Assembly (NCBI GenBank): GCA_024641735.1
Contig: JAHECN010000001.1
Location: forward strand, 1,036 to 65,035
From: Gemmatimonadota bacterium
GTDB lineage: Bacteria > Gemmatimonadota > Gemmatimonadetes > Gemmatimonadales > GWC2-71-9
Reading direction: 5' to 3'
Length of the DNA stretch: 64,000 nucleotides
In this document: positions 1-64,000 of the stretch, in pieces
Position numbering within the stretch: position 1 is the stretch's first letter
Layout of the letters: every line of letters starts with the position of its first letter
Made by a program: the position numbers and the translations under genes
The notes under the pieces: model-generated
The model's database searches: none
Told to the model about the DNA's origin: nothing
Seen by the model: only the letters and a program-made list of their open reading frames with translations

Positions 1-2111
1 ACGGCAACCGCAACCAGCCAAGGCATCAACGTCGGGGTGGTGGACGCCGCGATTCTCCATCGCAAGAGCCGAGGTGCATCTGGCGGAAGTACGAGCGAGG
101 CGAGGGCGTCGCCACGTGGGCCGGTCTGGACGCGTCGGCGCCAGCGATCCACCGCTCGCGCGGCGAGCCCCTCCTCTTTGTGATTCAGATAGAGGCGAAC
201 GGCCGTCTGCAGACTGCGAAAGTCGCTGCCATGGTCGACCAGCCACCGCGAGTGCAGCAAGGCCAAGTTTCGTCGCTCAATTGGTGTTATCGCTTCGATG
301 ACTTGTCGCCGAACCAGATCATGCGACAGCGAAGCACCCTCCTCGGAAAGGGTGACCCAGCCACTCGCCTGCATCTGCTCGAGACGTAGCGTCACCGGTT
401 CGCCGTTCGCCTGTCCCTGAAAGGCCTGCAGCTCCGCGAGTACCACTGGCCCATCCGCGGTAGCCAAGTAGCCGAGGAGGAGTCGGTCGGCCATCGCTGT
501 CGGGAAGGTCGGGTCCCGGTGGAGCTCCAGTGACGCGAGCCCGGAAAGGATCTGGTCCGCTGTCAGGACACTCGCTGAGTGCTGCGTCACGCGCTGGATC
601 GCGCGGGCGAGGTAGATCGGAACACCACCAGTCACTAGCATGAGCGAGGCGGCCGCTGTTGCCAGCTGGCTGGCACCGAGCAGCGGGATCTGATCGGCCA
701 GCAACACTTCCAGGTCATCCACGCCGAGCGATGCGAGCTGGATGACCGGCCAACGCGGCGCCCGGAGCAGGGTGGCGTCACGGGTCGTGATCAGGCAGGC
801 CAGCCGTCCGGTGCCGGTGCGATCGATGGTGTCGCGGAGGACTCCGAGCGAGGCGTCGTCGCACCACTGGGCATCGTCGATCATGATGAGAAGCGGCTCG
901 GTCTCGCCGACGGCGTCGAGAAGTTCACAGAAGGCAGAGGCCACCTCCTGGGGAGTTGCGATCGCGTGTGACCGTTCCCTCGACCCTGGAAAGCGCTCCC
1001 GCAGCGCAGGATGCAGCGCGACCAGACGCATGGCTGCCGTAGGGTCAATCCCCGACGCCTCAGGAAATCCTGCCAAGGTCTCCACGATCCGAATCAGCAG
1101 GGCCCATTGCGTAGCCGATTCTGTGCTCCGCGCCGCCACCAGCATGTCCCGGCGCCCAGCGCCACCATCTCGGACGCGGTACTCGCGCAGGAAGCGGCTC
1201 TTGCCGAAACCCGGCGCGCCTTGGACCACCGCCACCCGGCCAAAGGTGTCCACCGGAGCGCCGAGTGTCTCTCGAACGTGCCGAAGGAGTGGATCTCGCC
1301 CCACCAACGGAAGGTTCCCTCGCGTGAGGGCGCCGACTGGGGGATCCTTGGGGTGCTCGCGGGGGGCGGTCTGGTGGATGCGCTTGACGAGCGCGCGCCA
1401 GCCGGCGGGCCCGAGTTGACTCATCCCTCCGCGAGTTCCGGAGATCTCCAGCCGGGCCAGGCCGTCATCGACTCTACTGGAAATTCCGGTGGCCTGGAGT
1501 CCATCCAGCAAGACTTCCCAGCTTTCCAATTGATCATCCCGGGCACGAATCGCCCGCTCGGCGAAGGCGATGCCACCCTCGATTCGCCCCACGCTCAGGG
1601 CCTTTCGACCCTCCCGCAGGGCAGCATCCCGGACCAAGTGGTCCCACCGACTCCGCTCTGCCCCGAGCCACGTGCCGAGATCATCCTGGTCATTCTCGTC
1701 GAGGCCTGCAAGGAACGACCCGGAGACGAGCTGCAGGAGGCCGCCATCGTTGCCCAGCCGCATCGCTTCCGTGGCCGCCTGCCAATCACTCTGGAGCGGA
1801 GCGGCCAAGCGGACGCCGGAGTCACTCGTTTCCACCCATTCGGAACCGAGCAACTGCCGCAGGCGGTACAACGCCTGTCGGAGCGAAGCCTTGGCACTCT
1901 GTTCATCACTGTCACCCCAAGCCAGATTCGCCAGTTGATCTCGGGTGGTCCACGCCTCCGGATGGCAGGCGAGGTAGCTCAGGATAAGGAGGGGCTTGCC
2001 AGCGGGAAGCAGGATCGATTGGGCACCGGCCTCGTCATGTGCGACTAGTGCGGGGGACCCAAAGACACGCAGCAGGATCGTCGGAGCGCGCGCAGGTGCA
2101 GCGAAGGACAT
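1..2111 (-). CDS. SARP/BTAD-type transcriptional regulator fused to a P-loop NTPase domain (partial; C-terminus runs off the window)
   Basis: Absent from the ORF track because it has no stop in the window. Hand translation from ATG (cat at 2109-2111) gives MSFAAPARAPTILLRVFGSPALV... I checked every in-frame triplet down to position 3 and found no stop. The N-terminus has an OmpR/SARP-like winged helix (GKPLLILSYLACHP...SLRQALYRLRQLL), followed by a helical BTAD-like region, Walker A GAPGFGKS and Walker B LLIMIDDAQW. Confidence 0.75.
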   Translation of the reverse strand, partial: MSFAAPARAPTILLRVFGSPALVAHDEAGAQSILLPAGKPLLILSYLACHPEAWTTRDQLANLAWGDSDEQSAKASLRQALYRLRQLLGSEWVETSDSGVRLAAPLQSDWQAATEAMRLGNDGGLLQLVSGSFLAGLDENDQDDLGTWLGAERSRWDHLVRDAALREGRKALSVGRIEGGIAFAERAIRARDDQLESWEVLLDGLQATGISSRVDDGLARLEISGTRGGMSQLGPAGWRALVKRIHQTAPREHPKDPPVGALTRGNLPLVGRDPLLRHVRETLGAPVDTFGRVAVVQGAPGFGKSRFLREYRVRDGGAGRRDMLVAARSTESATQWALLIRIVETLAGFPEASGIDPTAAMRLVALHPALRERFPGSRERSHAIATPQEVASAFCELLDAVGETEPLLIMIDDAQWCDDASLGVLRDTIDRTGTGRLACLITTRDATLLRAPRWPVIQLASLGVDDLEVLLADQIPLLGASQLATAAASLMLVTGGVPIYLARAIQRVTQHSASVLTADQILSGLASLELHRDPTFPTAMADRLLLGYLATADGPVVLAELQAFQGQANGEPVTLRLEQMQASGWVTLSEEGASLSHDLVRRQVIEAITPIERRNLALLHSRWLVDHGSDFRSLQTAVRLYLNHKEEGLAARAVDRWRRRVQTGPRGDALASLVLPPDAPRLLRWRIAASTTPTLMPWLVAVA

Positions 2112-2224
2112 TGGGGATCCATGGGGCGGGACGCGGTCGGCTCCGAGGGAGCGTCAAGTAAACCCCTTCGCGTCAATCGGCCGTCAAACGAAACGAAAGC
2201 CGAGGATCCCGCGAGATCATCACG

Positions 2225-3316
2225 CTATCTGGAACCCCCCCCAACTGGACTCGTCCAGCGCCATGCGTTTGGCCGATTTCGGAACCACGACATCACCAAG
2301 AGCCGCTGATGGAGCCGTTCCGGGCTCACTCGACCCACTGCCTCCCGGGGTTTCGCCATCTCCTCGGCCACGACGGCCGCGAACGCTTCCCGCTCGATCG
2401 GGCTCACCGGGTCCGGATAGGTCGCGCGCACCTCCCCCCGGACGATGAGATAGGCCCGAGCGTCCCCCCGCGCACCGGGATCGCGATAGACGAAGGTCAG
2501 CGATTCCAGCGTGGCACGATTTCGGGCGACCGCCGCGAGGAGCCATTCGAGTGTTTCGAACTTGGCCCGCCAGTAGGCCGCCCGCTCAAAATCTCCCGCG
2601 TCCGCGCGAGTGGTCATCTCCTCCACGACCCGGCCGATGGGGTCAATGCTCCGCCCTTCGCAGAAGGCGGCGGCCATCTCCCCGCGGGCCCGGTAGCCTG
2701 ACTCAGAGACCAGGCCTGCGCAGGGCCCCAGGCAGGTGCCGAAGTCATAGCGCGGGCAGGCGGCACGGATCGGATCCGTGAACAGCTCCTGCTGCTCGGC
2801 GTAGTGCACCGGCATGTCCGCCCGACAGTCCCGAATGCCGAGGAGGTCGGTGAGCACCCGGGCTGCCTCGGTGACGCGACCACGCGAGGGAAATGGGCCA
2901 TAGACGCGTCCGGCGTGACGCTCCGGCGTGGCCGTCGCGAGGAGCCGTGGTGCGCGTTCATCCGTCACGACCAGAAACCCCGAGACGCGGTTGCGATTCA
3001 TGGCGTGATTGAACGGCGGGCGGAACTTGCGGATCAATTCGAGTTCGGTGAGCGCCGCCGCAAACTCACTCGGCGTGGGGACGATCTGGATGTCGTGTGC
3101 GGCGTGCAGGATCCGGGCGGCCTTGTCTTCGGGATACGTGGCACGGAAGTAGGAGAGCAATCGTGTCCGCAGCGCCTTCGCCTTCCCCACGTAGAGCACT
3201 CGGCCGTCTGCCCCGAGCATCCGGTAGGTCCCCGGCCGATCATCGGCGAGCCGGCGGACCCGAAAGCGGAGTGCTTCGAGGTCGGTGGCGGGGAGGGGGA
3301 GCGCGAGTGAACTCAC
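2225..3316 (-). CDS. UvrC N-terminal-half homolog (GIY-YIG nuclease + UVR-like region; Cho-like, lacks the C-terminal endonuclease/HhH half)
   Basis: 363 aa. GIY-YIG motifs are present (GTYRML..RVLYVGKAKALRTRLLSYF; ELELIRKFRPPFN). A UvrC-like Cys region (CPRYDFGTCLGPCAG) and a UVR-like helix (DFERAAYWRAKFETL) follow. The length covers only about the N-terminal half of a full UvrC. Confidence 0.8.
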   Translation of the reverse strand: MSSLALPLPATDLEALRFRVRRLADDRPGTYRMLGADGRVLYVGKAKALRTRLLSYFRATYPEDKAARILHAAHDIQIVPTPSEFAAALTELELIRKFRPPFNHAMNRNRVSGFLVVTDERAPRLLATATPERHAGRVYGPFPSRGRVTEAARVLTDLLGIRDCRADMPVHYAEQQELFTDPIRAACPRYDFGTCLGPCAGLVSESGYRARGEMAAAFCEGRSIDPIGRVVEEMTTRADAGDFERAAYWRAKFETLEWLLAAVARNRATLESLTFVYRDPGARGDARAYLIVRGEVRATYPDPVSPIEREAFAAVVAEEMAKPREAVGRVSPERLHQRLLVMSWFRNRPNAWRWTSPVGGGSR

Positions 3317-3334
3317 CTAGAGAAGATACTTGAA

Positions 3335-3421
3335 GGAGAGAGGAGAAAAGAGAGAGGAGAAAGCGTGACCTGGGCTGCGGCTCTCCTCTCTCATTTCTCT
3401 TCTCTCCTCTCTCCTCTCTCC
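3335..3421. repeat. Heptad-built hairpin H1: polypurine arm facing a polypyrimidine arm
   Basis: The left arm is GGAGAGA GGAGAAA AGAGAGA GGAGAAA G (3335-3363) and the loop is cgtgacctgggctgcgg. The right arm (3381-3421) reverse-complements to GGAGAGA GGAGAGA GGAGAGA AGAGAAA TGAGAGA GGAGAG. The outer 12 bp are perfectly complementary. The right arm touches the mutM stop (cta at 3421-3423). Confidence 0.7.
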
Positions 3422-4245
3422 TAGTTTTGGCACCTCCAACACATCACCGTCCCTCTTGCATCGATCTCGTGCGTCGCAACAAGGCGCGTGCCGCAGGCGC
3501 GGCAGGGCTCCCCCTCACGACCGTACACATGCAGTTCAAGCTGGAAGTTGCCTGGCGCTCCAGTCGAGGAGACGTAATCGCGAAACGTCGTCCCTTCGGC
3601 GGCAATGGCCGCGGTCAGAATGCGGACGATGTGGCCATGGAGCATGCGGAGCTGCTCGGGTGGGACCCGCGCAGCGGCCTTGGATGGATCGATGCCGGAC
3701 GAGAAGAGCGCTTCGGCCGCGTAGATGTTGCCGACGCCGACCACGACGCGCTGATCCATGATCACTTTCTTGATCGCTGCACGCGACCTGGAGACGCGAT
3801 CCGTGAAGACGTCCGCGGTGAACGCCGGGTCGAGCGGTTCCGGGCCAAGGCGTGACGCATAGGCCAGCCACTCGGCGTCGTCACACCAGCGCAGCGTGCC
3901 GATGCGGCGCACGTCGCGGTACACCAGAGTGGCGCCGTCATCGAGCGGACAGACGAGCACGGCGTAGTGATCTTCCTCCTCCGACATCGGGCGATCGTAG
4001 ACCAGCAGCGATCCCGTCATCCCCGGCTGCACAGCGAGCGTCTTGGTGTCGGTCTGGAGGAGGGCATGCTTGGCGCGGCGGGTGACGTCGCGAATGGTGC
4101 GCCTGGGAAGTGCGCGGAGCAATTGGCGGGAAGTGACACCATCGAGCACGTTGTCGTGGCGGAGCGCTGCCGAGAGAATCGTACGCCCCGTGAGGCGGGC
4201 GCGAAGTTGGCGGACGAGGGTTTCGACTTCGGGGAGTTCAGGCAT
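3421..4245 (-). CDS. mutM: Formamidopyrimidine-DNA glycosylase (Fpg/MutM)
   Basis: 274 aa. N-terminal MPELPEVE and a C-terminal zinc finger (CRACGTRLVATHEIDARGTVMCWRCQ), with family-typical length. Confidence 0.95.
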   Translation of the reverse strand: MPELPEVETLVRQLRARLTGRTILSAALRHDNVLDGVTSRQLLRALPRRTIRDVTRRAKHALLQTDTKTLAVQPGMTGSLLVYDRPMSEEEDHYAVLVCPLDDGATLVYRDVRRIGTLRWCDDAEWLAYASRLGPEPLDPAFTADVFTDRVSRSRAAIKKVIMDQRVVVGVGNIYAAEALFSSGIDPSKAAARVPPEQLRMLHGHIVRILTAAIAAEGTTFRDYVSSTGAPGNFQLELHVYGREGEPCRACGTRLVATHEIDARGTVMCWRCQN

Positions 4246-4246
4246 G

Positions 4247-4373
4247 GGAGTCGTTGGTCATGAGTCGCTAGTCGTGAGAGGTTCCCTGCAACACGAAGAT
4301 CGAGCAAGACGGCGTCTGCCGCGAGGAGCAACCCGACACCCTCTCACGACTCGCGACTAGCGACTCACGACTC
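4247..4373. repeat. Heptad-built hairpin H2 (GAGTCG type) between purD and mutM
   Basis: The left arm (4247-4281) is GGAGTCG TTGGTCA TGAGTCG CTAGTCG TGAGAGG. The right arm (4340-4373) is cctctcacgactcgcgactagcgactcacgactc, with a loop of about 58 nt. The purD stop (cta at 4357-4359) and its last 5 codons lie inside the right arm. The left arm starts 2 nt from the mutM start codon (4243-4245). Confidence 0.7.
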
Positions 4374-5637
4374 TTGTCGCTTCTCTCCACCCAATGTCTC
4401 GCCGAAACTGCTTCCCCTCGAACTGAATCGCCGCAGCGGTGTCGCGGCTCAGGGCCTGCGCTTCCGCGAACGTCGCGGCCACGGCAGTCACCGCGAGCAC
4501 TCGACCGCCATTGGTGATCAGGCGACCGTCCTTGTTCAGCGCCGTGCCCGCGTGGTAAATCGTAACTCCCTCGTCGAGTGTGGCGGGAAGCGTGATCAGG
4601 TCCCCTTTGCTGCTCGACGCAGGATAGCCGGCGCTGGCCAGCACGGTGGTGACGGCGGCTGCGTCAATGAGATCAATTTTTGGTAATGGTTCTCCCTTCG
4701 CTGCCGCATCCAGTAGTGCCGAGAGTCCCGAGCGTACCAACGGCAACACAACTTCGGTTTCTGGATCACCGAGACGACAGTTGAACTCCACCACGTTGGG
4801 TGTCCCATCCGGATGGAGCATGATGCCGGCATAGAGGACGCCTCGGAACGGTGCGCCGCGACGCTCCAGCTCACGCAATGTCGGCAGGAGTACGTCCTGC
4901 GTGATGCGTTCGAGTACTGCTGGCGTGGCAATCGCCACCGGGGTATAGGCACCCATACCGCCGGTGTTCGGACCCGTGTCACCCTCACCGATGCGCTTGT
5001 GATCCTGTGCCGCCGGCAGCAGTCGCACGTCACGACCATTGGTGATCGCGAGCACCGAGAGTTCTTCGCCCTCGAGGAACGCCTCGATCACCACCACGTC
5101 TCCCGCATGGCCGAGCTGATGGTCGCCCATCATCGCACGGAGTGCGTCCACCGCTTCGGCGCGCGTGGCGCAGACGACGGCGCCCTTGCCGGCTGCGAGG
5201 CCGGAGGCCTTCACCACAAGGGGTTCTGGATGCGTCGCCACATACGCGAGCGCCGCATCCAGGTCATCGAAGGTGCGACTCGCCGCCGTGGGAACTCCCG
5301 CAGCAACCATCACATCCTTCGAGAAGGCTTTCGATGATTCGATCTGTGCTGCGGCCGCCACCGGACCAAACACATGGCGTCCCTCGGCGCGGAGGCGATC
5401 GGCGAGCCCCATCGCCAGCGGGACCTCGGGGCCAACGATCACCAGATCGATGGCGTGCGCATCCGCGGCATCGGCCAAGCGGTCGATGTCGTCTGCGGCA
5501 ATGGAGAGATTGGTGGCGAAGGAGGCGGTCCCGGGATTCCCGGGTGCGACATAGAGCACGTGCGTTGGGTCGTCCGCGGCGAGCGCGGCGGCGAGCGCAT
5601 GTTCTCGCCCGCCACCACCAACAACCAGAAGCCTCAC
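4357..5637 (-). CDS. purD: Phosphoribosylamine-glycine ligase
   Basis: 426 aa. Starts (GTG) with RLLVVGGGGREHALA, has an ATP-grasp core and VVEFNCRLGDPE. Full-length PurD-like. Confidence 0.95.
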   Translation of the reverse strand: MRLLVVGGGGREHALAAALAADDPTHVLYVAPGNPGTASFATNLSIAADDIDRLADAADAHAIDLVIVGPEVPLAMGLADRLRAEGRHVFGPVAAAAQIESSKAFSKDVMVAAGVPTAASRTFDDLDAALAYVATHPEPLVVKASGLAAGKGAVVCATRAEAVDALRAMMGDHQLGHAGDVVVIEAFLEGEELSVLAITNGRDVRLLPAAQDHKRIGEGDTGPNTGGMGAYTPVAIATPAVLERITQDVLLPTLRELERRGAPFRGVLYAGIMLHPDGTPNVVEFNCRLGDPETEVVLPLVRSGLSALLDAAAKGEPLPKIDLIDAAAVTTVLASAGYPASSSKGDLITLPATLDEGVTIYHAGTALNKDGRLITNGGRVLAVTAVAATFAEAQALSRDTAAAIQFEGKQFRRDIGWREATRVVSR

Positions 5638-6659
5638 GCAGACCCCTTGGAGCGGGCTTCGTTGAATGCGTCCTTCGCGCTTGCCGCCGCGCGCTTGGCC
5701 GCATTCTTCAAATGCTCACCGACTTCCTTGATTTCCTGCTTGTAGTGGTCCTTCGCGTCACGCATGTCGTCACGCAACGGCCGATCCGCTTCGGGGCTGC
5801 CGCGTCGCACGTATTCGCCGCGCAAGATGCGGTCGTAGTCTCCCGCCTGCACCCAGCGTTGCACCTCGGCCGCGCGGACCACGTTCATCGGATGCGTCAA
5901 GGCGAGTGTCGCCAGAATCTTGTAGACGATGTCGAGTCCCTCATTGGACGAGGCGTACTCGTTGGCTTGCTGCATGAACGGTTCGAGATTGAGGTCGCCG
6001 GGCCGGATATTCGCCGTGTTGCCACCGCCGGCCATCTTCATGAAGAGGCGCATGGTCGCCTGCAAGTCCTGCGAGCCAAGGAGCGACGCGCGATCGGCCG
6101 AGAGTTCGGATTTCCGCGACCACTCGAGGAAGGCAAACTTCACCGGCAGCAGGATGATCGAGGCGAGCATCGGCAGCGCTCCAAGACTCACCATCACCAT
6201 GATCGCGGCGATGGTGCGGTAGAGCGAATGCCCGCTGATCACGTGACCCAGCTCGTGGGCGAGGAGGACGCGCTGCTCGTCCAGCTCCAACAGCTCGAGT
6301 GCCGACGAGTGAATCACGATGAAGGGATTGTCGATCCCGTACGCGCCGGCGTTGAAGATCGGTGTCTGGGTGACGTACAGCTCGGGAATGATCTCCCATC
6401 CAAACGTCGCGCAGTTCTCGACGTGCAAGGCCCAGAGGGTGGGGAACTGCGTCGGCCCGACGCGCACGGCGTTCCCCTGGAAGAGGAGCCGGATCCCCTG
6501 TTCGCCCCCGAGAATCCCAAGAATCTTCTTGATGACTTCGTCCACGCCTGGGACGGCGCGGAGCGACTGCAAGGCGGCCCGATCCGCTGGATGCTCCCAC
6601 GCGACGGCGGCGATGTCGGGGAGTGCGATGCGGGGGCGGGCGGCGGGGAGCGAGGTCAT
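5634..6659 (-). CDS. M48-family zinc metallopeptidase
   Basis: 341 aa with the HELGHVISGH (HExxH) motif followed by hydrophobic segments. Overlaps the purD start by 4 nt. Confidence 0.85.
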   Translation of the reverse strand: MTSLPAARPRIALPDIAAVAWEHPADRAALQSLRAVPGVDEVIKKILGILGGEQGIRLLFQGNAVRVGPTQFPTLWALHVENCATFGWEIIPELYVTQTPIFNAGAYGIDNPFIVIHSSALELLELDEQRVLLAHELGHVISGHSLYRTIAAIMVMVSLGALPMLASIILLPVKFAFLEWSRKSELSADRASLLGSQDLQATMRLFMKMAGGGNTANIRPGDLNLEPFMQQANEYASSNEGLDIVYKILATLALTHPMNVVRAAEVQRWVQAGDYDRILRGEYVRRGSPEADRPLRDDMRDAKDHYKQEIKEVGEHLKNAAKRAAASAKDAFNEARSKGSA

Positions 6660-6681
6660 CGGAGACTCGTGTGTTAAGGTT

Positions 6682-6706
6682 CCCCCGCCCTACGGATGGC
6701 GGGGGG
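6682..6706 (-). terminator. Candidate stem-loop downstream of the cystathionine-synthase-like gene
   Basis: CCCCCGCC (6682-6689) pairs with GGCGGGGG (6698-6705) around an 8-nt loop. It lies 22 nt past the stop at 6728. There is no clear U-tract. Confidence 0.35.
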
Positions 6707-6727
6707 TACCTGTTTCAGGGTGCATCG

Positions 6728-7897
6728 TCAGCGGCTGAGGGCCTGGTCCAAGTCTGCTTGGAGGTCGCGGACGTCCTCAATGCCGACCGAGAGACGGATC
6801 AGCGAGTCGGTCAGCCCCATCTCCTCGCGGAGTGCCTTGGGCACCGAGGCGTGCGTCATCGAGGCTGGATGCCCGATCAAACTCTCCACGCCCCCGAGCG
6901 ACTCCGCCAGCACGAAGATCTTGGTCGCCTCGGCTACCCGACGGGCCCGGTCCGCGTTTCCGAGCTCAATCGACAACATCCCACCAAATCCACTCATCTG
7001 GACCGCTGCCAGAGCGTGTTGCTCGTGGGAGGGCAGACCCGGATAGTAGACCCGCTCGACGTCAGCACGATCGTCTAGCCAGGACGCCAGCACGCCGGCA
7101 CTCTCGCAGTGCGCGCGCATGCGGAGTGGCAAGGTCTTGATCCCCCGAAGCGCGAGCCAGCAGTCGAAGGGCCCCGGAACACCGCCCGCCGCGTTCTGCA
7201 GAAAACCAATCTGCTCGGCAAGGTCCTCTCGCGTGGTGATCAACGCGCCACCGATCATGTCGGAGTGGCCGTTCAGGTACTTGGTGGTCGAATGCAGCAC
7301 TATGTCTGCCCCGAGCGCCAATGGGCGCTGCAACACGGGTGTCGCGAAGGTGTTGTCCACGACCAGCAAGAGCCCCAAAGCCTGTGCCAAGTCGCCGACC
7401 GCTCGGAGATCCGTGAGGAACATCATCGGGTTGGTGGGGGTCTCGCAGTAGAGCATCCGGGTCGTCGGGCGGAGCGCGGCCTCGACGGCACCGACGGTCC
7501 GCATGTCGACGAACGAAAACTCCACCCCGAAGCGTTCATAGACACGCTGCATCAGGCGGTGACTGCCGCCATAGATATTGTTGCCGATGATGACGTGATC
7601 GCCGCCCTTCAACAGCTTCAGGACCGTGTCCAGCGCCGCGAGTCCAGACCCGAACGCGAAGGCGTGTTCTCCCCCTTCCAGGGCGGCCAGTGCCCGCTCA
7701 AGTGCCTCCCGCGTGGGATTTGCGGTGCGGGCGTACTCGTAGCCGTTGTGTGGCGCACCGAGCCCGTCCTGGATGTAGGTCGAGGTCTGGTAGATCGGTG
7801 GCATCACGGCGCCCGCGACGGGGTCGTGGTGGTGTCCGGCGTGGACAGCCAGCGTGGCGAGGTGCTGTTCGGCGTCGGGAGGCGGAACGCGGGTCAT
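6728..7897 (-). CDS. PLP-dependent Cys/Met-metabolism enzyme (cystathionine gamma-synthase/lyase family)
   Basis: Carries the PLP-lysine motif STTKYLNGHSDMIGG and family-wide similarity. I prefer the ATG at 7897 (MTRVPPPDAEQHLATLAVHAG). The track ORF extends to 7942. Confidence 0.9.
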   Translation of the reverse strand: MTRVPPPDAEQHLATLAVHAGHHHDPVAGAVMPPIYQTSTYIQDGLGAPHNGYEYARTANPTREALERALAALEGGEHAFAFGSGLAALDTVLKLLKGGDHVIIGNNIYGGSHRLMQRVYERFGVEFSFVDMRTVGAVEAALRPTTRMLYCETPTNPMMFLTDLRAVGDLAQALGLLLVVDNTFATPVLQRPLALGADIVLHSTTKYLNGHSDMIGGALITTREDLAEQIGFLQNAAGGVPGPFDCWLALRGIKTLPLRMRAHCESAGVLASWLDDRADVERVYYPGLPSHEQHALAAVQMSGFGGMLSIELGNADRARRVAEATKIFVLAESLGGVESLIGHPASMTHASVPKALREEMGLTDSLIRLSVGIEDVRDLQADLDQALSR

Positions 7898-7993
7898 CGG
7901 TCTACCGGGCAAGAGGAGGCCGAAGGTTATGTGGCGTCTCAACTTGGGGCAAGCGTAATTGTGGATCGGGAGGCCGGAGCGCTAATTTTCGGC

Positions 7994-9058
7994 ATGCCCA
8001 CTCTCGAGCATTCAGCGTCCCATCCTGTGCCCCGCATTCTGGTCGTCGATGACGACCCGATGGTGCGCGATGTGCTGACCCGCGTGCTGAAGGTGCAGGG
8101 CTATGCGGTCGAACAGGTCGGAGGCGTCGATGAGGCGCTGGACCTCTGCTATCGGGATGGAGAAGTTGACCTGGTGATCTCGGACATCCACATGCCGGGA
8201 CGCGATGGGGTGGCGTTGCTCGCGGAACTGCGCATGCGCTACCCAGACACCGCCGTCTTGATGCTCACGGGGGACGACGACGTTGGGCTGGCCGTGGAGT
8301 GCCTCAAAAAGGGTGCGATGGATTACCTCGCCAAGCCGGTGCAGATCCAAGAGGTCCGGGCCCGAGTCGAGAAGGCGATCGAGGAACAGCAACAGCGGAT
8401 CGAATTGCGGCAGCTGCGCGACGGCTACCAAGCCGAGCTGGAAGGACGCGTCCTGCAACTGTCGCAGCGCAACAAGGAAATGTTCCTCGCGCAGGTGCAG
8501 ATGGCGGTCCGGATGCTGGAAGCGAAGGATGTCTACACCCGAGGGCACTCGGCACGTGTGGCAGAATACGCGGTCTTGACCGGTCGCCAACTCGGTCTCG
8601 GTCGCGCGGTGCTTGACGATCTTCGTTTGGGCGGGGACCTGCATGACATTGGCAAGATCGGCACGCGCGACGCCGTGCTCAACAAGCCGGGACGGCTGAC
8701 GGATGAAGAGTTCACCGAGATGAAGCGGCACGTGACCGATGGGGAGGAAATGCTCGGCGTGCTTCGTGCCGACCATCCCGAGGTGTTGCACATCGTGCGC
8801 TGGCACCATGAACGGATTGATGGATCCGGATTTCCCGACGGCCTCATTGGTGCGCAGATTCCGCTTTCTGCCCGGATCGTTGGCGTGGTGGACGCGTTCG
8901 ATGCCATGACGTCCACCCGAGCGTATCGCGTCGAGCAATCCTTGGAATATGCCTTTGGCGAGCTGGAACGTGGCAAGGGACGCCAGTTTGACGCCGACGT
9001 CGTCGACGCCTTTGTGCTCGCCTTTCCGAATCGCTCTGCTGCTACCCTTCGCCACTGA
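7994..9058 (+). CDS. Response regulator with HD-GYP output domain (RpfG-like, putative c-di-GMP phosphodiesterase)
   Basis: ATG at 7994 is in frame with track ORF 7109-9058, whose upstream part is Arg/Gly-rich antisense-type sequence. REC motifs are ILVVDDDP and LVISDIHMPGRDG. A coiled linker precedes HD (LHDIGKI) and HHERIDGSGFPDGL. Confidence 0.9.
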   Translation: MPTLEHSASHPVPRILVVDDDPMVRDVLTRVLKVQGYAVEQVGGVDEALDLCYRDGEVDLVISDIHMPGRDGVALLAELRMRYPDTAVLMLTGDDDVGLAVECLKKGAMDYLAKPVQIQEVRARVEKAIEEQQQRIELRQLRDGYQAELEGRVLQLSQRNKEMFLAQVQMAVRMLEAKDVYTRGHSARVAEYAVLTGRQLGLGRAVLDDLRLGGDLHDIGKIGTRDAVLNKPGRLTDEEFTEMKRHVTDGEEMLGVLRADHPEVLHIVRWHHERIDGSGFPDGLIGAQIPLSARIVGVVDAFDAMTSTRAYRVEQSLEYAFGELERGKGRQFDADVVDAFVLAFPNRSAATLRH

Positions 9059-9069
9059 GAAAGCCTTTC

Positions 9070-10431
9070 ATGTCAGACACATTGATGATCTCGGTCTCCG
9101 GGATGCGCGGCCACGTTGGCAGTGACCTCACCCCGGAACTCGTTGCGCGCCATGCTGCCGCCCTCGGCGCCTGGGTCAAAAGCCGCGGTGGCGCGTCAGT
9201 GGTCATCGGGCGGGACGCGCGCACCTCGGGGCCAATGTTCACACTGGCGGCGACGGCCGGATTCCAGTCAGTCGGTATCGATGTGATCGATGTGGGCGTC
9301 GCGCCCACTCCCACGGTGCAGATGGCGGTGGAGTTCCATCACGCCGGCGCCGGATTGATCATCACCGCGAGCCACAACCCGATCGAATGGAACGCGCTCA
9401 AGTTCGTCGGCCCAGACGGCATCTTCCTCAATGCCGAGTCCGGTGCGGCCGTCCGTACGTTGGCGGAGCAGGGTCCCCCACGGAGCGGTTGGGATGGCAT
9501 TGGGGCCTACCGCGTGGATGACGAAGCGATCGCCCGCCACCTCGATGCGATCTGCGAACTCCCGGAGCTGGATATCCCCGCGATCCGTGCGGCGGGATTC
9601 CACGTGGCGCTCGACTGTGTGCGTGGCGCCGGTTCTCCCACGATGTTGGCGCTGTTCGAACGATTGAACGTCCGAGTCACCGGGATCAACCTCGAAGTCG
9701 ACGGCATCTTCCCGCGTGAGCCGGAACCAATTCCGGAGAACCTCGGCGCCCTGGGAGATCTGGTGCGTGCCTCTGGGGCCGACCTCGGGATGGCAGTGGA
9801 CCCTGACGTGGATCGGCTTGCGTTGGTTGACGAGACGGGCCACCCGATCGGGGAGGACTACACGCTGGCGATTGCCGCGGCCGCAGTGCTGGCGCGCCAG
9901 CCGTCAGGGAGTGGTCCCCATACGGTGGTGGCCAACCTGTCCACGTCGCTGGTCGTCGAGGACGCCGCCAAGGCTGGTGGGGCCCGCTTTCACCGGGCGC
10001 CGGTCGGTGAGGCCAACGTGGCCCGGGACATCGTCGGGGAGCGGGCGGTGATCGGCGGGGAAGGGAATGGCGGGGTGATCCTCCCCGCCCTCCACGTCGG
10101 GCGGGACGCCCCCCTTGGGGCGGCCCTCATCTTGCAACGGCTGGTGACCACAGGGGAACGACTGAGCGCCTTGGTGCGTTCGGCCCCCCAATACGTGATT
10201 GTGAAGGCGAAGGCGCCGCGGGGTGGCGACTTGGCGGCGCAGTATGCGGCGCTCAGGACGCTTTGGCCCGAGGCGACGGCGGACGACCGAGACGGGCTGC
10301 GGCTCTCCTGGCCCGACCGCTGGATCCACGTCCGTCCGTCCGGTACGGAGCCAATTGTCCGTTTGATTGCCGAGGCTCCAACGGGGGCCGACGCTGAAGC
10401 CCTGATTGCCCAGGCCCGCGCAGCGCGCTGA
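9070..10431 (+). CDS. glmM: Phosphoglucosamine mutase (alpha-D-phosphohexomutase family)
   Basis: 453 aa. N-terminal SVSGMRGHVG and active-site TASHNPIEWNALKF, giving a four-domain phosphohexomutase layout. The GlmM call leans on its position directly upstream of glmS. Confidence 0.8.
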   Translation: MSDTLMISVSGMRGHVGSDLTPELVARHAAALGAWVKSRGGASVVIGRDARTSGPMFTLAATAGFQSVGIDVIDVGVAPTPTVQMAVEFHHAGAGLIITASHNPIEWNALKFVGPDGIFLNAESGAAVRTLAEQGPPRSGWDGIGAYRVDDEAIARHLDAICELPELDIPAIRAAGFHVALDCVRGAGSPTMLALFERLNVRVTGINLEVDGIFPREPEPIPENLGALGDLVRASGADLGMAVDPDVDRLALVDETGHPIGEDYTLAIAAAAVLARQPSGSGPHTVVANLSTSLVVEDAAKAGGARFHRAPVGEANVARDIVGERAVIGGEGNGGVILPALHVGRDAPLGAALILQRLVTTGERLSALVRSAPQYVIVKAKAPRGGDLAAQYAALRTLWPEATADDRDGLRLSWPDRWIHVRPSGTEPIVRLIAEAPTGADAEALIAQARAAR

Positions 10432-10450
10432 GGCCACCGAGGAGTCGAGT

Positions 10451-12277
10451 ATGTGCGGAATTGTTGGTTATGTCGGACCCAGGCAGGCCGCCCCGATCCT
10501 CATGGAGGGGCTCAGGCGGATGGAATACCGGGGCTATGACTCGGCTGGAATCGCCATTCTCGATGACGGAGAGCTGGTCATTCGGAAGGCCGCTGGGAAG
10601 CTGGGCATCTTGGCCCAGGAGCTGGTCGGCGCCGAGCCGCAAGGCACCACCGGCATCGGCCACACCCGCTGGGCGACCCATGGTGCCCCAACAACGCCGA
10701 ACGCACACCCCCACACCGATCGGTCCGGGCGGATCGCCCTGATTCACAACGGCATCATCGAAAACGCCACCGCCATCCGCAAGACGCTCTTGGCGCGCGG
10801 GCACGAGTTCATCTCGGAGACCGACACCGAAGTGCTGGCGCACTTGGTCGGAGCATTCTACGAGGGGAATCTGGAGGAGGCGGTCGCCTCGGCGCTGCGT
10901 GACGTCGACGGCGCCTACGGTATTTGCGTGATCTCCGCGGACGAACCTGACGTGCTGGTCGTGGCCCGAAATGGCTCGCCAATCATCCTTGGCATCGGGG
11001 ACGGCGAGAACTTGGTGGCGTCCGATCAATCCGCGTTGGTGGAACACACCCGGTCGGTGGTCTATCTCGACAACGGTGAAATGGCGATCCTCACGCCAGA
11101 TGGCTATCGGGTGCGCACGCTGACGTCACGTCACGTCGACAAGCCGATCAACCAGATCGAATGGGATCTGGCCACGATCGAGCGGGGCGGCTTCGAACAC
11201 TTCATGCTCAAGGAGATCTTCGAGCAGCCTGAGTCGCTTGAGAACACCATGCGTGGACACTTGCTCGAGGAGAGCGGGAACGTCCGCGTCTATGGACTCA
11301 AGATGGATGACGAGCAGGCCAAGGCCGTCAAGCGCATCATCATCACCGCGTGCGGGACGTCGTGGCATTCGGCGCTGATCGGGAAGTACATGATCGAGGA
11401 GCTGGCGCGGATCCCGACCGAGGTGGAGTACGCCTCTGAATTTCGGTACCGCAATCCGATCGTGGACAAGGACACCTTGGTGATTGCCATCTCGCAGTCC
11501 GGCGAGACGGCAGACACCCTTGCCGCACTGCTGGAAGCGAAGCGGCGTGGTGCCAGCACCTTGGGGTTGGTGAACGTCGTCGGGTCGACGATTGCCCGCG
11601 AAGTGGATGGCGGTCTCTATCTGCGCTGCGGTCCAGAAATCGGCGTCGCAAGCACGAAGGCCTTCACGTCACAAGTGGCTGCGCTCGCGATGGTCACGCT
11701 CCGATTTGCACGCCTGAAAGACATGTCGTTGCTCGAGGGCCAAGAGTACGTCCGTGCCATGATGAAGCTCCCGTCACAGATTCAGGAAATTCTGGAGCGA
11801 GCGGACGAATTGGAGTCGTTGGCCGAGTCCTTCAAGGACTCGACCAATGCGCTGTACCTTGGCCGTGGGGTGAATTTCCCGGCGGCGCTTGAAGGGGCGC
11901 TCAAGTTGAAGGAGATCTCCTACATCCACGCCGAGGGCTATCCCGCGGCCGAGATGAAGCATGGTCCCATCGCGCTGATCGACGAGAACATGCCCGTCGT
12001 TGTTGTCGCACCGCGCGACGCCGTGCACGGCAAGATCGTATCGAACATCCAGGAAGTGCGGGCACGCGGCGGCAGGGTGATCGCGATCGTCAACGCCGGC
12101 GACGAGGAAATCTCCCAGCTCGCCGAGGCGACCTTCATCGTTCCCGAGACGCTGGACTTGTTGACGCCGATCCTTACCGTCATCCCGCTGCAGCTCTTTT
12201 CGTATTACGTGGCAGTCGCGCGCGGGTGCAATGTTGATCAGCCACGCAACCTCGCGAAGTCTGTCACGGTGGAGTAG
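10451..12277 (+). CDS. glmS: Glutamine-fructose-6-phosphate aminotransferase
   Basis: ATG at 10451 gives the canonical MCGIVGY N-terminus (Cys2 nucleophile). Two SIS domains and a C-terminal ...LAKSVTVE. Confidence 0.97.
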   Translation: MCGIVGYVGPRQAAPILMEGLRRMEYRGYDSAGIAILDDGELVIRKAAGKLGILAQELVGAEPQGTTGIGHTRWATHGAPTTPNAHPHTDRSGRIALIHNGIIENATAIRKTLLARGHEFISETDTEVLAHLVGAFYEGNLEEAVASALRDVDGAYGICVISADEPDVLVVARNGSPIILGIGDGENLVASDQSALVEHTRSVVYLDNGEMAILTPDGYRVRTLTSRHVDKPINQIEWDLATIERGGFEHFMLKEIFEQPESLENTMRGHLLEESGNVRVYGLKMDDEQAKAVKRIIITACGTSWHSALIGKYMIEELARIPTEVEYASEFRYRNPIVDKDTLVIAISQSGETADTLAALLEAKRRGASTLGLVNVVGSTIAREVDGGLYLRCGPEIGVASTKAFTSQVAALAMVTLRFARLKDMSLLEGQEYVRAMMKLPSQIQEILERADELESLAESFKDSTNALYLGRGVNFPAALEGALKLKEISYIHAEGYPAAEMKHGPIALIDENMPVVVVAPRDAVHGKIVSNIQEVRARGGRVIAIVNAGDEEISQLAEATFIVPETLDLLTPILTVIPLQLFSYYVAVARGCNVDQPRNLAKSVTVE

Positions 12278-12282
12278 GCCGC

Positions 12283-12882
12283 TCACGGCCGCCACCCCAC
12301 ACCGAGTCCAATGCCCAACCGCCGCCCGGCACGCACTGCGTAGCCGGGCGGTAGTTCTTCGGGGCCAAAGAGCGAGCCGCTCACGGCACCTTCCGCGCGG
12401 ACGATCCCTGACCAGTGTGGGGTGAACGGGACGGCACCCTCGAGCGCGGCCGTCCCGACCGTCACGGTGCGCGCATCGCCACCACTGACCGGGAAGGTCC
12501 AGCGCTCCCGTGTCGCGCCGAGCACTCCGTAGAGGTTTGGCAGCACGCCCACGCCAAGGATCCGGCGCCCCACCTCGACTCCGCCGCCCCACGCCGCCAG
12601 ATCACCGCGCGTGACGATGGCCGTCTCTGACCCACGCAGGGTGAGGTCTGAGGTGGTTCGATGGAGCGCAAGTCCGAAGCGCCACGGCCCGTAGTCGCGA
12701 CTCGCGGTGAGTGCGAGCATGCTGGGCCGGTCCGGGCCAACCTCCAGCTGTTCCGTCGCATCCTGGATGTGGGCATGGCCGGTTGATCGGGCGCTCGAGC
12801 CGAGGAGGGAGAACTGCCACTGTGCGTGGAGCGAGGCGGGGAGTGCAATGAGGACGAAGAAGGCGGCGTGGCGGCGTGACAT
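12283..12882 (-). CDS. Hypothetical secreted/outer-membrane beta-barrel-like protein
   Basis: ATG at 12882 gives the signal peptide [21 protein letters not shown]. The mature part is Gly/aromatic-rich with an alternating pattern. I recognise no family motif. Confidence 0.55.
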
Positions 12883-12981
12883 GGGCACTCCGGTTGGGGT
12901 TGCCGCCATGCTAGCCCCCGAGCGTCAACGCATCCTCAACGCCGGTCCCGATCCTCAGAAGGCGTGCGCTATCTTTCCGGA

Positions 12982-13428
12982 ATGCGAATAGTCTTGCAGC
13001 GGGTGCGGGAGGCCTCGGTCACGATCGCGGGATCCGTGGTGGGCGCCGTGAATCAGGGATTTCTTCTGCTGGTCGGCTTCGCCCCGGGCGACACGCGCGC
13101 CGAGGCGGAGTGGCTGGCCGAGAAGGTGGTGGGATTGCGGCTCTTCAGTGACGCGGATGGGAAGATGAATCTGGATCTGGCTGCGGTGGGCGGTGAGCTT
13201 CTGGTGGTCTCCCAATTCACACTCTATGGTGATGCATCCCGCGGTCGGCGGCCCTCGTTCATCGCGGCGGCGCGGCCGGAGGAAGCGATCCCGCTGTATG
13301 AGCACTTCCTCGCAACACTGCGTGCCATGGGGTGCCGAGTGGCGGCTGGAGAGTTCGGCGCGGACATGCAGGTCGCCCTCGTCAACGATGGTCCGGTGAC
13401 ACTTCTCCTGGAGCGCTCCCCCGAATGA
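12982..13428 (+). CDS. dtd: D-aminoacyl-tRNA deacylase
   Basis: MRIVLQRV... start at 12982, with SQFTLYGD and NDGPVT motifs. 148 aa. Confidence 0.93.
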
Positions 13429-13994
13429 TGCCGACGCTGGTCCTTGCCTCTGCCTCGCCACGGCGTCGGCAGTTGCTCGAGATGCTGCACCTGCCGATTC
13501 TCGTCATGCCGGCAGACGTGCAGGAAATTCCGCTTCCGCGAGAAGCGCCGGCCGCCTACTCGCGCCGATTGGCGCGTGACAAGGCTGGTGCGGTGCCCGG
13601 ACAACTCATTCTGGGCGCGGATACCATCGTGGTCCTCGATGGCGAAATCCTCGAAAAGCCTGCGGACGTTGAACACGCCGTCGCGATGCTGCTGCGACTG
13701 CAGGGGCGCAGTCACACCGTGATTACCTCCATCTGTCTGATCGCCAATGGTCTCGCACTCGAAGCCGCGGATGAAACGACGGTCACCTTTCGGCCAGCGA
13801 CGGAGGAGTATCTCCGCGCGTATGTCGCCACCGGCGAACCGATGGACAAGGCCGGATCCTATGGCATCCAGGGGTGGGGTGCGGCGCTGGTCGAACGGAT
13901 CGAGGGCGATTTCTTCAGCGTGATGGGATTGCCCGTGCGGCTGGTATTGGAGTTGTTGGAGGAGGCGGGGTATGGATACAGGTTCGAGTCGTGA
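13425..13994 (+). CDS. maf: Maf-family nucleoside triphosphate pyrophosphatase
   Basis: The [18 protein letters not shown] start overlaps the dtd stop (ATGA). [10 protein letters not shown] motif present. The last codons, TTC GAG TCG TGA, lie inside hairpin H3. Confidence 0.9.
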
Positions 13995-14067
13995 GTCGCG
14001 AGTCGTGAGAGGAGCGACGGGGGGTGCCAAGCCTCTCTCACGACCAACGACTCACGACTCAAGACTC
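13986..14067. repeat. Heptad-built hairpin H3 (GAGTCG type) between convergent maf and trpE
   Basis: The left arm (13986-14012) is GAGTCGT GAGTCGC GAGTCGT GAGAGG, with a 19-nt loop. The right arm (14032-14067) is cctctctcacgaccaacgactcacgactcaagactc. Both flanking genes stop inside the arms. Confidence 0.75.
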
Positions 14068-15542
14068 ATTGCAAGCGCCAGCAACACCGCCCCCGCCTTC
14101 GCGACCGTTTCCTCAAACTCCGCCTGCGGTTGCGAGTCCGCCACGATCCCGGCGCCGGCCTGGACGTAGGCGGTGCCGCCGGTGAAGACCACCGACCGAA
14201 TCGCAATCGCGGTATCGAGCGTGCGAGCACCGTACCCGACGTAGCCCACCGCGCCGGCGTACGGACCGCGCCGGGTCGGCTCCAACGTGTCAATGATCTG
14301 CATCGCCCGGACCTTGGGCGCGCCGCTGACGGTGCCCGCCGGGAAGGTCGCTGCGAGGGCATCGAGGGCGTCGAGCCCATTGCGCAGCATGCCCCGGACT
14401 TCGCTGACCAGGTGCATCACGCGAGAGTATCGCTCGGTGACCATCTGCTGCACGACGCGCACCGTGCCATACTCGGCCACGCGTCCAACATCGTTGCGGC
14501 CGAGATCGACCAGCATCAAATGCTCGGCACGTTCCTTCGCGTCGGCGTGCATCTCCGCCTCAAGCGCGAGATCGTGCGCGTGATCGCGCCCTCGCGGTCG
14601 GGTCCCCGCGATCGGACGGACCGTGACCTCGTCTTGTTCGACGCGCACCAGTACTTCGGGTGATGCGCCGGCGATCTGCAGCGGCCCGAGTGCCAGATAG
14701 AAGCAATAGGGTGACGGGTTCATCGCGCGGAGCCAGCGGTACGTCAGGAACGGGTCAGGTGCCGGCGTGACATCCATGCGCCGAGAAAGGACGATTTGGA
14801 AAGCATCGCCGGCCGCCACGTACTCCTTGCAGCGCGCCACGTCGCGTCGGTAGTCGTCGTCCGCGTAGGGTGAGGACGCGGCGGCGGGTGCGACCTCTCT
14901 GGGAGTGAGCGGAGCGAGTTGCCCCGGCACCCCGAGGCGGTCGATCCACTCGCCCATGCGCGTTTCCGCCGCGCTGATGCGGCGGTGCAGTGTTGCGTCG
15001 TCCAGCGCTGGGGAGACGGCGACGTTGGCGATCACGATGGCACGGTGATACAAGTTGTCGAGCACGAGGAGGGTGTCCACGACCATCGCGACGGCATCCG
15101 GAAGGTCACGATCGTCGGGCGGTGCGTCCGGAAGCGATTCAATGCCACGCACGACGTCATAGCCCCAGAAGCCGACCGCACCACCAGTGAACCGCGGCAG
15201 TCCCTCGATCGGCATGGCGCGATCTTGCCGCAGGAGATCACCCAGATGGGCGAGTGGCGGAAGTGCGTTCGAGTGGATCTCCCAGGTGCCGTCTGGCCGG
15301 CGCTGTTCCGCGCGGTTGCCGCGATACCGGAACACGGATTCCGGCTCGGTGGCGAGGAAGGAATAGCGCGCCCACCGTTCACCACCCTCGAGGGATTCGA
15401 GCAGGAAGCCGTATTCGCCAACGTGCACCTTCGCGAATGCGGAGACTGGCGTATCGCCGTCGAGGACCACGGCGCGGGTCAGGGGCACCCGAGTGTATCC
15501 CGCCTCCGCGGCCATCCGGCACTGCGCGAAGATGTCGCTCAT
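14052..15542 (-). CDS. trpE: Anthranilate synthase component I
   Basis: 496 aa of full-length chorismate-binding enzyme similarity (…LESLEGGERWARYSF…, …GAVGYVGY…). Ends ...ATG AGT CTT GAG TCG TGA inside H3. Confidence 0.95.
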   Translation of the reverse strand: MSDIFAQCRMAAEAGYTRVPLTRAVVLDGDTPVSAFAKVHVGEYGFLLESLEGGERWARYSFLATEPESVFRYRGNRAEQRRPDGTWEIHSNALPPLAHLGDLLRQDRAMPIEGLPRFTGGAVGFWGYDVVRGIESLPDAPPDDRDLPDAVAMVVDTLLVLDNLYHRAIVIANVAVSPALDDATLHRRISAAETRMGEWIDRLGVPGQLAPLTPREVAPAAASSPYADDDYRRDVARCKEYVAAGDAFQIVLSRRMDVTPAPDPFLTYRWLRAMNPSPYCFYLALGPLQIAGASPEVLVRVEQDEVTVRPIAGTRPRGRDHAHDLALEAEMHADAKERAEHLMLVDLGRNDVGRVAEYGTVRVVQQMVTERYSRVMHLVSEVRGMLRNGLDALDALAATFPAGTVSGAPKVRAMQIIDTLEPTRRGPYAGAVGYVGYGARTLDTAIAIRSVVFTGGTAYVQAGAGIVADSQPQAEFEETVAKAGAVLLALAMSLES

Positions 15543-16102
15543 CGTGGGGCCGCCAGCAGATAGGTTCCCGCACGTGCGATCGCGAAGCGCAACATGTCGC
15601 CTGCGGGTCGCTCACTGGGAAGGAAGAGCACCTTGGTGGTGTCGGTCAGGCGTGCCGCACCGAGCGCCGCTTCGAGGCGCGCCGACGTGGGGTAGCGTGC
15701 CGTGGATCCCGTCGGGGCAGAGAAGTGCGCCGCGTAGGAAAAGGTGCCCAAGGCAAATCCGACAAAGGTGTCATCGGTGTCGATCGCCATGCCGTAGCGG
15801 CCGGGAAGCGGGCGGACGCGCACGGTAATGCTGTCGCCCTGTGCGGCGGTCAGGATCCCCGGCGGGAAGGTCAAGATCGCGAAGACGGCGTGGTCCGGTC
15901 GGGGGTGACGAATGACGATCGTGCGTCCCGTGGCCGCCGAGAAGCGCACGACGGTGTCGGTTGGGGATGGCCCGAGGCGGTCGAGCAGCCACACCTCCGT
16001 CAAGGCAACGGCGGAGCCGTTCCCGACGGTCGGGAGGGGTGCGCCAGGCTGGGGAAGTGGGGCCGAGGTAGCGCACGCCGTGAGGAGTGCAACGGAGAGC
16101 AC
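15539..16102 (-). CDS. Hypothetical lipoprotein (start uncertain)
   Basis: The C-terminal about 185 aa of track ORF 15539-17440 reads like a real protein (…VALLTACATSAPLPQPG…, lipobox LTAC). The only in-frame start near the signal peptide is GTG at 16102. Its stop overlaps the trpE start by 4 nt. Confidence 0.55.
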   Translation of the reverse strand: MLSVALLTACATSAPLPQPGAPLPTVGNGSAVALTEVWLLDRLGPSPTDTVVRFSAATGRTIVIRHPRPDHAVFAILTFPPGILTAAQGDSITVRVRPLPGRYGMAIDTDDTFVGFALGTFSYAAHFSAPTGSTARYPTSARLEAALGAARLTDTTKVLFLPSERPAGDMLRFAIARAGTYLLAAPR

Positions 16103-16114
16103 TACCTTCCAGCC

Positions 16115-18133
16115 ATGCGACCTCTGCTCACGCCAGCCATCCTTGCGCTGGCTCTTGCCCTGCCTGGCGCTCCGGTCGCCGCCCAGCAATGGCAACGTGG
16201 CGACACGTCGGCGCTCCTGGTCCGGGCCAGCACGCAACGGTTGACCCGCGACGCAGATACCCTCCTGGCCGCGTGGCGCGCGTCGGCGCACGGCGTGGTG
16301 CGGATGGCGTCGATCATGGATCACGGGGGCACATCCCAAGAGCGAGTGATACGAGCAGACCAACTTGAAGTCGAAGTGTACGGGGAGGCCCCGAACCGAC
16401 ACAAGCAGTTCATCATTGCGTGGCGTGACTCCTCGTTTCTGCCCAACCGCATTCGGTACCACCGCGATCACCTCGGAATCGTTGCCAATGACTTCGGCAG
16501 CACCCTGCGCCTGGGGGAAGGAGAGGAGGTCCGCGATGTCCTCCATCCGCTCTCGCCGGAAGGGCTGACGCGCTACGAGTTCGCGGTAGGCGACACTCTC
16601 CAGATTGCCGGACCGAAGGGAACCGTCCGCGTGGTCTCCGTCCAAGTGCGCCCCGTCGACCCCAATGCCGCGGCTACCGTCGGGACGCTCTATCTCGACG
16701 CGGATCGCGCCGTGCTGGTGCGCTTTCGCTTCACCTTCACGGCCATCGCGTATCGCGATCCGACCGTCGAAGACATCACGGTGACACTCGAGAACGCACT
16801 GCTGGAAGGCGTCCGGTGGCTCCCCTGGCGGCAATCGATCGTGATACGGCGGGGCACACCGTGGCTGGACCTTCCCATCCGCACCGTGCTTCGCGCCGAC
16901 TGGACGATCGACGACTACGAGCTCGGCGTCACGCACCCCGCCGAAAGATTCTTGGGATTTTTCGTCGATGGACTGCGCCGGCCGGGCGGAACCTTCGCTT
17001 GGCAGGGTGCGCTGGCAGATCGATTGGAGATCCTGCCTCACGCCGAGGAGTCGATTGCGGCGGCACAACGCGACGCTGCCAGCGCGGTCGGCAAACGTCT
17101 CCTGGCAGGCCTTCCCTCGACCAGGCTGCTCGCTGGTGGGCTCTCCGATCTCGTGCGCATCAACCGGGTGAGCGGCGTGACACCGGGGCTCGGGGCTCGA
17201 ATGTCGCTCGGGGCCGGGGTGACCGCACGTCTCTACGGCGGCGTTGGACTGAGTGATGGTCGCGTCTTGGGCAGGGTGTCGGTGGGCGGGGACGTGGGGG
17301 GCGCGGCGTGGACGATCGGTGCCGGACGTGAATTGACGGATTTGGGCGATGCCCCCTCGAGTAGCGGATTCTCGGCGTCCCTTCGCGCGCTGCTGAACGG
17401 GAGTGATCCCGGGGACTGGACTTTGGTGGAGCGCGTCCATGCCGGGGTGCGCTTTCCCACATCGTCTGGTACGACGGGAATCGAGGTGGGCCGGGAATGG
17501 TCGTGGTCCGTCCCGACAGACTTCACGCCGCTCTTCGGCGATCGCACCCGAAACATCCCCTTGGGGAGTGGCGGCGCCACCGTGCTACGAGCCGTGCTCG
17601 ATCAGCGGGATGCGCACGGGGAAGGGTGGTTGCTTCACGCCGAGGCAGGCCACGCCAGCATGGGATGGAGGCGGGTCCATTGGGCGGGGCGGACGTCGGT
17701 GGGCGTCAAAGCCGGACGCGTCGTGCTGGCGGGGGAATTCGGATTGGGGAGCGAGGGTCTACCGGGCTACCGGAACTTCGTCCTTGGCGGGAGAGGGACT
17801 CTCCCTGGGCTTCCCTACCGGTCCCTCGGTGGGCAACGGATGGGACGTGTGGAGGTTGGTTGGGCACTCCCGCTCGCGGTGCCAACCCCACCAATCCCCA
17901 ACGCTCGGGCCCTTTCGCTCCCCTCGACCTTGACGCCGTTTCTGGCCGTCGGAGTCGCCGGCGGCGATCAGCCTGCCTACCCCTGGCGCGCCAGTGCACG
18001 CCTGGAACCGGTGGCGGGCGGGTATCTCGATCTCTGGGGCCCCCTCCTCCGGATCGAGGGGGGAATTGGGCTGCGATCGGGCCATCTCGCGTTCGGTTTC
18101 GATATCCACCCGGATTGGTGGCCCCTCTTCTAG
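16115..18133 (+). CDS. Hypothetical outer-membrane protein with an Omp85/surface-antigen-like C-terminal barrel
   Basis: ATG at 16115 gives the signal peptide MRPLLTPAILALALALPGAPVAAQQ. The C-terminal half is Gly-rich and beta-strand-like, with LGGRGTLPGLPYRSLGG (Omp85-like) and a terminal ...DWWPLF. I saw no POTRA motif. Confidence 0.65.
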   Translation: MRPLLTPAILALALALPGAPVAAQQWQRGDTSALLVRASTQRLTRDADTLLAAWRASAHGVVRMASIMDHGGTSQERVIRADQLEVEVYGEAPNRHKQFIIAWRDSSFLPNRIRYHRDHLGIVANDFGSTLRLGEGEEVRDVLHPLSPEGLTRYEFAVGDTLQIAGPKGTVRVVSVQVRPVDPNAAATVGTLYLDADRAVLVRFRFTFTAIAYRDPTVEDITVTLENALLEGVRWLPWRQSIVIRRGTPWLDLPIRTVLRADWTIDDYELGVTHPAERFLGFFVDGLRRPGGTFAWQGALADRLEILPHAEESIAAAQRDAASAVGKRLLAGLPSTRLLAGGLSDLVRINRVSGVTPGLGARMSLGAGVTARLYGGVGLSDGRVLGRVSVGGDVGGAAWTIGAGRELTDLGDAPSSSGFSASLRALLNGSDPGDWTLVERVHAGVRFPTSSGTTGIEVGREWSWSVPTDFTPLFGDRTRNIPLGSGGATVLRAVLDQRDAHGEGWLLHAEAGHASMGWRRVHWAGRTSVGVKAGRVVLAGEFGLGSEGLPGYRNFVLGGRGTLPGLPYRSLGGQRMGRVEVGWALPLAVPTPPIPNARALSLPSTLTPFLAVGVAGGDQPAYPWRASARLEPVAGGYLDLWGPLLRIEGGIGLRSGHLAFGFDIHPDWWPLF

Positions 18134-18206
18134 GCCGGGCGGCCAGATGCGTGCGCTGGCGTGGCTTTGTGTGGCTCCCCCCGCCTGAGGTGCCTACCTT
18201 TAGGGC

Positions 18207-20471
18207 ATGGCGAGTTTCAATGATGAGTGGTTGGCAACTATCCTGGGCCCTCTCCTTCCGGCGGGGGCCCTCGAGCGCTTGCACAGCGATCGGGAGGATT
18301 CGGGCCGTGCCTCTCTCTGGGAACGGGTTATCGATGCGCGGCTGTTGCCGGAGGCCGATGTTCTTGCCGCCCTTTCGGCGCGCTGTCGCTTGCCGATTGC
18401 GGACCTCAACCACGCCGGCGTGATCGGCAGGGACACACTCCCAGGACCACTCGCGCGTCGGTACTCGGTCGTGCCACTCAGCGTGACCGATGCCCTGCTG
18501 ATTGTTGCCACCGCCAATCCATTCGATGTTGGGGCCGAACAGTCCCTCGCCTTCGCCACCGGACGCGAGGTGCGAATGGCGCTGGCCTCGCCAAACCGCA
18601 TCCGGGAGAAGCTCGACGAGCTCTACGGCCCGGAAGCGAATGATGGGACCGTTGCCGACCTGCTCCATGATTTGGGTGGCGTCGACGGCGCCGAGTTGGT
18701 CGAAGACCCGGTGGAGGATGAGACCGAGTTCCTCGCTGCGGAGGCTGGGTCAAGACCGATCATCAAGTTGGTGGACGTGCTCCTCGCCGATGGCATCATC
18801 TCCCGAGCCAGCGACATCCACATCGAGTCGGGCGAGCAGTCCGTGGTCGTGCGGTATCGTATCGACGGTGTTCTCCGGCAGGCGATGACGATTCCGCGCA
18901 AGGCCGGAATTCCGCTCATCTCACGCATCAAGATCATGTCCGGGATGGACATCGCCGATCGGCTCCGCCCGCAGGATGGACGTGCCCGTGTCGTCCAGTC
19001 GAACGGGTCACCGGTGGACCTGCGCGTCTCGACGCTGCCAGCGACGCACGGTGAAAAGGTCGTCATCCGGATCCTGAACACCCAGCAAACTGATCTGGCG
19101 CTCGCGGCACTCGGGCTCTTCCCCGACGAGCAAGAGCGGATCCTGCGAATGCTGGAGCACAAGGAAGGGGTGGTGCTCTGCACGGGGCCGACCGGATCCG
19201 GCAAGACCACGACGCTCTACTCTTGCATCCGCGAGATTCAACGGGAAGGGATCAACATCATCACCGTTGAGGATCCGGTCGAGTATCGCCTCGGCAAGAA
19301 CATCGTGCAGGTCCAGACCAATGAGAAGCAGGGCCTCACCTTCGCCGCCGCGCTGCGCTCGATTCTCCGGCAAGATCCGGATGTCGTCCTCGTCGGCGAA
19401 ATTCGCGATCTCGAGACCGCCCAGATCGCGGTGCAGGCGTCCCTGACTGGTCACCTGGTGTTGTCGACGCTGCACACCAACGACGCGCCCAATACGGTCA
19501 CCCGCCTCATCGACATGGGGCTGGAGCCCTTCAAGATCGGCGCGGCGTTGCGCGGGGTCATTGCGCAGCGTCTCATGCGCCAGCTCTGTCTGGTCTGCCG
19601 GACGTCGCAACAGGCGTCCGAGCTCCCGTCGCGTGTCCTGCCATTCATTCCGGAAGGCGCGACGCTCTGGAAGGCGGTCGGGTGTGGGCAGTGCAGCCAA
19701 ACGGGCTATCGCGGTCGATTTTCGATCGTCGAAATCCTTGAGATGACCCCAGAGCTGGAGCGCGCTGTTGGCAACAATGCTCCGGCTACCCAAATCGGAG
19801 AGGTCGCGCGCGAGAATGGCATGCGATCACTCTTCCAGTGCGGGTTGCGGCATGTGCTCGAGGGGCGGACCTCGGTCGAGGAACTGCTACGGGTCACCGA
19901 TGTGCCGATGGAGCCCCGATCCGCCACCTCCGGTCGGAGTCTGGCCGATGCCGTGATCGCGACGGCGGCCCCGGCGGCACCAACCGCCGGGGCACACGCT
20001 GCCCAAGGGCAGGTGCTTGCCGCCGCGGACTTGCTGGACGCCCTCGAATTGGTGGACGACACGACGGGAGAGATTGCAATCGCGCCCCTCGCCGCCCGCG
20101 CGACCATCTTGCTGGTCGAGGACGAAGACACGCTGCGGCGGGTGATGAAGGACCTGCTCGAGCAGGAGGGCTACACGATCTGTGAGGCGCGCGATGGCAG
20201 CGAGGCGCTCGAGCAGGTGGACCGCCACAATCCCGACCTGGTGTTGCTCGACCTGAATTTGCCGAACGTGGACGGCTATTCCGTGCTGGCAGAGCTGCGG
20301 TCTCGCCCCGCGACGAGGGATTTGCCGATTGTCGTACTCTCGGCGCGCGGCGACGAGGACAACGAAGTGCGTGTCCTCCGCGCCGGCGCCACGGATTTCT
20401 TGACCAAGCCATTCCGTCCACGCGCGCTTGCCGCGCGGCTCGAGGCGACGCTCGCGCGTCGTCTGCAGTAG
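18207..20471 (+). CDS. GspE/PilB-family secretion ATPase with a C-terminal response-regulator receiver domain
   Basis: 754 aa. T2SSE_N-like N-terminus, Walker A GPTGSGKTTT, Walker B DPDVVLVGEIRD, His box TGHLVLSTLHTN and a CLVC...CGQC tetracysteine. An Ala/Pro-rich linker leads to a REC domain (ILLVEDEDT, LVLLDLNLPNVDG, FLTKPF) from about nt 20103. Confidence 0.9.
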   Translation: MASFNDEWLATILGPLLPAGALERLHSDREDSGRASLWERVIDARLLPEADVLAALSARCRLPIADLNHAGVIGRDTLPGPLARRYSVVPLSVTDALLIVATANPFDVGAEQSLAFATGREVRMALASPNRIREKLDELYGPEANDGTVADLLHDLGGVDGAELVEDPVEDETEFLAAEAGSRPIIKLVDVLLADGIISRASDIHIESGEQSVVVRYRIDGVLRQAMTIPRKAGIPLISRIKIMSGMDIADRLRPQDGRARVVQSNGSPVDLRVSTLPATHGEKVVIRILNTQQTDLALAALGLFPDEQERILRMLEHKEGVVLCTGPTGSGKTTTLYSCIREIQREGINIITVEDPVEYRLGKNIVQVQTNEKQGLTFAAALRSILRQDPDVVLVGEIRDLETAQIAVQASLTGHLVLSTLHTNDAPNTVTRLIDMGLEPFKIGAALRGVIAQRLMRQLCLVCRTSQQASELPSRVLPFIPEGATLWKAVGCGQCSQTGYRGRFSIVEILEMTPELERAVGNNAPATQIGEVARENGMRSLFQCGLRHVLEGRTSVEELLRVTDVPMEPRSATSGRSLADAVIATAAPAAPTAGAHAAQGQVLAAADLLDALELVDDTTGEIAIAPLAARATILLVEDEDTLRRVMKDLLEQEGYTICEARDGSEALEQVDRHNPDLVLLDLNLPNVDGYSVLAELRSRPATRDLPIVVLSARGDEDNEVRVLRAGATDFLTKPFRPRALAARLEATLARRLQ

Positions 20472-20495
20472 CACCCCGTCATTCCCGAGTCCTCT

Positions 20496-21602
20496 GTGCC
20501 GACCACCCCTTCCAGCAATCCCGCCGAGGCGCTCCGCCTCATCAAGCCGTCTGTGTTGGCACAGGGCGCCTATACGCTCGCGGCGCCCCAGGCGGTGCGG
20601 AAGCTCAACCAGAACGAGGCGCCGGAAGACCTCGACGCCACGCTGAAGACCGCGATTCTTTCTCGCGTTGCCGCCCGGCCCTGGCATCGCTATCCGGAAT
20701 TCGCGCCGCGGTCGTTGGTGGATCGGCTCGCCTCGCACTATGGCTGGGACCCGGAGGGGTTGCTGGTTGGCAACGGGTCCAACGAACTGATTCAGGCGAC
20801 GATGAGTGTGGTCGTCGACCGGGACGATGTGGTCGTTGCGCCGGCACCCACCTTTTCGCTCTATCGGCTGCTGGCGGCGGTGCATGGTGCGCGCTACGTT
20901 GGCGTCCCGTTCGGGAAAAACTTCGCCTACGACGTGCCACGGTTGGTGGAGACGGTGACCCGTGAGCGGGCCAAGGTGCTGGTCCTCAATACGCCGAACA
21001 ATCCCACTGGCTCCGCGGTCACGCGGCGTGATGTGGAATCGGCACTGCAGGCCACCACGGGACTCGTCATCTGTGATGAGGCCTACGTGGAGTTTGGTGG
21101 CGAAAGCGCCATCCCATTGCTTGCGGAGTATCCTCGTCTGGTGGTCTTGCGCACCTTCTCCAAGGCGCTCGGGCTCGCGGGGCTGCGCTTCGGGGTTGCC
21201 CTCACCCACCCGGCCATGGCGCGCGAGATTACCAAGGCCAAGCTGCCGTACAACGTGAACGTCATGACACTCGAAGCGGCCGAAGTCGTGCTGGACCATG
21301 CCGGCGCGATTCAGGACCGGGTGGCCGGGATCTGCGCGACACGCGATCAATTGATCCGTGACCTGCGCACCCTCCCCGGTCTCACGGTATATGACAGCGC
21401 TGCCAACTTCTGTATCATCCGGTGCTCCGCAGTGCCGGCGCGTGTGGTGTTCGAGCGCCTGTTCGAGGACTACGGCATCCTGATTCGCGACGTCTCTGCC
21501 GGTGTCGATCTGGCAGAGTGCCTCCGCATCTCGGTCGGGACACCAGAAGACATGGCGGCGATTCTCGCCGCGCTGCGAACCATCTTGGGAGAGACGACAT
21601 GA
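20496..21602 (+). CDS. hisC: Histidinol-phosphate aminotransferase
   Basis: 368 aa with a GTG start. PLP-lysine context [15 protein letters not shown] and a class-II aminotransferase layout, in a his-operon context. Confidence 0.92.
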
Positions 21603-22189
21603 GCAGGTCTGCCACGATCGAGCGCCTGACGGGCGAGACTGAGTTGCGCGTGCGCCTCGAACTCGACGGCCAGGGCGAGGCGTCGATTGAGACGGGTATC
21701 GGGTTCTTCGATCACATGCTCACGGCGCTTGCCCGTCATGGGCTCTTCGATCTGGTCGTGCAGGCCGAAGGTGACCTGCATGTCGATGGCCATCACACGG
21801 TCGAGGATACCGGCATCGCACTCGGACAGGCGATCGCGGCGGCACTGGACGATCGCGCCGGTATTCGACGGTACGGCGAGGCCACGGTTCCCTTGGACGA
21901 AGCGCTGGTGCGCGTCGTCGTCGATTGTTCCGGTCGCCCGCATCTGGAATGGCACGCCGATCCGGCGAGCTGGCAGATGGTGGGAGAGTTCGACGTCGCC
22001 CTGGCGCCGGAGTTCTTCCGGGCCGTCGCGGTCCATGGCGGGTTGACGCTGCACATCGACCTGCTCCGCGGTCGGAATGCGCATCATATTGTCGAGGCAA
22101 CGTTCAAGGCCTTTGCCCGTGCGCTCGACATGGCAACCGGCCATGATCCGCGCGTGGACGGGATCCCCTCCACCAAGGGCGTGCTGTGA
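21599..22189 (+). CDS. hisB: Imidazoleglycerol-phosphate dehydratase
   Basis: ATG at 21599 overlaps the hisC stop. Motifs GIGFFDHML and [14 protein letters not shown]. 196 aa. Confidence 0.95.
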
Positions 22190-22806
22190 TCGCCGTCGTC
22201 GACTACGGGGTGAACAATCTCGCGTCGGTCGTGCGTGCCTTGGCGGCAGCTGGACACCCTGGAACCCTGACGGCAGATCCCGAAGAGGTGCGCCGTGCCG
22301 ATCGCGTGGTGGTCCCTGGCGTCGGCCACTTTGCACGTGCGGCCGTCACACTGCAGGTGACCGGCCTGGGCGAGGCCATCCGCGAGGTCGCAGCGGCTGG
22401 GCGGCCATTGCTCGGGATCTGTCTTGGCATGCAGCTCTTCCATCAGGAGAGTGAAGAGGCACCCGGCGCGACGGGACTCGGGATTCTCCCTGGACGGATC
22501 GTCCGATTCCGGACCACACAACACGTGCCTCATGTGGGATGGGCGGAAGTTCGCCCGACGCCGGCCGGACGCGCGCACGCCGTTGCCGGGCCCGCGCTGG
22601 GAGCCGAGGGGACGTACTACTACCACGTGCACTCGTATCATCCGGCAGAGCTCCCGGACTCCGCCGTGCTGGGCACCGGGGACTACGATGGCATCTTCCC
22701 GACGTTGGTGGGCTTGGGGAGTGTACTCGGGGCACAGTTCCACCCCGAAAAGTCCCAGCAGGCCGGCATCGCGTTCATGAAATTGTTCGCGGAGTGGACA
22801 CCATGA
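22186..22806 (+). CDS. hisH: Imidazole glycerol phosphate synthase, glutamine amidotransferase subunit
   Basis: 206 aa. GICLGMQ (catalytic Cys) and FHPEKS. The GTG start overlaps the hisB stop. Confidence 0.95.
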
Positions 22807-22819
22807 CGGGCGCGCGCTG

Positions 22820-23572
22820 ATGCTGGCCCGTCGCATCATTCCCTGCCTTGACGTCGCGGACGGTCGCGTCGTCAAGGGAGTGCACTTCGAATCGTTGCGT
22901 GACGCTGGCGATCCCGTGGAGCAAGCCGCGCGCTATGACGCCGAGGGGGCGGATGAGCTCGTCTTTCTGGATATCACGGCATCGTACCGGAAGGAAAGCA
23001 CGACGCTTGCGATGGTCGAGCGGATCGCCGAGTCCATCTTCATTCCGTTCACGGTCGGCGGCGGAATTCGGTCGATTGAGGACGCCGGGGCTGCACTCCG
23101 TGCCGGGGCAGACAAGATCGGGGTCAATACCGCTGCGATTCGTGACCCAGAACTCGTCTCCCGACTCGCGGATTCCTACGGCTCACAGTGCATCGTGACC
23201 GCCGTGGATGTCCGGCGGGAAGGGGAGCAGTGGATGGTGATGGCGACGGGGGGCCGCGAGGCCACGGGATTGGAAGCACTTGCCTGGATGCGCACGCTGG
23301 AGAACCGCGGTGCGGGAGAAATTCTCCTCACGTCCATGGAGCGCGACGGGACCCGCCGTGGATATGATCTTGAACTGACGCATGCCGCGGCCACGCAACT
23401 CTCCATTCCGGTCATCGCGTCCGGTGGAGCCGGCAATCTGGCCCACCTCGCAGAAGCGTTTGAGGCCGGCGCGCATGGCGTGCTCGCGGCGTCGATCTTC
23501 CACTTTGACGGCACCACGATCGCGGATGCCCGCACCTACCTGCGGGGTCGAGGGATCGCGGTTCGGCCCTGA
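22820..23572 (+). CDS. hisF: Imidazole glycerol phosphate synthase, cyclase subunit
   Basis: 250 aa. [21 protein letters not shown] and VIASGGAG motifs. Confidence 0.96.
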
Positions 23573-23624
23573 ACCCTTCCCGGGCGCCAACCGACGCCGT
23601 ACTCTCAGGCAGCAGGAGCATTCC

Positions 23625-24272
23625 ATGACACGATGCTGGATCGGGAGCCGGACCGGCGCACTGCTCGTCGCGCTCATTCTCTGCACGACCACCGCCTCGG
23701 CCCAGGCCGCTCGGTCCGGAGTGGAGCAGGCCAGGATCGACTCCCTGCGCCGCCCATACACTGAGGCCGACATCACCTTTGTGTCCGGCATGATCGGCCA
23801 CCACGCCCAGGCGGTGCGGATGGCGGAGTGGGCGCCGACGCATGGCGCGGGACGCTCGCTCCAGATCTTCGCTGGCCGGATTGCACTCGGGCAGGAGTCA
23901 GAAATTGGACTCATGTCGGACTGGCTTCGTCACCGAGGCCGACCGGTCCCGGACGCCGACCCGCGCGGCATGAAGATGACCATGAACGGGATGACCCATT
24001 ACATGGTGATGCCCGGCATGCTGACCGAGGCCCAAATGGCAGAGCTCAACACGGCGCGTGGCGTCGAGTTCGAGCGGCTCTTCCTGACGTACATGATTCG
24101 CCACCATGAAGGCGCGATCACCATGGTCGACACATTGTTCAATACGCCTGGCGCAGCACAGGACGAATTCATCTTCAAATTCGCGAACGGCGTCTACGCC
24201 GACCAAGTGACTGAAATCGACCGCATGCAGCAGATGCTTGATGCGCTTCCTCCCAAGGTGCGTCCTTGGTGA
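23625..24272 (+). CDS. DUF305-family secreted protein
   Basis: ATG at 23625 gives a signal peptide (…LVALILCTTTASAQA). Two DUF305-type repeats are present: DITFVSGMIGHHAQAVRMAE and ERLFLTYMIRHHEGAITMVD. Confidence 0.85.
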   Translation: MTRCWIGSRTGALLVALILCTTTASAQAARSGVEQARIDSLRRPYTEADITFVSGMIGHHAQAVRMAEWAPTHGAGRSLQIFAGRIALGQESEIGLMSDWLRHRGRPVPDADPRGMKMTMNGMTHYMVMPGMLTEAQMAELNTARGVEFERLFLTYMIRHHEGAITMVDTLFNTPGAAQDEFIFKFANGVYADQVTEIDRMQQMLDALPPKVRPW

Positions 24273-24307
24273 TCTCCGCTGGACCACATCCACCCACCCC
24301 CCTCCCC

Positions 24308-26401
24308 ATGGACACGCCGATGAATTCCGCCTCAATCGCCTTCCGGGCCCCCGCCGCGCGATTCCTCGCGTCGAGCGCCGGATTGCTCCTCCTCGCCGCC
24401 TGTGCCGGATCCACGGCCGGCAGCGGGACGACTGCGGCGAGTGCGCCGCGCGCCGCCTCGCGAATGGCCGCCCCCTCCCCGGATCCCCGGGTCGGGCTGA
24501 AGGCCGGATTGCATGACGCGGGAGAAGCCATCTGGAACATGCGGATGGTCTCGCACGTGGTGTCGCCAGCGCCGTTCCTGGGGATCACCAATTCGGACCT
24601 CGCGTTCTCGGGAACGAACGTGATTCAGGGCAATTACAACGGCTTCCAGATTTGGGATATCTCCAACCCGAGCGCGCCTCGGATCCGGGTTGGGAAACTC
24701 TGCCCCGCGTCACAGAGCGACGTGTCGGTCTTTGGGCACTTGCTCTTCGTGTCGGCGGAGGCGCCATCTGCGAGATTGGATTGCGGGACGGAGGCACCCC
24801 GAGACCCGGTCAGTCGCGATCGTATTCGTGGGCTGCGCATCTTCGACATCACGGACATCGACAATCCCAAGTATCTGACCAACGTGCAAACCTGTCGTGG
24901 ATCGCACACCCATACGGTGTTGTCGGATCCGAAGGACACGCAAAATGTCTATGTCTACATCTCGGGCACGTCGAGCGTGCGGCCGGCCGATGAGCTGGCG
25001 GGCTGTGTTGGTGACGCCAACGATCCCAACACCGCACTCTTTCGCATCGAAGTCATCAAGGTGCCGCTGGCACACCCCGAGCAGGCGGCCATCGTCTCCT
25101 CGCCACGCATCTTCTCGGACGCCCAGTCCGGGACTGCCATGGGCTTGATCAACACCGCGAGCCACGGGCAGTCTCCCGCGGACACTGGTGCGGGAGGACG
25201 TGGCGGCCGCGCCGGTGGTGGGCGCGGCGGTTTCCAGATTACCGCGGCGATGCTCGTCCCGTTGACGGCAACCTCGACGAAGGCGGATTCGACACGCAAC
25301 ACGCAGGTGGCCGCGCTGATGCCGATGGCGCTGCTGACGCCGACGTCCACCAAGGCGGATTCCGCCACGTACAACGGCAAGGTCGCGGAGCTTGCCAAGC
25401 TCGGCGTGGCACTGCCGACGTTCGGGGGAGGTGGTCGTGCCGGGGGTGGCAATGCACCGCCGCGCGGCGCGTTGACGCAGTGTCACGACATTACGGTCTA
25501 TCCGGGTGTCGGACTCGCCGGTGGCGCCTGTGCCGGCATGGGTCTGCTGCTCGATATCCGGGATCCTGCGCACCCGCGCCGCATCGCGGAGGTCGCCGAC
25601 TCCAACTTCTCATTCTGGCACTCGGCCACGTTCAGCAATGATGGCTCGATGGTGCTCTTCTCCGACGAATGGGGCGGCGGTGGCGCGGCGTACTGCCGGG
25701 CCGCAGATCCCAAGGAGTGGGGTGCGGACGCGATCTTCAAGATCGTGAATGGCAAGATGATCTTCCAGAGCTATTACAAGTTGCCAGCCCCCCAGTCCGC
25801 GCAGGAGAACTGCGTGGCGCACAACGGGTCATTGATCCCGGTGCCGGGGCGCACCATCATGGTGCAGGCCTGGTATCAGGGCGGCATCTCGGTGTTCGAG
25901 TGGTCTGATCCTGCGCATCCCACGGAACTCGCGTTCTTCGATCGCGGGCCGAATGATGGGAGCCGCCTCGTTGGCGGCGGCTACTGGTCCGTGTACTGGT
26001 ACAATGGCCACATCGTCGGATCCGAGATGCAGCGTGGGCTCGACATTTTCGAACTGACGCCGAGCGCCGCGCTTTCGCAGAACGAAATCGATGCCGCGAA
26101 GACGGTGACGTTTGGGCACTTCAATGCCCAGGACCAGCCCAAGTTCGTTTGGCCTGCCTCGTTCGCGCTGGCGCGGGCGTATACGGATCAGTTGGAGCGC
26201 GGCGGCGGACTGTCCGCCGCGCAGGTGAGTGCGGTCCGGAGCAGTCTGATGACCGCGGAACGCGCGAGCGGAAGTGAGCGGCGCGCCGCCCTGGCAGCAG
26301 TGGCGAGTCAGGTCACCAGCTATGTCAGTGCCTCGTCAGACAAGGCCCGCGTGCAGTGGCTGGCCGGCGCGGCCCGGGACTTGGCGACGGCCACGCGCTA
26401 G
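24308..26401 (+). CDS. LVIVD-repeat beta-propeller lipoprotein with a low-complexity insertion
   Basis: Lipobox LLLLAAC. Recurrent LVIVD-type blades: FQIWDISNPSAP, GLRIFDITDIDNP, LLLDIRDPAHP, ISVFEWSDPAHP and GLDIFELT. Start could be 24266 (TTG), 24308 or 24320 (both ATG). Confidence 0.8.
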   Translation: MDTPMNSASIAFRAPAARFLASSAGLLLLAACAGSTAGSGTTAASAPRAASRMAAPSPDPRVGLKAGLHDAGEAIWNMRMVSHVVSPAPFLGITNSDLAFSGTNVIQGNYNGFQIWDISNPSAPRIRVGKLCPASQSDVSVFGHLLFVSAEAPSARLDCGTEAPRDPVSRDRIRGLRIFDITDIDNPKYLTNVQTCRGSHTHTVLSDPKDTQNVYVYISGTSSVRPADELAGCVGDANDPNTALFRIEVIKVPLAHPEQAAIVSSPRIFSDAQSGTAMGLINTASHGQSPADTGAGGRGGRAGGGRGGFQITAAMLVPLTATSTKADSTRNTQVAALMPMALLTPTSTKADSATYNGKVAELAKLGVALPTFGGGGRAGGGNAPPRGALTQCHDITVYPGVGLAGGACAGMGLLLDIRDPAHPRRIAEVADSNFSFWHSATFSNDGSMVLFSDEWGGGGAAYCRAADPKEWGADAIFKIVNGKMIFQSYYKLPAPQSAQENCVAHNGSLIPVPGRTIMVQAWYQGGISVFEWSDPAHPTELAFFDRGPNDGSRLVGGGYWSVYWYNGHIVGSEMQRGLDIFELTPSAALSQNEIDAAKTVTFGHFNAQDQPKFVWPASFALARAYTDQLERGGGLSAAQVSAVRSSLMTAERASGSERRAALAAVASQVTSYVSASSDKARVQWLAGAARDLATATR

Positions 26402-26428
26402 TGCGTCGCGCGGGTTGAGGTACCATGA

Positions 26429-26470
26429 AGAGAGGCCGGGATCCGCATCGACGCGGGTCCCGGCCTCTCT
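26429..26470. terminator. Bidirectional stem-loop between convergent genes
   Basis: agagaggccgggatccgc / atcgac / gcgggtcccggcctctct forms an 18-bp stem with one T:C mismatch (no G.U option on either strand) around a 6-nt loop. It lies 28 nt after the stop at 26401 and 18 nt before the stop at 26488. Confidence 0.6.
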
Positions 26471-26487
26471 CGTGATGCCACCACGGG

Positions 26488-27327
26488 TCAGCCCGCCGGG
26501 GGTCTTGGGTTCCGTTCCGTCGCCGCCATGTTGCTCGGCGCGTTGGGCTTCACGCGAATGGACTTCGCGGGAATGCCGACATGGACGTGATAGGGGCGCA
26601 CATCCTTCGTGGCGAGGGCATTCGCACCGACCATCCCATTCTCCCCGACATGCACACCGGCCAACACTGTTGCGTGGTAGGTGATCCGCACGTCGTCGGC
26701 GAGGATCGTCTGGAGGGAGGTGACCTCCTTTTGCTCGACGATGCTGTGGGTGTGCGAATAGATGTTCGCGTAGTCGGAGATCGAGACCCGGTTGCCGAGG
26801 AGGATGCCGCCCCGATCATCGAGGAGGACGTGCCGATGTACCACGACGTCGTCGCCGACTTCCAGTTGATAGCCGAACGAGAACTCCACGTGCTGGAAAC
26901 ATTTGAAGTTCGCGCCGACACGCCCGAAAATGTGCGGCGCGAGCAGCCGCCGAAACTCGATCCCCAGATCGATATGTTGCCCGCCAAGCGGCAGGCGATC
27001 GAAAGAGTACCAGAGCCACAGCAGCGGTTTCACTCGCGCAAAGCGCACCACATCCACCTCGGCGTAGTACTCCGGCTCCAAGGTGATATGTCGTGGATCG
27101 AGGGCCTCCAGCGCCACCCGTGCGGTCAGGGAGAGCGTCGGTTCGGCAAGTCGTTCCTCGAGCGACCCTTGACCCGGGTATGCCAACTCAAAGAGTGTCG
27201 CGGCCGTGAGCGCCGACCAGTCCGCCCCAGGTGCGGTCAGGGCGTGGTCGAGATCGGCGAGCCATTGGTCACGGTGGCTTCGGATCTCGTCTGGGACGGT
27301 CACTCGGCGCAGCGGATAGAGTGCCAT
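26488..27327 (-). CDS. Hexapeptide-repeat (left-handed beta-helix) acyltransferase with an uncharacterised N-terminal domain
   Basis: The C-terminal half carries hexapeptide repeats (GDDVVVHRHVLLDDRGGILLGNRVSISDYANI…, VRITYHATVLAGVHVGENGMVGANA). Starting at ATG 27327 avoids a 59-nt overlap. The alternative ATG is at 27390. Confidence 0.8.
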   Translation of the reverse strand: MALYPLRRVTVPDEIRSHRDQWLADLDHALTAPGADWSALTAATLFELAYPGQGSLEERLAEPTLSLTARVALEALDPRHITLEPEYYAEVDVVRFARVKPLLWLWYSFDRLPLGGQHIDLGIEFRRLLAPHIFGRVGANFKCFQHVEFSFGYQLEVGDDVVVHRHVLLDDRGGILLGNRVSISDYANIYSHTHSIVEQKEVTSLQTILADDVRITYHATVLAGVHVGENGMVGANALATKDVRPYHVHVGIPAKSIRVKPNAPSNMAATERNPRPPAG

Positions 27328-27331
27328 CCGT

Positions 27332-27955
27332 CTACGGAGCGGGCGCAGGGGGAGTGGGTCGGCGGCCGAGAATTCGGGCGCGCTCGGCATTGATGCGGGA
27401 CAGCTTGCGCTCCCATTCGCTGGTGGAGGCCGACACGTAGTTGACGGTGAACGCCTCCAGCACCGGAATCGGCTGCTCGAAGAGGAAGATGGCCGAGGCC
27501 TGTCCCCGCACGTCGAGTTGTTGATTGGAGAAGGAGGCCGAGAGCGGCAGTACTCCGATCGGACGATAGAACTGATTCCGACTCAATAGCGTCAAGAGCT
27601 GTGGATCGAATCGAGTATTTGGAGCCAAACCGTAAAAGGTCACCAACGCGAGCCCAGGTTGGCGAATGCCCCGGGACGAGGCGATGGTGTCCACGCGCGG
27701 GCGGTACTCCTCCACCAACGACGTGAGAGCCCGATAGCTGTCCACTGAGAGGAGCCGGAGGAGTCCCTCTTCGAGCGGCAGGATGCGAATGTCGAGGGAG
27801 CCGGTTCCGAAGCGAAGCGTGATCGCATCCTGACTCAATCGACCCTGCCCGATCGGCAGGGCGTTGGCCGTCGAGTCTGGGTCCGTTGTTTGGCTGTGTG
27901 CCAACGATGTGCCCCCGAGGAGCGCGCCGATCAGGAGCCACGGTCGGAGGCTCAT
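27332..27955 (-). CDS. Hypothetical secreted protein
   Basis: 207 aa with the signal peptide MSLRPWLLIGALLGGTSLAHSQ and a Pro-rich tail. No motif recognised. Overlaps the engB stop by 4 nt. Confidence 0.55.
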   Translation of the reverse strand: MSLRPWLLIGALLGGTSLAHSQTTDPDSTANALPIGQGRLSQDAITLRFGTGSLDIRILPLEEGLLRLLSVDSYRALTSLVEEYRPRVDTIASSRGIRQPGLALVTFYGLAPNTRFDPQLLTLLSRNQFYRPIGVLPLSASFSNQQLDVRGQASAIFLFEQPIPVLEAFTVNYVSASTSEWERKLSRINAERARILGRRPTPPAPAP

Positions 27956-28518
27956 GGAGTGATCTCCTCTCCGGATGGGGCGAGCTGCTCGCCGGCAGCG
28001 AGGAGCGACGCGCCGAGTTCCGCGATACCGAGCCCGGTCTGTGCGCTGACGACTTGGACCTGATCGAGCGGAAATCCGATCTCATCCGCCCGTGACGCCG
28101 CCGCGGCATCCCGCGCGGAGCGTGACAGCTTGTCGGCCTTCGTCAGGACGGCGAGCACCGCGCACCCGGCCTCCTCGAGCAGAGCGTGGAATTCCCCGTC
28201 GTCCTTTGACGGTTTGTGTCGGATGTCGAGCAACCACACGACACCGGACAGCGTGGGGCGCTTCCGCACGAAGGCCTCCAGCAATTTCCGATACGCCGCG
28301 CGCGTGCTCTTGTCCGCCTGGGCAAAGCCGTAGCCCGGCAGGTCGATCAGATAGAGGGACGGCAACTGGTAGACATTCAGCAACTGAGTCTTGCCGGGCG
28401 TCTGGCTGACGCGCGCCAAGGCGCGCCGACCAACCAGCGCATTGAGCAACGACGATTTGCCGACATTCGATCGGCCAATCATCGCAAACTCCGGGAGCGG
28501 TGGAGCGAGGACATGCAT
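27952..28518 (-). CDS. engB: Ribosome-biogenesis GTPase EngB/YsxC
   Basis: G1 GRSNVGKSSLLNAL, G3 DLPGYG and G4 TKADK. 188 aa, with a rather short N-terminus before G1. Confidence 0.9.
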   Translation of the reverse strand: MHVLAPPLPEFAMIGRSNVGKSSLLNALVGRRALARVSQTPGKTQLLNVYQLPSLYLIDLPGYGFAQADKSTRAAYRKLLEAFVRKRPTLSGVVWLLDIRHKPSKDDGEFHALLEEAGCAVLAVLTKADKLSRSARDAAAASRADEIGFPLDQVQVVSAQTGLGIAELGASLLAAGEQLAPSGEEITP

Positions 28519-28586
28519 CGGGTCGGGGAACGACCCGAGGAACTCGACCGGGAGCCGGGCGAGGGGCGATGTCTCAGTGGGTGTGG

Positions 28587-29846
28587 TCAGGCTTCCTTCT
28601 TCTGCCGCGGACGCTCTGTCACCACGAGGGGAGAGGCGCCGCTGGCGATCGCCTCCGGTGTGATGATCACTTCCCGCACATCGTGCCGGGAAGGAAGATC
28701 GAACATGATATCGGTCATCACCGACTCGAGAATGGCACGGAGCCCTCGGGCGCCGGTCTTCCGGGTGATGGCCTTGCGCGCGGTTTCGCGCAGCGCCTGC
28801 GGATCGAAGGTCAGGCCGACCCCTTCAAGCTCGAAGATCCGGTGATACTGCTTCGTCAGCGCGTTCTTCGGCTCGGTCAAGATCCGCACGAGGGCGTCTT
28901 CGTCCAAGGACTCGAGCGGGACCAGTACCGGGAGTCGGCCGACCAGTTCCGGGATGATCCCGTAGTGGAGCAGGTCATCGGGTTCGACGGCGGCGTAGCC
29001 GATCTTCGCTGGCCCGTTCGTCGCCTCTTCGGTCGCCTCGGCCCGATGCGCGAAGCCGATCGTCTGCCGCCCCAACCGGGATTCAATCAGCTTCTCGAGC
29101 CCGTCAAAGGCGCCACCGCAGATGAACAGGATGTCCTTGGTGTTGATCTGGATGTATTCCTGCTGCGGATGCTTGCGCCCCCCCTGCGGGGGCACACTCG
29201 CCACGGTGCCCTCGAGGATCTTCAGCAGCGCTTGCTGGACCCCTTCGCCCGAGACATCCCTTGTAATGGACGGGTTCTCGGACTTCCGGGCAATCTTGTC
29301 AATTTCATCGATGTAGACGATGCCACGCTCGCACTCGGCCACATTGAAGTCGCCGGCCTGCAACAGCCGCACCAGGATGTTCTCGACATCCTCACCGACA
29401 TAGCCTGCCTCAGTCAGCGTCGTGGCATCGGCGATGGTGAACGGCACGTCGAGGATCCGGGCGAGCGTCTGCGCGAGCAGCGTCTTTCCCGTACCCGTCG
29501 GCCCGAGGATGAGGATGTTCGACTTCTCGAGCTCGACGTCGCCGGCTTCGCGGGGGCCCGCGGTGATCCGCCGATAGTGGTTGTAGACGGCGACCGCGAG
29601 TGATCGCTTGGCCTGCTCCTGCCCGACCACATATTCGTCGAGGGTCGCCTTGATTTCCTGTGGGGTCGGAACGGTCCGCTGGGATTCGGTAACCTCACGC
29701 TCTTCGTCCTCGGCGAGGATTTCGTTGCAGAGCGTGATGCATTCATTGCAGATGTACACCGACGGGCCGGAGATGAATTTCCGGACCGAATCCTTGCTCT
29801 TGCCGCAGAAACTGCAGCGGAGGTGCTTGTCGTTGGACATCGGCAA
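28587..29846 (-). CDS. clpX: ATP-dependent Clp protease ATP-binding subunit ClpX
   Basis: N-terminal zinc ribbon CSFCGKS…CNEC, Walker A GPTGTGKT and Walker B VYIDEIDK. 419 aa. Confidence 0.97.
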
Positions 29847-29871
29847 TTCCGGCGAAAGGTCCGGCGTGGCG

Positions 29872-29894
29872 GGCGCACCTTCTGAAGGTGCGCC
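29872..29894 (-). terminator. Intercistronic stem-loop between clpP and clpX (possible attenuator or partial terminator)
   Basis: ggcgcacctt / ctg / aaggtgcgcc forms a perfect 10-bp stem, 16 nt after the clpP stop. No U-tract. Confidence 0.35.
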
Positions 29895-29909
29895 GCGCGA
29901 CCGGACTGG

Positions 29910-30530
29910 TCAACCCGCGGTGGGTGCCTGCTCCACCTTGCGGGGGTGGAGGATCGTGTCGATCAATCCATACTCGACCGCTTCCTCCGCACTCATGAAT
30001 CGATCGCGTTCCATGTCGCGTTCGATCTGTTCCAGCGGCTGGCCCGTGTGCTTGGCGTACAACTCGTTCATCCGGCCGCGCAGATAAAGGATCTCGCGGG
30101 CCTGAATTTCAATGTCCGCGGCGGTGCCCTGCGTCCCACCGGAGGGCTGATGGATCATGATCCGGGAATGGGGCAGGGCCGCCCGCTTCCCCTTGGTGCC
30201 CGCCGCCAGCAGGAACGAGCCCATCGAGGCCGCCATGCCCATGCAAATCGTGTTGATCGGCGCGCGCAGGTGCTGCATCGTGTCGTAGATCGCCATTCCG
30301 CTTGAGACGATTCCGCCCGGAGAGTTCAGGTAGACATAGATGTCCTTCTCGGGATTGTCGGCCTCGAGAAAGAGCAGCTGCGCGATGATGATGTTGGCCA
30401 CATTGTCGTCGATTCCTGCGCCAAGGAAGACGATGCGGTCCATCAGCAAGCGCGAGAAGATGTCATACGTCCGCTCACCGCGAGCAGACTTCTCGATGAT
30501 GTACGGTGGATAGATCGCTGCGTGGGTCAC
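29910..30530 (-). CDS. clpP: ATP-dependent Clp protease proteolytic subunit
   Basis: 206 aa. GMAASMGS (active Ser) and IMIHQP (His) motifs. Confidence 0.97.
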
Positions 30531-31783
30531 GCCGCGCCCTCCGTGACAGTGGATTGAGCGAGAAGCCAGGCGAAGGTCTTCTCCTCAGTAATGGTCCGCT
30601 CCAGCTCGCCCAGCCGCTTCGACTGCTGCAAGGAGGCGTAGAGCTTCCCCGGTTCCATGCCGCGCGTGGCTGCCAATTCGGCCACCCGTGCGTCGAGGTC
30701 CTCTTCGGTTGCGTGCAGGTTCTGGGCCGTTGCGACGGCATCGAGGACCAATTCCCGCCGAACCTGCGATTCCGCGATCGGCTGGAACGACGTCGCGAAC
30801 GTTTCAAATTGCTCCTTCGGGATCTGGTACCCTTCCGCATAGGCATGCAGCAGGCGATGGACCAGCGAGTTCGGCGCGGGGACTGCGTTCGCCTCGACGA
30901 TCTTCTGGGTCAGCTGTTCCCGGACAGCTTGCTCGGCTGACCGGGTCGCGTCTGCCGTCACATCTTCCCGGACCCGGGCCGTGAGGGCCTCGGCGGAGTC
31001 GAAATCGCCCAATTCACGGGCAAAGGCATCATCCAACACCGGAAGATCCTGCGCCTTCACCTCGTGGAGGGTGACCGAGACGCGTCGGGCCTGCCCGCGG
31101 CGGGCCTCGTCCGGGTGGTCCTCAGGGAAGCGGACGTCGCCCTCAGCGGTGGTTCCAGGCGTGAGCGTGAGGATCAACTCCTCGAGGTCCGGGATGGTCT
31201 CGCCCTCGCCAATCACCAACGAGTACGGCTGTCCAGCCTCGGCCTCAACTCCTTCCTGAATCGTGGTCACACTGATGGAGACGAGATTGCCCGGCGAAGG
31301 TTGCACGCCGTCAAGCGGGGTCCAGGTGGCTTTCTGCTCGCGCAGCCGGTTCAACTGCTCGGTGACCATCTCCTCCGTCACCTCAACCGGCGGACGGGTC
31401 ACGGTGAAGCCACCGGTCGTTGTCAGGGTCAGCTCCGGGCGCACCTCCACCAGCACCTCGAACGTCAAGGGCTGCTCCGGCTCGTAGCTGACCGAGCGGA
31501 TCTGGGGATCCGACGTCGGCTTGAGGTCGGCCTCCTTCAGGATCAGCTCCCACCCTTGGCGGAGCGAATCCTCGAGGACCCAGCGCTTGATCTCCTGCTC
31601 AAAGCGCCGGCGGACCACGGCCTCGGGGGCGTGTCCTTTCCGGAAGCCTGGGAGCCGGACCTGGCGGGCGTATTCCTTGATCGCGCGGCGTTCCGCGTCG
31701 GCAAGGCGTTCGAGGGGGACGGTCACTTCCATGGTCTTGGACGCGACATCTTCGGCGGCGAGGCGGTACGTGATCTCAGTCAT
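30527..31783 (-). CDS. tig: Trigger factor
   Basis: 418 aa. N-terminal ribosome-binding-type region (…GFRKGHAP…) and the conserved tig-clpP-clpX order. Overlaps the clpP start by 4 nt. Confidence 0.92.
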
Positions 31784-31882
31784 AGCCCGACAAGTTACTT
31801 GGCGCGTGGTAGGGGGGTCAATTCAGGGGTTGGCTTTCTCTCCTACTTGACCTGTGGGCTCGGGGAGCGGTTCTTTGGGGAA

Positions 31883-32263
31883 ATGGCCAATATTCTGGTA
31901 GTAGACGATGATCCCGCGATGCGGCGCGCCGTGCGGATGCTCTTCGAGCGGCGCGGCCACGACGTCGGGGAGGCCGCCTCGGCAACTGAGGCCCTCGAGC
32001 TGATCAACAGCGACGCCTCGCCCGACGCGGTCGTCTGCGATGTCTTGATGCCGGGAATGAACGGGCTGGAGCTCTATCGTCGGATCGTGGAGGCGTCGCC
32101 TGGCCTCAAGGACCGTGTCGTTTTCCTGACCGGGGCCAATCGTGACCCGGCCGTGCATTTGCCGATCGAACAGCTCGGCGTCCCGTTGCTCGGAAAGCTC
32201 GACGACCTCGAGCTGGTCGTCGACGCGGTGCGCATCGCCCTGCTTCACCCCCCGATTCACTGA
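31883..32263 (+). CDS. Stand-alone response-regulator receiver protein
   Basis: ATG at 31883 gives MANILVVDDDPAMRR…VVCDVLMPGMNG…, with no output domain. 126 aa. Confidence 0.85.
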   Translation: MANILVVDDDPAMRRAVRMLFERRGHDVGEAASATEALELINSDASPDAVVCDVLMPGMNGLELYRRIVEASPGLKDRVVFLTGANRDPAVHLPIEQLGVPLLGKLDDLELVVDAVRIALLHPPIH

Positions 32264-32312
32264 TCGCCAGCGCGGGCCATCGCGCTGTACCCTCCCTGCA
32301 GGGGTCCCAAAG

Positions 32313-33980
32313 ATGACCAATCGTTCACTGCTCCTCGCCATGCTTGTCCTCTTGGCGGGGAGCGCATCGGCGCAGACGCCTCGTGGGTTCACCCATGCCG
32401 ACACGCTTCGCGGCACCGATGGTCCCGGACGGAGCTGGTGGGACGTGGTGTTCTACGATCTCCATGTCGTGGTCTCGCCCGCTGATAGCACCATCGCTGG
32501 GCGGAACGGCATCACCTATCGCGTGACGCGAGCCCGGCAGGAGATGCAGATCGATTTGCAGGTGCCACTCGCCGTGGACAGCATCACGCAGGACGGACGG
32601 GCGCTTCGATTCCGTCGTGATGGGAATGCGTTCTTCGTCACGACCACGGCGCCGCAGCCGATCGGATCGACCAAGATTGTCACGGTCTTCTATCACGGAC
32701 ACCCGCGTGCCGCGGTGAACCCGCCGTGGGACGGTGGCCTGATCTGGAAGAAAGACTCGCTGGGACGCGCCTTCATCGCGACGGCGAATCAGGGGCTCGG
32801 CGCCTCCGTCTGGTGGCCGAACAAGGACTACGCCGGCGATGAACCCGACTCCCAGCGCGTGGCGATCACCGTGCCCGACCCGATGGTCAACGTGTCCAAC
32901 GGCCGGCTTCGGAGCGTACGCGCCAACGGCGACGGTACCACGACGTGGGAATGGTTCGTGACCGCGCCGATCAACAACTACGGCATCGCCATCAACGCGG
33001 GTACCTACGCACACTGGAGCGAAGTCTTTGAGGGCGAACGCGGTCCCCTCACGCTCGATTTCTGGCCACTCGCCATTCACGCCGACACGGCCCGCGTGCA
33101 GTGGCAACAGGCGCGGCCGATGATTGCCTGCTTCGAACACTGGTTCGGTCCGTATCCCTGGTATGAGGACGGCTACAAGCTCGTCGAAGCGCCGCACCTC
33201 GGCATGGAACACCAGAGCGCCGTCGCGTACGGCAACGGCTTCAAGAACGGCTACCGCGGCCGTGATCTCTCCGGCACCGGCCTCGGCTTGAAGTGGGACT
33301 TCATCACCGTGCACGAGAGCGCGCATGAATGGTTCGCCAACAATATCACCGCCAAGGACCAGGCGGACATGTGGGTGCATGAGTCGTTCGCGAACTATGC
33401 GGAAGGACTCTACACCGAGTGTCAGCAGGGCAAGGCGGCAGGCGCGGAGTATGTGATTGGCACCCGTACCGGCATCAAGAATGATCGCCCGATCATTCCG
33501 GCGCGCGGTGTCAACGCGCAGGGCTCCGGTGACATGTACCCGAAGGGCGGGAACATGTTGCACATGATCCGAGAGATCCTGGACGACGACGATGCTTGGC
33601 GCGACATCTTGCGTGGATTGGGCAGCACCTTCCGCCACCAAACGGTCACCGGTCAACAGGTGCGCGACTACATCGCGAAGGGCGTGCGTGAGCGGTTTCC
33701 CGCGGCGCACCTGGAGCCGATCTTCCAGCAGTACCTCGAAACGACCATGATTCCGACCCTCCACTTGGAGCAGCGTGCCGAAGGCGTCGCCTACAAGTGG
33801 AGCGACGTGGTGCCAGGGTTTGACCCCTTGCTCCAATATGCGGATAAGGCGAATCCGGATCTCACGCTCCGCCTCGGTGCCGCGACGGAATGGCAGCTCC
33901 TCCGGCCGAAGGTTCAGCTGGATGACATCGCCATCAGCCCGAACTACTACATCAAGGTGGTCCGGACCAAGGCCCCATGA
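32313..33980 (+). CDS. Secreted M1-family zinc aminopeptidase-like protein
   Basis: ATG at 32313 gives the signal peptide MTNRSLLLAMLVLLAGSASAQ. Carries HESAHEWFAN (HExxH) and a downstream WVHESFANY glutamate. Confidence 0.85.
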   Translation: MTNRSLLLAMLVLLAGSASAQTPRGFTHADTLRGTDGPGRSWWDVVFYDLHVVVSPADSTIAGRNGITYRVTRARQEMQIDLQVPLAVDSITQDGRALRFRRDGNAFFVTTTAPQPIGSTKIVTVFYHGHPRAAVNPPWDGGLIWKKDSLGRAFIATANQGLGASVWWPNKDYAGDEPDSQRVAITVPDPMVNVSNGRLRSVRANGDGTTTWEWFVTAPINNYGIAINAGTYAHWSEVFEGERGPLTLDFWPLAIHADTARVQWQQARPMIACFEHWFGPYPWYEDGYKLVEAPHLGMEHQSAVAYGNGFKNGYRGRDLSGTGLGLKWDFITVHESAHEWFANNITAKDQADMWVHESFANYAEGLYTECQQGKAAGAEYVIGTRTGIKNDRPIIPARGVNAQGSGDMYPKGGNMLHMIREILDDDDAWRDILRGLGSTFRHQTVTGQQVRDYIAKGVRERFPAAHLEPIFQQYLETTMIPTLHLEQRAEGVAYKWSDVVPGFDPLLQYADKANPDLTLRLGAATEWQLLRPKVQLDDIAISPNYYIKVVRTKAP

Positions 33981-34010
33981 TCGCTTCCCATCGCAGTTCC
34001 CGAGGATCTC

Positions 34011-35303
34011 ATGCTGATTAATCGTCGTCGGTTTTCTGGAATCCTCGCGGGCATGGTCGGTGGTGCCGCCGTCGGCTGCGCGCCGGCCGCGCCTGCGGAA
34101 GGGGGCGATGTTCCGGCCGATTCGAGTCAGCTCCCCGAGAGCGTTGCTGCACTCAAGCCGATGACGCCGGAGCCGGTCTTGATCACGCCTGCTGAACGGG
34201 AGAGTCGAGTCGAGCGAGCTCGGAAGTTCATGCGAGAGTCTCGACTCGACGCGCTGCTCATCGAGCCGGGCACGACGATGTCCTACTTCAGCGGCGTCAG
34301 TTGGGGTTTGTCCGAGCGCCCGTTCCTCGAACTGCTCCCGGCCTCGGGCGATGCCATCTGGGTCTGTCCCGGGTTCGAGGAGAGCCGTGCCCGCGAACTC
34401 GTCGGTGGCACGACCGAAGTGCGCGTCTGGCAGGAAGACGAGAGCCCGCATGCGTTGGTCGCCGCGGCACTGCGCGACCGCGGCATCATGACCGGACGGC
34501 TCGGTGTCGAGGAGCGTCTCCGCTTTTTCATCGCCGATGGCGTGCGTCGGGAAGCGCGAGGCGTGGAGTTGGTCGGCGCGGAGTCGGTGACGGCCGGCTG
34601 CCGAATGATCAAGAGCCCGGCCGAACTCGCCCTGATGCAGCGTGCCACCGATATCACCATCGCGGCCTTCCAGGCCGTGCTTCCCACGATGAAGCCAGGG
34701 ATGCTGAATACCGAACTGCGTGACCTCATGCAGACGGCGATGGAGCGGCTCGGGGGGACGGATACTTGGACGCTCGCGCTCTTCGGTGCGGCCTCGGCGA
34801 TTCCGCACGGCACCATCGAGCCGCAGCGACTCAAGGAAGGCGACACGGTGCTGGTCGATTCGGGATGCGATGTGGGAGGTTACCAATCGGATGTGACCCG
34901 CACGACCGTCTTCGGGAAGCCGTCCGCGCGGCAGACGGAAGTCTGGCAAACCGAACGTGCCGCGCAGGATGCGGCCTTCGCCGCCGCACAGGTCGGCGCG
35001 ACCTGCGACGCCGTGGATGCGGCCGCCCGGAAGGTCATCACGGATGCGGGCTTCGGGCCGGGGTACCAGCTACCGGGCACGCCGCACCGCACGGGGCACG
35101 GGATCGGGATGGATGGGCATGAGTGGACCAACTTCGTCCGCGGCAACATGACGCAGATTCGCCCCGGGATGTGCTTCAGCGACGAGCCAACGATCGCCAT
35201 CCCGGGTGAGTTCGGCATCCGCCTGGAGGATTGCCTCTACATCACCGAGGATGGGCCGCGCTTCTTTTCGCCCCAGTCCGAGGCGGTTGATCGGCCAGTG
35301 TAA
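34011..35303 (+). CDS. M24-family Xaa-Pro (amino)peptidase with a Tat-like signal
   Basis: N-terminal MLINRRRFSGILAG (twin-Arg), a creatinase-type N-domain, and the metal ligands HRTGHGIGMDGHE. Confidence 0.88.
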   Translation: MLINRRRFSGILAGMVGGAAVGCAPAAPAEGGDVPADSSQLPESVAALKPMTPEPVLITPAERESRVERARKFMRESRLDALLIEPGTTMSYFSGVSWGLSERPFLELLPASGDAIWVCPGFEESRARELVGGTTEVRVWQEDESPHALVAAALRDRGIMTGRLGVEERLRFFIADGVRREARGVELVGAESVTAGCRMIKSPAELALMQRATDITIAAFQAVLPTMKPGMLNTELRDLMQTAMERLGGTDTWTLALFGAASAIPHGTIEPQRLKEGDTVLVDSGCDVGGYQSDVTRTTVFGKPSARQTEVWQTERAAQDAAFAAAQVGATCDAVDAAARKVITDAGFGPGYQLPGTPHRTGHGIGMDGHEWTNFVRGNMTQIRPGMCFSDEPTIAIPGEFGIRLEDCLYITEDGPRFFSPQSEAVDRPV

Positions 35304-35355
35304 GCACCGGGCCCCATGGGTGGCCGAATGGCAGGCGGTGTGTCGAGCGAGGAGA

Positions 35356-35437
35356 TGCGAGCGCCGGGAGTCGAACCCGGACGGGTTTCCCCACAGGATC
35401 CTAAGTCCTGCGCGTCTGCCAGTTCCGCCACGCTCGC
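35356..35437 (-). tRNA. tRNA-Leu: tRNA-Leu (anticodon TAG), class II with a long variable arm; CCA not encoded
   Basis: The reverse complement is GCGAGCGTGGCGGAACTGGCAGACGCGCAGGACTTAGGATCCTGTGGGGAAACCCGTCCGGGTTCGACTCCCGGCGCTCGCA. The acceptor stem GCGAGCG/CGCTCGC pairs. The anticodon stem is CAGGA/TCCTG with loop CTTAGGA, and the T-loop is GGTTCGACTCC. Confidence 0.9.
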
Positions 35438-35537
35438 TGATTCGGGGGAAGCTAACCGCCGAGCTATCCCCTTTCCACGTCCGGCCGATCTGTGGCTATC
35501 TTACAGCCCAGTTCACTTCAGCTCTCCGAGGATCCGC

Positions 35538-35885
35538 GTGACGCAAGGTTGGCAATCCCGGGCCATTGTGGCCCTCTGTGGCAGCATCATCCTGACCGCC
35601 TGTGGCGACAGCCGCCTCGACAAGCTGTCGGCCAATATCTCCAAGGACAGCGTCGCGGTCATCATGAAGACCGATTCGCCCCATTCGGCGGCCTCGTACC
35701 TGACCAACGGCCAGCTCTGGGAGATCCAGTTCTACACCCGCAAGGAAGTCGCCCTCACCGATTCGGTGGATTGGCGCGACATGAGCCCGGTGGTCTTCTC
35801 GGATGGGCATGTGGCGGGCTGGGGCTGGAACTACTGGGAGAAGGAAGCCGCGACGCTGCAGATCCCGATGCCGCCGAAGAAGTAG
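35538..35885 (+). CDS. Hypothetical small lipoprotein
   Basis: GTG at 35538 gives (M)TQGWQSRAIVALCGSIILTAC with lipobox LTAC. The upstream part of track ORF 35316-35885 overlaps the tRNA and is rejected. Confidence 0.6.
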   Translation: MTQGWQSRAIVALCGSIILTACGDSRLDKLSANISKDSVAVIMKTDSPHSAASYLTNGQLWEIQFYTRKEVALTDSVDWRDMSPVVFSDGHVAGWGWNYWEKEAATLQIPMPPKK

Positions 35886-35887
35886 AC

Positions 35888-35995
35888 GGAGAACAGAGAA
35901 CAGAGAACCGAAAAAACCGAGGGGTGAAGGGTCAGGGGTTGTTCCCCCTCACTCCTCACCCCTCACTCGTGTCCGTTCTCTGTTCTCTGTTCTCC
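35888..35995. repeat. Heptad-built nested hairpin H4 between convergent lipoprotein and htrA genes
   Basis: The outer arms, GGAGAAC AGAGAAC AGAGAAC (35888-35908) and gttctctgttctctgttctcc (35975-35995), are perfect 21-nt reverse complements. The inner arms are cGAGGGGT GAAGGGT CAGGGG (35918-35938) and ccccctcactcctcacccctcactcg (35944-35969), around the loop ttgtt. The arms start 2 nt from each flanking stop codon. Confidence 0.85.
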
Positions 35996-35997
35996 AG

Positions 35998-37566
<1,569 letters not shown>

Positions 37567-37646
37567 CGCTGAATTCCAAGGTAGATGGCCTGCAGGCCGG
37601 GAATCACGTATGAACCCGGCCGATCATGTACTGCATAATACTCGGA

Positions 37647-37673
37647 TGCGCGACCGAAAGATTCGGTCGCGCA
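37647..37673 (-). terminator. Candidate dnaK terminator stem-loop
   Basis: tgcgcgaccgaa / aga / ttcggtcgcgca forms a 12-bp perfect stem, 16 nt after the dnaK stop. On the minus strand it is followed by TCCGAGTATTATG. Confidence 0.55.
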
Positions 37674-37689
37674 CCCGGTGTGTCGCCAA

Positions 37690-39600
37690 CTACTCCTTCG
37701 GCGTGTCGTCGACGATCTCGTAATCCGCCTCGACCGCGTCGTCCTTTGGTGGCGCCGCTTCGCCCTCGGTGCCCATCGGGGCCTCGGGTTCACCCGAGGG
37801 GGCGTTCTGGTACAGCGAGGCCCCGGCGGCCGAGTAGGCGACGTTCAGTTCGTCCAAGGCCGAGCGGATCTTTTCCTGATCCCCGACCCGGAGCGCCTCC
37901 TTGCCCACCTCGACAGCCTTGTCGAGGCGTTCCTTCACGTCGGCCGCGAGGCGATCGATCCACTCCTTGGAGTCCTTCTCGACCTTGTACACCAAGCCGT
38001 CGAGCTGGTTGCGGGCCTCAATCTGCTCGCGCCGCTCCTGGTCCTCCTTGGCGTTCGACTCGGCCTGCTTCACCATGTTGTCGATGTCGGCATCGGACAG
38101 GCCACCCGCCGCCTCAATCCGGATCTTCTGCTCCTTGCCGCTCGCCTTGTCCTTGGCCGAGACGTGGAGGATGCCGTTGGCGTCGATGTCGAACGTGACC
38201 TCGACCTGCGGCATGCCGCGCGGAGCGGGCGGGATCCCCGTCAGCTGGAACTTGCCGATCGTCCGGTTGTCGGCGGCCATCTGCCGTTCACCCTGGAGCA
38301 CGTGAATCTCGACCGTGGTCTGGTTGTCTTCGGCAGTGCTGAAGACTTCCGACTTCTTGGTCGGGATCGTTGTGTTCCGCGGGATGAGCACCGTGCCCAC
38401 GCCGCCGAGCGTTTCGATACCGAGCGAGAGCGGCGTGACGTCGAGGAGCAGGACATCCTTGACCTCGCCGCCGAGCACGCCGCCCTGAATGGCGGCGCCG
38501 ATGCCGACGACTTCGTCCGGGTTGACTGAGCGATTCGGCTCCTTGCCGAAGAATTCCTTGACGATCTCCTGAATCTTCGGGATCCGCGTCGATCCACCGA
38601 CCAGAATGACTTCGTCGATTTCGCTCGGCTTGAGGCCTGCATCCTTCAGCGCCATTTCCATCGGCGGGATACACCGCTTGATCAGGTCCTCGACCAACTG
38701 CTCGAACTTGGCGCGGGTGAGCGTCAGGTTGAGGTGCTTCGGCCCAGAGGCGTCTGCGGTGATGAATGGCAGGTTGACGTCGGTCTGCGTGGTGCTGGAG
38801 AGCTCCATCTTGGCCTTTTCGGCCGCTTCCTTGAGCCGCTGCAGCGCCATTGCGTCCTTCGACAGATCGATCCCCTGATCCTTCTTGAACTCCGCGACCA
38901 GCCAATCAATGAGGCGCTGGTCAAAGTCATCGCCGCCGAGGTGGGTATCACCGTTGGTGCTCTTCACCTCGAAGACACCCTCGGCCAATTCGAGGACCGA
39001 GATGTCGTAGGTGCCGCCGCCGAGGTCGAACACGGCGATCTTCTCGTCCTTCTTCTTCTCGAGGCCGTAGGCGAGCGCCGCCGCCGTAGGCTCATTGATG
39101 ATTCGGAGCACTTCGAGCCCGGCGATCTTGCCCGCGTCCTTGGTGGCCTGACGCTGCGCGTCGTTGAAGTACGCCGGCACCGTGATGACTGCCTTGTCCA
39201 CCGTGTGGCCGAGGTAATCCTCTGCGGTCTGCTTCATCTTCTGGAGGATCATCGCCGAGATTTCAGGCGGGGTGTACTTCTTTCCCTGGATTTCGACGGC
39301 GGCCAACCCATTGGCGCCGTCCGCCACCGGGTACGGGACGCGCGAGGCCTCTTCCTTCACTTCGGCCGCGCGGCGGCCCATGAAGCGCTTGATCGAGAAG
39401 ATGGTCTGCTTGGGGTTGGTGACGGCCTGGCGCTTGGCGACCTGACCAACCAGGCGCTCGCCGTCCTTCGTGAACGCCACAACCGACGGCGTGGTGCGCC
39501 CGCCTTCGGCGTTCGGGATGACGACGGGATCGCCTCCCTCCATGACGGACACCACCGAGTTGGTGGTGCCGAGGTCGATCCCAATAATCTTCGAGGCCAT
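37690..39600 (-). CDS. dnaK: Molecular chaperone DnaK (Hsp70)
   Basis: 636 aa. [18 protein letters not shown]-like [10 protein letters not shown] and [11 protein letters not shown] motifs. Confidence 0.98.
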
Positions 39601-39711
39601 GTCCGCTCCTGGTCCGTCGGCGTCAAAATGGCGCCCAGGCGAATCCCGGGCGCTGTTACGCCTTCAGAAGGGCAATGGTCGTACCGGGATTGACTGCCGG
39701 AATGGCAGGGC

Positions 39712-39795
39712 AAGGAGAGAGGAGAAACGAGAAAGGAGAGAGGAGGGAGCCAGAAGTCAGCGGCTCTTCTCTCCTTTCTCCTCTCTCTTCCCTCC
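39712..39795. repeat. Heptad-built hairpin H5 (polypurine/polypyrimidine type)
   Basis: The left arm is AAGGAGA GAGGAGA AACGAGA AAGGAGA GAGGAGG GAG (39712-39749), with loop ccagaagtcagcgg. The right arm is ctcttctctcctttctcctctctcttccctcc (39764-39795). Complementarity is imperfect purine:pyrimidine pairing. The element ends 1 nt before the stop of the BNR-repeat gene (39797). Confidence 0.65.
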
Positions 39796-39796
39796 G

Positions 39797-42793
39797 TTAG
39801 GGTAGCCACCTCTTGGCGTCCGCCTGCGCCGCATCCAGCTCCTTCCGCAGCACGGCATGCCGTGCAATGGCGTCCCGGCCGATCTTCTGGTCGGCGCCGG
39901 AGGTCATGCCGGCCAGGTAGGAGATGTGAGCCTGGAGCCCCGGCTTGCCGTAGCGGACTGGTTCGGTGTTGAGGACGGCCGCAAGCGCCTGCACCCGAGC
40001 CAGCGTGTCCGCCGCGGCACCGGTCGCGCCGCGGAGCCGCGTCTCGGCGGCCCGGACTCGACTGACCAGCGTACCCACCTCGGCCACCATCGCGCGCATG
40101 GTTCGATTGTGGGTGAACTGTTCGACGAGGTCCGCCTCGGTGGTGCCGTCGGCCGCGATCCGCGGGTCAATGCGGACGCGGAGTGGGACTTCGCGGATCT
40201 GGTCCCCGACAGTCAGGCGAACTTGGTAGCGACCCGGGGGGGCTCCCAAGCCGTCATGGGTTCGGACGTCCCAGGTGAATCGGTTGAGGCCAATGGTGTT
40301 GCTCGGCCGTGACGCAGCACCGCCGCCGCCGCGTCCTCCGCGCCCGGCAAGCATCGGCGCGTCGGGGTCATCAGGGTCGGTCTGGGCGGCAGCGGCCGGA
40401 CGAGCGGAGGGCGATGCCCCGGCGGGGGCCGCGCTGCTGTACTGGTTCACCACGGCCCCGGTCGAGTCGAGGATCTCGAGTTGCACGACGGCACCAGCCG
40501 AGGGCAAGCGGTACTCGATCATCGGGCCCAGTTTCTCGGCACTGGTGCGTGTCTTGTAGCCGTCTCGAGGGGCGAAGAGGATCACCGAGTCGGTACGCGT
40601 CGCTCCGGTGAGTTGATGCAGCATCGAGAGGTTGTCGACGATCCAGAAGGCACGGCCCTGGGTCGCGACGATCAGGTCTTTGCGGTACACCTTGATGTCG
40701 TTGATCGGGACGTTCGGCAGATTGAGCTGGAATGACTGCCAGTGGTCGCCATCGTCGAAGGAGATGAACATGCCGAATTCGGTCCCGGCGTAGAGGAGGC
40801 CGGGGCGATCGGGATCTGCGCGCACGACGCGCGTCGGCCAGTCCGCGGGAATCCCGGTCACGATGCGCGTCCAGCTCTTGCCGTAGTCGGTGGTGCGATA
40901 GAGGTACGGCGCATAGTCGCCGAGGAGGTAGCGATAGATCGCGGCGTAGGCGGTGCCATTGCGATGTGGCGAGGCCTCGATCCACTGCACTCGGCCGCCT
41001 TCCGGGAGTCCGGCCGGGGTCACCTTCGTCCACGTCTTGCCATCGTTCCGGGTGACATGAATCGGGCCATCATTGGCACCAGCCCAAATCACGCCCTTCT
41101 CCCGCGGTGACTCGGTGATCGCGTAGAGCGTGCTGTAGAACTCTTCGCCGGTCACGTCACGCGTGATCGGGGTGCCGCTCGCACCCTGACAGCAGGCGGG
41201 ATACGAGGTGAGGTCGGGCGAGATCTGCTCCCACGTCACGCCCTGATCGCGCGTGCGGTGGACATACTGCGAGCCAAAATAGAGGACCGACGGATCGTGC
41301 GGCGAGAGCGCCATCGGTGACACGCGCTGCATGCGCCAGATGAGGTCGCTGCCCGCATTGCCGTAGAGCGATTGGCCGCCCACCCAATAGTTTTTCGACT
41401 GCCCCGTGCGACGATTCATCACCGAGAATTGTCCCTTGCAGGCGCCGTAGATCACGTTCGGATCTGCGGGATGCGGGATGATCGGTCCGGTTTCACAGCC
41501 GGGAGTGGTGCCGAGCTCTTCGCGCGGGCCAGGCACCGATTGCGACGAGAGCTGCATCGTCGAGTTGTCTTGTTGGGCGGCGTAGAGGTTGTACGGAAAG
41601 GCATCGTCGACCCAGACGCCGTACAGCTCCGAGGTTGGCTGATTGTTCTGTGTGGACCAGGTCCGGCCGCCGTCGAAGGAGATGTTGGCACCACCATCGT
41701 TCGATTGGATCATGGTGTTGCCGTCGGTCGGATTGATCCAGATGTCGTGATTGTCGCCGTGCGGTGTGCGCATGGTGGTCATTGTCTTGCCGCCGTCGAC
41801 CGACTTGTAGAATCCTTCCGCGCCGGCATACACCACGTCCGCATTGGTCGGATCCGCACCGAGCGTGGTGTAGTAGAAGGGACGCTGCAGCAAAGAGCCC
41901 TGACTGTTCATCAGCACCCATGTGAGGCCGGCGTCGTCGGAGCGATAGAGTCCACCACCCGGCAGCGCCTCGATGAGGGCGTACACGCGCTGCGGATTCG
42001 CGGCGGTGACCGCGAGATTCGCCTTGCCGAGGAGATCCTGCGGAAGACCGGTCGTGATGTGCGTCCACGTCACCCCACCGTCGGTACTCCGGTAGAAGCC
42101 ACCTTCCCGCGCGCCGCTGATGATGGTCCATGGCTTCCGCTCGATCCTGGACATCCACGCATAGACGATGTTCGGATTGCTCGGGTGGATCTCCACATCC
42201 ATCGCGCCGCTGCTGTCGGAGACGAAGAGCGTCCGCTGCCAGGTCTTCCCACCATCTGTTGTCCGGTAGACACCGCGCGCCGGCGACGGTTTGAAGATGT
42301 CGCCGTTGGCGGCGACGAGGACGGTGTTGGGGTCGCGCGGGTGAATTGCCACGGCCCCGATTTGTCCGACGTCGTACAGCCCGGCGAATTGCCAGCTCTT
42401 CCCGGCGTCACCGGAACGGTACACACCTCGCCCCGTCGAGACGTTGCTGCGCACGCCGTCTGAGCCCGTGCCGAGATAGACGACGTTGGGATCGCTATCG
42501 GCGACGCGGATCGCTCCGGTGGAGCCGACCGGGATTTGTCCGTCGCTGATCGGATCCCAGCGGACGCCGCCATCGGTCGTCTTGAAGACGCCCCCACTTG
42601 CCACGCCCATGTAGAACGTCTTGGGTTGGGATGGGACGCCTGTCACTGTGGTGACACGGCCGCCGCGCGATGGTCCGACCAGTCGATACTGCAGCCCCTC
42701 AAGGAGCGTGGGGTGGATTGGTGCCGCGGATTGGCCGCCGAGCGGCAGCGCGAACAGCAGGAAGAGTGCGCCACAGAAGGCGGGGAGCTTCAT
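39797..42793 (-). CDS. Secreted BNR/Asp-box repeat beta-propeller protein (sortilin/VPS10-like, GH74-like fold)
   Basis: 998 aa with a signal peptide. More than 10 Asp-box motifs (TTDGGVRWD, SGDAGKSWQ, TTDGGKTWQ, STDGGVTWT, SDDAGLTWV, TRDQGVTWE, RNDGKTWT, TTDYGKSWT…). There is a C-terminal Ig-like region plus a helical tail. Confidence 0.85.
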   Translation of the reverse strand: MKLPAFCGALFLLFALPLGGQSAAPIHPTLLEGLQYRLVGPSRGGRVTTVTGVPSQPKTFYMGVASGGVFKTTDGGVRWDPISDGQIPVGSTGAIRVADSDPNVVYLGTGSDGVRSNVSTGRGVYRSGDAGKSWQFAGLYDVGQIGAVAIHPRDPNTVLVAANGDIFKPSPARGVYRTTDGGKTWQRTLFVSDSSGAMDVEIHPSNPNIVYAWMSRIERKPWTIISGAREGGFYRSTDGGVTWTHITTGLPQDLLGKANLAVTAANPQRVYALIEALPGGGLYRSDDAGLTWVLMNSQGSLLQRPFYYTTLGADPTNADVVYAGAEGFYKSVDGGKTMTTMRTPHGDNHDIWINPTDGNTMIQSNDGGANISFDGGRTWSTQNNQPTSELYGVWVDDAFPYNLYAAQQDNSTMQLSSQSVPGPREELGTTPGCETGPIIPHPADPNVIYGACKGQFSVMNRRTGQSKNYWVGGQSLYGNAGSDLIWRMQRVSPMALSPHDPSVLYFGSQYVHRTRDQGVTWEQISPDLTSYPACCQGASGTPITRDVTGEEFYSTLYAITESPREKGVIWAGANDGPIHVTRNDGKTWTKVTPAGLPEGGRVQWIEASPHRNGTAYAAIYRYLLGDYAPYLYRTTDYGKSWTRIVTGIPADWPTRVVRADPDRPGLLYAGTEFGMFISFDDGDHWQSFQLNLPNVPINDIKVYRKDLIVATQGRAFWIVDNLSMLHQLTGATRTDSVILFAPRDGYKTRTSAEKLGPMIEYRLPSAGAVVQLEILDSTGAVVNQYSSAAPAGASPSARPAAAAQTDPDDPDAPMLAGRGGRGGGGAASRPSNTIGLNRFTWDVRTHDGLGAPPGRYQVRLTVGDQIREVPLRVRIDPRIAADGTTEADLVEQFTHNRTMRAMVAEVGTLVSRVRAAETRLRGATGAAADTLARVQALAAVLNTEPVRYGKPGLQAHISYLAGMTSGADQKIGRDAIARHAVLRKELDAAQADAKRWLP

Positions 42794-42907
42794 CGATGGC
42801 CTCGGGGTGTTGGCGGGGGTTTCGGGAAAGATATCGTGATGGAGGAGTCAGTGTGGCACCACCGCACTGATTTCTTACCAGCGCGTCACGGGCTGTGGGA
42901 CCAGGGA

Positions 42908-43531
42908 TCAGCGGACGCCAGCCGACGCGTCCACGCTGTCGGCGGCAGGGAAGTTTTCAGGGTGGCGCGCCATCGATGGGTGGTACAGTCCGCGCAGATA
43001 CCGGATGTCGGCGTCTGCGTCGTCCGTTGTGGTGAAGAGCGTGCCGAGCGAGACGACGCGTCGACTGTAATCCAATGTGACGGGAAGAATCGGAACATTC
43101 GCGCCGCGTGCGATCCGATGAAATCCCGTCTTCCACTGCGCGACGCGTCGCCGGGTCCCCTCGGGTGAAACTCCGAACACCCACTGTGGTCGCGCGTGAA
43201 AACGCTCGATGGCCGCGGACACGACGCCGTGGGCGGCTGCACGGTCCACCGGTTCGCCACCCAACCACTGCAACAACCCGGTCACGGGAAAGCGGAACAG
43301 GGTGTGCTTGCCAATCCACGACAGGCGAAGGCCAATCGCGAGCATGGCAAGCATGCCGAGGGGGAAGTCCCAGTTGGATGTGTGCGGGGCGGCGATGACA
43401 ACAAAACGCGGCAGGGCCGGAAGCTCACCCTCAATCCGCCACCCCGCCAACGCGAGGAGACGGCGGGCGAACGCCCTGCTCCTCGGGGTGCCCCGTCGAG
43501 GGCACCCCAAGGTCATCTCGCCTTCGGTCAT
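42908..43531 (-). CDS. Lysophospholipid (1-acyl-sn-glycerol-3-phosphate) acyltransferase-family protein
   Basis: 207 aa with the HxxxxD motif APHTSNWDF and a downstream FPEGTR-like SPEGTRRR. Confidence 0.75.
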   Translation of the reverse strand: MTEGEMTLGCPRRGTPRSRAFARRLLALAGWRIEGELPALPRFVVIAAPHTSNWDFPLGMLAMLAIGLRLSWIGKHTLFRFPVTGLLQWLGGEPVDRAAAHGVVSAAIERFHARPQWVFGVSPEGTRRRVAQWKTGFHRIARGANVPILPVTLDYSRRVVSLGTLFTTTDDADADIRYLRGLYHPSMARHPENFPAADSVDASAGVR

Positions 43532-44346
43532 TCAGCGGCGATGCTGAATGCCTGGACCATCCCCTTCATGGCATGGGGTGTTCCGTCGGCGGGATCGGGC
43601 ACAAAGCAGAGCAAGACATAGTTCCCCGGGGTGAGGTTTACGGTCCAATAGTTGGTGAGCCCCGGGTTGATGGCGCCGGCCCCCCCAGCGGAGACTCCCT
43701 GGGGTGCGGCGCCGGGCGCAAAGGAGGCCATCAGGCTTTCCACCGTCGCGCCCTCGTGTAAACGGACGAGTTGGACCTCATGGACCTGCTGCCCGTCGTT
43801 GACGATCGCAAACGTATGGGTGCCCGCCGTCATCGCTGGCGTGGCAAACGCGAACTCACTCAGCCGGATCTCCGCGTCGGCAACCGGTGGTTCCGCCGCG
43901 TGTCGCGGACCACTGACCACAATCTCCTTGTGCATGCCTTTCATGAAGTGCGGTGCACCATCCGCAGGGTCCGGCACGAAGCACAACACCACATAGCGAC
44001 CCTCCACCAAGTCCGTCACGCCGCCGGTCGAGTCCTGCGGCGCAATCCCGCTGGCCCCTCCTCGCCAGGTCATCCAGACAGGAACCTTGTTCGGATCGGC
44101 GGTGAACGCGTCGATCACATCCTGCGCCGTCTTCCCACTCTCCAACTCGGCCAACATCATGTGGTGATCCTGTGCACCAGCGTTGACTAGCTGAAACATG
44201 GTCATGCCGGGCGCCAGGGAATCGGGGCCCGCAAAGGAGAACTCGGTCGCCGTGAAGGTGGCGACTTGTGGGGCCGGAGGTGAAGCAGGCTCACTGGCCC
44301 CAGTGCAGGCAGCCAAGAGGGTCAGTGCGAAGAGAGATCGACGCAT
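43528..44346 (-). CDS. Lipoprotein made of two tandem homologous domains, each with a His…Cys-x10-His-x4-Met pattern (possible cupredoxin-like)
   Basis: ATG at 44346 gives MRRSLFALTLLAACTG (lipobox). The domain ends are YVVLCFVPDPADGAPHFMKGMHKEIVV and YVLLCFVPDPADGTPHAMKGMVQAFSI. The upstream part of track ORF 43528-44724 looks non-coding. Confidence 0.6.
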   Translation of the reverse strand: MRRSLFALTLLAACTGASEPASPPAPQVATFTATEFSFAGPDSLAPGMTMFQLVNAGAQDHHMMLAELESGKTAQDVIDAFTADPNKVPVWMTWRGGASGIAPQDSTGGVTDLVEGRYVVLCFVPDPADGAPHFMKGMHKEIVVSGPRHAAEPPVADAEIRLSEFAFATPAMTAGTHTFAIVNDGQQVHEVQLVRLHEGATVESLMASFAPGAAPQGVSAGGAGAINPGLTNYWTVNLTPGNYVLLCFVPDPADGTPHAMKGMVQAFSIAAE

Positions 44347-44423
44347 GGGGGCGACTCCGTGTTGTGAGGATCCGGTAATGATGCTGCAGAGATAGGGATC
44401 GCGAAAGCCTCGCGACTCCCTGC

Positions 44424-45728
44424 TCACGACTCTCGACTCATCTTCATTCCCTGCCAGCTCCCATACGTCCAACTCCGCCACAACCATTCCATCGGTCCGA
44501 AGCGGAAGCGCGCCAGCCACCACTGGGAGAAGATCGTCTGCACCACCAGGATCGCGAGGGCGAGCGGGGCCAGCCAGGTCGCCCCGACGCGGCCCGCGAG
44601 CCCGAACCCGATGCCGTAGAAGATCGTGATGCCGATCAGGGTCTGCATCAGGTAATTCGTGAGCGCCATCCGTCCCGTGGGCGCCAGCCACACGAGGACA
44701 CGCTGCCACGCAGCGCGCTGCCACAGCAGCACAAAGCCGGCGGTGTAGGCGAGTGCGAGGGGGATGACGCCGACGGCGTACAGCGCGCTCTCAAGGACGC
44801 CGTGCCATGTACCTGAGTAGTAGGCGTCCTGATTCGACACCGCGGCGAGTGCGAGCGACGCCGGGAGTCCGAGGGCGAGTCCCCACCCGAGTGTGCGGCG
44901 AAGCAGCGGCAGGTGGGGTTCGATCTGTTCCCACGGGCGGTGACGGCCAATCACCATGCCGAGGAGGAACATCGCCAACACCTTGAAGGGACGGCCCGTG
45001 AAGGTCAGGTCAGCAAATCGCCACCAGATGCCACCAAAATTGATCTGGAAGAATTCCAACCAACCGCCGTTGCCGAGATGATCGTACATGAAGGTGGGTG
45101 TGTTCCCGGTATAACCGAGGAGCTCAGCCACCCCCGTGCCGATGATCCAGAACGGCGCGGCAAGCGTCACGACGGGGCTGAGCAGCAGCGGCAAGTAGAA
45201 GACGACCGGCAGGAACGTCAGGAGAACGATCCAGCGCAGGAGCCGGGCGTCATCGAGTCCTCGCATCCGGAACATGATCAGGCCCATCACGGCGTAGAAG
45301 AAGAGGATGTCACCAGTCCAGAAGAGTGCCAGGTGGACACCCCCAATCACCATGAGGATTCGGAGCCGACGACGATAGAGACGCAGCGCGAGCGCCTCGT
45401 CCGTTCGCCGCATCAACTGTAGCGCGAATCCCAATCCGAAGAGGAGCGAGAAGATCGAATAGAACTTGCCGTCTACCAGCGCGTGGTAGAGGAAGGCTGC
45501 CGTCTCGTCGGTGGCGAGTCGCCATGCCGGGGTGAGCTCGGCCGTGCCGGGGTAGTCCCAGAACGCGAACGCCACCGAGAGATTGCCGAGGCAGACGCCG
45601 AAGAGCGCAAAACCCCGGAGCGCGTCGATCAGTGTGGCGCGGGCCTCGGGGCGGGTCGGCTGTGGTTGGAGCGGTGTGTGGCCCGTGGAAGGCGGGGAAA
45701 CCGCTTCGCGGGGGAGCGCTTCAGACAT
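44424..45728 (-). CDS. DUF418/YeiB-like polytopic membrane protein
   Basis: IDALRGFALFGVCLGN near the N-terminus and multiple hydrophobic helices. I prefer ATG 45728 (MSEALPRE…). Ends …CGA GAG TCG TGA. Confidence 0.75.
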   Translation of the reverse strand: MSEALPREAVSPPSTGHTPLQPQPTRPEARATLIDALRGFALFGVCLGNLSVAFAFWDYPGTAELTPAWRLATDETAAFLYHALVDGKFYSIFSLLFGLGFALQLMRRTDEALALRLYRRRLRILMVIGGVHLALFWTGDILFFYAVMGLIMFRMRGLDDARLLRWIVLLTFLPVVFYLPLLLSPVVTLAAPFWIIGTGVAELLGYTGNTPTFMYDHLGNGGWLEFFQINFGGIWWRFADLTFTGRPFKVLAMFLLGMVIGRHRPWEQIEPHLPLLRRTLGWGLALGLPASLALAAVSNQDAYYSGTWHGVLESALYAVGVIPLALAYTAGFVLLWQRAAWQRVLVWLAPTGRMALTNYLMQTLIGITIFYGIGFGLAGRVGATWLAPLALAILVVQTIFSQWWLARFRFGPMEWLWRSWTYGSWQGMKMSRES

Positions 45729-45816
45729 GGTGCCTCGGGGGAGGGTCTCGGATGAAATATGGCCGAACGGAGGCCGACCTGAGTACCCCGGCCACCACGC
45801 GGTATATTTGCGGGTC

Positions 45817-46569
45817 ATGTTTCCCTACCGCGACGACAACCCTTCGATCCTGACGCCGGTCGTCACGGTGGCGCTCATTGCGGCGAATCTGGCCGTCTGG
45901 GTCGTCGTACAGGGGTTTGGCATGCCGGAACGACTCGCGGCGTCGGTCTGCGAGCTTGGACTGGTCCCCGGTGACCTGATGGGGCTCCTCCCGGTGGGGT
46001 ACGCCTTTCCGGTGGCGGATGGCATGTCGTGTGTGGTGGAACCAGGACGCCCGTGGCGAACGCTCCTGACATCCATGTTTTTGCACGGCGGCTGGCTGCA
46101 CCTCTTGGGGAACTGCTGGTTTCTCTGGGTCTTCGGCAACAACGTGGAAGATGCGATGGGGCACCGGCGCTTCCTCGTCTTCTATCTGCTGACGGGACTC
46201 GCGGCAGCGGCGGCGCAGATCGCGGTCGGACCGGAGAGTGCAATCCCCATGGTCGGGGCGAGTGGGGCGATCTCCGGGGTGATGGGTGCCTACATCGTGC
46301 TCTATCCGCGGGTGCGGGTCCATACGCTGGTGCCATTGCTCATCATCTTCTTCCGCGTGACACTGCCGGCGTGGGTGATGCTGGGACTCTGGTTTGTGAT
46401 GCAAGTGGTGAATGCACAGTTCGATCAGGTCGGTGGCGTCGCGGTCTGGGCGCATATCGGGGGCTTTGTCGCCGGGGCCGTCTTGATTCGACTCTTTCGT
46501 GATCCAAATCTCTGGGCACGTCGCGAGCAAGTGCTCGCCACCCAGCAGTGGGGGGAACCAAGTCGATGA
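45817..46569 (+). CDS. Rhomboid-family intramembrane serine protease
   Basis: ATG at 45817. MFLHGGWLHLLGNCWFLW, catalytic GASGAISGVMGAY and AHIGGFVAG. Confidence 0.9.
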   Translation: MFPYRDDNPSILTPVVTVALIAANLAVWVVVQGFGMPERLAASVCELGLVPGDLMGLLPVGYAFPVADGMSCVVEPGRPWRTLLTSMFLHGGWLHLLGNCWFLWVFGNNVEDAMGHRRFLVFYLLTGLAAAAAQIAVGPESAIPMVGASGAISGVMGAYIVLYPRVRVHTLVPLLIIFFRVTLPAWVMLGLWFVMQVVNAQFDQVGGVAVWAHIGGFVAGAVLIRLFRDPNLWARREQVLATQQWGEPSR

Positions 46570-47597
46570 CGACGACCGATCACCGGGCCCGGACAGGCCG
46601 CACGGCACCAGAATACGTGGTACGCGGCGACAACGCCATCGAGCCACCCATTGTGAGGAATCCGGGAACCCCGCTCGACCTCTCTTGGGTCCAGGATCTC
46701 CGCATCAACCGCAGCGCGGTCGAGCGGCGGGCCGCCACGATCCCGACGCGTCGCTCCGTCAAGAGCGCGTGGCAGGCCGGATGGCTCCTGCGCGCCATCA
46801 CGTTGATGGATCTCACGACCCTCCAGGGTGACGATACCGCGGGACGCGTGCGTCGGCTCTGTGCCAAGGCGCGTCAGCCAGTCCGGCCTGACATTCTCGA
46901 GGCGCTTGGCATGGGAGGCACGTCGGTGCATGTCGCGGCCGTCTGTGTCTACCACGCCTTTGTGCGGACTGCGGTCGACGCACTCGCCGGAAGCGGGATT
47001 CCCGTCGCAGCGGTGTCCACGGGATTCCCGGCCGGGTTGTCGCCGCTGGCGACACGGATCGCGGAGATCGAGGCATCCGTCGCCGACGGAGCAGAGGAGA
47101 TCGACATCGTGATCACCCGAGCCCACGTGCTCAACGAGGACTGGCAGGCACTCTACGACGAGGTCCGGACCTTCCGTGCCGCGTGCGGACACGCCCACCT
47201 CAAAGCGATCCTTGGCACCGGTGAGTTGGCGACGCTACGGAACGTCGCCCGCGCATCCGCCGTCGCGATGATGGCCGGTGCGGACTTCATCAAGACGAGC
47301 ACCGGGAAGGAGCCCGTCAATGCCACCCTCCCGGTCGGCATCGTGATGGCACGGATGATTCGCTCCTACCGCGAGCGTACGGGCTACTTGGTTGGCTTCA
47401 AGCCGGCGGGTGGAGTACGGAAGGCCAAGGAAAGCTTGGATTGGCTCGCCATGATGAAGGAAGAACTCGGCGACCGCTGGCTCCGCCCGGAGCTCTTTCG
47501 CTTCGGCGCGTCATCGCTGTTGACCGATATCGAACGGCAATTGGAACACCATGTGACCGGGCGCTATTCGGCGGCGCATCGGCATCCGATGGCGTGA
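46566..47597 (+). CDS. deoC: Deoxyribose-phosphate aldolase (long form)
   Basis: ATG at 46566 overlaps the rhomboid stop (ATGA). DLTTLQGDDT and the Schiff-base lysine context ADFIKTSTGKE. Confidence 0.88.
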   Translation: MTTTDHRARTGRTAPEYVVRGDNAIEPPIVRNPGTPLDLSWVQDLRINRSAVERRAATIPTRRSVKSAWQAGWLLRAITLMDLTTLQGDDTAGRVRRLCAKARQPVRPDILEALGMGGTSVHVAAVCVYHAFVRTAVDALAGSGIPVAAVSTGFPAGLSPLATRIAEIEASVADGAEEIDIVITRAHVLNEDWQALYDEVRTFRAACGHAHLKAILGTGELATLRNVARASAVAMMAGADFIKTSTGKEPVNATLPVGIVMARMIRSYRERTGYLVGFKPAGGVRKAKESLDWLAMMKEELGDRWLRPELFRFGASSLLTDIERQLEHHVTGRYSAAHRHPMA

Positions 47598-47604
47598 AGT
47601 AGGC

Positions 47605-47669
47605 GCGAGTCGCGAGTCGCGAGAGTGAGGGAAACCTCTCACGACTATCGACTCATGACTCACGACTCA
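47605..47669. repeat. Heptad-built hairpin H6 (GAGTCG type) between deoC and the ALDH gene
   Basis: The left arm is GCGAGTC GCGAGTC GCGAGAG TGAGGG (47605-47631), with loop aaa. The right arm is cctctcacgactatcgactcatgactcacgactca (47635-47669). Complementarity is imperfect. It starts 7 nt after the deoC stop. Confidence 0.7.
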
Positions 47670-47705
47670 CAGCACCACATTCACCATTCCACCAGGCTCC
47701 AAACC

Positions 47706-50078
47706 ATGACCTCTGTCCGCGACGCATTCGATTCCATGGCCTGGAGCCCGGCTCCAGAGTCCACGTCAGTGGCCACGGAATGGCTCGACCGCACGGACCG
47801 TCGCTTCGGCCAGTTCATCAACGGCGCATGGACGGCCCCAGCGGATACGTTCGCAGTCCTGAATCCTGCGACGGCGGAGGAACTCGCATACGTCTCGCAG
47901 GCGGATGAGGGCACCGTGGACGCCGCGGTTGCCGCCGCGCGGGCGGCGCTGCCGGGATGGCAAGCGCTGGGTGGGCACGGGCGGGCACGGTGGCTCTATG
48001 CGATTGCACGTGGCCTGCAGCGCCACTCGCGCCTCTTCGCCGTCATTGAGTCGCTCGACAACGGCAAGCCGATTCGGGAGTCGCGCGACATCGACATCCC
48101 GCTGGTGGCACGACACTTCTCGCATCATGCCGGGTGGGCGCAGCTCCTCGAGACAGAGTTCCCGGGGATGCAGGGCGTTGGGGTGGTGGGGCAAGTCATC
48201 CCGTGGAACTTCCCGCTGCTGATGCTCTCCTGGAAGATTGCGCCGGCACTCGCCGCCGGGAATACTGTCGTCTTGAAGCCTGCCGAGTTCACGCCGCTCA
48301 CGGCGCTCTGCTTCGCCTCGATGCTGGAAGAACTCGGCTTTCCGAAGGGCGTGGTCAACATCGTGACGGGCGATGGCCGAACGGGCGCCGCACTCGTGGG
48401 CCACCCCGACGTCAACAAGATCGCCTTCACGGGTTCCACGGATGTCGGGCGTGCAATTCGTGGCGCGACGGCAGGGAGCGGCAAGAAGCTCTCCCTCGAG
48501 CTGGGTGGGAAGTCGCCCTTCATGGTCTTCGACGACGCGGATCTCGATTCGGTGGTGGAGGGCGTGGTCGACGCGATCTGGTTCAACCAGGGACAGGTCT
48601 GCTGTGCCGGTTCGCGGATTCTGGTTGCCGAGAGCATCGCGGAGCGCCTGATCGCGAAGCTGCGTGATCGGATGGAGCGTCTTCGGGTGGGATCACCACT
48701 CGACAAATCGGTGGATATCGGCGCGATCGTCGCGAAGGTGCAACTCGACCGGATCACCGAAATGGTGGCACTCGGCCAAGAGGAAGGTTCCACCTGTTGG
48801 CAGCCGTCCTGGAGCGTGCCGACCGAAGGCTTCTTCTACCCACCAACACTCTTCACCGGCGTGCAGCCGGCCGCCACGATCGCGCAGGAGGAGATCTTCG
48901 GGCCGGTCGTCGTGTTGTTGACGTTCCGGACGCACGATGAAGCGGTCGAGATCGCCAACAACAGTCGCTATGGACTCGCGGCGAGTGTGTGGAGCGAGAA
49001 CCTGAACCTCGCGCTCGACATCGCGCCGCGATTGAAGGCCGGCACCGTCTGGGTCAACAGCACCAATCTCTTCGATGCCGCGAGTGGCTTCGGCGGGTAT
49101 CGGGAAAGCGGCTACGGCCGGGAAGGTGGTCGCGAGGGGATGTACGAGTATCTCGCGTCGACGCAGGCGAAGGGCGCCGAACGCACCACGTGGGAGGCCC
49201 CTGCGGCAGACGCGGGACGCGGCGATCAACCCGCGCTTCCTCCCGTTGATCGGACCCCGAAGCTGTACATCGGTGGCAAGCAGGCGCGGCCCGATTCCGG
49301 CTACGCCATTCCGGTCGTGGGCGCGTCGGGGAAGGTGGTCGGCGAGGTGGGTCGGGGCAATCGGAAGGACATCCGGAACGCCGTCGAGGCGGCCCATGCG
49401 GCGCAGTCCAAGTGGGCGAACGCGACGGCGCACAATCGTTCCCAGGTGCTCTACTTCCTTGGCGAGAATCTGGCGGCGCGGCGAGAGGAGTTCGCGTCCC
49501 GGTTGAAGACACTCACCGGAACCGATGGCGCCGCCGAAGTCGAGGCGTCGGTGCGACGCTGCTTCACCTGGGCGGCGTGGGCCGACAAGTACGATGGGGC
49601 AGTGCATCACACCCCACTGCGGAACGTGACGCTCGCAATGCCGGAAGCGATCGGCGTGATCGGCGTGCGCTGCCCCGACGAGGCACCGTTGCTTGGCCTG
49701 CTGTCCTGCATCCTTCCGGCGATCGCCATGGGGAATGCTGTGGTTGCGATCCCATCACCGGTCGCTCCGTTGTTGGCGACCGATTTGTATCAGGTGTTGG
49801 ATACATCTGATGTCCCAGGTGGCGTGGTGAACTTTGTGACCGGGCTCCCTGGGGAATTGCTGGCGGCCTTGGCCGGACACGACGATGTGGACGCGTGCTG
49901 GTGCTTCGGCACTCACGCCGAGGCCACGGAGGTCGAGCGACTCTCCACTGGCAATCTCAAACGCACCTGGGCGGAGTGGACGGTTCGCGACTGGGGAAGT
50001 GTGGCGGGCGGGGAAGGGACCGAGTTCCTGCGGCACGCGACGCAGGTGAAGAATATTTGGGTGCCGTACGGGGCCTAG
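47706..50078 (+). CDS. Aldehyde dehydrogenase fused to a second, truncated ALDH-like domain
   Basis: I prefer ATG 47706 (MTSVRDAF…). Domain 1 has ELGGKSP and FNQGQVCCAGSR (catalytic Glu and Cys). The C-terminal about 300 aa again resemble an ALDH NAD-binding half (PKLYIGGK…KWANATAHNRSQVLY…), but I could not find the Glu or Cys motifs there. Confidence 0.88.
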   Translation: MTSVRDAFDSMAWSPAPESTSVATEWLDRTDRRFGQFINGAWTAPADTFAVLNPATAEELAYVSQADEGTVDAAVAAARAALPGWQALGGHGRARWLYAIARGLQRHSRLFAVIESLDNGKPIRESRDIDIPLVARHFSHHAGWAQLLETEFPGMQGVGVVGQVIPWNFPLLMLSWKIAPALAAGNTVVLKPAEFTPLTALCFASMLEELGFPKGVVNIVTGDGRTGAALVGHPDVNKIAFTGSTDVGRAIRGATAGSGKKLSLELGGKSPFMVFDDADLDSVVEGVVDAIWFNQGQVCCAGSRILVAESIAERLIAKLRDRMERLRVGSPLDKSVDIGAIVAKVQLDRITEMVALGQEEGSTCWQPSWSVPTEGFFYPPTLFTGVQPAATIAQEEIFGPVVVLLTFRTHDEAVEIANNSRYGLAASVWSENLNLALDIAPRLKAGTVWVNSTNLFDAASGFGGYRESGYGREGGREGMYEYLASTQAKGAERTTWEAPAADAGRGDQPALPPVDRTPKLYIGGKQARPDSGYAIPVVGASGKVVGEVGRGNRKDIRNAVEAAHAAQSKWANATAHNRSQVLYFLGENLAARREEFASRLKTLTGTDGAAEVEASVRRCFTWAAWADKYDGAVHHTPLRNVTLAMPEAIGVIGVRCPDEAPLLGLLSCILPAIAMGNAVVAIPSPVAPLLATDLYQVLDTSDVPGGVVNFVTGLPGELLAALAGHDDVDACWCFGTHAEATEVERLSTGNLKRTWAEWTVRDWGSVAGGEGTEFLRHATQVKNIWVPYGA

Positions 50079-50115
50079 AAGAGAAAAGAGAGAAGAGAAA
50101 AGAGAGAAGAGAGGG
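50078..50115. repeat. One-armed polypurine heptad tandem repeat between convergent ALDH and ppx genes
   Basis: AAGAGAA AAGAGAG AAGAGAA AAGAGAG AAGAGAG GGG begins at the last base of the TAG stop (50076-50078). No complementary pyrimidine arm occurs before the ppx stop (50140). Confidence 0.7.
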
Positions 50116-50139
50116 GAACGGGTGGTCAACGCTGGCGGG

Positions 50140-51681
50140 TTAGGTCCCGCTGGCGATGACCACTTCGTGTTTCAGGGCCTTGGCGAGCACGTCCGATTTG
50201 CGAGACGCGCCCCAGACTTCCAATGAGATATCGAGTCCGTGCATCCGTGGATAGGCACGGATGACGCAGCAATCATCGAGGAGTGCTGTCGTGACGCGCT
50301 CCACGGCTGCCGTGTGTCCGCGATCCAGACCGTCCGCGACGCGAAGAATCCCGCTGACACGCCGAACGATGGCTTGATCGTCTGTGCTCAGTGCCGCGAA
50401 TTCCGGATGCCGCCGCTTCGGGCCTGCGCGTCGGTGGTAGCGCGAGATCAGCGCGACCAATTCCCGATCCCGTGCCGCCAACCCGATCCGTTCGGCGTGG
50501 CTGATCAGCTGATAGCTGTGCTTGTGGTGCTTGCGGTAGGAGACCAGTTGTCCGACGTCATGCAGCAACGCAGCGGCCTCGAGCAGCCACCGTTCTTCCG
50601 CAGTGGATCCCAGCGCATCGGCGAGCTGGTCGTGCAGGGCCAGTGCGAGATGCCGCACCTGTTCGACATGCCGTCGATCACTGCGACAGCGGTCCACGAA
50701 CTCACGAATCAGCCGGAGGGGGTCCGCTGGGCGCTGCGGCGTCGTGTGCCCAACCATCTCCAGCAACAGTCCTTCGCGGAGCCCAAAGGCACTGACCGTG
50801 ACCTCCCGGCCATCGGTGAAGGACAGGAGCTCGGCGGTCACGGCCAGACCTGCCAGAATGATGTCGGCGCGCTGGGGGTTCAGTCCCGGGATCTCGGCGC
50901 GCTCCTCCGGCGTCTTCGTCGTGAGCCATTCCAGCAGCGCCTCAACCTCTCCGGTGACCACGCTACTGCCATGCACCGTGTCGCGCTGGTGTCCGCGGCG
51001 ATGGACGGCCATCCGTCCGAGATTGGTGAACGTCCCGCCCGAGCCGATGAGCGTGGCCTGAACCCAATCGCGCCACGGGAGTGCCTTCCGCAGCACCTGC
51101 CGGATGTGACGGCGGAGGGCCGCGACTTCCTTGTGGGGTTCCCGGAGGCCTGGCAGGTGCGATTCCGAGAGTCGCACGGCGCCGAGGGGGAGGGAGGTCG
51201 TCACCTCGACGAGCCCATCGACCGCGCCGACCAGTTCGAGCGAGCCGCCGCCAATGTCCGCGACGAGCGTCCGCCTGTCCGTCATGGGGAAGTGATGTGC
51301 AACTGATCGCCAGGAGAGCTGCGCTTCACGTTCAGCATCGATGATCTGGAGGGGAAGTCCGAGCTCGCGCCGAATCCGTTCCGCGAAGTCCGGCCCGTTG
51401 CTGGCGTCGCGCATCGCCGAGGTGGCCACGACCGCGAGACGGCTCACGCCGCGGCGCCCCGCCATGCCTCGCATGAGGGAGAGCGCGGTGAACGCCTCTT
51501 CCATCGCGTCGGGGTCCAACTGCCCCGTACTCGCCACGCCGCGTGCCAACCGCGGCATCGCTTTCACTTCATCGATAACCTCGAGCCCGGTGTCCGGATC
51601 GTACGCGGCAATCAGCAGTCGAATGGAATTCGATCCGACGTCAATTGCGCCGAGCCGTTCACGACTCGCCGGGGCGCTCAC
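50140..51681 (-). CDS. ppx: Exopolyphosphatase / guanosine pentaphosphate phosphohydrolase (Ppx/GppA) with HD domain
   Basis: 513 aa. AIDVGSNSIRLL and DIGGGS motifs, with a C-terminal HD region (LLHDVG). Confidence 0.92.
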   Translation of the reverse strand: MSAPASRERLGAIDVGSNSIRLLIAAYDPDTGLEVIDEVKAMPRLARGVASTGQLDPDAMEEAFTALSLMRGMAGRRGVSRLAVVATSAMRDASNGPDFAERIRRELGLPLQIIDAEREAQLSWRSVAHHFPMTDRRTLVADIGGGSLELVGAVDGLVEVTTSLPLGAVRLSESHLPGLREPHKEVAALRRHIRQVLRKALPWRDWVQATLIGSGGTFTNLGRMAVHRRGHQRDTVHGSSVVTGEVEALLEWLTTKTPEERAEIPGLNPQRADIILAGLAVTAELLSFTDGREVTVSAFGLREGLLLEMVGHTTPQRPADPLRLIREFVDRCRSDRRHVEQVRHLALALHDQLADALGSTAEERWLLEAAALLHDVGQLVSYRKHHKHSYQLISHAERIGLAARDRELVALISRYHRRAGPKRRHPEFAALSTDDQAIVRRVSGILRVADGLDRGHTAAVERVTTALLDDCCVIRAYPRMHGLDISLEVWGASRKSDVLAKALKHEVVIASGT

Positions 51682-52367
51682 GATCTCGAGTCGCCCCGAT
51701 CCTCGGCGTGATGCTTGATGGACTTGCCCTCGACCAGGAAGACCACGTCTTCGCCGATGTTGGTGGCGAGGTCGGCCACGCGCTCCAGGTTCCGGCTCAC
51801 CAGAAAGAGCTCCATCCCTGCCGTGATCATCTGGGGGTCTTCCATCATGTGGGTGATCAGAATACGGAACACCGACCGATGCAGCGCGTCTACCTTGTCG
51901 TCTGCCCGGCAGACGGCCCGCCCAGCCTCCGCGTCGCCCCGGATGAACGCCTCGAGCGCGTTCGAGAGCATCGCGCGAGCCAGCCGCGCCATCTCGACGA
52001 TCTCGGGCTCCGGCGTGATCGGCCGACTCTGGGTCAGCCGATGCGCCGACTGCGCAATGTTCACGGCGTGGTCGCCGACGCGCTCAAGGTCGTTGGCAAT
52101 CTTCAGCGCGGATGTCAGCGTCCGAAGATCGCGTGCCATCGGTTGCTGGAGTGCCAGCAGGTGGATGCAGTGCTCCTCGATCTCAACTTCCATCGCGTCG
52201 ATGGCGCGGTCGCCTTCGATGACGCGCTGTGCCTTGTCGGCATTGCGTTCCAGCAAGGCCTCGACCGCGAGCCCGAGGTTGGCCTCTGCCTCACCAGACA
52301 TGGTGAGCAGACGCACCGTGACCTGGCTCAGCTGTTCATGAAAATGCCGATGCGTTTCCCCGCTCAT
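51678..52367 (-). CDS. phoU: Phosphate-uptake regulator PhoU
   Basis: 229 aa with two PhoU repeats (…[11 protein letters not shown]…, …[12 protein letters not shown]…). Has 4-nt overlaps on both sides. Confidence 0.95.
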
Positions 52368-53218
52368 CCGAATCTCCCAGTGATGTAAGCTTCCGTGCGC
52401 TCATGCGTCGGTGCCGTGAAGATCTGCCGCGTGGGTCCCATCTCCACCAGGACGCCGGACTCGAAGAAGCCCGTCAGCGACGACACACGTGCCGCTTGCT
52501 GCATGTTGTGCGTGACGATCACAATCGTGTAGTCCCGCTTCAGCTCCAAGATAAGTTCCTCGACCTTCGCCGTCGCCCCCGGGTCGAGGGCCGAGCAGGG
52601 CTCGTCCATCAGGAGGGTGGACGGCTGGTTCCCCAACGCCCGGGCAATACAGAGCCGCTGCTGCTGCCCGCCGGAGAGCCCGGTCGCCGGCGAATGGAGA
52701 CGGTCCTTCACCTCGTCCCAAAGCGCCGCGCGCCGGAGGCAGTCCTCGACCAGGTCGGGGACGTCGGCCTTCGGGATCAAGGCGTTCAGCGTCGGCCCGT
52801 ACGCCACGTTCTGGTAAATCGATTTCGGGAAGACGTTGGGTCGCTGGAACACCATCCCGACGCGCTGACGATGGGCGACGAGGTCGAGGCCACGCTCATA
52901 AACGTTGCGACCCTCCACGATCAACTCGCCGGTCGCGCGCGTTTCGGGGATCAGGTCGTTCATCCGGTTGATGGAGCGGAGGAAGGTCGACTTGCCGCAG
53001 CCCGAAGGACCGATCACCGCCGTCACCGCACGCTGCGGCACGGAGAAGGTGAGGTCGTGCAGCACCTGATGCGTCCCGTACCAAAACGAGAAATTGCGCA
53101 CCGTGATGCAGGGAGCCTCGTCGCCGTGCGTCGATCGGAAGTCCTCCGCGGCCGGAAAGACCGTCCGAGGGGGGATCGCACTCGTGATTCGCGCGTCCGG
53201 GCCGTGGGGTGCGGTCAT
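52364..53218 (-). CDS. pstB: Phosphate ABC transporter ATP-binding protein PstB (distal copy, N-terminal extension)
   Basis: ATG at 53218 (MTAPHGPD…). Walker [10 protein letters not shown], signature LSGGQQQRL, Walker B LLMDEP, ending [10 protein letters not shown]. Confidence 0.95.
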
Positions 53219-53982
53219 CCGAACCGTCCGGTGATGTAGGCTTCGGTCTGTTCGTGCGTCGGGGCCGTGAAGATCTGCTTGGTGGTGCCGTGCTCGATCA
53301 GCTGCCCGATATAAAAGAAGGAGGTCGTGTCGGACAACCGCGCGGCCTGCTGCATGTTGTGCGTCACGATGATGATCGTGAAATGCTCCTTGAGCGACAC
53401 GACCAACTCCTCGATCCGCTGGGTGCCTTGCGGATCGAGCGACGCCGTCGGCTCGTCGAGCAGAATCACTTCCGGCTGTGGTGCGATGGTGCGCGCCAGG
53501 CAGAGTCGCTGTTGCTGTCCGCCGGAGAGCCCGAGAGCACTCGCCTTCAGCCGATCCTTCACTTCGTCCCAGAGAGCGGCCTGACGGAGCGAACGCTCGA
53601 CGATCTCGTCCACCTCGGCCTTGGGCAGGCGGCCATCCAGCATCAACCCCGCCGCCACATTGTCCCGGATCGACATGGTCGGGAAGGGGGTTGGCTTCTG
53701 AAACACCATGCCGACCCGGCGGCGCAGCTGAATCGGGTTCACGCTGCTCGCGTAGATGTCTTCCCCATCCAACAGCACGCGTCCGGTGATCCACCCCCCG
53801 GCAGAGACCTCGTGCAGCCGGTTCAGTGTCCTGAGGTACGTGGACTTGCCGCAGCCCGACGGGCCGATGAGGGCGTGCACCTGATTGGCGGCGAAGGAGA
53901 GCGAGATGCCCTTCACGGCGGTGAATTTGCCGTACATCGCACTCAGCTTGTCCGTCTCCATCCGCGGCGGTTGCTCACCCAT
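53215..53982 (-). CDS. pstB: Phosphate ABC transporter ATP-binding protein PstB (proximal copy)
   Basis: 255 aa. [24 protein letters not shown], ending [10 protein letters not shown]. Confidence 0.95.
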
Positions 53983-54820
53983 TGCTGGAGAACCGTTGAC
54001 GGGTGGCGAGGCGCGCGGCCACGGAGAGGAGGAAGACCACGAGGATCAACACCAACGCGGTCGCCCACGCGAGCTGGTGCCACTCTTCGTAGGGGCCAGA
54101 GGCATAGGTAAACACGACGAGGGGCAACGCGGCCATCGGTTGGTCCGGATTGAACGAGAGGTACTGGCTGCCGAGTGCCGTGAAGAGCAGTGGGGCCGTT
54201 TCGCCCGCCGCGCGCGCGACCGAGAGCAGCGCGCCCGTCACGATGCCCGGCAGCGCGGTCCGCAGGACGATCGTGAGCGACGTCCGCCACCGTGGGTAGC
54301 CCAACGCCAGCGCCGCTTCCCGCAGGGAAACCGGCACCAACTTGATCAACTCCTCCGTGGTGCGCGTCACCATCGGGATCATCAGGATCGCCAGCGCGAT
54401 CGAGCCGGCGAACGCCGAAAAGTGCTTCTGCTGGGCGACCACGACCGTCCAGACGAACACACCGACGACGATCGAGGGTGTGCCGTTCAAAACGTCCGAC
54501 ACAAAGCGCGTAATCCCCGCGAGCCGGCTCGCCGGATACTCGGCGCAGTAGATCCCGGCGCCGATCCCGATGGGGACTCCGATCAACGAGGCGATCCCGA
54601 CGATCATCAGCGTCCCGACGATCGCGTGCAGCACGCCGCCGCCGGTCTCTCCGGCCGGGACGGGCGTGTTGGTGAAGAAGGCCAGCGAGAGCGAGCTCGC
54701 TCCCTTGAGTGTCAACGAGACGAGGATGGCCAGCAACGGGAGCACGGCCACCAAGACGGCCACTCCCATGAGCCCAACCATCACATGGCTCTTGAACCGT
54801 CGATAAGCGCGTGGATTCAT
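53975..54820 (-). CDS. pstA: Phosphate ABC transporter permease PstA
   Basis: 281 aa, polytopic, with an EAA-type loop (REAALALGYPRWRT). Position follows the pstSCAB order. Confidence 0.92.
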   Translation of the reverse strand: MNPRAYRRFKSHVMVGLMGVAVLVAVLPLLAILVSLTLKGASSLSLAFFTNTPVPAGETGGGVLHAIVGTLMIVGIASLIGVPIGIGAGIYCAEYPASRLAGITRFVSDVLNGTPSIVVGVFVWTVVVAQQKHFSAFAGSIALAILMIPMVTRTTEELIKLVPVSLREAALALGYPRWRTSLTIVLRTALPGIVTGALLSVARAAGETAPLLFTALGSQYLSFNPDQPMAALPLVVFTYASGPYEEWHQLAWATALVLILVVFLLSVAARLATRQRFSSNG

Positions 54821-55791
54821 CCGCCGCTCTTCCTCCCGACACGCCAGATCAAGAGCCGGGCGCCGGCGTTTACGATGACCGTCACCACAAAGAGCAGCAG
54901 TGCGACGTACGTCAGCGAGGCAATGTGCAGGGTGGTCCCGGCCTCGGAGAACTCATTCGCAATGACCGCAGCCATCGTGTACCCCGGTGCGAAGAGCGAG
55001 GCGGAGATCTCATGCCGATTACCGATCAACATGGTCACGGCCATCGTCTCGCCGAGCGCCCGGCCGAGGCCGAGGATGATCGCGCCGATGATGCCGGAGC
55101 GTGCGTACGGCACGATCACAGTGCGGACCGCTTCCCAGCGGGTGGCACCGAGGGCCAGCGACGCCTCCCGCTGGCTGTTTGGCACCGCGAGGAGGACCGA
55201 CCGGGACACCGACATGATGAACGGCATGATCATGATGGTCAGGATCAGGCTCGCCGACAGCACCGAGGGGCCGTAGATCGGTCCATCAAAGAAGGGAAGG
55301 AACCCCAGGGTGTCCCGAAAGAAGGGGAAGACCGTGGACCGGAGAATCGGGATGAGGACGAAGATGCCCCAGAGGCCGTAGACCACGCTGGGAATTGCCG
55401 CCAGCAACTCGATCAGCATCGCCACCGGCTTCCGGATGAACTCCGGCGCGAACTCAGTCAGGTAGATCGCCACGCCGAGCGAGAGCGGAACGGCCAGAAC
55501 CAAGGCAATGAAGGAGGTCAGCAGCGTGCCGAAAAGCAGGGGCCACGCCCCGTAGATCTCCGCGACCGGATCCCAGACATCGTCGGTGAGGAACTTGAGC
55601 CCGAACTCTGCGATGGCGGGGGCCGAACCGTGGGCCAACTCGTAGAAGAGTGCCAGGAGCAGGAGCGGGATCAGCAGGGCCGCGAGCGTCAGCAGCCCCT
55701 TGAAAAACTGGTCGGCGCGTGACGTCCCGAGCAGCCCCGAGGTGGGGTCAGGCGCTTGGTGCACCGCGGAGGACTTGGTGGGAGCGGTCAT
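54817..55791 (-). CDS. pstC: Phosphate ABC transporter permease PstC
   Basis: 324 aa, polytopic, with an EAA-type loop (REASLALGATRWEA). Position follows the pstSCAB order. Confidence 0.92.
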   Translation of the reverse strand: MTAPTKSSAVHQAPDPTSGLLGTSRADQFFKGLLTLAALLIPLLLLALFYELAHGSAPAIAEFGLKFLTDDVWDPVAEIYGAWPLLFGTLLTSFIALVLAVPLSLGVAIYLTEFAPEFIRKPVAMLIELLAAIPSVVYGLWGIFVLIPILRSTVFPFFRDTLGFLPFFDGPIYGPSVLSASLILTIMIMPFIMSVSRSVLLAVPNSQREASLALGATRWEAVRTVIVPYARSGIIGAIILGLGRALGETMAVTMLIGNRHEISASLFAPGYTMAAVIANEFSEAGTTLHIASLTYVALLLFVVTVIVNAGARLLIWRVGRKSGG

Positions 55792-55838
55792 CGTGGGGGG
55801 GAGAGTACCTTCGCTCTCCCACCCCTCCGGTCACGGCT

Positions 55839-55856
55839 TTGTAACAAACGTGTAAC
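55839..55856 (-). promoter_or_regulatory. Pho-box-like direct repeat in the pstS-pstC spacer
   Basis: Plus strand reads TTGTAAC aaac GTGTAAC (11-nt period). Minus strand reads GTTACAC gttt GTTACAA. It shares the GT(T/G)AC-N6-GT(T/G)AC core with the site at 58139-58178. Confidence 0.35.
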
Positions 55857-55870
55857 TCCCGCGGCCGCGA

Positions 55871-56920
55871 CTACTTGCCGATGGGTTGGCCGCCGGTGGT
55901 CAGGGTACCAACCCGGTCATCGATCAGGCGGACCACCTTCTGCGGGAGCGGCGAGTAGAGGAGCGCCTTGGCCATGTTCTGGGCCTCTGGGGTCACCATC
56001 CAGCGGAGGAAATCCCGCATGGTCTTGGCCTTGGCAGCATCCTTGGTGTCCGGCCGAACCAGCAACCAGGTGAAGGAGGCGATCGGATAGGAGTACTGCC
56101 CCGGCGCATTGGTGATCGAGACGCGGAAGTCGGTGTTCTTGGGGAACTCGGCGCTTGACGCCGCGATGGTCACCGTGCTCAACGACGGCTGCACAAAGGT
56201 CCCGTGCGCGTTCTTGATCTGGGCGAAGGGGAGCTTGTTCGATTCGGCGTAGATCAATTCGACGTAGCCGAGCGTGCCTTCCACCTGCTTGACTTGCTGG
56301 GTCACGCCCTCGTTTCCCTTGCCCCCGAGACCGACCGGGAAGCGCACGGAAGTGGCCGAACCGACCTTCTCCTTCCACTCGGGCGAGATCTTGCTCAAGT
56401 AGTCGGTGAAGATGTAGCTGGTGCCCGACCCGTCTGAGCGGTACACCACGATGATGTCCTGATCGGGAAGGCGTGCACCGCGGTTCAACGCCACGATTCG
56501 GGGGTCGTTCCACTTGGTGATCTTGCCGAGGTAGATGTCGGCGATCGTCGGGCCATCGAACTTCAGCTGGGTGGATCCCACGGCGGGGAGGTTCCACGTC
56601 AGGACCACGGCGCCAAGCACCGTCGGGATGTGGTGCACGACGCCGTTGATGCTCTTGAGCTGCTCATCCGACATCGGACCGTCGGAGGCGCCGAAGTCCA
56701 CGGTGCCTTCGCTGTACTGCCGAATGCCGGCACCTGATCCCACCGACTGGTAGTTGATCTTGATGCCTGTCTTGCGGTAGTAAGCGTCAAACCACTTGGT
56801 GTACACCGGGTTCGGGAAGGTGGCCCCGGCTCCGGTGAGCGATTGTGCCATCAGGGCCGTCGGGACGCCCGTGATCATGGCGGCGGTGACGACCGTCAAC
56901 AACGTCGTGGAAACCTTCAT
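55871..56920 (-). CDS. pstS: Phosphate-binding protein PstS
   Basis: ATG at 56920 gives the signal peptide MKVSTTLLTVVTAAMITGVPTALMAQS. TGAGATFPNPVYTKWF motif present. The track ORF starts at TTG 56950. Confidence 0.93.
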   Translation of the reverse strand: MKVSTTLLTVVTAAMITGVPTALMAQSLTGAGATFPNPVYTKWFDAYYRKTGIKINYQSVGSGAGIRQYSEGTVDFGASDGPMSDEQLKSINGVVHHIPTVLGAVVLTWNLPAVGSTQLKFDGPTIADIYLGKITKWNDPRIVALNRGARLPDQDIIVVYRSDGSGTSYIFTDYLSKISPEWKEKVGSATSVRFPVGLGGKGNEGVTQQVKQVEGTLGYVELIYAESNKLPFAQIKNAHGTFVQPSLSTVTIAASSAEFPKNTDFRVSITNAPGQYSYPIASFTWLLVRPDTKDAAKAKTMRDFLRWMVTPEAQNMAKALLYSPLPQKVVRLIDDRVGTLTTGGQPIGK

Positions 56921-56958
56921 GCGACACTCCGGCAAGGAGAAAGTAGACAACGGGAAAT

Positions 56959-58038
56959 CTAGAACTTGAATTCGGTGTGGAAATACAGGACCTGACGGCC
57001 CTTGTCGAAGCTGTTGGTTGGCGAGCCGCCGGCCACCGAGTTCAGGTCGGCATCGGCCAGCACGCGGAGGTTCGGCGAGATGCGGTACGACACGCCGGCG
57101 ATGACACGCGTCTGCCGGTTGAACTTCATTCGCGTCGCGGCGGTCGTCGCCGTCGAATCCGTATTCGGATCAAACGAGTCGACTCGGCCGATGATCGCGA
57201 CCGGCGTATTCGGCACGTTGTACACGCCGTAAGCGGCGACGAGCGACCCCTTCGCCTTGGGCGTCGTGGCGCTGGTCGAGTCCTGCATCCGACCATATTC
57301 TGCCGCCAGCGTCAGCGCGTTGGACTTGTACGAGACCAATCCCAGGAAGCGATTGCGGCTCGCTCCGCCGGTGGCCTTCCCGATGTTGGCGTAGGCGGTC
57401 ACCCGCAGGCCGCCCGACTTGCCGGTGGCATCGGTGCTGGCAAGGCGATAGGAGACGCGGCCAGCCACGTCCTTGCGACTGTCTCCCGGCGCGTTGCTGT
57501 ACCCCTCACCATCATAGACACCGACCTGCATGTTCACGCGGTCGTTGTCCCAGGTACCATCAATCCCGGCACCATAGTCCGATGACGTGATATATCCCGC
57601 GCGCTCGAGGGAGATCACGCCTTGCATCCGGTATTCCCAGATCGACTCTTCAAAATCGACCAATGGCGTGTGGATGGCGCCGAGCTTGTAGGTCAGCGCG
57701 CTGTTGGTCGGGGTCCAAGCCACGTAGGCGTACTTGAGTCGGAAACTCTGCTGGTTGGAGGCGGCCTTGCGACCGTCCACGTCCACCGTCACGCGCGTCG
57801 AGACGCCGTTGCTAAACTTGCCGGTGACGTTGATGTACGACCGGGCGACGTCGAAGTTGTTGCCGTGGGCCGCAGGCGAGAAACTCGAGTCGGCGTTCAG
57901 CTGGTAGTAATAGTGCAGATAGCCGACGCCACTGACCGTCACGGTCGGCGCCGCAGGCTTTGCTTGCGCCTGCAGTGTGGTTGTGCCTGTGCCGAGCAAT
58001 GCCGCTGCCACCAAGACCTGCCTGATCCGAGAAACCAT
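56959..58038 (-). CDS. Outer-membrane porin, probably phosphate-selective (OprO/P-like) by context
   Basis: 359 aa with the signal peptide …LLGTGTTTLQAQA, alternating beta-strand sequence and a terminal …YFHTEFKF. It lies immediately upstream of pstS, downstream of a Pho-box-like site. Confidence 0.7.
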   Translation of the reverse strand: MVSRIRQVLVAAALLGTGTTTLQAQAKPAAPTVTVSGVGYLHYYYQLNADSSFSPAAHGNNFDVARSYINVTGKFSNGVSTRVTVDVDGRKAASNQQSFRLKYAYVAWTPTNSALTYKLGAIHTPLVDFEESIWEYRMQGVISLERAGYITSSDYGAGIDGTWDNDRVNMQVGVYDGEGYSNAPGDSRKDVAGRVSYRLASTDATGKSGGLRVTAYANIGKATGGASRNRFLGLVSYKSNALTLAAEYGRMQDSTSATTPKAKGSLVAAYGVYNVPNTPVAIIGRVDSFDPNTDSTATTAATRMKFNRQTRVIAGVSYRISPNLRVLADADLNSVAGGSPTNSFDKGRQVLYFHTEFKF

Positions 58039-58138
58039 GCTGTCTCCACCACCGAGTTGAAGGAACCTGCTCGATGCCGTAGTGCAATGACGATCGTCAC
58101 CACACAGGCTACCGATGCAAGGAATTACTCAGAGGGGA

Positions 58139-58178
58139 ATCACAGGCGGATCGCGACTCTGTCACAGAGCTGTAACAG
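58139..58178 (-). promoter_or_regulatory. Pho-box-like array: three in-phase CTGTnAn repeats upstream of the porin-pst operon
   Basis: The minus strand reads CTGTTAC agct CTGTGAC agagtcgcgatccgc CTGTGAT, with repeat starts at 58178, 58167 and 58145 (offsets 0, 11 and 33 nt). Compare the E. coli Pho box CTGTCATA(A/T)A(T/A)CTGTCA(C/T). The first two repeats overlap the last codons and stop of phoR. Confidence 0.5.
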
Positions 58179-59802
58179 AGGGCTCCGGGGCGGCGTCCGC
58201 TGCAGGGAAATGCGCCAGAACCGTGGTTCCGATGCCCAACGTGCTCGTGACCGAGAGCGTGCCGCCGTGCGCTTCGACCATGTGGCGGACAATCGAGAGA
58301 CCGAGGCCGGTCCCCCCTTCTGCCCGGGAGCGCGACGGGTCGGCCCGGTAGAAGCGCTCGAAAATGCGCGACAGGTGTTCCTCAGGGATGCCGCTCCCGT
58401 TGTCCTGGACTGCCACGTCGGTGCCGTTGCCACGGTGCGTGACGCGGCAGGTGATCTCTCCGCCAATCGGGACATACCGCAAGGCGTTGTCAATCAGATT
58501 CGAGAGGATTTGGCGGATGGCGTCCGAGTCCACGACGACGTGCCGGGCGTCAGTGGCAATTGCTCGGTTGAACTGGACCTGGCGCTGGGCCGCACGATCC
58601 TGAAAGAGGGTACAACATTCCGTCCAGACACTCTCGAGGTCTACGCGGGTCGGCCGCGGCACCCACCGCCCGGCTTCAATCCGGGAGAGGTCCAGCAGAT
58701 CATCGACCAGCCGCAGCATCCGACGTGAGTTGGCAAGGATCGTCACGAGAAAGCGTTGCGTGGTGTCGGCATCGACGCCGCCCTCGGTCAGCGTCTCGGC
58801 GTAGCCCGTGATCGACGTCAGCGGCGTCTTCAACTCGTGAGACACATTCGCGACGAAATCGCGGCGGACCTCTTCCAGATGGCGGATCTCGGTGAGGTCG
58901 TGCAGCACGAGGACGGCGCCCCCGGTGGCCAAGGGGCGCGCGTTCAGCATGACGGTCGTCCCGTCCAGATCCACCTCCCGATCCTCGACGGATTCCCCGG
59001 AAAGGACGGTCTCGACGACTGATCGGGCGGCCTTCACCCGGAAGAGCGATTGGAGGCCCGGGAGGGGCGCCTTGGCGCCATAGCCCAGCATCCGTCGCGC
59101 GGCGGGGTTGGCAGTGACGATGTTCCCGCGCGCGTCGGTGGCGATGACGCCTTCCACCATCGCATCCACCATCGCCGCGCCCTCGCCCTTTTCGCGTTGC
59201 AGTTCGGCAAATCGATCGCCCAGCTGGCGATGCATCGCGCGGAGCGCTTGGACGAGCGTGTCGATCTCGGAGATGCCGGAGTGCGGGAAGCGCGGTGGTT
59301 TCCCGCTGGCGATCGCCTCGGCCGTTTCGGCCAGTGCTTCAAGGGGTCGCGAGACCGAACGCCCCGTCAGTGCGGCGAGACCGAACGCCACGAGAATCGC
59401 CAAGAGCGAGGCGGCAATCATTGAACCGCGGGCACTGTCGACCGTCGCAGCGATCCCGTCAAGGGACGCACTGACCTCGGCGATGCCATTGCTGGTGGGT
59501 GCGCGCTGGGTGAGCAAGTGGTCTGCGCGAATGGAGTCGGTTTGTGCCAGTACTGCCCCGGTGCTGTCGCGCAGGACGATCCGGTGGCCACTCTGGGCGG
59601 CGAGGCGGGTGATGGTAGTGGACCACCGCCGGGGGTCGTCGGGGAGGAGCTCGCCCACGAAGTGTGCCTCGCGCTCCAGAGTGATCGCGAGATCGTCCTG
59701 AAGGGAGGAGCGAAGCGTCCGCTCTGCCCCAAGGATGAGGACGAGGAGCGTCAAGGCGGCCACGAACACGGTCCCGACCACGAGCCGACCGGCAAACCTC
59801 AC
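58162..59802 (-). CDS. phoR: Phosphate-regulon sensor histidine kinase PhoR-like
   Basis: 546 aa. N-terminal TM segments, HAMP/PAS-like region, H-box SHELKTPLTSI and N/G boxes (DNALRY, DNGSGIP, GGTGLGLSIV). Overlaps phoB by 4 nt. Confidence 0.88.
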   Translation of the reverse strand: MRFAGRLVVGTVFVAALTLLVLILGAERTLRSSLQDDLAITLEREAHFVGELLPDDPRRWSTTITRLAAQSGHRIVLRDSTGAVLAQTDSIRADHLLTQRAPTSNGIAEVSASLDGIAATVDSARGSMIAASLLAILVAFGLAALTGRSVSRPLEALAETAEAIASGKPPRFPHSGISEIDTLVQALRAMHRQLGDRFAELQREKGEGAAMVDAMVEGVIATDARGNIVTANPAARRMLGYGAKAPLPGLQSLFRVKAARSVVETVLSGESVEDREVDLDGTTVMLNARPLATGGAVLVLHDLTEIRHLEEVRRDFVANVSHELKTPLTSITGYAETLTEGGVDADTTQRFLVTILANSRRMLRLVDDLLDLSRIEAGRWVPRPTRVDLESVWTECCTLFQDRAAQRQVQFNRAIATDARHVVVDSDAIRQILSNLIDNALRYVPIGGEITCRVTHRGNGTDVAVQDNGSGIPEEHLSRIFERFYRADPSRSRAEGGTGLGLSIVRHMVEAHGGTLSVTSTLGIGTTVLAHFPAADAAPEPSVTAL

Positions 59803-60506
59803 GTGGAGCGCTTCGCCCGATCGGCGGCCTTGAATCGATACCCGAAGCCCCGCACTGTCTCAATCATCTCCCCAACCTCCCCCAATTTGGTCCGCAGCCG
59901 TTGGACGTGCATGTCCACGGTCCGCGTCTGGATGTCGGGCTGGGCTTCCCAGACCGTCTCGAGCAGCTGCGGGCGGGACTGAACCCGACCGCGACGTTCG
60001 ATCAGCAACAGGAGGAGATTGTACTCGGTCGCGGTCAGGTTCAACTCCTCTCCATGCAAACTCACGCGATGCGCGACACGGTCCAGCGTGAGCGGGCCGG
60101 CAGAAAAGGTCGATCCAGAGGCGACTGCCGGGGCGCCAAGGCGGCGGAGCAGGGCCTGGACACGGAGCGTCAACTCTGCGGGAGAGAACGGCTTGGTGAG
60201 ATAGTCGTCGGCTCCGAGGGAGAGTCCCTCAAGCCGATCGGCCTCTTCCCCACGGGCCGTCAGCATGATGACGCCCACGTCCCGGGTCTCGTCCCGCTTC
60301 CGCAGCTCGGCCAAGACCTCGAAGCCGGAGAGCCCGGGGATCATCAGATCGAGCACCACCACGTCCGGCCGCTCCTCCTTGGCCGCCGCGAGCGCCTCGT
60401 GGCCATTGGAGGCCGTGGAGACTCGATATCCCGCGCGCGCCAGATGGTACGCCACCAGGGCCGTGATGTCCGCTTCGTCGTCAACCACGAGAATTCGGTG
60501 AGCCAT
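59799..60506 (-). CDS. phoB: Phosphate-regulon response regulator PhoB-like (OmpR family)
   Basis: ATG at 60506 gives MAHRILVVDDEADI…VVVLDLMIPGLSG… A C-terminal winged helix follows (…RTVDMHVQRLRTKL…GFGYRF). Confidence 0.92.
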   Translation of the reverse strand: MAHRILVVDDEADITALVAYHLARAGYRVSTASNGHEALAAAKEERPDVVVLDLMIPGLSGFEVLAELRKRDETRDVGVIMLTARGEEADRLEGLSLGADDYLTKPFSPAELTLRVQALLRRLGAPAVASGSTFSAGPLTLDRVAHRVSLHGEELNLTATEYNLLLLLIERRGRVQSRPQLLETVWEAQPDIQTRTVDMHVQRLRTKLGEVGEMIETVRGFGYRFKAADRAKRST

Positions 60507-60625
60507 CCCTTCTCCGGTGAAGGCACCACAATACCATATTGCGTCAAACGAATACCCTCGGCGACCCTCGGGCAAGCGCGGGATGTTGCCGGAAGCCCAC
60601 TTGTGACCGGATATTTACCTGATCG

Positions 60626-60859
60626 ATGCCAAACACCATCCCTGTCTTCATTAATGGCCGCGCCATTCAGGCAACGTCTGGCGCCTCCCTCGCCCAGTGC
60701 CTCGGGGGCCACGACCCAGACCTGCTCGCCCTCCTGCTCGGCGGGGCGATTGCCACCGATGCCCGTGGGCTTCCCGTCGATCCGGATGCCCCGATGGCCG
60801 CGGGTGGGATCTACCGTCTCCAGCGTTCCGCCAGAGTAGGAGACGCCACTGATGCGTGA
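60626..60859 (+). CDS. Hypothetical small protein (77 aa) upstream of add
   Basis: MPNTIPVFINGRAIQATSGASLAQCL… has GC3-rich, coding-like composition and overlaps the add start by 8 nt. No motif recognised, so coding status is unproven. Confidence 0.4.
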   Translation: MPNTIPVFINGRAIQATSGASLAQCLGGHDPDLLALLLGGAIATDARGLPVDPDAPMAAGGIYRLQRSARVGDATDA

Positions 60860-61871
60860 GCGCCTGAAGCGGATGCCGAAGGCCGAGTTGCACGTGCACC
60901 TCGATGGGTCACTCCGCCCCGAGACCATGCTGGAACTCGCCGTGGAGGAGGGCCTCACCCTGCCCGCCGCAGAGCCCGAGGCACTCCGGCGTTGGATGCT
61001 GGTCGACGATGCGACCAATCTCGAGGAGTACCTCGCGCGGTTCGATGTGACGATCGCGTTGTTGCAGCGCCCCGAGGCGATCGAGCGCGTCGCGTACGAG
61101 ATGATCGAGGATGCGGCGGCAGACGGCCTCCGATACCTCGAGATCCGGTACTGCCCGCATCTCAGCACCCGTCAGGGCCTGTCGATGGACGAGGCCGTCG
61201 CGGCGGAGTGGCGCGGCATCCAACGCGGGACGCAGGACTTTGGGATCCCGGCGCGCATCATCAACTGTTCGCTCCGCCATTACGATCCCGAACTCTCGGT
61301 CGCGATCGCGGAGCATTCGGTGCGGATGCGGGACCATGGCGTCGTGGCGTTCGATTTGGCGGGTGGCGAGGCAGGCCGCCCGCCTGAATTGCACCGCGAG
61401 GCGTTTGATCTCGCCGCGCGGGGCGGTCTCGGCATCACCGTGCACGCCGGGGAGGCTGCCGGGTGGGAGAGCATCTTTGAAGCGATCCACAGCTGCCGGG
61501 CGGTGCGTATTGGACATGGTACACGCCTCTTCGAGAACCCCGCGTTGCTGGAGTACGTGCGGGATCGCCGGATCTGCATCGAGACCAATATCACGTCCAA
61601 TCTGCAGACGGGGGTTGTCCGCACCGCCGCCGAGCACCCGGTGCGGCAGTACTTCGATGCCGGGATCCCGGTCACCCTCTGCACGGATTCCTGGCTGATG
61701 AGCGGTGTGGTCCTGACCGACGAGTATCTTTTGGCCCAGCAGGCGTTGGCGTTCACTCCATCCGAACTCGAGGCGATGGCCCTCACCGCCTTCGAGCATG
61801 CCTTCCTCCCCTGGCCCGAGCGTGTCGCTCTCCGTGACCGCGCCCTGGCAGACCTCGCGAGCCCCTCGTGA
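60852..61871 (+). CDS. add: Adenosine deaminase
   Basis: 339 aa. LPKAELHVHLDGSLR, HAGE and a TLCTDS(W) metal/active-site context. Confidence 0.94.
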   Translation: MRERLKRMPKAELHVHLDGSLRPETMLELAVEEGLTLPAAEPEALRRWMLVDDATNLEEYLARFDVTIALLQRPEAIERVAYEMIEDAAADGLRYLEIRYCPHLSTRQGLSMDEAVAAEWRGIQRGTQDFGIPARIINCSLRHYDPELSVAIAEHSVRMRDHGVVAFDLAGGEAGRPPELHREAFDLAARGGLGITVHAGEAAGWESIFEAIHSCRAVRIGHGTRLFENPALLEYVRDRRICIETNITSNLQTGVVRTAAEHPVRQYFDAGIPVTLCTDSWLMSGVVLTDEYLLAQQALAFTPSELEAMALTAFEHAFLPWPERVALRDRALADLASPS

Positions 61872-63271
61872 CCCTCCTGCACCTCGCCCTGCAAACCCAG
61901 ACTGCCGCTGAACGGTTCGCCGATCTTCGCGGTGGCTTGCACATCCCCCTCGGCGAACGCCTCATCGGCATTCTCGGCATGGTGACGATGATCGCCATCG
62001 CGGTGCTGATGAGTTACGACCGCAAGAAGATCAACTGGCGCCTGGTCGGGAGCGGGGTGGCCATGCAAGTGGTCTTCGGTCTGATCGTGCTCAAAACCAG
62101 CATTGGGCGCGCGTTCTTCGAGACCGTCGGCGGATGGATCACCGCCCTGCTCGGATTCCAGGAACAAGGCGCACGCTTTGTCTTCGGCAACTTGGTGCAG
62201 AGCAATGTCCCCGTCGGGACGCCGGATGCGATCGGCAACCTGGACGCCACGGCAGGGTTTGTCGCCAACACCGGCGCATTCTTCGCCTTCTCCGTGTTGC
62301 CGACGATCATCTTCTTCTCCGCGCTCATGTCGGTGCTCTACTACCTCGGCATCATGCAGTGGGTGGTCAAGGGACTCGCGTGGGGAATGCAGAAGACACT
62401 AGGGACATCCGGCGCCGAAACGCTCTCCGCATCGGGCAACATCTTCCTCGGGCAGACGGAAGCCCCACTGCTGATCAAGCCGTTCGTCGGACGGATGACG
62501 CAGTCGGAATTGATGACGGTGATGGTTGGCGGCTTCGCCACGGTGGCGGGTGGCGTGCTCGCCGCGTACGTCGGGATGCTGTCAGGGATGCTGCCGGGAA
62601 TCGCGAGTCACCTGCTGGCTGCGAGCGTCATGAACGCTCCTGCAGGTCTCTACTTGGCCAAGATCCTGCGGCCGGAGACAGAAGTCCCAGTGACGCAGGG
62701 TTCGCTTTCCTTTGACAGCGAAGATGGCGACGGCATCGCGATCACCAAGGAATCGAATGTGATCGAAGCCGCGTCGAGTGGTGCGGCACAGGGTGTCCAG
62801 CTCGCCATCAACGTCGCCGCGATGCTCATGGCGTTCGTGGCACTGGTCGCGATGCTCAACGCCGGGCTCGGCTGGGCCGGTGGACTGGTTGGAATCGAGG
62901 GTCTCTCGCTGCAGGGGATCCTCGGCTTCCTGCTCCGTCCCCTCGCCTGGGTGATGGGCGTGCCGTGGCAGGATACGGCGTACGTCGGTGGGCTGATCGG
63001 CATCAAGACGTCGCTCAATGAATTCGTGGCGTACGCGCAATTCGCCAGCGACATGGGGTCGGGGCAGGTGATTTCGCCGCGTGCCGCGCTGATCAGCACA
63101 TACGCGCTGCTGGGTTTCGCGAACTTCTCGTCGATTGCCATTCAGATCGGCGGCATTGGTGGGCTCGCCCCGGAGCGTCGTGGGGAGATCGCCAAGTTCG
63201 GACTCAAGGCGATGATCGCGGGCAACCTCGCCGCATTCATCTCGGCCTCACTCGCGGGGATGCTGGCATGA
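61868..63271 (+). CDS. nupC: NupC/CNT-family concentrative nucleoside transporter
   Basis: 467 aa, polytopic. GARFVFGNL and …LSASGNIFLGQTEAPLLIKP… motifs. Has 4-nt overlaps with add and the PNP gene. Confidence 0.9.
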   Translation: MTLLHLALQTQTAAERFADLRGGLHIPLGERLIGILGMVTMIAIAVLMSYDRKKINWRLVGSGVAMQVVFGLIVLKTSIGRAFFETVGGWITALLGFQEQGARFVFGNLVQSNVPVGTPDAIGNLDATAGFVANTGAFFAFSVLPTIIFFSALMSVLYYLGIMQWVVKGLAWGMQKTLGTSGAETLSASGNIFLGQTEAPLLIKPFVGRMTQSELMTVMVGGFATVAGGVLAAYVGMLSGMLPGIASHLLAASVMNAPAGLYLAKILRPETEVPVTQGSLSFDSEDGDGIAITKESNVIEAASSGAAQGVQLAINVAAMLMAFVALVAMLNAGLGWAGGLVGIEGLSLQGILGFLLRPLAWVMGVPWQDTAYVGGLIGIKTSLNEFVAYAQFASDMGSGQVISPRAALISTYALLGFANFSSIAIQIGGIGGLAPERRGEIAKFGLKAMIAGNLAAFISASLAGMLA

Positions 63272-64000
63272 CGCCGCTGTCGAAAGCGAGTCTGATTGAT
63301 CAAGCGGCAGCGACCATCGCCCATGCGCTCGATGACCGGAAGCCGCGCGTTGCCATCGTGCTTGGCTCCGGATTGGGGCGACTCACCGAACGGGTCGAGT
63401 CCCCGCTCCACATGCCGTACGGGCCGCTCCCCGGCTTCTATCCGCCGTCGGTGGTCGGACATGCGGGCGAGCTGGTCTCAGGAACGCTGGGTGGCGTCGA
63501 AGTGCTGCTGCAGAGCGGGCGCTTCCACATGTATGAAGGCTTCAGCGCCCAGGATGCGGCCCTGCCGGTGCGCTGCTTCGCGGAGCTCGGCATCACCACG
63601 CTGATCGTGACGAACGCAGCGGGAGGCATTCGTCGCAGCTTCAAGCCCGGCACCCTGATGGTCTTGTCGGATCACATCAATTTCACGGGACGCAATCCGC
63701 TTGAGGGGCATGTCCTCCCACACGAGACGCGCTTCCCCGACATGAGCGTGGCGTATGATCGTGACCTGCGCGCCAAGGCACACGCCGTCGCGGCAGCACA
63801 GGGCGTGACGCTCGAGGAAGGTGTCTACGCCGGCCTGCTCGGCCCGACGTACGAGACGCCAGCGGAAGTTCGGATGCTCGAGACGATGGGCGCTGACGCC
63901 GTCGGGATGAGCACGGTCGTCGAAGTGATCGCGGCGCGCGCGCGCGGCATGCGGTGCCTGGGAATCTCACTCATCACTAATCCCGCTGCGGGCACCTTTG
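63268..64000 (+). CDS. punA: Purine nucleoside phosphorylase (PunA/trimeric type), partial; runs off the window end
   Basis: Absent from the ORF track because it has no stop in the window. ATG at 63268 overlaps the nupC stop. Hand translation gives MTPLSKASLIDQAAATIAHAL…VAIVLGSGLG…GRFHMYEGF…GPTYETPAEVRML…GADAVGMSTVVEV…ISLITNPAAG. The frame is open to 64000. Confidence 0.92.
   Translation, partial: MTPLSKASLIDQAAATIAHALDDRKPRVAIVLGSGLGRLTERVESPLHMPYGPLPGFYPPSVVGHAGELVSGTLGGVEVLLQSGRFHMYEGFSAQDAALPVRCFAELGITTLIVTNAAGGIRRSFKPGTLMVLSDHINFTGRNPLEGHVLPHETRFPDMSVAYDRDLRAKAHAVAAAQGVTLEEGVYAGLLGPTYETPAEVRMLETMGADAVGMSTVVEVIAARARGMRCLGISLITNPAAGTF

Follow-up and report, generated by a model that had tools for sequence, protein, structure and literature searches.

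Two convergent genes, maf and trpE, end in the same 9-mer, GAGTCGTGA, and both stops lie within the arms of one hairpin. The question raised by this locus is whether the shared ending marks a selected element, as the first-pass annotation had proposed in describing a combined multi-frame stop and RNA-structure module, or has some other origin. The locus lies in the window, the whole 64,000-nucleotide stretch of DNA that was analysed. Re-reading of the sequence confirmed the positions given for the hairpin and for both stops in its arms, together with the identity of the two 9-mers. The features of the junction are as follows.

13425-13994, plus strand: maf (Pfam PF02545), 189 aa from its ATG, ending TTC GAG TCG TGA
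13986-14011, plus strand: 5' (left) arm of the hairpin, GAGTCGT GAGTCGC GAGTCGT GAGAG(G)
14012-14034, no strand: loop and inner bulge, GAGCGACGGGGGGTGCCAAGCCT
14035-14067, plus strand: 3' (right) arm, CTCTCACGACCAACGACTCACGACTCAAGACTC
14052-15542, minus strand: trpE, anthranilate synthase component I (PF04715 and PF00425), 496 aa, ending CTT GAG TCG TGA

The junction feature is an inverted pair of heptanucleotide arrays that fills and overruns the gap between maf and trpE. It spans 82 nt (13986-14067), longer than the 57 nt that separate the two stops, and is an imperfect inverted repeat of the form (GAGTCGT)n ... (ACGACTC)n. Positions 13986-14011 and 14035-14060 are 88% complementary, and the inverted repeat reaches 14067. 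Its 7-nt units lie head to tail, three to four in the left arm and four to five in the right, as in a heptanucleotide simple sequence repeat (SSR), and the two arrays converge on opposite strands and can form a stem-loop, as do the inverted array pairs of Xanthomonas. The predicted RNA fold has a minimum free energy of -50.7 kcal/mol on the plus strand (z -5.6) and -56.5 kcal/mol on the minus strand (z -7.2). The loop and inner bulge vary between orthologous loci and are not conserved.

The left arm carries the Glu and Ser codons of Maf, its stop TGA (13992-13994) and, further on, another TGA (14006-14008). The complement of the right arm runs ATGAGTC TTGAGTC GTGAGTC GTTGGTC GTGAGAGAGG; as (GAGTCNT)n on the minus strand, this arm has TGA in all three frames, and it holds the TrpE codons M-S-L-E-S with the stop at 14052-14054. 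The arms being heptamer arrays, TGA does rotate through the reading frames, as the first-pass annotation had held. Its description of left-arm TGAs 14 nt apart in two different frames is also right; the third frame, however, is left uncovered there, the middle unit being GAGTCGC. It is true as well that either gene meets the same arm of the palindrome, but this would hold for any palindrome.

The window contains the 9-mer GAGTCGTGA 8 times, where 0.93 are expected, and 0 of 100 shuffles give as many as 8. It closes 3 of 49 genes (maf, trpE and a DUF418 gene) against 0.022 expected from window codon usage, so that the terminal excess, which had been offered for counting against codon usage, amounts within the window to about 140 times the expectation. 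In (GAGTCGT)n, GAGTCG precedes every TGA in any frame; the identical 9-mers of maf and trpE are therefore no independent coincidence, and both genes, because they run into the array, receive the same Glu-Ser-stop ending. Two further genes that had been singled out for their ends were found as described.

44424-45818, minus strand: DUF418 gene (PF04235), ending CGA GAG TCG TGA, stop at 44424-44426
4357-5637, minus strand: purD (GARS_N/A/C domains), stop TAG at 4357-4359 in the right arm of the hairpin 4248-4373

The proposal that C-terminal residues are supplied by the element agrees with the alignments of Maf, TrpE and PurD, in which variable tails follow conserved cores. The conserved core of the window Maf stops at ...GYGYRF, and its final two codons and stop are the first repeat unit. 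Across 120 Maf homologues, conservation extends to ...AGxxYxF (core ...YxF) and is followed by tails of 0-22 aa (mode 2), with only three proteins ending in ES. The conserved core of the window TrpE ends near ...ALA, and the tail MSLES* is written by the right arm; TrpE homologues share a core to ...ALxLA and run 9-39 residues beyond the last conserved motif. In PurD homologues, conservation ends at ...DIGWRExxR and the rest is variable. Many tails in homologues are recognisable as translated heptamers (ETRDERRETRDE, QRTENGE, EKREARSEK, IDHRSSIIE and TNDERPTTND). Homology in the DUF418 protein stops 2-10 residues short of the C-terminus of the window protein, which is weak evidence by itself. 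The combination of conserved cores with variable, repeat-encoded tails indicates that the element supplies the C-terminal residues. We found neither orthologues that share these C-termini without the hairpin nor a 9-mer frequency at the level expected.

These results indicate that Gemmatimonadales arrays routinely write or extend the C-termini of the housekeeping enzymes Maf, TrpE and PurD. For annotation, tails such as ETRDERRETRDE are to be taken as repeat read-through and not as protein domains; in the comparative genomics of 3' ends, the tail is to be assigned to the neighbouring repeat rather than to the gene.

The junction hairpin is one member of a population of period-7 arrays and hairpins that extends across the genome. 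A short-period scan of the 64-kb window (periods 5, 6, 7, 8 and 9) detected 8 regions of period 7 and none of periods 5, 6, 8 or 9, and period 7 was likewise dominant in 1.35 Mb of collected loci, with 300 regions. The GAGTCGT family is represented in the window by three full copies (13986-14067, 4248-4373 and 47600-47671) and one degenerate copy (44412-44445); the units of the other four heptamer elements are unrelated to it. The elements other than the junction hairpin are listed here.

3340-3423, no strand: stop-free hairpin of GAGAGGA/GAGAAAA and TCCTCTC units; the fpg stop TAG (3421-3423, minus strand) is at the arm edge
4248-4373, no strand: sister hairpin of 126 nt between purD and fpg, with inner stem GTGAGAGG...CCTCTCAC; the fpg start ATG (4243-4245, minus strand) abuts its left arm
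35886-35990, no strand: composite hairpin in which (CAGAGAA)n and (GGGTGAA)n pair with (CCCTCAC)n and (TTCTCTG)n, 7 nt from the stop of an HtrA-like protease gene (35998-37566, minus strand)
39712-39793, no strand: stop-free purine/pyrimidine hairpin with purine arms GAGAGGA/GAGAAAA, upstream of dnaK and 3 nt from the TAA (39797-39799, minus strand) of a BNR/sortilin-like gene
44412-44445, minus strand: degenerate half element, ATGAGTC GAGAGTC GTGAGCA GGGAGTC..., which supplies the DUF418 tail MSRES*
47600-47671, no strand: sister hairpin between a DeoC-family gene (stop 47595-47597, plus strand) and an aldehyde dehydrogenase gene (start about 47706, plus strand)
50079-50113, plus strand: single array (AAGAGAG/AAGAGAA)n with no partner arm present, beginning one base past the aldehyde dehydrogenase TAG (50076-50078)

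An upstream stop codon lies no more than 9 nt away from each of the 8 window elements, and four window genes stop inside arms of the GAGTCGT family. The inner stem GTGAGAGG...CCTCTCAC is common to the three full copies, the right arm being exact and some left arms approximate. Its presence in the sister copies hints at dispersal by mobility or conversion. We rejected the maf stop as sole seed of the unit: the GAGTCGT unit and the inner core also occur at unrelated junctions.

To compare the junction with its relatives, we used 8 further loci with both gene ends recovered, from 7 other Gemmatimonadales lineages. A single-protein TrpE scan of metagenome contigs had returned no relatives, and an alignment-based rescan gave mostly distant loci without a maf neighbour (in L001-L010 and L024, mostly with a different downstream gene). 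The units at the junction are given below by locus.

Window junction: GAGTCGT
L196-L201 (six samples, identical Maf protein): GAGTCCT
L082: TAGTCGT and TGGTCGT
L083: AAGTCGT and TAGTCGT, 7 units towards trpE and about 12 towards maf, stops 183 nt apart
L202: AAGTCGT and AGGTCGT
L084: GAGTCTT and GAGTCCT
L205: GAGACGA, stop-free

Relatives keep trpE and maf as a syntenic, convergent pair. All 8 further loci have an array at the junction, and 7, all but L204, have a complete hairpin, which is thus inherited at this place across Gemmatimonadales lineages. The same gene context carries arrays of varying length and sequence across relatives, as is the case for the Xanthomonas arrays. No array-free maf/trpE junction was seen among the related loci fetched, and no target-site duplications or direct repeats were seen flanking the arms at the junction loci. 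Other small repeats sit within the loops. The complementarity of the arms is kept while the units change between lineages, with fold z-scores from -3.4 to -11.6 across seven scored hairpin loci, window included; L205 folds at -89.4 kcal/mol with its right arm included. We read this drift of the unit in arms that stay complementary as slippage with arm-to-arm homogenisation, or as compensatory selection. CcrM-type methylation of GANTC (here GAGTC) was considered as an explanation of the unit and rejected, since TAGTCGT and AAGTCGT are found in orthologous arrays.

Copy number varies within the set of six samples: L198 has 4 units versus 5 in L196, L197 and L199-L201 (gaps of 103 and 110 nt). 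The Maf and TrpE tails are unaltered by this 7-nt polymorphism, the Maf protein being the same in all six loci, and the change of a whole unit is the copy-number variation that characterizes long SSRs. Two loci depart further. In L205, translation of TrpE continues along the full length of the 5' arm (...GETRDERRETRGIT*) and ends in the loop, while L204 retains a single array, with stops 3 nt apart, through which TrpE runs antisense (...TTNDERPTTND*). The purD-fpg junction of L083 has a 30-nt (ATCGATC)n array, compared with the 126-nt GAGTCGT hairpin of the window.

The hairpins have a strict polarity. G exceeds C in the 5' arm of 68 of the 72 heptamer-arm hairpins, and C exceeds G in none; counting distinct non-target units, 27 of 28 have a G-rich 5' arm (sign-test P = 7e-9). 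Arrays flush with a 3' end number 121, and the G-rich strand is the sense strand of the gene in 100 of the 116 with unequal G and C. Stop codons, start codons and Shine-Dalgarno motifs are alike C-free, and are possible causes of this polarity. G·U asymmetry gave no sign of selection at the RNA level, 18 hairpins being more stable in sense and 17 in antisense.

The unit is also found beyond Gemmatimonadales. A scan of species-representative genomes with AGTCGNNAGTCGTGAGAGG detected at least 111 stretches; among the matches listed, one Chloroflexia MAG accounts for about 37 loci, and the others include three MAGs of Thermomicrobiales, at least 12 of Gemmatimonadota, and several Bacteroidota. 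A further heptamer array often adjoins the match, and the combination of the GAGTCGT unit and a GAGAGG end is found again in Chloroflexia, Thermomicrobiales and Bacteroidota among the matches listed. Neither the strict G-rich-first polarity nor the recurrence of the unit across phyla follows from slippage alone, and these are the two observations that deserve study at genome scale.

The role of the stops was analysed in period-7 arrays with a coding-like frame within 12 nt, from loci fetched for other reasons and with GAGTCGT-like units left out against ascertainment bias. A stop-bearing unit is present on the sense strand in 25 of 53 arrays, against 17.8 expected from shuffled units, and on the antisense strand in 6 of 53, against 8.2 expected. 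For about half of the arrays without stops, the stop of the gene itself is located between -7 and +7 relative to the array start. TGA is the trinucleotide with the strongest enrichment in the set of 60 distinct units (19 versus 9.2 expected); TAG (6 versus 9.3) and TAA (2 versus 4.2) are unenriched, and units with any stop number 27 against 22.1 expected. The null for stops in units is complicated by genome-wide biases, as the ratio to the expectation from composition is 1.32 for TGA, 0.27 for TAG and 0.12 for TAA. The window families GAGAGGA, CAGAGAA and AAGAGAG have no stop in any frame, yet lie 0-7 nt from a stop codon. Variants that destroy the stop have been homogenised into arrays, both in the window (GAGTCGC) and elsewhere (GGGTCGT and GAGTCGG).

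The selected module of stops and structure proposed at first is thus not sustained: stop-free families are equally flush with stops, the arm is translated in L205 and the enrichment of stops is weak. Stated as a cassette whose multi-frame stops and RNA hairpin would halt ribosomes from either side, the idea draws on the four window genes that end in GAGTCGT-family arms, on the C-poor strand that faces the gene (stop codons being C-free, with the sense excess and the mere 6 antisense cases just given), on the enrichment of TGA and on a 5'-arm polarity that is universal. We nevertheless consider it rather improbable. Half of the arrays flush with gene ends are stop-free, a stop-free hairpin is translated in L205 and an array is read antisense by TrpE in L204, neither TAG nor TAA shares in the enrichment, and stop-destroying variants spread through arrays; moreover, the units are non-independent samples, and base composition reproduces most of the asymmetry between sense and antisense (17.8 versus 8.2 expected). 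The in-arm stops look like a frequent but dispensable property rather than a conserved function. In a weaker form of the idea, stop-bearing, C-poor arms may simply be those tolerated beside coding ends. Control of translation, by analogy with other structures near stops, appears less probable still. A stop within the stem would slow termination, and at purD-fpg the element would couple translation, since ribosomes stopping in the 5' arm might free the fpg AUG that abuts the 3' arm. The arrangement fits, in that the purD stop is in the 5' arm (in the mRNA sense), the fpg ATG is directly past the 3' arm, fpg has no Shine-Dalgarno sequence and 8 of 8 window elements are within 9 nt of an upstream stop codon. 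All of this, however, is an argument from position; the L083 purD-fpg junction does with its short (ATCGATC)n array, and convergent pairs have no downstream gene to couple.

A mobile element of REP or MITE type that inserts at or near stops and brings its own would account for three and a half copies in 64 kb with the inner stem GTGAGAGG...CCTCTCAC, for larger relatives with a conserved nested-palindrome core of about 70 nt (L098, L124 and L151), and for the other small repeats hosted by loops; the nested-palindrome core occurs in several contigs and in two differently labelled MAGs. This origin is improbable: at the junction, a hairpin is present in 7 of 8 related loci that differ by unit drift and copy number, no array-free locus or target-site duplication was seen, the elements have no GTAG or CGTC head, and a scan of 42 window ORFs gave no transposase domain. 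DNA without function, produced by slippage under mutation pressure and folded into a hairpin by template switching, is unlikely too, although it has more in its favour. It agrees with the 7-nt copy-number polymorphism within one species and the turnover of units between lineages, with the loss of the hairpin in L204 without obvious consequence, with the lack of a G·U sense bias, and with the literature, which ascribes the heptamer excess to polymerase slippage (PMC4679880, PMC4692102). It fits poorly with the retention of a hairpin in the window and in 7 of the 8 other loci (8 of 9 in all), with complementarity that survives replacement of the unit, and with the strict polarity and the consistent placement at 3' ends.

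Taken together, our results are best explained by slippage-prone inverted heptamer arrays of a known class, with the shared ES-stop ending and the C-termini as by-products of where the array starts, and we regard this account as probable. As the array begins right after the conserved protein core, the ES-stop ending and the element-derived residues follow as by-products. The units join with T closing one and GA opening the next, so that any frame entering the G-rich arm closes within three units. Arrays may have come to lie flush with stops because no functional DNA stood between them and the spacer was lost; a facing strand that is C-poor or bears stops would be tolerated there because a change of copy number then leaves the protein unaltered. 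If the hairpin has any role, it would most likely be that of a 3'-end RNA structure shared by both convergent transcripts, which could act as a REP-like barrier to read-through or to 3' exonucleases. A terminating ribosome would presumably have to melt most of the 5' arm before reaching the stop. Translation would disrupt a hairpin whose stem contains the stop, which counts against the account, as do the lack of a sense-strand G·U bias and the missing U-tract. Slippage alone also leaves the G-rich 5' arm, the twofold enrichment of TGA and the cross-phylum unit unexplained. On the account of slippage-prone inverted arrays, an odd coincidence of gene ends becomes a mechanical property of a known class of repeats.

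A bolder alternative, which we hold to be improbable, is that these are polar 3'-end cassettes shared across phyla, with a gene-facing arm that is always G-rich and C-poor, often of GTGA type, and selected because it closes every frame within about 21 nt; the cassettes would continually rewrite C-termini. If this were true, frame closure would allow an RNA structure prone to slippage to lie right at a coding end without harm, and some factor would possibly recognise or spread the GAGTCGT...GAGAGG units.

How does this element compare with systems already described? REP and BIME sequences of enterobacteria and pseudomonads are dispersed, extragenic, imperfect palindromes at 3' ends, which can stabilise the upstream mRNA and, when near a stop codon, affect translation. 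Liang, Rudd and Deutscher reportedly found in 2015 that REPs within about 15 nt of a stop codon slow termination. The GAGTCGT hairpins resemble them as imperfect palindromes dispersed at 3' ends. Assignment to REP was rejected, because the GTAG or CGTC head is absent and the arms are 26-33 nt of tandem units in variable number. A Pfam scan of 42 window ORFs detected no transposase domain, and no RAYT gene was seen among them. A MITE was rejected because every related locus fetched contains an array at the junction, with no flanking direct repeats.

A strong hairpin between two convergent stops recalls a bidirectional intrinsic terminator; unlike one, the junction hairpin has no flanking A/U tracts, has a far longer stem and contains both stops within it. 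This candidate was rejected for want of a U-tract, no terminator-like site being present on either strand in 13700-14400. A consensus scan gave no promoter at the junction site. The hairpin matches no Rfam family at gathering or lenient thresholds, and only a tRNA passes in the window; its sub-threshold matches to miRNA precursors (20-28 bits versus thresholds of 73-168) are typical of generic hairpins.

An excess of heptanucleotides among prokaryotic long SSRs (Mrazek et al. 2007) and cyanobacterial STRR heptamers (Mazel et al. 1990) are both known to us as cited in PMC4679880 and PMC4692102, where the heptamer excess is put down to polymerase slippage. Judged by these citations, the likeness lies in a dominant period of 7 and in copy-number change explained by slippage, while hairpin pairing, polarity and overlap with stops are outside the descriptions of long SSRs and STRRs as cited there. 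TAACTGA direct repeats are intergenic in marine Beggiatoaceae and cyanobacteria, across phyla (MacGregor 2015, PMC4679880); they carry stops in all three frames, so that any overlap with ORFs is necessarily at ORF ends (PMC4679880). Like GAGTCGT, TAACTGA is an intergenic, cross-phylum, stop-carrying heptamer. It differs in that nearly all its repeats are direct and located just upstream of starts, with one inverted case, whereas the arrays described here are inverted pairs at 3' ends.

Closer parallels are found in Xanthomonas, in which (GGGAATC)n forms 186 and 183 arrays in two genomes (Rehm et al. 2015, PMC4692102), with 70 and 75 convergent pairs capable of forming stem-loops and a positional conservation of 83% between species while lengths vary (PMC4692102). 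Most of those arrays are on the coding strand 0-50 bp past the stop codon, with some overlapping it; the G-rich heptameric intergenic repeat of Nostoc is (GGGGAYT)n (PMC4692102). Intergenic tandem 7-nt units, convergent pairs and a kept gene context are common to the Xanthomonas and Nostoc repeats and to ours, and the G-rich strand on the coding strand after the stop gives the Xanthomonas arrays the same polarity as those of Gemmatimonadales. In contrast to both, the unit here is GAGTCGT, with a stop at each unit junction; its host is Gemmatimonadales, with GAGTCGT also present in Chloroflexota and Bacteroidota; and the arms of the junction enter coding sequence and write C-terminal residues. 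GAGTCGT contains no run of G and thus forms no G-quadruplex, for which tracts of G3-4 are the criterion. Apart from G-quadruplex potential, the junction element has the features that define heptameric intergenic repeats. No paper describing the GAGTCGT repeat was recovered in a full-text search of the literature for the sequence; the class of repeats to which it belongs is already known from other bacteria.

Inverted heptamer arrays showed a consistent orientation in the window and in the comparison loci L003-L205. The 5′ arm contained more G than C in 68 of 72 heptamer-arm hairpins, and the opposite bias occurred in none (0/72). When polarity was counted on distinct units, leaving out the GAGTCGT-like target units, it was kept by 27 of 28 (sign test, p = 7 × 10−9). 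Such strict G-first polarity is not predicted by slippage alone.

Besides the GAGTCGT hairpins, the window carries four heptamer elements whose units are unrelated to GAGTCGT:

3340-3423, heptamer element, unrelated unit
35886-35990, heptamer element, unrelated unit
39712-39793, heptamer element, unrelated unit
50079-50113, heptamer element, unrelated unit

Their units are mostly free of stops, and all four elements begin within 0-7 nt of a stop codon. Separately, a 189-aa ORF (35316-35885, plus strand) overlaps, on the opposite strand, a tRNA gene (35356-35437, minus strand); it gave no Pfam match and is unlikely to be genuine.

At the purD-fpg junction (window 4243-4375), the fpg start codon ATG (4243-4245, minus strand) directly adjoins the hairpin with no Shine-Dalgarno-like sequence, while the purD stop sits in the arm opposite the one that this ATG abuts. 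Such an arrangement would fit coupling of the two genes' translation through melting of the hairpin. In the relative L083, the same junction (20704-20745) carries (ATCGATC)n, and PurD tails such as IDRQSFIDHRSSIIE from other genomes (homologues P0288, P0294 and P0244) can be read as translations of (ATCGATC)n arrays.

The maf/trpE junction also varied among relatives. The left arm in this gap holds four GAGTCCT copies in L198 versus five in the other samples of L196-L201, a 7-nt copy-number polymorphism; the Maf protein is identical in all six samples. In another relative, L204 (4450-4530), just 3 nt separate the maf and trpE stops, the partner arm of the hairpin is missing, and TrpE reads a (TAGTCGT/TGGTCGT)n array antisense, giving the tail ...TTNDERPTTND*.

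A second small, itself palindromic repeat of the type GTCATCCTGAGCGAAG...GGA lies within the hairpin loops of L081, L082 and L196-L201 and within those of L083 and L202, and also occurs in L118, L167, L174, L182 and L189; the arrangement resembles the nesting of one dispersed element inside another. A composite element of ~125 nt was seen in L098 (7380-7520), L124 (minus strand) and L151 (1-130 and 770-905), with the layout (TAGTCGT)n-GAGAGGGGTTCC...CCCCCTCTC-GGTCGCCGACC-GAGAGGGGG...GGAACCCCTCTC-(ACGACTA)n. It is near-identical between a Gemmatimonadales MAG and a 4.5-kb contig labelled Spirochaetae HGW-7, which could reflect either mis-binning or horizontal transfer.

The scan of species-representative genomes (L085-L195) recovered (GAGTCGT)n-GAGAGG, alike in unit and ending, at about 37 loci or more in a Chloroflexia MAG. 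Among the matches listed, from which all cross-phylum figures are lower bounds, it was also present in Thermomicrobiales, many Gemmatimonadota and several Bacteroidota MAGs, often adjoined by a second array of a different unit (GAGTAAC, GTGAAAC or CGTAGGT).

In three loci of the Gemmatimonadaceae MAG_AAO_AS.50 (L116, L128 and L160), (GAGTCGT)2-GAGAGG is directly joined to a short GC-rich stem, GGGGCGGCC...GGCCGCCCC. A T-rich tail follows, and together stem and tail look like a conventional terminator.

Follow-up and report, generated by a model that had tools for sequence, protein, structure and literature searches.

Gene Organization and Domain Architecture

The window analyzed, which is the whole 64,000-nucleotide (64-kb) stretch of a Gemmatimonadota contig, contains a gene for a protein with an MshEN-T2SSE-REC layout, located between a gene for an Omp85-like protein and a group of his genes (Table 1). 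The gene is a single open frame from ATG to stop with zero internal stops, and NCBI record P0001 is the identical 754-aa product; a search of the contig index did not recover the exact gene. JGI product names for such proteins read 'GspE/PilB-like protein/CheY-like'. Pfam searches and exact motif location agreed with the initial annotation of one ORF that combines a T2SSE_N domain, a full ATPase core, a linker, and a receiver (REC) domain, and every motif named in that annotation was found where it had been placed. A promoter/terminator scan detected no promoter-like sites around the gene and one weak hairpin (positions 18150–18163), which was not above shuffle expectation.

Table 1. Features of the ATPase-REC gene and its neighbors, with positions in the window.
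Feature	Residues	Position	Strand	Evidence
Omp85-like upstream gene, 672-aa secreted protein, 73 bp upstream		16115..18133	+	AlphaFold fold
Whole ORF, MshEN-T2SSE-REC, 754 aa, stop codon included		18207..20471	+	translation, Pfam
N-terminal regulatory domain, MshEN/T2SSE_N fold	1–175	18207..18731	+	Pfam, AF2
T2SSE ATPase core, N2 and C-terminal ATPase domains	180–562	18744..19892	+	PF00437
Walker A, GPTGSGKTTT	327–336	19185..19214	+	invariant in family
Asp box, TVEDPVEY	353–360	19263..19286	+	invariant in family
Walker B region, DPDVVLVGEIRD	390–401	19374..19409	+	invariant in family
His box, TGHLVLSTLHTND	414–426	19446..19484	+	invariant in family
Tetracysteine zinc motif	C461-x-x-C464 ... C493-x-x-C496	19587..19694	+	invariant Cys, 53 sequences
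Ala/Pro-rich linker, variable, predicted disordered	566–631	19902..20099	+	conservation, pLDDT
Conserved short linker motif, LLxGLELVDE	609–618	20031..20060	+	family consensus
REC receiver domain	634–745	20106..20441	+	PF00072
his genes: hisC-like aminotransferase, hisB (IGPD), hisH, His_biosynth (hisA/hisF-type), 24 bp downstream		20496..23572	+	

For the ATPase core, the T2SSE profile match (PF00437) has a score of 430 bits (E 7.7e-129) and covers profile positions 3–370 of 370. This full-length match, together with Walker A/B and the Asp and His boxes, places the protein in the PilB/GspE/PilT superfamily. The MshEN domain and the tetracysteine motif (CLVC at residues 461–464 and CGQC at residues 493–496) indicate the PilB/GspE subclass rather than PilT, for which the family model gave just 170 bits. 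Invariance was judged in two family alignments of 15 and 53 members. The GspE equivalog TIGR02533 scored 536.2 bits, below its cut-off of 630.25, but was still the top NCBIfam match; the PilB type IV-A equivalog TIGR02538 (521.7 bits) also fell below its cut-off of 675.65. The best PDB relatives are the PilB proteins of Geobacter metallireducens (5tsg/6olj), G. sulfurreducens (5zfr), and Myxococcus xanthus (3jc8), with about 409 bits over residues 24–564, followed by Vibrio GspE/EpsE (4pht, 1p9r) with nearly equal scores. PilB shares with the ATPase-REC protein the N-terminal domain, the N2/CTD layout, Walker A/B, the Asp/His boxes, and the tetracysteine zinc site, and GspE has the same core and zinc motif. 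However, canonical PilB stops at about residue 565, and neither PilB nor GspE has a REC domain. In the AF2 model, the C-terminal ATPase domain (about residues 300–565) is confident and the N2 region (residues 195–292) has low confidence. Judging from the conserved residues, the gene product is best explained as a catalytically competent hexameric PilB/GspE-class ATPase.

The N-terminal domain has AF2 pLDDT values >85 over residues 11–140, and its MshEN Pfam match covers residues 78–144 (positions 18438–18638; E 1.9e-14). MshE-type ATPases (Vibrio cholerae MshE and PA14_29490) are alike in having an MshEN-type fold ahead of the T2SSE core, but they possess two 24-residue c-di-GMP motifs that the 15 Gemmatimonadota family members searched lack. 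Neither a strict nor a relaxed regular expression for the tandem 24-residue motif RLGxx(L/V/I)(L/V/I)xxG(L/V/I)(L/V/I)xxxxLxxxLxxQ (Wang et al., 2016) matched any of these 15 proteins, and in the stretch that aligns best, SLWERVIDARLLPEADVLAALSAR, the key G, G, R, and Q of the motif correspond to W, R, S, and R. Because the motif is missing, c-di-GMP binding is not expected, and c-di-GMP input via MshEN was rejected on this basis.

The linker contains 20 Ala and 5 Pro among 66 residues and has pLDDT <50 over residues 571–628. Its majority-residue fraction is 0.36, compared with 0.84 for both the ATPase core and the REC domain. Judged by this conservation, REC is under strong purifying selection and conserved as tightly as the ATPase core, and it is predicted from sequence and model to be tethered by a flexible, poorly conserved linker of about 65 residues. 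The REC profile match (PF00072; 116 bits, E 9.6e-34) covers profile positions 1–110 of 111, and the domain has pLDDT >90. Its motifs are LLVEDED (residues 635–641), LLDLNLP (residues 680–686, including D682), and TKPF (residues 733–736). The catalytic set comprises an acidic pocket (E638/D639/E640), the phospho-acceptor D682 (positions 20250–20252), S712, the aromatic switch residue F731, and K734. With this full-length fold and complete set of residues, the domain belongs to the REC receivers, as had been claimed from its EDED pocket, LLDLNLP, and TKPF behind an Ala/Pro-rich linker. The catalytic residues are invariant or near-invariant in both family alignments, and about 90% of 114 distant C-terminal RECs also have them. 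A degenerate pseudo-receiver was ruled out since all of these residues are retained. The AF2 monomer has a pTM of 0.45 and no defined REC docking site; the disordered linker and this low pTM suggest that REC has no fixed docked position.

Gene Neighborhood

The product of the upstream gene has no Pfam match, and its AlphaFold C-terminal beta-barrel matches BamA/TamA/Sam50, which supports the name 'Omp85-like' by fold. The neighbors reported initially, an Omp85-like gene upstream and a his operon downstream, are correct. The Omp85-like gene is directly upstream of the ATPase gene in about 30 loci; in some Gemmatimonadaceae loci (L047 and L049), the two genes are not neighbors. In most relatives, a NUDIX gene lies in the downstream slot taken by his genes here.

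The initial annotation also described the gene as an orphan, and the wider comparison extends this description. Within the 64-kb window, no T2SSF, secretin, PilM/N/O, Peptidase_A24, or pilin gene was detected (Pfam on about 49 ORFs, tblastn with PilC/PilD, and a prepilin-motif scan). Likewise, tblastn and the prepilin-motif scan of about 50 orthologous Gemmatimonadota loci (L001–L053) found no PilC/GspF, PilM/N/O/Q, secretin, peptidase, or pilin up to 10 kb from the gene, and no gsp genes are nearby. A co-encoded T4P or T2SS machine is thus absent from the window and from these 10-kb flanks. In contrast, canonical PilB is normally encoded with or near pilC/pilD, and almost all of the unfused PilB loci that were scanned in the same way (L057–L081) have platform, peptidase, or pilin genes. 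Housekeeping synteny around the orphan ATPase gene (glmS, dtd, maf, and a trpE-like gene) is kept across the phylum. T4P genes are stated in general terms to occur in Gemmatimonadota (PMC10581226), and the supplement of a Gemmatimonadota ecogenomics paper had no pil gene matches. The existence of a partner machine in these genomes is an assumption here.

For potential phosphodonors, no kinase gene was found within 10 kb in any orthologous Gemmatimonadota locus, and no Che genes adjoin the ATPase-REC gene in this phylum. The window yielded a single histidine kinase gene, which is PhoR-like, lies 38 kb from the ATPase-REC gene, and is paired with its own PhoB-like response regulator gene. Among families, PhoB is the best match of the fused REC, which shares 43% identity with the PhoB-like REC in the window, a level not specific enough to name PhoR as the phosphodonor. 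Three recurrent downstream clusters (13, 16, and 19) considered as a two-component system actually encode an fn3 protein, a TonB-dependent receptor, and an unknown protein.

Distant fused relatives have a different gene context. One adjoins genes for an A24 peptidase, T2SSF, and N_methyl pilins (L086); another adjoins genes for a REC protein, a TM protein, and a pilin (L084); and a third adjoins a pilin-like gene (L082). A fourth lies beside CheW/MCP/CheB genes and genes for single-domain RECs (L085). Given these positions of some distant relatives beside PilD, PilC, and pilin genes or a chemosensory cluster, the best reading is a type-IV-filament motor under phosphorelay control.

Distribution and Phylogeny of the Fused ATPases

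The best 120 database relatives, all from Gemmatimonadota MAGs, share 61–81% identity with the protein and all have the three domains. A scan of genome contigs identified orthologs in at least 45 independent Gemmatimonadota assemblies. Among the best 150 cluster representatives at 50% identity, about 115 have a C-terminal REC, and three have an N-terminal REC. The former include proteins of Elusimicrobia and Actinomycetota and come from several phyla; the distant fused representatives are mostly metagenome proteins. At 50% identity, the clusters with an MshEN-T2SSE-REC layout number well over 100. In the plasmid collection, none of the 1470 GspE/PilB-like records covers ≥80% of the query, so this collection holds no REC-fused examples.

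The neighbor-joining tree of the ATPase core covers the top 150 proteins by total score, a sample biased toward REC. In this tree, the Gemmatimonadota clade is nested within a 115-leaf clade that consists almost entirely of proteins with a C-terminal REC, and unfused PilBs nest between two C-terminal-REC groups. Given this placement and the biased sample, a single origin of the C-terminal REC is not established. Three sister-clade proteins are encoded on contigs of only 2–4 kb.

These patterns show that the design is conserved across Gemmatimonadota, common in uncultured bacteria, and already auto-annotated. The rarity of the fusion that the initial annotation implied is contradicted by the number of clusters, the span of several phyla, and the JGI product names that describe the layout. 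That annotation had also held that a widespread and already characterized architecture would not be novel. The first part applies, but experimental characterization of a PilB/GspE fused to REC at either terminus was not found in the literature. The fusion is real, conserved, and, as far as the literature shows, experimentally unstudied, but widespread.

Association With NUDIX Hydrolases

In 19 loci, a NUDIX gene is located –4 to 71 bp downstream of the ATPase-REC gene, with several ATGA overlaps. In Gemmatimonadaceae, a NUDIX domain fused in frame takes the place of REC, and this T2SSE-NUDIX layout (Pfam T2SSE and NUDIX) is shared by 120 of the 120 best matches. The Gemmatimonadaceae MshEN-T2SSE-NUDIX proteins (L047–L052 and P0394–P0513) have an orthologous ATPase with about 50% identity over residues 5–573, occupy the same syntenic position, and belong to the same clade as the REC-bearing forms. 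Moreover, the NUDIX domain of these proteins and the free-standing NUDIX gene that lies just after the REC-bearing forms are orthologs. NUDIX of this family is absent from the 64-kb window, which indicates that the ATPase can occur with no NUDIX beside it. A simple pilus-motor model does not explain the NUDIX partner and the REC-to-NUDIX replacement.

Comparison With Known Regulatory Systems

A related published layout is REC-MshEN-T2SSE, e.g., Gmet_3473 of Geobacter metallireducens, a recognized architecture listed by Wang et al. (2016; PMC5013675, Supplementary Table 4). These proteins likewise are PilB/GspE-class ATPases covalently fused to a receiver. However, their REC is N-terminal, whereas that of the Gemmatimonadota protein is C-terminal behind a long linker, and the C-terminal-REC layout is absent from that table. 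PilB with a fused REC goes unmentioned in a 2024 review of PilB regulation (PMC11656802).

The same phosphorelay-to-extension-ATPase logic is found in PilG/PilH of the Pseudomonas Pil-Chp system, PixG/PixH and PATAN-REC proteins of Synechocystis, and the FimX REC. These regulators are separate proteins, whereas in the Gemmatimonadota protein the receiver and the motor share one polypeptide. Two reports document contacts of trans-acting REC regulators with the T4P motor (bioRxiv 10.1101/2021.06.11.447907; PMC11181946), and no direct interaction between PilG/PilH and PilB had been reported as of the 2024 review (PMC11656802).

Proposed Regulation and Alternative Explanations

With a probability of roughly 0.55, the gene encodes an assembly motor of the PilB/GspE class, which powers type IV pili and type II secretion, and this motor is regulated by a covalently tethered two-component receiver. 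Since the catalytic residues of both the ATPase and REC are intact, covalent two-component input to the motor, as initially proposed, is a reasonable inference from the sequence. In this model, a histidine kinase or CheA encoded elsewhere would phosphorylate D682, and the phosphorylated REC would directly control the motor by altering ATPase activity, hexamer dynamics, or platform recruitment. The route may involve docking of REC on its own or a neighboring protomer, or PhoB-like REC–REC dimerization between protomers. Filament assembly or secretion would then be switched on or off by a machine with its other parts elsewhere in the genome. Such an arrangement would be the cis counterpart of the trans-acting CheY-like PilB regulators (PilG/PilH, the cyanobacterial PixG/PixH, and PATAN-REC), and the REC input may replace the c-di-GMP input of MshE-type ATPases in this lineage.

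There is as yet no settled account of how CheY-like regulators influence the pilus extension motor (PMC11656802). A conserved fusion of REC to PilB/GspE is evidence of the Rosetta-stone type that direct action of receivers on such motors is possible, and with the single polypeptide, changes in ATPase activity and hexamer state upon phosphorylation can be measured in vitro. The family also illustrates module swaps on one chassis, i.e., loss of the c-di-GMP-binding MshEN function, gain of REC, and, in one family, a switch from REC to NUDIX. In addition, the link between the ATPase and NUDIX may hint at control of such motors by a nucleotide signal. The importance of the finding is limited, as the architecture is common in databases and auto-annotated, and the locus adds no partner genes that reveal function.

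Several alternatives to a receiver-regulated assembly motor were considered. One possibility, which we regard as unlikely but the most credible of these, is that the Gemmatimonadota ATPase has lost its role as a pilus or secretion motor and was recruited to a lineage-specific role with NUDIX and possibly the Omp85-like protein. It could then be a signaling ATPase or a nucleotide-linked switch, with REC and NUDIX as alternative modules on the same chassis. The orphan state in every one of the approximately 50 loci despite conserved housekeeping synteny, the close or overlapping NUDIX genes, the uniform in-frame fusion in Gemmatimonadaceae, and the upstream Omp85-like gene are consistent with such recruitment, and one report (PMC5544727) provides a precedent in PilB as a signaling protein in Myxococcus. 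However, the ATPase motifs, zinc site, and N-terminal domain are strongly conserved, which is typical of working motors, and, outside the phylum, pilin/PilC/PilD clusters hold the nearest fused relatives (L084 and L086). Furthermore, the window lacks the NUDIX gene, and the Omp85-like adjacency, with its exceptions, may be plain synteny. It is also common in bacteria for pilB to be located apart from other pilus genes, as is pilF in Thermus.

Alternatively, REC may not act allosterically. It may instead be a localization or scaffolding handle, of the kind suggested for PilG/PilH and the FimX REC, that recruits the motor to a pole or kinase array, or a phosphate sink in a chemosensory pathway. 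We consider this rather improbable. The long disordered tether and the low pTM of the predicted model would argue against a fixed REC–ATPase interface, and the relative in the Che cluster (L085) is accompanied by extra single-domain RECs. REC-dependent localization of PilB and FimX is also known without a demonstrated direct catalytic effect (PMC11656802). On the other hand, Che genes are missing near the gene in Gemmatimonadota. The sequence does not separate localization or a sink from allosteric control, and the LLxGLELVDE linker motif and the very high REC conservation fit either reading.

A more speculative and quite doubtful proposal is a phylum-specific module that combines an orphan PilB-class ATPase with an Omp85-like protein and a NUDIX hydrolase and is neither T4P nor T2SS. 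The ATPase would serve as a regulated switch or motor for an undescribed envelope or nucleotide-signaling process, and REC (phosphorylation) and NUDIX (nucleotide-signal hydrolysis) would be interchangeable control or effector modules, a view suggested by the in-frame swap in Gemmatimonadaceae.

Finally, an artifact, i.e., a frameshift, misassembly, or chimeric join of pilB with a separate response-regulator gene, has a negligible probability and was ruled out by the collinear architecture in >100 independent assemblies: the reading frame is unbroken and GC content uniform across the junction, all 120 best relatives are collinear (NCBI, ENA, JGI, and Logan assemblies, with some contigs >1 Mb), the architecture recurs in at least 45 species-level genomes, and REC is under strong purifying selection. 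The metagenome-type contig and the low-complexity linker were the only grounds for considering it. The fusion itself, which the initial annotation had flagged as a possible frameshift or assembly join, is real.

Architecture, Class, and Predicted Structure of the Fused ATPase

The fused ATPase is encoded by one ORF that runs uninterrupted for 754 codons between its ATG and its stop, and an identical 754-aa product (P0001) is present in a public protein collection on a 66-kb NCBI contig. The initial annotation proposed that this single ORF contains a T2SSE_N domain and an ATPase core, joined by an Ala/Pro-rich linker to a C-terminal receiver domain (REC). Pfam searches confirmed this layout, with the N-terminal domain matching MshEN, and all motifs quoted in that annotation were located where expected in the protein.

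The nearest solved structures are PilB of Geobacter (~409 bits) and Myxococcus (~389 bits), with Vibrio GspE close behind. The scores against the NCBIfam GspE and PilB models (536 and 522 bits) are below the respective equivalog cut-offs (630 and 676). By sequence, the protein belongs among the PilB/GspE assembly ATPases, within which assignment to either system is not possible. The N-terminal 145 residues have a confident predicted fold, and the tandem c-di-GMP-binding motif of MshE-type domains (PMC5013675) was found in none of the 15 family members searched, even with a relaxed pattern. AlphaFold also predicted the C-terminal ATPase domain (residues ~300–565) and REC with confidence, with low confidence for the N2 region (195–292) and a disordered linker (pLDDT <50 at residues 571–628). 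The pTM of the model is 0.45, and REC accordingly has no fixed docked position. Within the linker, LLxGLELVDE (609–618) is the single short conserved motif.

Features of the fused ATPase, the window, and related loci (L and P handles denote gene loci and database proteins)
Feature	Position	Strand	Remarks
Fused ATPase gene	window 18207–20471	+	
MshEN/T2SSE_N	residues 78–144		Pfam, E 1.9e-14
T2SSE	residues 180–562		Pfam, E 7.7e-129, entire 370-position profile
Walker A GPTGSGKTTT	residues 327–336		
Asp box	residues 353–360		
Walker B	residues 390–401		
His box	residues 414–426		
CLVC	residues 461–464		
CGQC	residues 493–496		
Linker	residues 566–631		20 Ala and 5 Pro among its 66 residues
Response_reg	residues 634–745		Pfam, E 9.6e-34, entire profile
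LLVEDED	residues 635–641		
LLDLNLP with D682	residues 680–686		
TKPF	residues 733–736		
Omp85-like protein gene	window 16115–18133	+	672 aa, secreted; directly upstream of ATPase in ~30 loci
Long shadow ORF	window 15539–17440	−	Opposite the Omp85-like gene; no Pfam match
Large protein gene	window 3–2111	−	Runs off window start; OmpR-type winged-helix (Trans_reg_C), then AAA_16 ATPase
REC-HD-GYP (HD_5) response regulator, putative c-di-GMP phosphodiesterase	window ~8000–9058	+	Within ORF 7109–9058; ~9 kb upstream of ATPase
CheY-like single-domain receiver	window 31883–32263	+	126 aa; between trigger factor and M1 peptidase, overlapping start of listed peptidase ORF; syntenic with L001:19353–19730
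Sortilin-Vps10/BNR-repeat protein	window 39797–42793	−	998 aa; FlgD-Ig-like segment
Phosphate-regulon block	window 50140–60575	−	Ppx/GppA, PhoU, PstB, two Pst permeases (BPD_transp_1), PstS-like binding protein, unknown 359-aa ORF, PhoR-like kinase (HAMP-PAS-HisKA-HATPase), PhoB-like OmpR-family regulator
MshEN-T2SSE-NUDIX fusions	L047:9983–12121, L048:3014–5260, L049, L051, L052, L055; P0394–P0513		
Tandem PilB-REC paralogues, one locus (Elusimicrobia)	L054:7736–9880, L054:9959–12307		Second: zinc-ribbon or double-zinc-ribbon insert in ATPase-REC linker
PilB-REC (Actinomycetota)	L056:9923–12235		Same type of insert; adjoins convergent HK and LuxR-type RR pair
Small single-pass membrane protein, then pilin-like protein	L082:12049–12968, L084:5999–6990		Conserved pair downstream of distant PilB-REC genes

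Conservation and Distribution

The 120 best relatives have 61–81% identity and lengths of ~730–780 aa. Their source assemblies are from NCBI, ENA, JGI, and Logan, several of the genes lie on contigs >1 Mb, and all named sources belong to Gemmatimonadales or Gemmatimonadota. All carry MshEN, T2SSE, and Response_reg, except for one partial sequence without MshEN. Given this shared architecture, the flat GC content across the ATPase/REC junction, and the continuous ORF, the frameshift or assembly join that the initial annotation considered as a possible source of the fusion has a negligible probability. When each species was represented by a single genome, the full-length protein was found in at least 45 Gemmatimonadota loci. 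Based on the mean majority-residue fraction in a 53-sequence alignment, REC is constrained equally with the catalytic core (both 0.84); the values are 0.66 for the N-terminal domain and 0.36 for the linker. Family alignments show little or no variation at the acidic pocket (E638/D639/E640), D682, S712, F731, and K734.

An exhaustive HMMER search covered 1.84 billion 50%-identity representatives, and local HMMs for the three regions were used to classify its results. Among the 150 best representatives, a ranking inflated by the REC score, 108 have the N-domain-ATPase-REC layout, six have ATPase-REC, one has three C-terminal RECs, three have an N-terminal REC, and 14 are tandem double ATPases, with the remainder being unfused or truncated. 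Two complete T2SSE cores in tandem (~1000 aa) were found in P0125, P0128–P0130, P0132, P0135, P0137, P0138, P0143–P0145, P0147, P0157, and P0158. The layout of the query occurs in well over 100 distinct 50%-identity clusters at 35–45% identity, with named examples outside the phylum in Elusimicrobia (L054 and L083) and Actinomycetota (L056). The phospho-acceptor Asp, acidic pocket, Thr/Ser, and Lys are kept in ~90% of 114 distant C-terminal RECs. The fused form is absent from 1470 PLSDB plasmids with a GspE/PilB homolog, which is consistent with its scarcity in the organisms that dominate PLSDB, namely well-studied cultured species, most of them Proteobacteria.

According to the initial annotation, an architecture both widespread and already characterized would lack novelty. 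The first part holds, and JGI product names already read "GspE/PulE/PilB-like protein/CheY-like", such that the design is visible to annotation pipelines. As for the second, a literature search found no paper describing or testing a REC-fused PilB/GspE. The fused design is real, conserved, and uncharacterized, and the window locus provides no partner genes. Control of PilB by receivers in trans is established for the Pil-Chp and cyanobacterial Pix/PATAN systems (PMC11656802), whereas the receiver here is fused to the ATPase. The architectures catalogued in 2016 (PMC5013675, Supplementary Table 4) include REC-MshEN-T2SSE, in which REC is N-terminal rather than C-terminal as here, and MshEN-T2SSE-cNMP-binding; the C-terminal REC form is absent from that list.

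A neighbor-joining tree of ATPase cores, built from the REC-biased top 150, places the Gemmatimonadota clade within a 115-leaf clade composed almost wholly of C-terminal REC forms, which suggests that the fusion predates the copy in this phylum. Its immediate sister group includes P0136 and P0139. At the locus of P0141 (L086; 41% identity), genes for a prepilin peptidase, a T2SSF platform protein, and three pilin-like proteins come immediately after the fused ATPase. At that of P0136 (L084; 45% identity), the genes that follow encode a single-domain REC, a small membrane protein, and an N_methyl pilin, and at that of P0194 (L082) they encode a homolog of this small membrane protein and a pilin-like protein. 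P0272 (L085) is encoded downstream of CheW, MCP, CheB, an NtrC-type regulator, a sigma factor, and two single-domain RECs. The wider family is thus tied, at least in part, to type-IV-filament machines and chemosensory pathways. The L083 and L056 genes are orphans, as in Gemmatimonadota. In the pair shared by L082 and L084, which may be a minimal filament module, the small membrane protein has the motif LExYRxxxGxLPxxLxEAG and no Pfam match, and the pilin-like protein has a class-III signal peptide.

Genomic Context and Functional Hypotheses

No T2SSF, secretin, PilM/N/O, A24 peptidase, or pilin was found by Pfam among the ~49 ORFs in the window. Searches for PilC/PilD (tblastn with L086 queries) and for prepilin motifs likewise gave no matches in the window or in any of the Gemmatimonadota loci (L001–L053); identical tests found matches at most canonical unfused PilB loci (L057–L081). 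The orphan status reported in the initial annotation thus stands, as do the Omp85-like gene upstream and the his genes downstream. No histidine kinase is found within 10 kb in any orthologous locus.

Across the phylum, the conserved neighborhood consists of glmS, dtd, maf, a trpE/pabB-like gene (opposite strand), a ~670-aa gene (same strand), and then the ATPase. In the window, the product of this upstream gene is of a family found in Gemmatimonadota only, some members of which match DUF5686. In its AlphaFold model (pLDDT 86, pTM 0.82), the C-terminal barrel matches BamA, TamA, Sam50, and Toc75 (Foldseek E ~1e-7; TM-scores 0.55–0.62 against barrel-only chains), so the Omp85-like label holds by fold, although the beta-rich N-terminal domain is not POTRA. 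Recurrent downstream genes include those for a TonB-dependent receptor, an fn3 protein, ClpXP, trigger factor, and Lon.

The favored reading, with a probability of roughly 55%, is an active hexameric motor of the PilB/GspE class whose regulatory input is a tethered receiver that can be phosphorylated. Its basis includes the intact catalytic and receiver residues, their conservation, the flexible tether, the loss of the c-di-GMP motif, and the pilus/Che contexts of relatives. A kinase encoded elsewhere would phosphorylate D682, and phosphorylated REC may in turn affect ATPase activity, hexamer dynamics, or recruitment, thereby switching a type-IV-filament-type machine whose remaining parts would also be encoded elsewhere.

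A NUDIX gene lies −4 to 71 bp past the ATPase stop in 19 loci. In the window, as in a small number of relatives, his genes occupy this position, and the 64 kb contain no NUDIX of this family at all. Gemmatimonadaceae orthologs (~50% identity over residues 5–573, same synteny) lack REC, and their ORFs extend in frame into a NUDIX domain (Pfam: MshEN, T2SSE, and NUDIX). For one such protein, the 120 best relatives have this layout without exception, and the JGI name is "PilB-like protein/8-oxo-dGTP pyrophosphatase". The fused domain and the free NUDIX encoded downstream of REC-bearing forms are orthologs, and both share the C-terminal ending G(D/N)(A/G)Gx(V/L/T)(E/D)(D/G)VLR(I/V/A). One Gemmatimonadaceae locus (L039) retains a diverged REC and a separate NUDIX. 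These sequence patterns point to a functional ATPase-NUDIX link that a plain pilus-motor model leaves unexplained.

A tentative and rather unlikely alternative to the favored reading is a function specific to this lineage and unrelated to pili, involving NUDIX and perhaps the Omp85-like protein. Also doubtful is that REC, rather than being an allosteric switch, acts as a localization handle or phosphate sink, an explanation that overlaps with the tethered-receiver motor. A phylum-specific Omp85-like/ATPase/NUDIX module unrelated to pili is improbable.

The window also contains a REC-HD-GYP gene, a PhoR/PhoB-pst-phoU cluster, and a single-domain REC, and nothing ties any of these to the fused ATPase. 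The nearest paralog of the fused REC in the window is that of the PhoB-like regulator (43% identity).

Follow-up and report, generated by a model that had tools for sequence, protein, structure and literature searches.

To our knowledge, an excess of heptanucleotide repeats in bacteria has been on record since 1990 and 2007 with no accepted cause or function, and the study of Xanthomonas, which explains its repeats by G-quadruplexes, is the only detailed one. In that genus, GGGAATC repeats form arrays of 7-nt units, mostly intergenic, in a genome of ~65% GC (Rehm 2015, PMC4692102). The sense strand carries the G-rich strand of these arrays, which lie at most 50 bp from a stop codon or overlap it, and 70 to 75 convergent inverted pairs per genome are capable of forming stem-loops, with few copies between divergent genes (PMC4692102). 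The position of 83% of the copies is kept between species while their length and sequence vary, and the repeat was read as a G-quadruplex (G4) element, since repeat oligonucleotides form G4 in vitro; no function has been established for it (PMC4692102). A G-quadruplex or non-B DNA reading was proposed for the Xanthomonas heptamer and for that of Nostoc, GGGGA[C/T]T (PMC4692102). In many bacteria, more generally, heptanucleotides are described as the commonest class of long simple sequence repeats (SSRs), with polymerase slippage as a suggested cause (Mrazek 2007, as summarized in PMC4679880).

The elements that we analyzed come from another phylum, in Gemmatimonadales, and each of them pairs two inverted arrays of the kind known as heptameric long SSRs in Xanthomonas and cyanobacteria. 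They resemble the GGGAATC arrays in their 7-nt units, their abutment on stop codons, the G- or purine-rich sense strand, the inverted pairs, and the rarity or absence between divergent genes. Unlike Xanthomonas, where one unit dominates genome-wide, they use at least five units per genome, most of them without G-runs, and they include nested double and triple hairpins as well as units in which stop codons are embedded. The sequence-only reading of this DNA had presented them as an unrecognized class, a view that does not survive the precedents of heptanucleotide long SSRs, cyanobacterial STRR and, above all, the Xanthomonas arrays (PMC4692102, PMC4679880). The elements show the defining features of the heptanucleotide repeat class and lack its G4 and single-unit traits. 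What is new here is the presence of several unit families per genome, the nesting of hairpins, and the joint turnover of both arms, and not a categorically new element.

Heptad hairpins in the window and in related genomes

The window, by which we mean the whole 64-kb stretch of DNA analyzed, holds six hairpins (-35 to -85 kcal/mol) and two half-elements, with inverted pairs at six of the eight loci; in relatives, too, most loci are inverted pairs. They are listed here with their flanking genes, which were assigned by Pfam and tRNA scans.

35888-35995, unstranded: focal nested hairpin, with orthologous elements in L001, L002, L012, and L013
3334-3422, unstranded: AGGAGAG/GAGAAAA hairpin after fpg, beginning within the fpg TAG (3421-3423, - strand), its far end on the - strand 18 nt upstream of the next ORF start
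4248-4373, unstranded: GAGTCGT/GAGTCGC hairpin with a 58-nt loop at the purD-fpg junction (both genes on the - strand), its 5' arm containing the purD stop (4357-4359) and its 3' arm ending 3 nt before the fpg ATG
13986-14068, unstranded: GAGTCGT hairpin in the convergent gap of maf (+) and trpE (-), its arms taking in the stop codons of both genes
39713-39795, unstranded: AGGAGAG hairpin beginning 1 nt past the stop of a BNR/sortilin-like gene (- strand), 113 nt upstream of dnaK
47604-47670, unstranded: GAGTCGC hairpin 6 nt past the TGA of a DeoC-family gene (+); the probable ATG of an aldehyde dehydrogenase gene follows ~37 nt after the hairpin
50077-50113, + strand: one-sided purine array (AGAAGAG/AAAAGAG, period 7/14) beginning within the aldehyde dehydrogenase TAG stop, for which folding gave no complementary arm and no predicted hairpin
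~44395-44441, - strand: degenerate GAGTCGN remnant overlapping the TGA (44424-44426) of a DUF418 gene and retaining a short stem

The focal element fills the gap between two convergent stop codons, the TAG of a small conserved ORF (35883-35885) and the stop of htrA (35998-36000). Its outer arms, built on an AGAGAAC unit, are complementary at 21 of 21 positions (35888-35908, GGAGAAC AGAGAAC AGAGAAC, and 35975-35995, GTTCTCT GTTCTCT GTTCTCC), and its inner arm at 35920-35940 (GAGGGGT GAAGGGT CAGGGGT) pairs with the CCCCTCA-type heptads at 35945-35968, so the perfect three-heptad outer arms and the GAGGGGT-type inner arms of the sequence-only reading were both recovered where it had placed them. 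As RNA, the element folds at -76.5 kcal/mol (z -9.2) on the + strand and at -85.5 kcal/mol (z -11.7) on the - strand. The same reading had found no U-tract, which is wrong for this element: the A6 at 35911-35916 is a U6 on the - strand, the strand of htrA, 2 nt past the inner hairpin, and together they are a classical terminator for htrA. The inner hairpin is also identical at 45 of 48 positions to a non-orthologous locus in L036, and a 22-mer of it is present in unrelated, lower-GC viral contigs. We considered the L036 match as the trace of a mobile element and discarded this idea, because a widespread low-complexity unit family, with its 22-mer in viral contigs too, explains it equally well. 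One viral contig carries eight sense-strand GGAGTAA/GGGGTGA arrays that run from stop codons towards the next start codons.

All of the other loci named by the sequence-only reading exist, five of them as hairpins, the one at 50077-50113 as a one-sided array, and that at ~44395-44441 as a degenerate remnant. The five non-focal hairpins fold at -35 to -68 kcal/mol with z-scores of about -4 to -7; folding each element, as that reading had proposed, thus placed the window hairpins between -35 and -85 kcal/mol with z-scores of -4 to -12, and energies range from -35 to -133 kcal/mol once the relatives are included.

The architecture of inverted arms made of 7-nt units is real and lies far above chance. 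The window contains 12 period-7 arrays, whereas 20 dinucleotide shuffles average 0.35 and never exceed 2; the same scan returned 0 to 1 arrays for periods 8 to 12. By TRF and our own scan, each arm holds 2.9 to 6 copies in the window, and arms of relatives reach 12. Homologues of HtrA, Fpg, and a PilB-like ATPase place the window in Gemmatimonadales. Its nearest public relatives, at 72-88% protein identity, show this architecture as well, in many cases at shared junctions. Close relatives yielded 28 period-7 arrays in 95.7 kb and distant Gemmatimonadota 2 in 103 kb, and 70 kb of control sequence, five loci from outside Gemmatimonadota, had none. Heptad hairpins are a statistically strong and real feature of the whole clade.

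At least five unit families are present in the 64-kb window and at least five in ~42 kb of the L013/L028 genome. Pairs of loci share a unit in 22.5% of cases within a genome and in 8.4% between genomes, where a rough estimate of the random expectation is ~2%. The sequence-only reading had denied any shared consensus, yet one exists within unit families: four GAGTCGY loci share the layout [GAGTCGY]n-GAGAGG-loop-CCTCTC-[RCGACTC]n around unrelated loops, and the two AGGAGAG hairpins have a common 16-nt arm end, TTTCTCCTCTCTCCTT. The two arms of one element may contain unequal numbers of units (~4 vs 11, 8 vs 5) and can be homogenized separately, and the contigs of relatives break inside arrays.

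Position, polarity, and conservation at gene ends

Positional rules were derived from ~190 kb with gene calls, comprising the window and the relatives, and occupancy was counted in gaps of at least 40 nt. The enrichment at 3' ends that the sequence-only reading had suspected is strong, with 45 of 46 arrays at gene ends (intergenic or gene 3' ends). Arrays occupy 9 of 14 convergent gaps and 15 of 48 tandem gaps, and none was found in the 19 divergent gaps, which total 2.8 kb (Fisher p = 5e-4); occupancy therefore scales with the number of 3' ends bordering the gap. The abutment on stop codons, or their inclusion, likewise extends from the window to the relatives. Measured from the stop codon, array edges sit at a median of -3 nt, on its inner side, and 32 of 36 lie within -40 to +6 nt. 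Their spacing from the following start codon varies (median 60 nt), so the anchor is the stop and not the start.

Polarity is just as regular. G and purines are enriched in the 5' arm over the 3' arm in 24 of 26 hairpins, whichever strand is read (p = 1e-5), which upholds the earlier claim of a purine-rich 5' arm on both strands, and in one-sided arrays the purine-rich strand is the sense strand. Stop codons in at least two frames occur in 33 of 52 readings of 5' arms vs 5 of 52 readings of 3' arms, and T-free units start exactly at the stop codon. Location at the ends of transcription units is not general, as several elements separate genes of operons; the obvious operons (ubiD-ubiA-ubiX, purD-fpg) hold elements that end 2-19 nt before the next start codon.

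Orthologous junctions were compared through the consensus units of their arms, since repeated arms can be aligned in more than one register and covariation counts on such alignments are arbitrary. The unit at the 3' junction of htrA is AACAGAG in the window, AACAGCG in L002 and L012, and AAGCGAG in L013 and L001; the 3'-arm consensus exactly complements the 5'-arm consensus in the window, L012, and L013, and the short 3' arm of L002 yields a variant consensus. At the maf/trpE junction, an AGTCGT-family hairpin is present in four of the four genomes examined, with GAGTCGT/ACGACTC in the window and L036 vs TAGTCGT/ACGACTA in L035 and L037. The unit thus differs in both arms together at the htrA and maf/trpE junctions, orthologous gaps of the kind that the sequence-only reading had proposed to compare for compensatory change. 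The junction between the BNR/sortilin-like gene and dnaK also carries hairpins in L002 and L001, made of other units (GTGAAAC, GTGACCA).

The purD-fpg junction provides the closest comparison. Between the window and L026, whose Fpg proteins are 88% identical, the hairpin arms are identical at 42 of 45 positions while the loop is near-random and 4-fold sites are 52% identical; the arms are conserved beyond the neutral level. After the fpg stop of the same two genomes, at the same protein identity, the unit is AGGAGAG in the window vs ACGGAGA in L026. L028 and L030 have no hairpin at the purD-fpg junction, where the genes abut or overlap and the PurD tail is encoded by heptad arrays, and the purD-fpg hairpin is a lineage-specific gain.

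Comparison with described element classes

No element reached the gathering threshold of an Rfam family, and only tRNA-Leu passed, so the search with the elements that the sequence-only reading had suggested returned no family. At a permissive threshold, the elements matched eukaryotic miRNA-precursor hairpins at 25-42 bits vs thresholds of 47-137; we dismissed these matches, all of them sub-threshold, as generic look-alikes of long hairpins. A CRISPR array was rejected as well, in agreement with the earlier view, as the 7-mers are contiguous and form inverted arms around a single loop, unlike spaced direct repeats. CsrA-type GGA motifs were weighed and discarded, being absent from most units. 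In the literature on Gemmatimonas and Gemmatimonadetes, we found no description of heptamer-repeat hairpins, and neither heptamers nor Gemmatimonadota come up in a survey of short tandem repeats across the tree of life.

Heptanucleotide long SSRs, STRR, and the TAACTGA repeats of Beggiatoaceae share with the Gemmatimonadales elements the excess of period 7, the non-coding location, and lineage specificity. One-sided direct arrays prevail among them, and the TAACTGA copies precede start codons, whereas the dominant form here is an inverted pair, a hairpin of 20-50 bp anchored at a stop codon.

The REPs of enterobacteria and pseudomonads are 20-40 nt long, follow a single consensus, and lack a 7-nt period inside the repeat; REPINs come with spacers that are conserved and with a RAYT transposase cognate to them. 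The roles of REPs include 3' mRNA stabilization and weak termination, which are also the roles proposed for the elements described here. The Gemmatimonadales elements are like REP/BIME/REPIN sequences in being dispersed extragenic palindromes in genome-specific families, found at the ends and in the interiors of operons and not in divergent promoter regions. They differ in their loops of 7-60 nt, which are unrelated between copies, and in arms that change by whole units. In the 64 kb of the window, families of two to four loci share arms, with no consensus common to all. A 5' GTAG motif like that of REP was present only where a gene end of the form ...AAG TAG supplies it, and we rejected it as a class marker. 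The sequence-only reading had set the elements apart from REP; in distribution (gene 3' ends, operon interiors, never divergent regions), they are the same.

Bidirectional intrinsic terminators share with these elements the location in convergent gaps, the 5'-purine/3'-pyrimidine polarity on both strands, and a GC-rich central hairpin. A stable hairpin downstream of the stop, as in intrinsic terminators generally, is found here too. However, the Gemmatimonadales stems are far longer, begin at or inside the stop, mostly have no U-tract, and in many cases lie within operons. Terminator-like sites with a hairpin and a U-tract number 15 in the window vs 10.2 +/- 2.8 by chance, and none coincides with an element, with one exception on the - strand, the U6 that follows the inner hairpin of the focal element. 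The other 3' gaps of the window contain plain GC-rich hairpins without U-tracts. With plain hairpins in those gaps and U-tract terminators at chance level, the heptad hairpins occupy the niche of 3'-end stems.

Possible origin and roles

Our best explanation is that the elements are REP-like 3'-end hairpins specific to the clade, whose arms are heptanucleotide microsatellites built and remodeled by 7-nt slippage with concerted evolution, and that they probably act as terminator or mRNA-end structures; we give this account an even chance of being right. It is called REP-like because the distribution at the ends and in the interiors of operons, and never at divergent promoters, matches that of REP/BIME. 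Replication slippage in steps of 7 nt would add and remove units within each arm, and the complementarity of the arms would be kept either by selection on the stem or by template-switch "palindrome correction", with homogenization of units among the loci of one genome. Arrays may grow until the flanking stop codon or coding sequence halts them, and such a halt by coding sequence would explain why they abut stop codons. Units that contain T carry stops in all three frames, so arrays of them can replace the last codons of a gene. The period of 7 itself is not explained by this account.

In the transcript, a very stable hairpin would form right behind the stop codon. In convergent gaps, its most likely role would be to terminate transcription in both directions or to block 3' exonucleases. 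By analogy with bidirectional terminators made of an A-tract and a U-tract, the pyrimidine-rich 3' arm may form a weak RNA:DNA hybrid and possibly substitute for the U-tract, a step that rests on the established thermodynamics of RNA:DNA hybrids. Inside operons, read-through would be required, and the stem could be an intercistronic stabilizer, a processing stem, or a means of translational coupling, as its base would place the stop codon beside the start codon that follows. Since operon elements end 2-19 nt before the start, leaving no room for a promoter, efficient termination there would be harmful and is not a general role.

A bolder version of the functional account is improbable in our view. 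It proposes a U-tract-independent 3'-end system in which arm polarity replaces the U-tract, heptad arms re-form in a shifted register when the terminating ribosome sits on the first units, and genome-specific unit dialects are kept by active copying or by a heptad-reading factor.

The elements may instead be selfish or neutral DNA, either by-products of lineage-specific heptanucleotide slippage or small mobile palindromes of the REPIN/MITE kind that spread from locus to locus, tolerated just behind stops and giving an RNA hairpin with no selected function, which we consider possible though rather doubtful. Complementary arms could be kept by purely mutational template switching, without any function. 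Among 14 elements in tandem gaps, sense and antisense folded equally well, with 40 vs 38 G.U pairs and the sense strand more stable in 6 and the antisense in 8; with no asymmetry, selection on the transcript is not demonstrated, which makes a non-functional origin at the DNA level a serious rival. The gain of a hairpin at the purD-fpg operon junction and the quick replacement of the unit after fpg point the same way, and so do the recurrence of an identical unit with identical irregularities at non-orthologous loci, within and between genomes, the one-sided arrays and decaying remnants, and the breakage of relatives' contigs in arrays, as expected of dispersed repeats. On the other hand, junctions remain occupied even though 4-fold sites are near saturation, arms are 93% conserved around near-random loops, the 5'-purine polarity is strict, and occupancy is proportional to 3' ends with no element in the 2.8 kb of divergent gaps. 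Mobile palindromes in particular sit poorly with loops that are unrelated between copies, unlike those of REPINs and MITEs, and no transposase was seen in 64 kb of this genome.

Two further proposals rest on the sequence of the units themselves. Cold-shock-domain proteins bind pyrimidine-rich heptamers and melt terminator hairpins, and the units could be binding sites in a 7-nt register, read by such an OB-fold protein, with one molecule to each unit, or by the ribosome through mimicry of Shine-Dalgarno (SD) and anti-SD pairing, with the genome-specific units as a regulatory code. This would account for the strict 7-nt period, which hairpin function alone leaves unexplained, and for a restricted repertoire of units that recurs within a genome. 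CspB is summarized in PMC4679880 as binding heptamer repeats with one protein per heptamer, which is in line with the idea. GGAG, GAGG, or AGGA occurs in ~40% of 5'-arm units, whose partners resemble the 16S 3' tail, and a viral contig has TAAGGAG-type arrays from stop codon to next start codon. Still, there are at least five unrelated units per genome, many of which (GAGTCGT, AGCGAAC, GTGACCC, GATGATC) are neither SD-like nor T-rich, no candidate factor was identified, and the preference for heptamers across many unrelated phyla points to a general mutational cause (PMC4679880, PMC4692102). We regard the binding-site proposal as very unlikely, and Shine-Dalgarno mimicry was rejected as a general account, since it fits only ~40% of unit families. 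G-quadruplex or non-B DNA elements, as proposed for the Xanthomonas and Nostoc heptamers, are disfavored here to the point of being hardly credible. Runs of G3-4 do occur in the focal inner arms (GAGGGGT GAAGGGT CAGGGGT) and in the GAGAAGG(G) arrays of L030, and the Xanthomonas oligonucleotides fold into G4 in vitro (PMC4692102). However, runs of at least G3, of which a G4 needs four or more, are confined to the GAGGGGT inner arms (three runs) and the GAGAAGGG arrays, and most units (AGGAGAG, AGAGAAC, GAGTCGT, AGCGAGA, GTGAAAC, GATGATC) follow identical rules of position and polarity without any G-run; hairpin pairing with the C-rich arm would compete as well.

As most units cannot form G4 and the positional rules nevertheless match those of Xanthomonas, hairpin and polarity, and not G4, are the common denominator. 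The stop-anchored heptad rule appears broader than the Gemmatimonadales clade, and unrelated viral contigs, too, contain units of the family seen in the focal inner hairpin. On the practical side, metagenome assemblies break at heptad repeats, and stop codons can be called at shifted positions because of them. With its many unit families, its junctions conserved between genomes with near-saturated synonymous sites, and its joint changes of both arms, the clade is a natural experiment in which three questions become testable: the reason for the period of 7, the way in which inverted microsatellites keep their complementarity, and whether high-GC bacteria that lack U-tracts use such stems at the 3' ends of their mRNAs. 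Returning to the REP-like 3'-end hairpins that we prefer, their extension into a U-tract-independent 3'-end system would, if true, provide one functional account for the heptamers of Xanthomonas, cyanobacteria, and some phages.

The focal hairpin and the adjacent small gene

In the nested heptad-repeat hairpin between the convergent stop codons of the small ORF and htrA (35888-35995), an A6 run at 35911-35916 separates the outer from the inner arms and, read on the minus strand, forms a U6 tail behind the inner hairpin. The inner hairpin together with this tail is a predicted canonical intrinsic terminator for htrA; in the orthologous elements downstream of htrA in relatives, the A6/U6 tract is weak or absent. 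The long ORF on the plus strand (35316-35885) contains a minus-strand tRNA-Leu gene (anticodon TAG, 35356-35437), and the real start of the small gene probably lies near 35492. Its product had no Pfam match and is kept in relatives at 54-62% identity, always ending in ...PPKK*.

Other hairpins in the window and in relatives

GC-rich hairpins also occupy other gaps at gene 3' ends, and a leader precedes dnaK:

Window 26429-26470, 6690-6720, 29870-29895, 37640-37675 and 55800-55840: GC-rich hairpins
Window 39601-39712, L001 7860-7975, L002 7855-7968 and L013 7865-7975: ~110-nt leader upstream of dnaK

The five hairpins are of an ordinary type, with neither heptad periodicity nor U-tracts; the one at 26429-26470, between convergent genes, has 21-nt arms and no loop. 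The dnaK leader, conserved between the window and three relatives, follows the pattern CTGCCATTCCGGCAGTCAATCCCGGTACG...GGGATTCGCCTGGGCGCCA...CAGGAGCGGA-ATG, with two predicted hairpins. It may be a heat-shock control element; Rfam gave no match to it.

Among relatives, a convergent gap in L036 (6663-6795) holds nested heptad families, ordered as a one-sided GAGTCGT array followed by pairing GTGAACG and GGGGTGA arms. Its inner GGGGTGA hairpin and the focal inner hairpin, at non-orthologous loci, are identical at 45 of 48 positions, loop included. Inside the heptad hairpin of the convergent maf|trpE junction, two genomes (L035 5750-5822 and L037 4942-5012) share a conserved inner stem, CCCGAACGAAGTGAGGGACCTGCGTG...CACGCAGATCCCTCGCGTTGCTCGGG, that has no heptad periodicity.

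One-sided arrays and assembly breaks

A viral contig of 58% GC (L038, IMGVR_UViG_3300035698_009815) carries eight one-sided GGAGTAA/GGGGTGA heptad arrays at 1916-8116, all on the coding strand and each beginning at or in a stop codon. Several end only a few nt short of the following ATG. Each repeat unit contains both a stop codon and a Shine-Dalgarno-like sequence.

Assemblies of relatives are interrupted within arrays:

L001 (11636), L026 (1251) and L031 (8609): contig ends inside heptad arrays
L013 11629-11630: NN inside a heptad array

It follows that these repeats disrupt metagenome assemblies built from short reads.

Unit motifs and the PurD tail

Several units hold short palindromes, recurring every 7 nt, of the kind typically recognised by DNA methyltransferases or restriction enzymes:

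Window 4248-4373 and 13986-14068; L028 9962-9998, 10822-10857 and 16001-16096: units with short palindromic motifs

They comprise GANTC within GAGTCGT, GATC within GATGATC and GGTNACC within GTGACC, and the resemblance may be coincidental.

Heptad arrays also encode the C-terminal tail of PurD:

Window 4357-4380: GAGTCGT array
L028 9962-9991: GATGATC array
L030 9962-10001: GAGAAGG array

Since a different array encodes this tail in each genome, array turnover rewrites the last few PurD residues and shifts the PurD stop codon.
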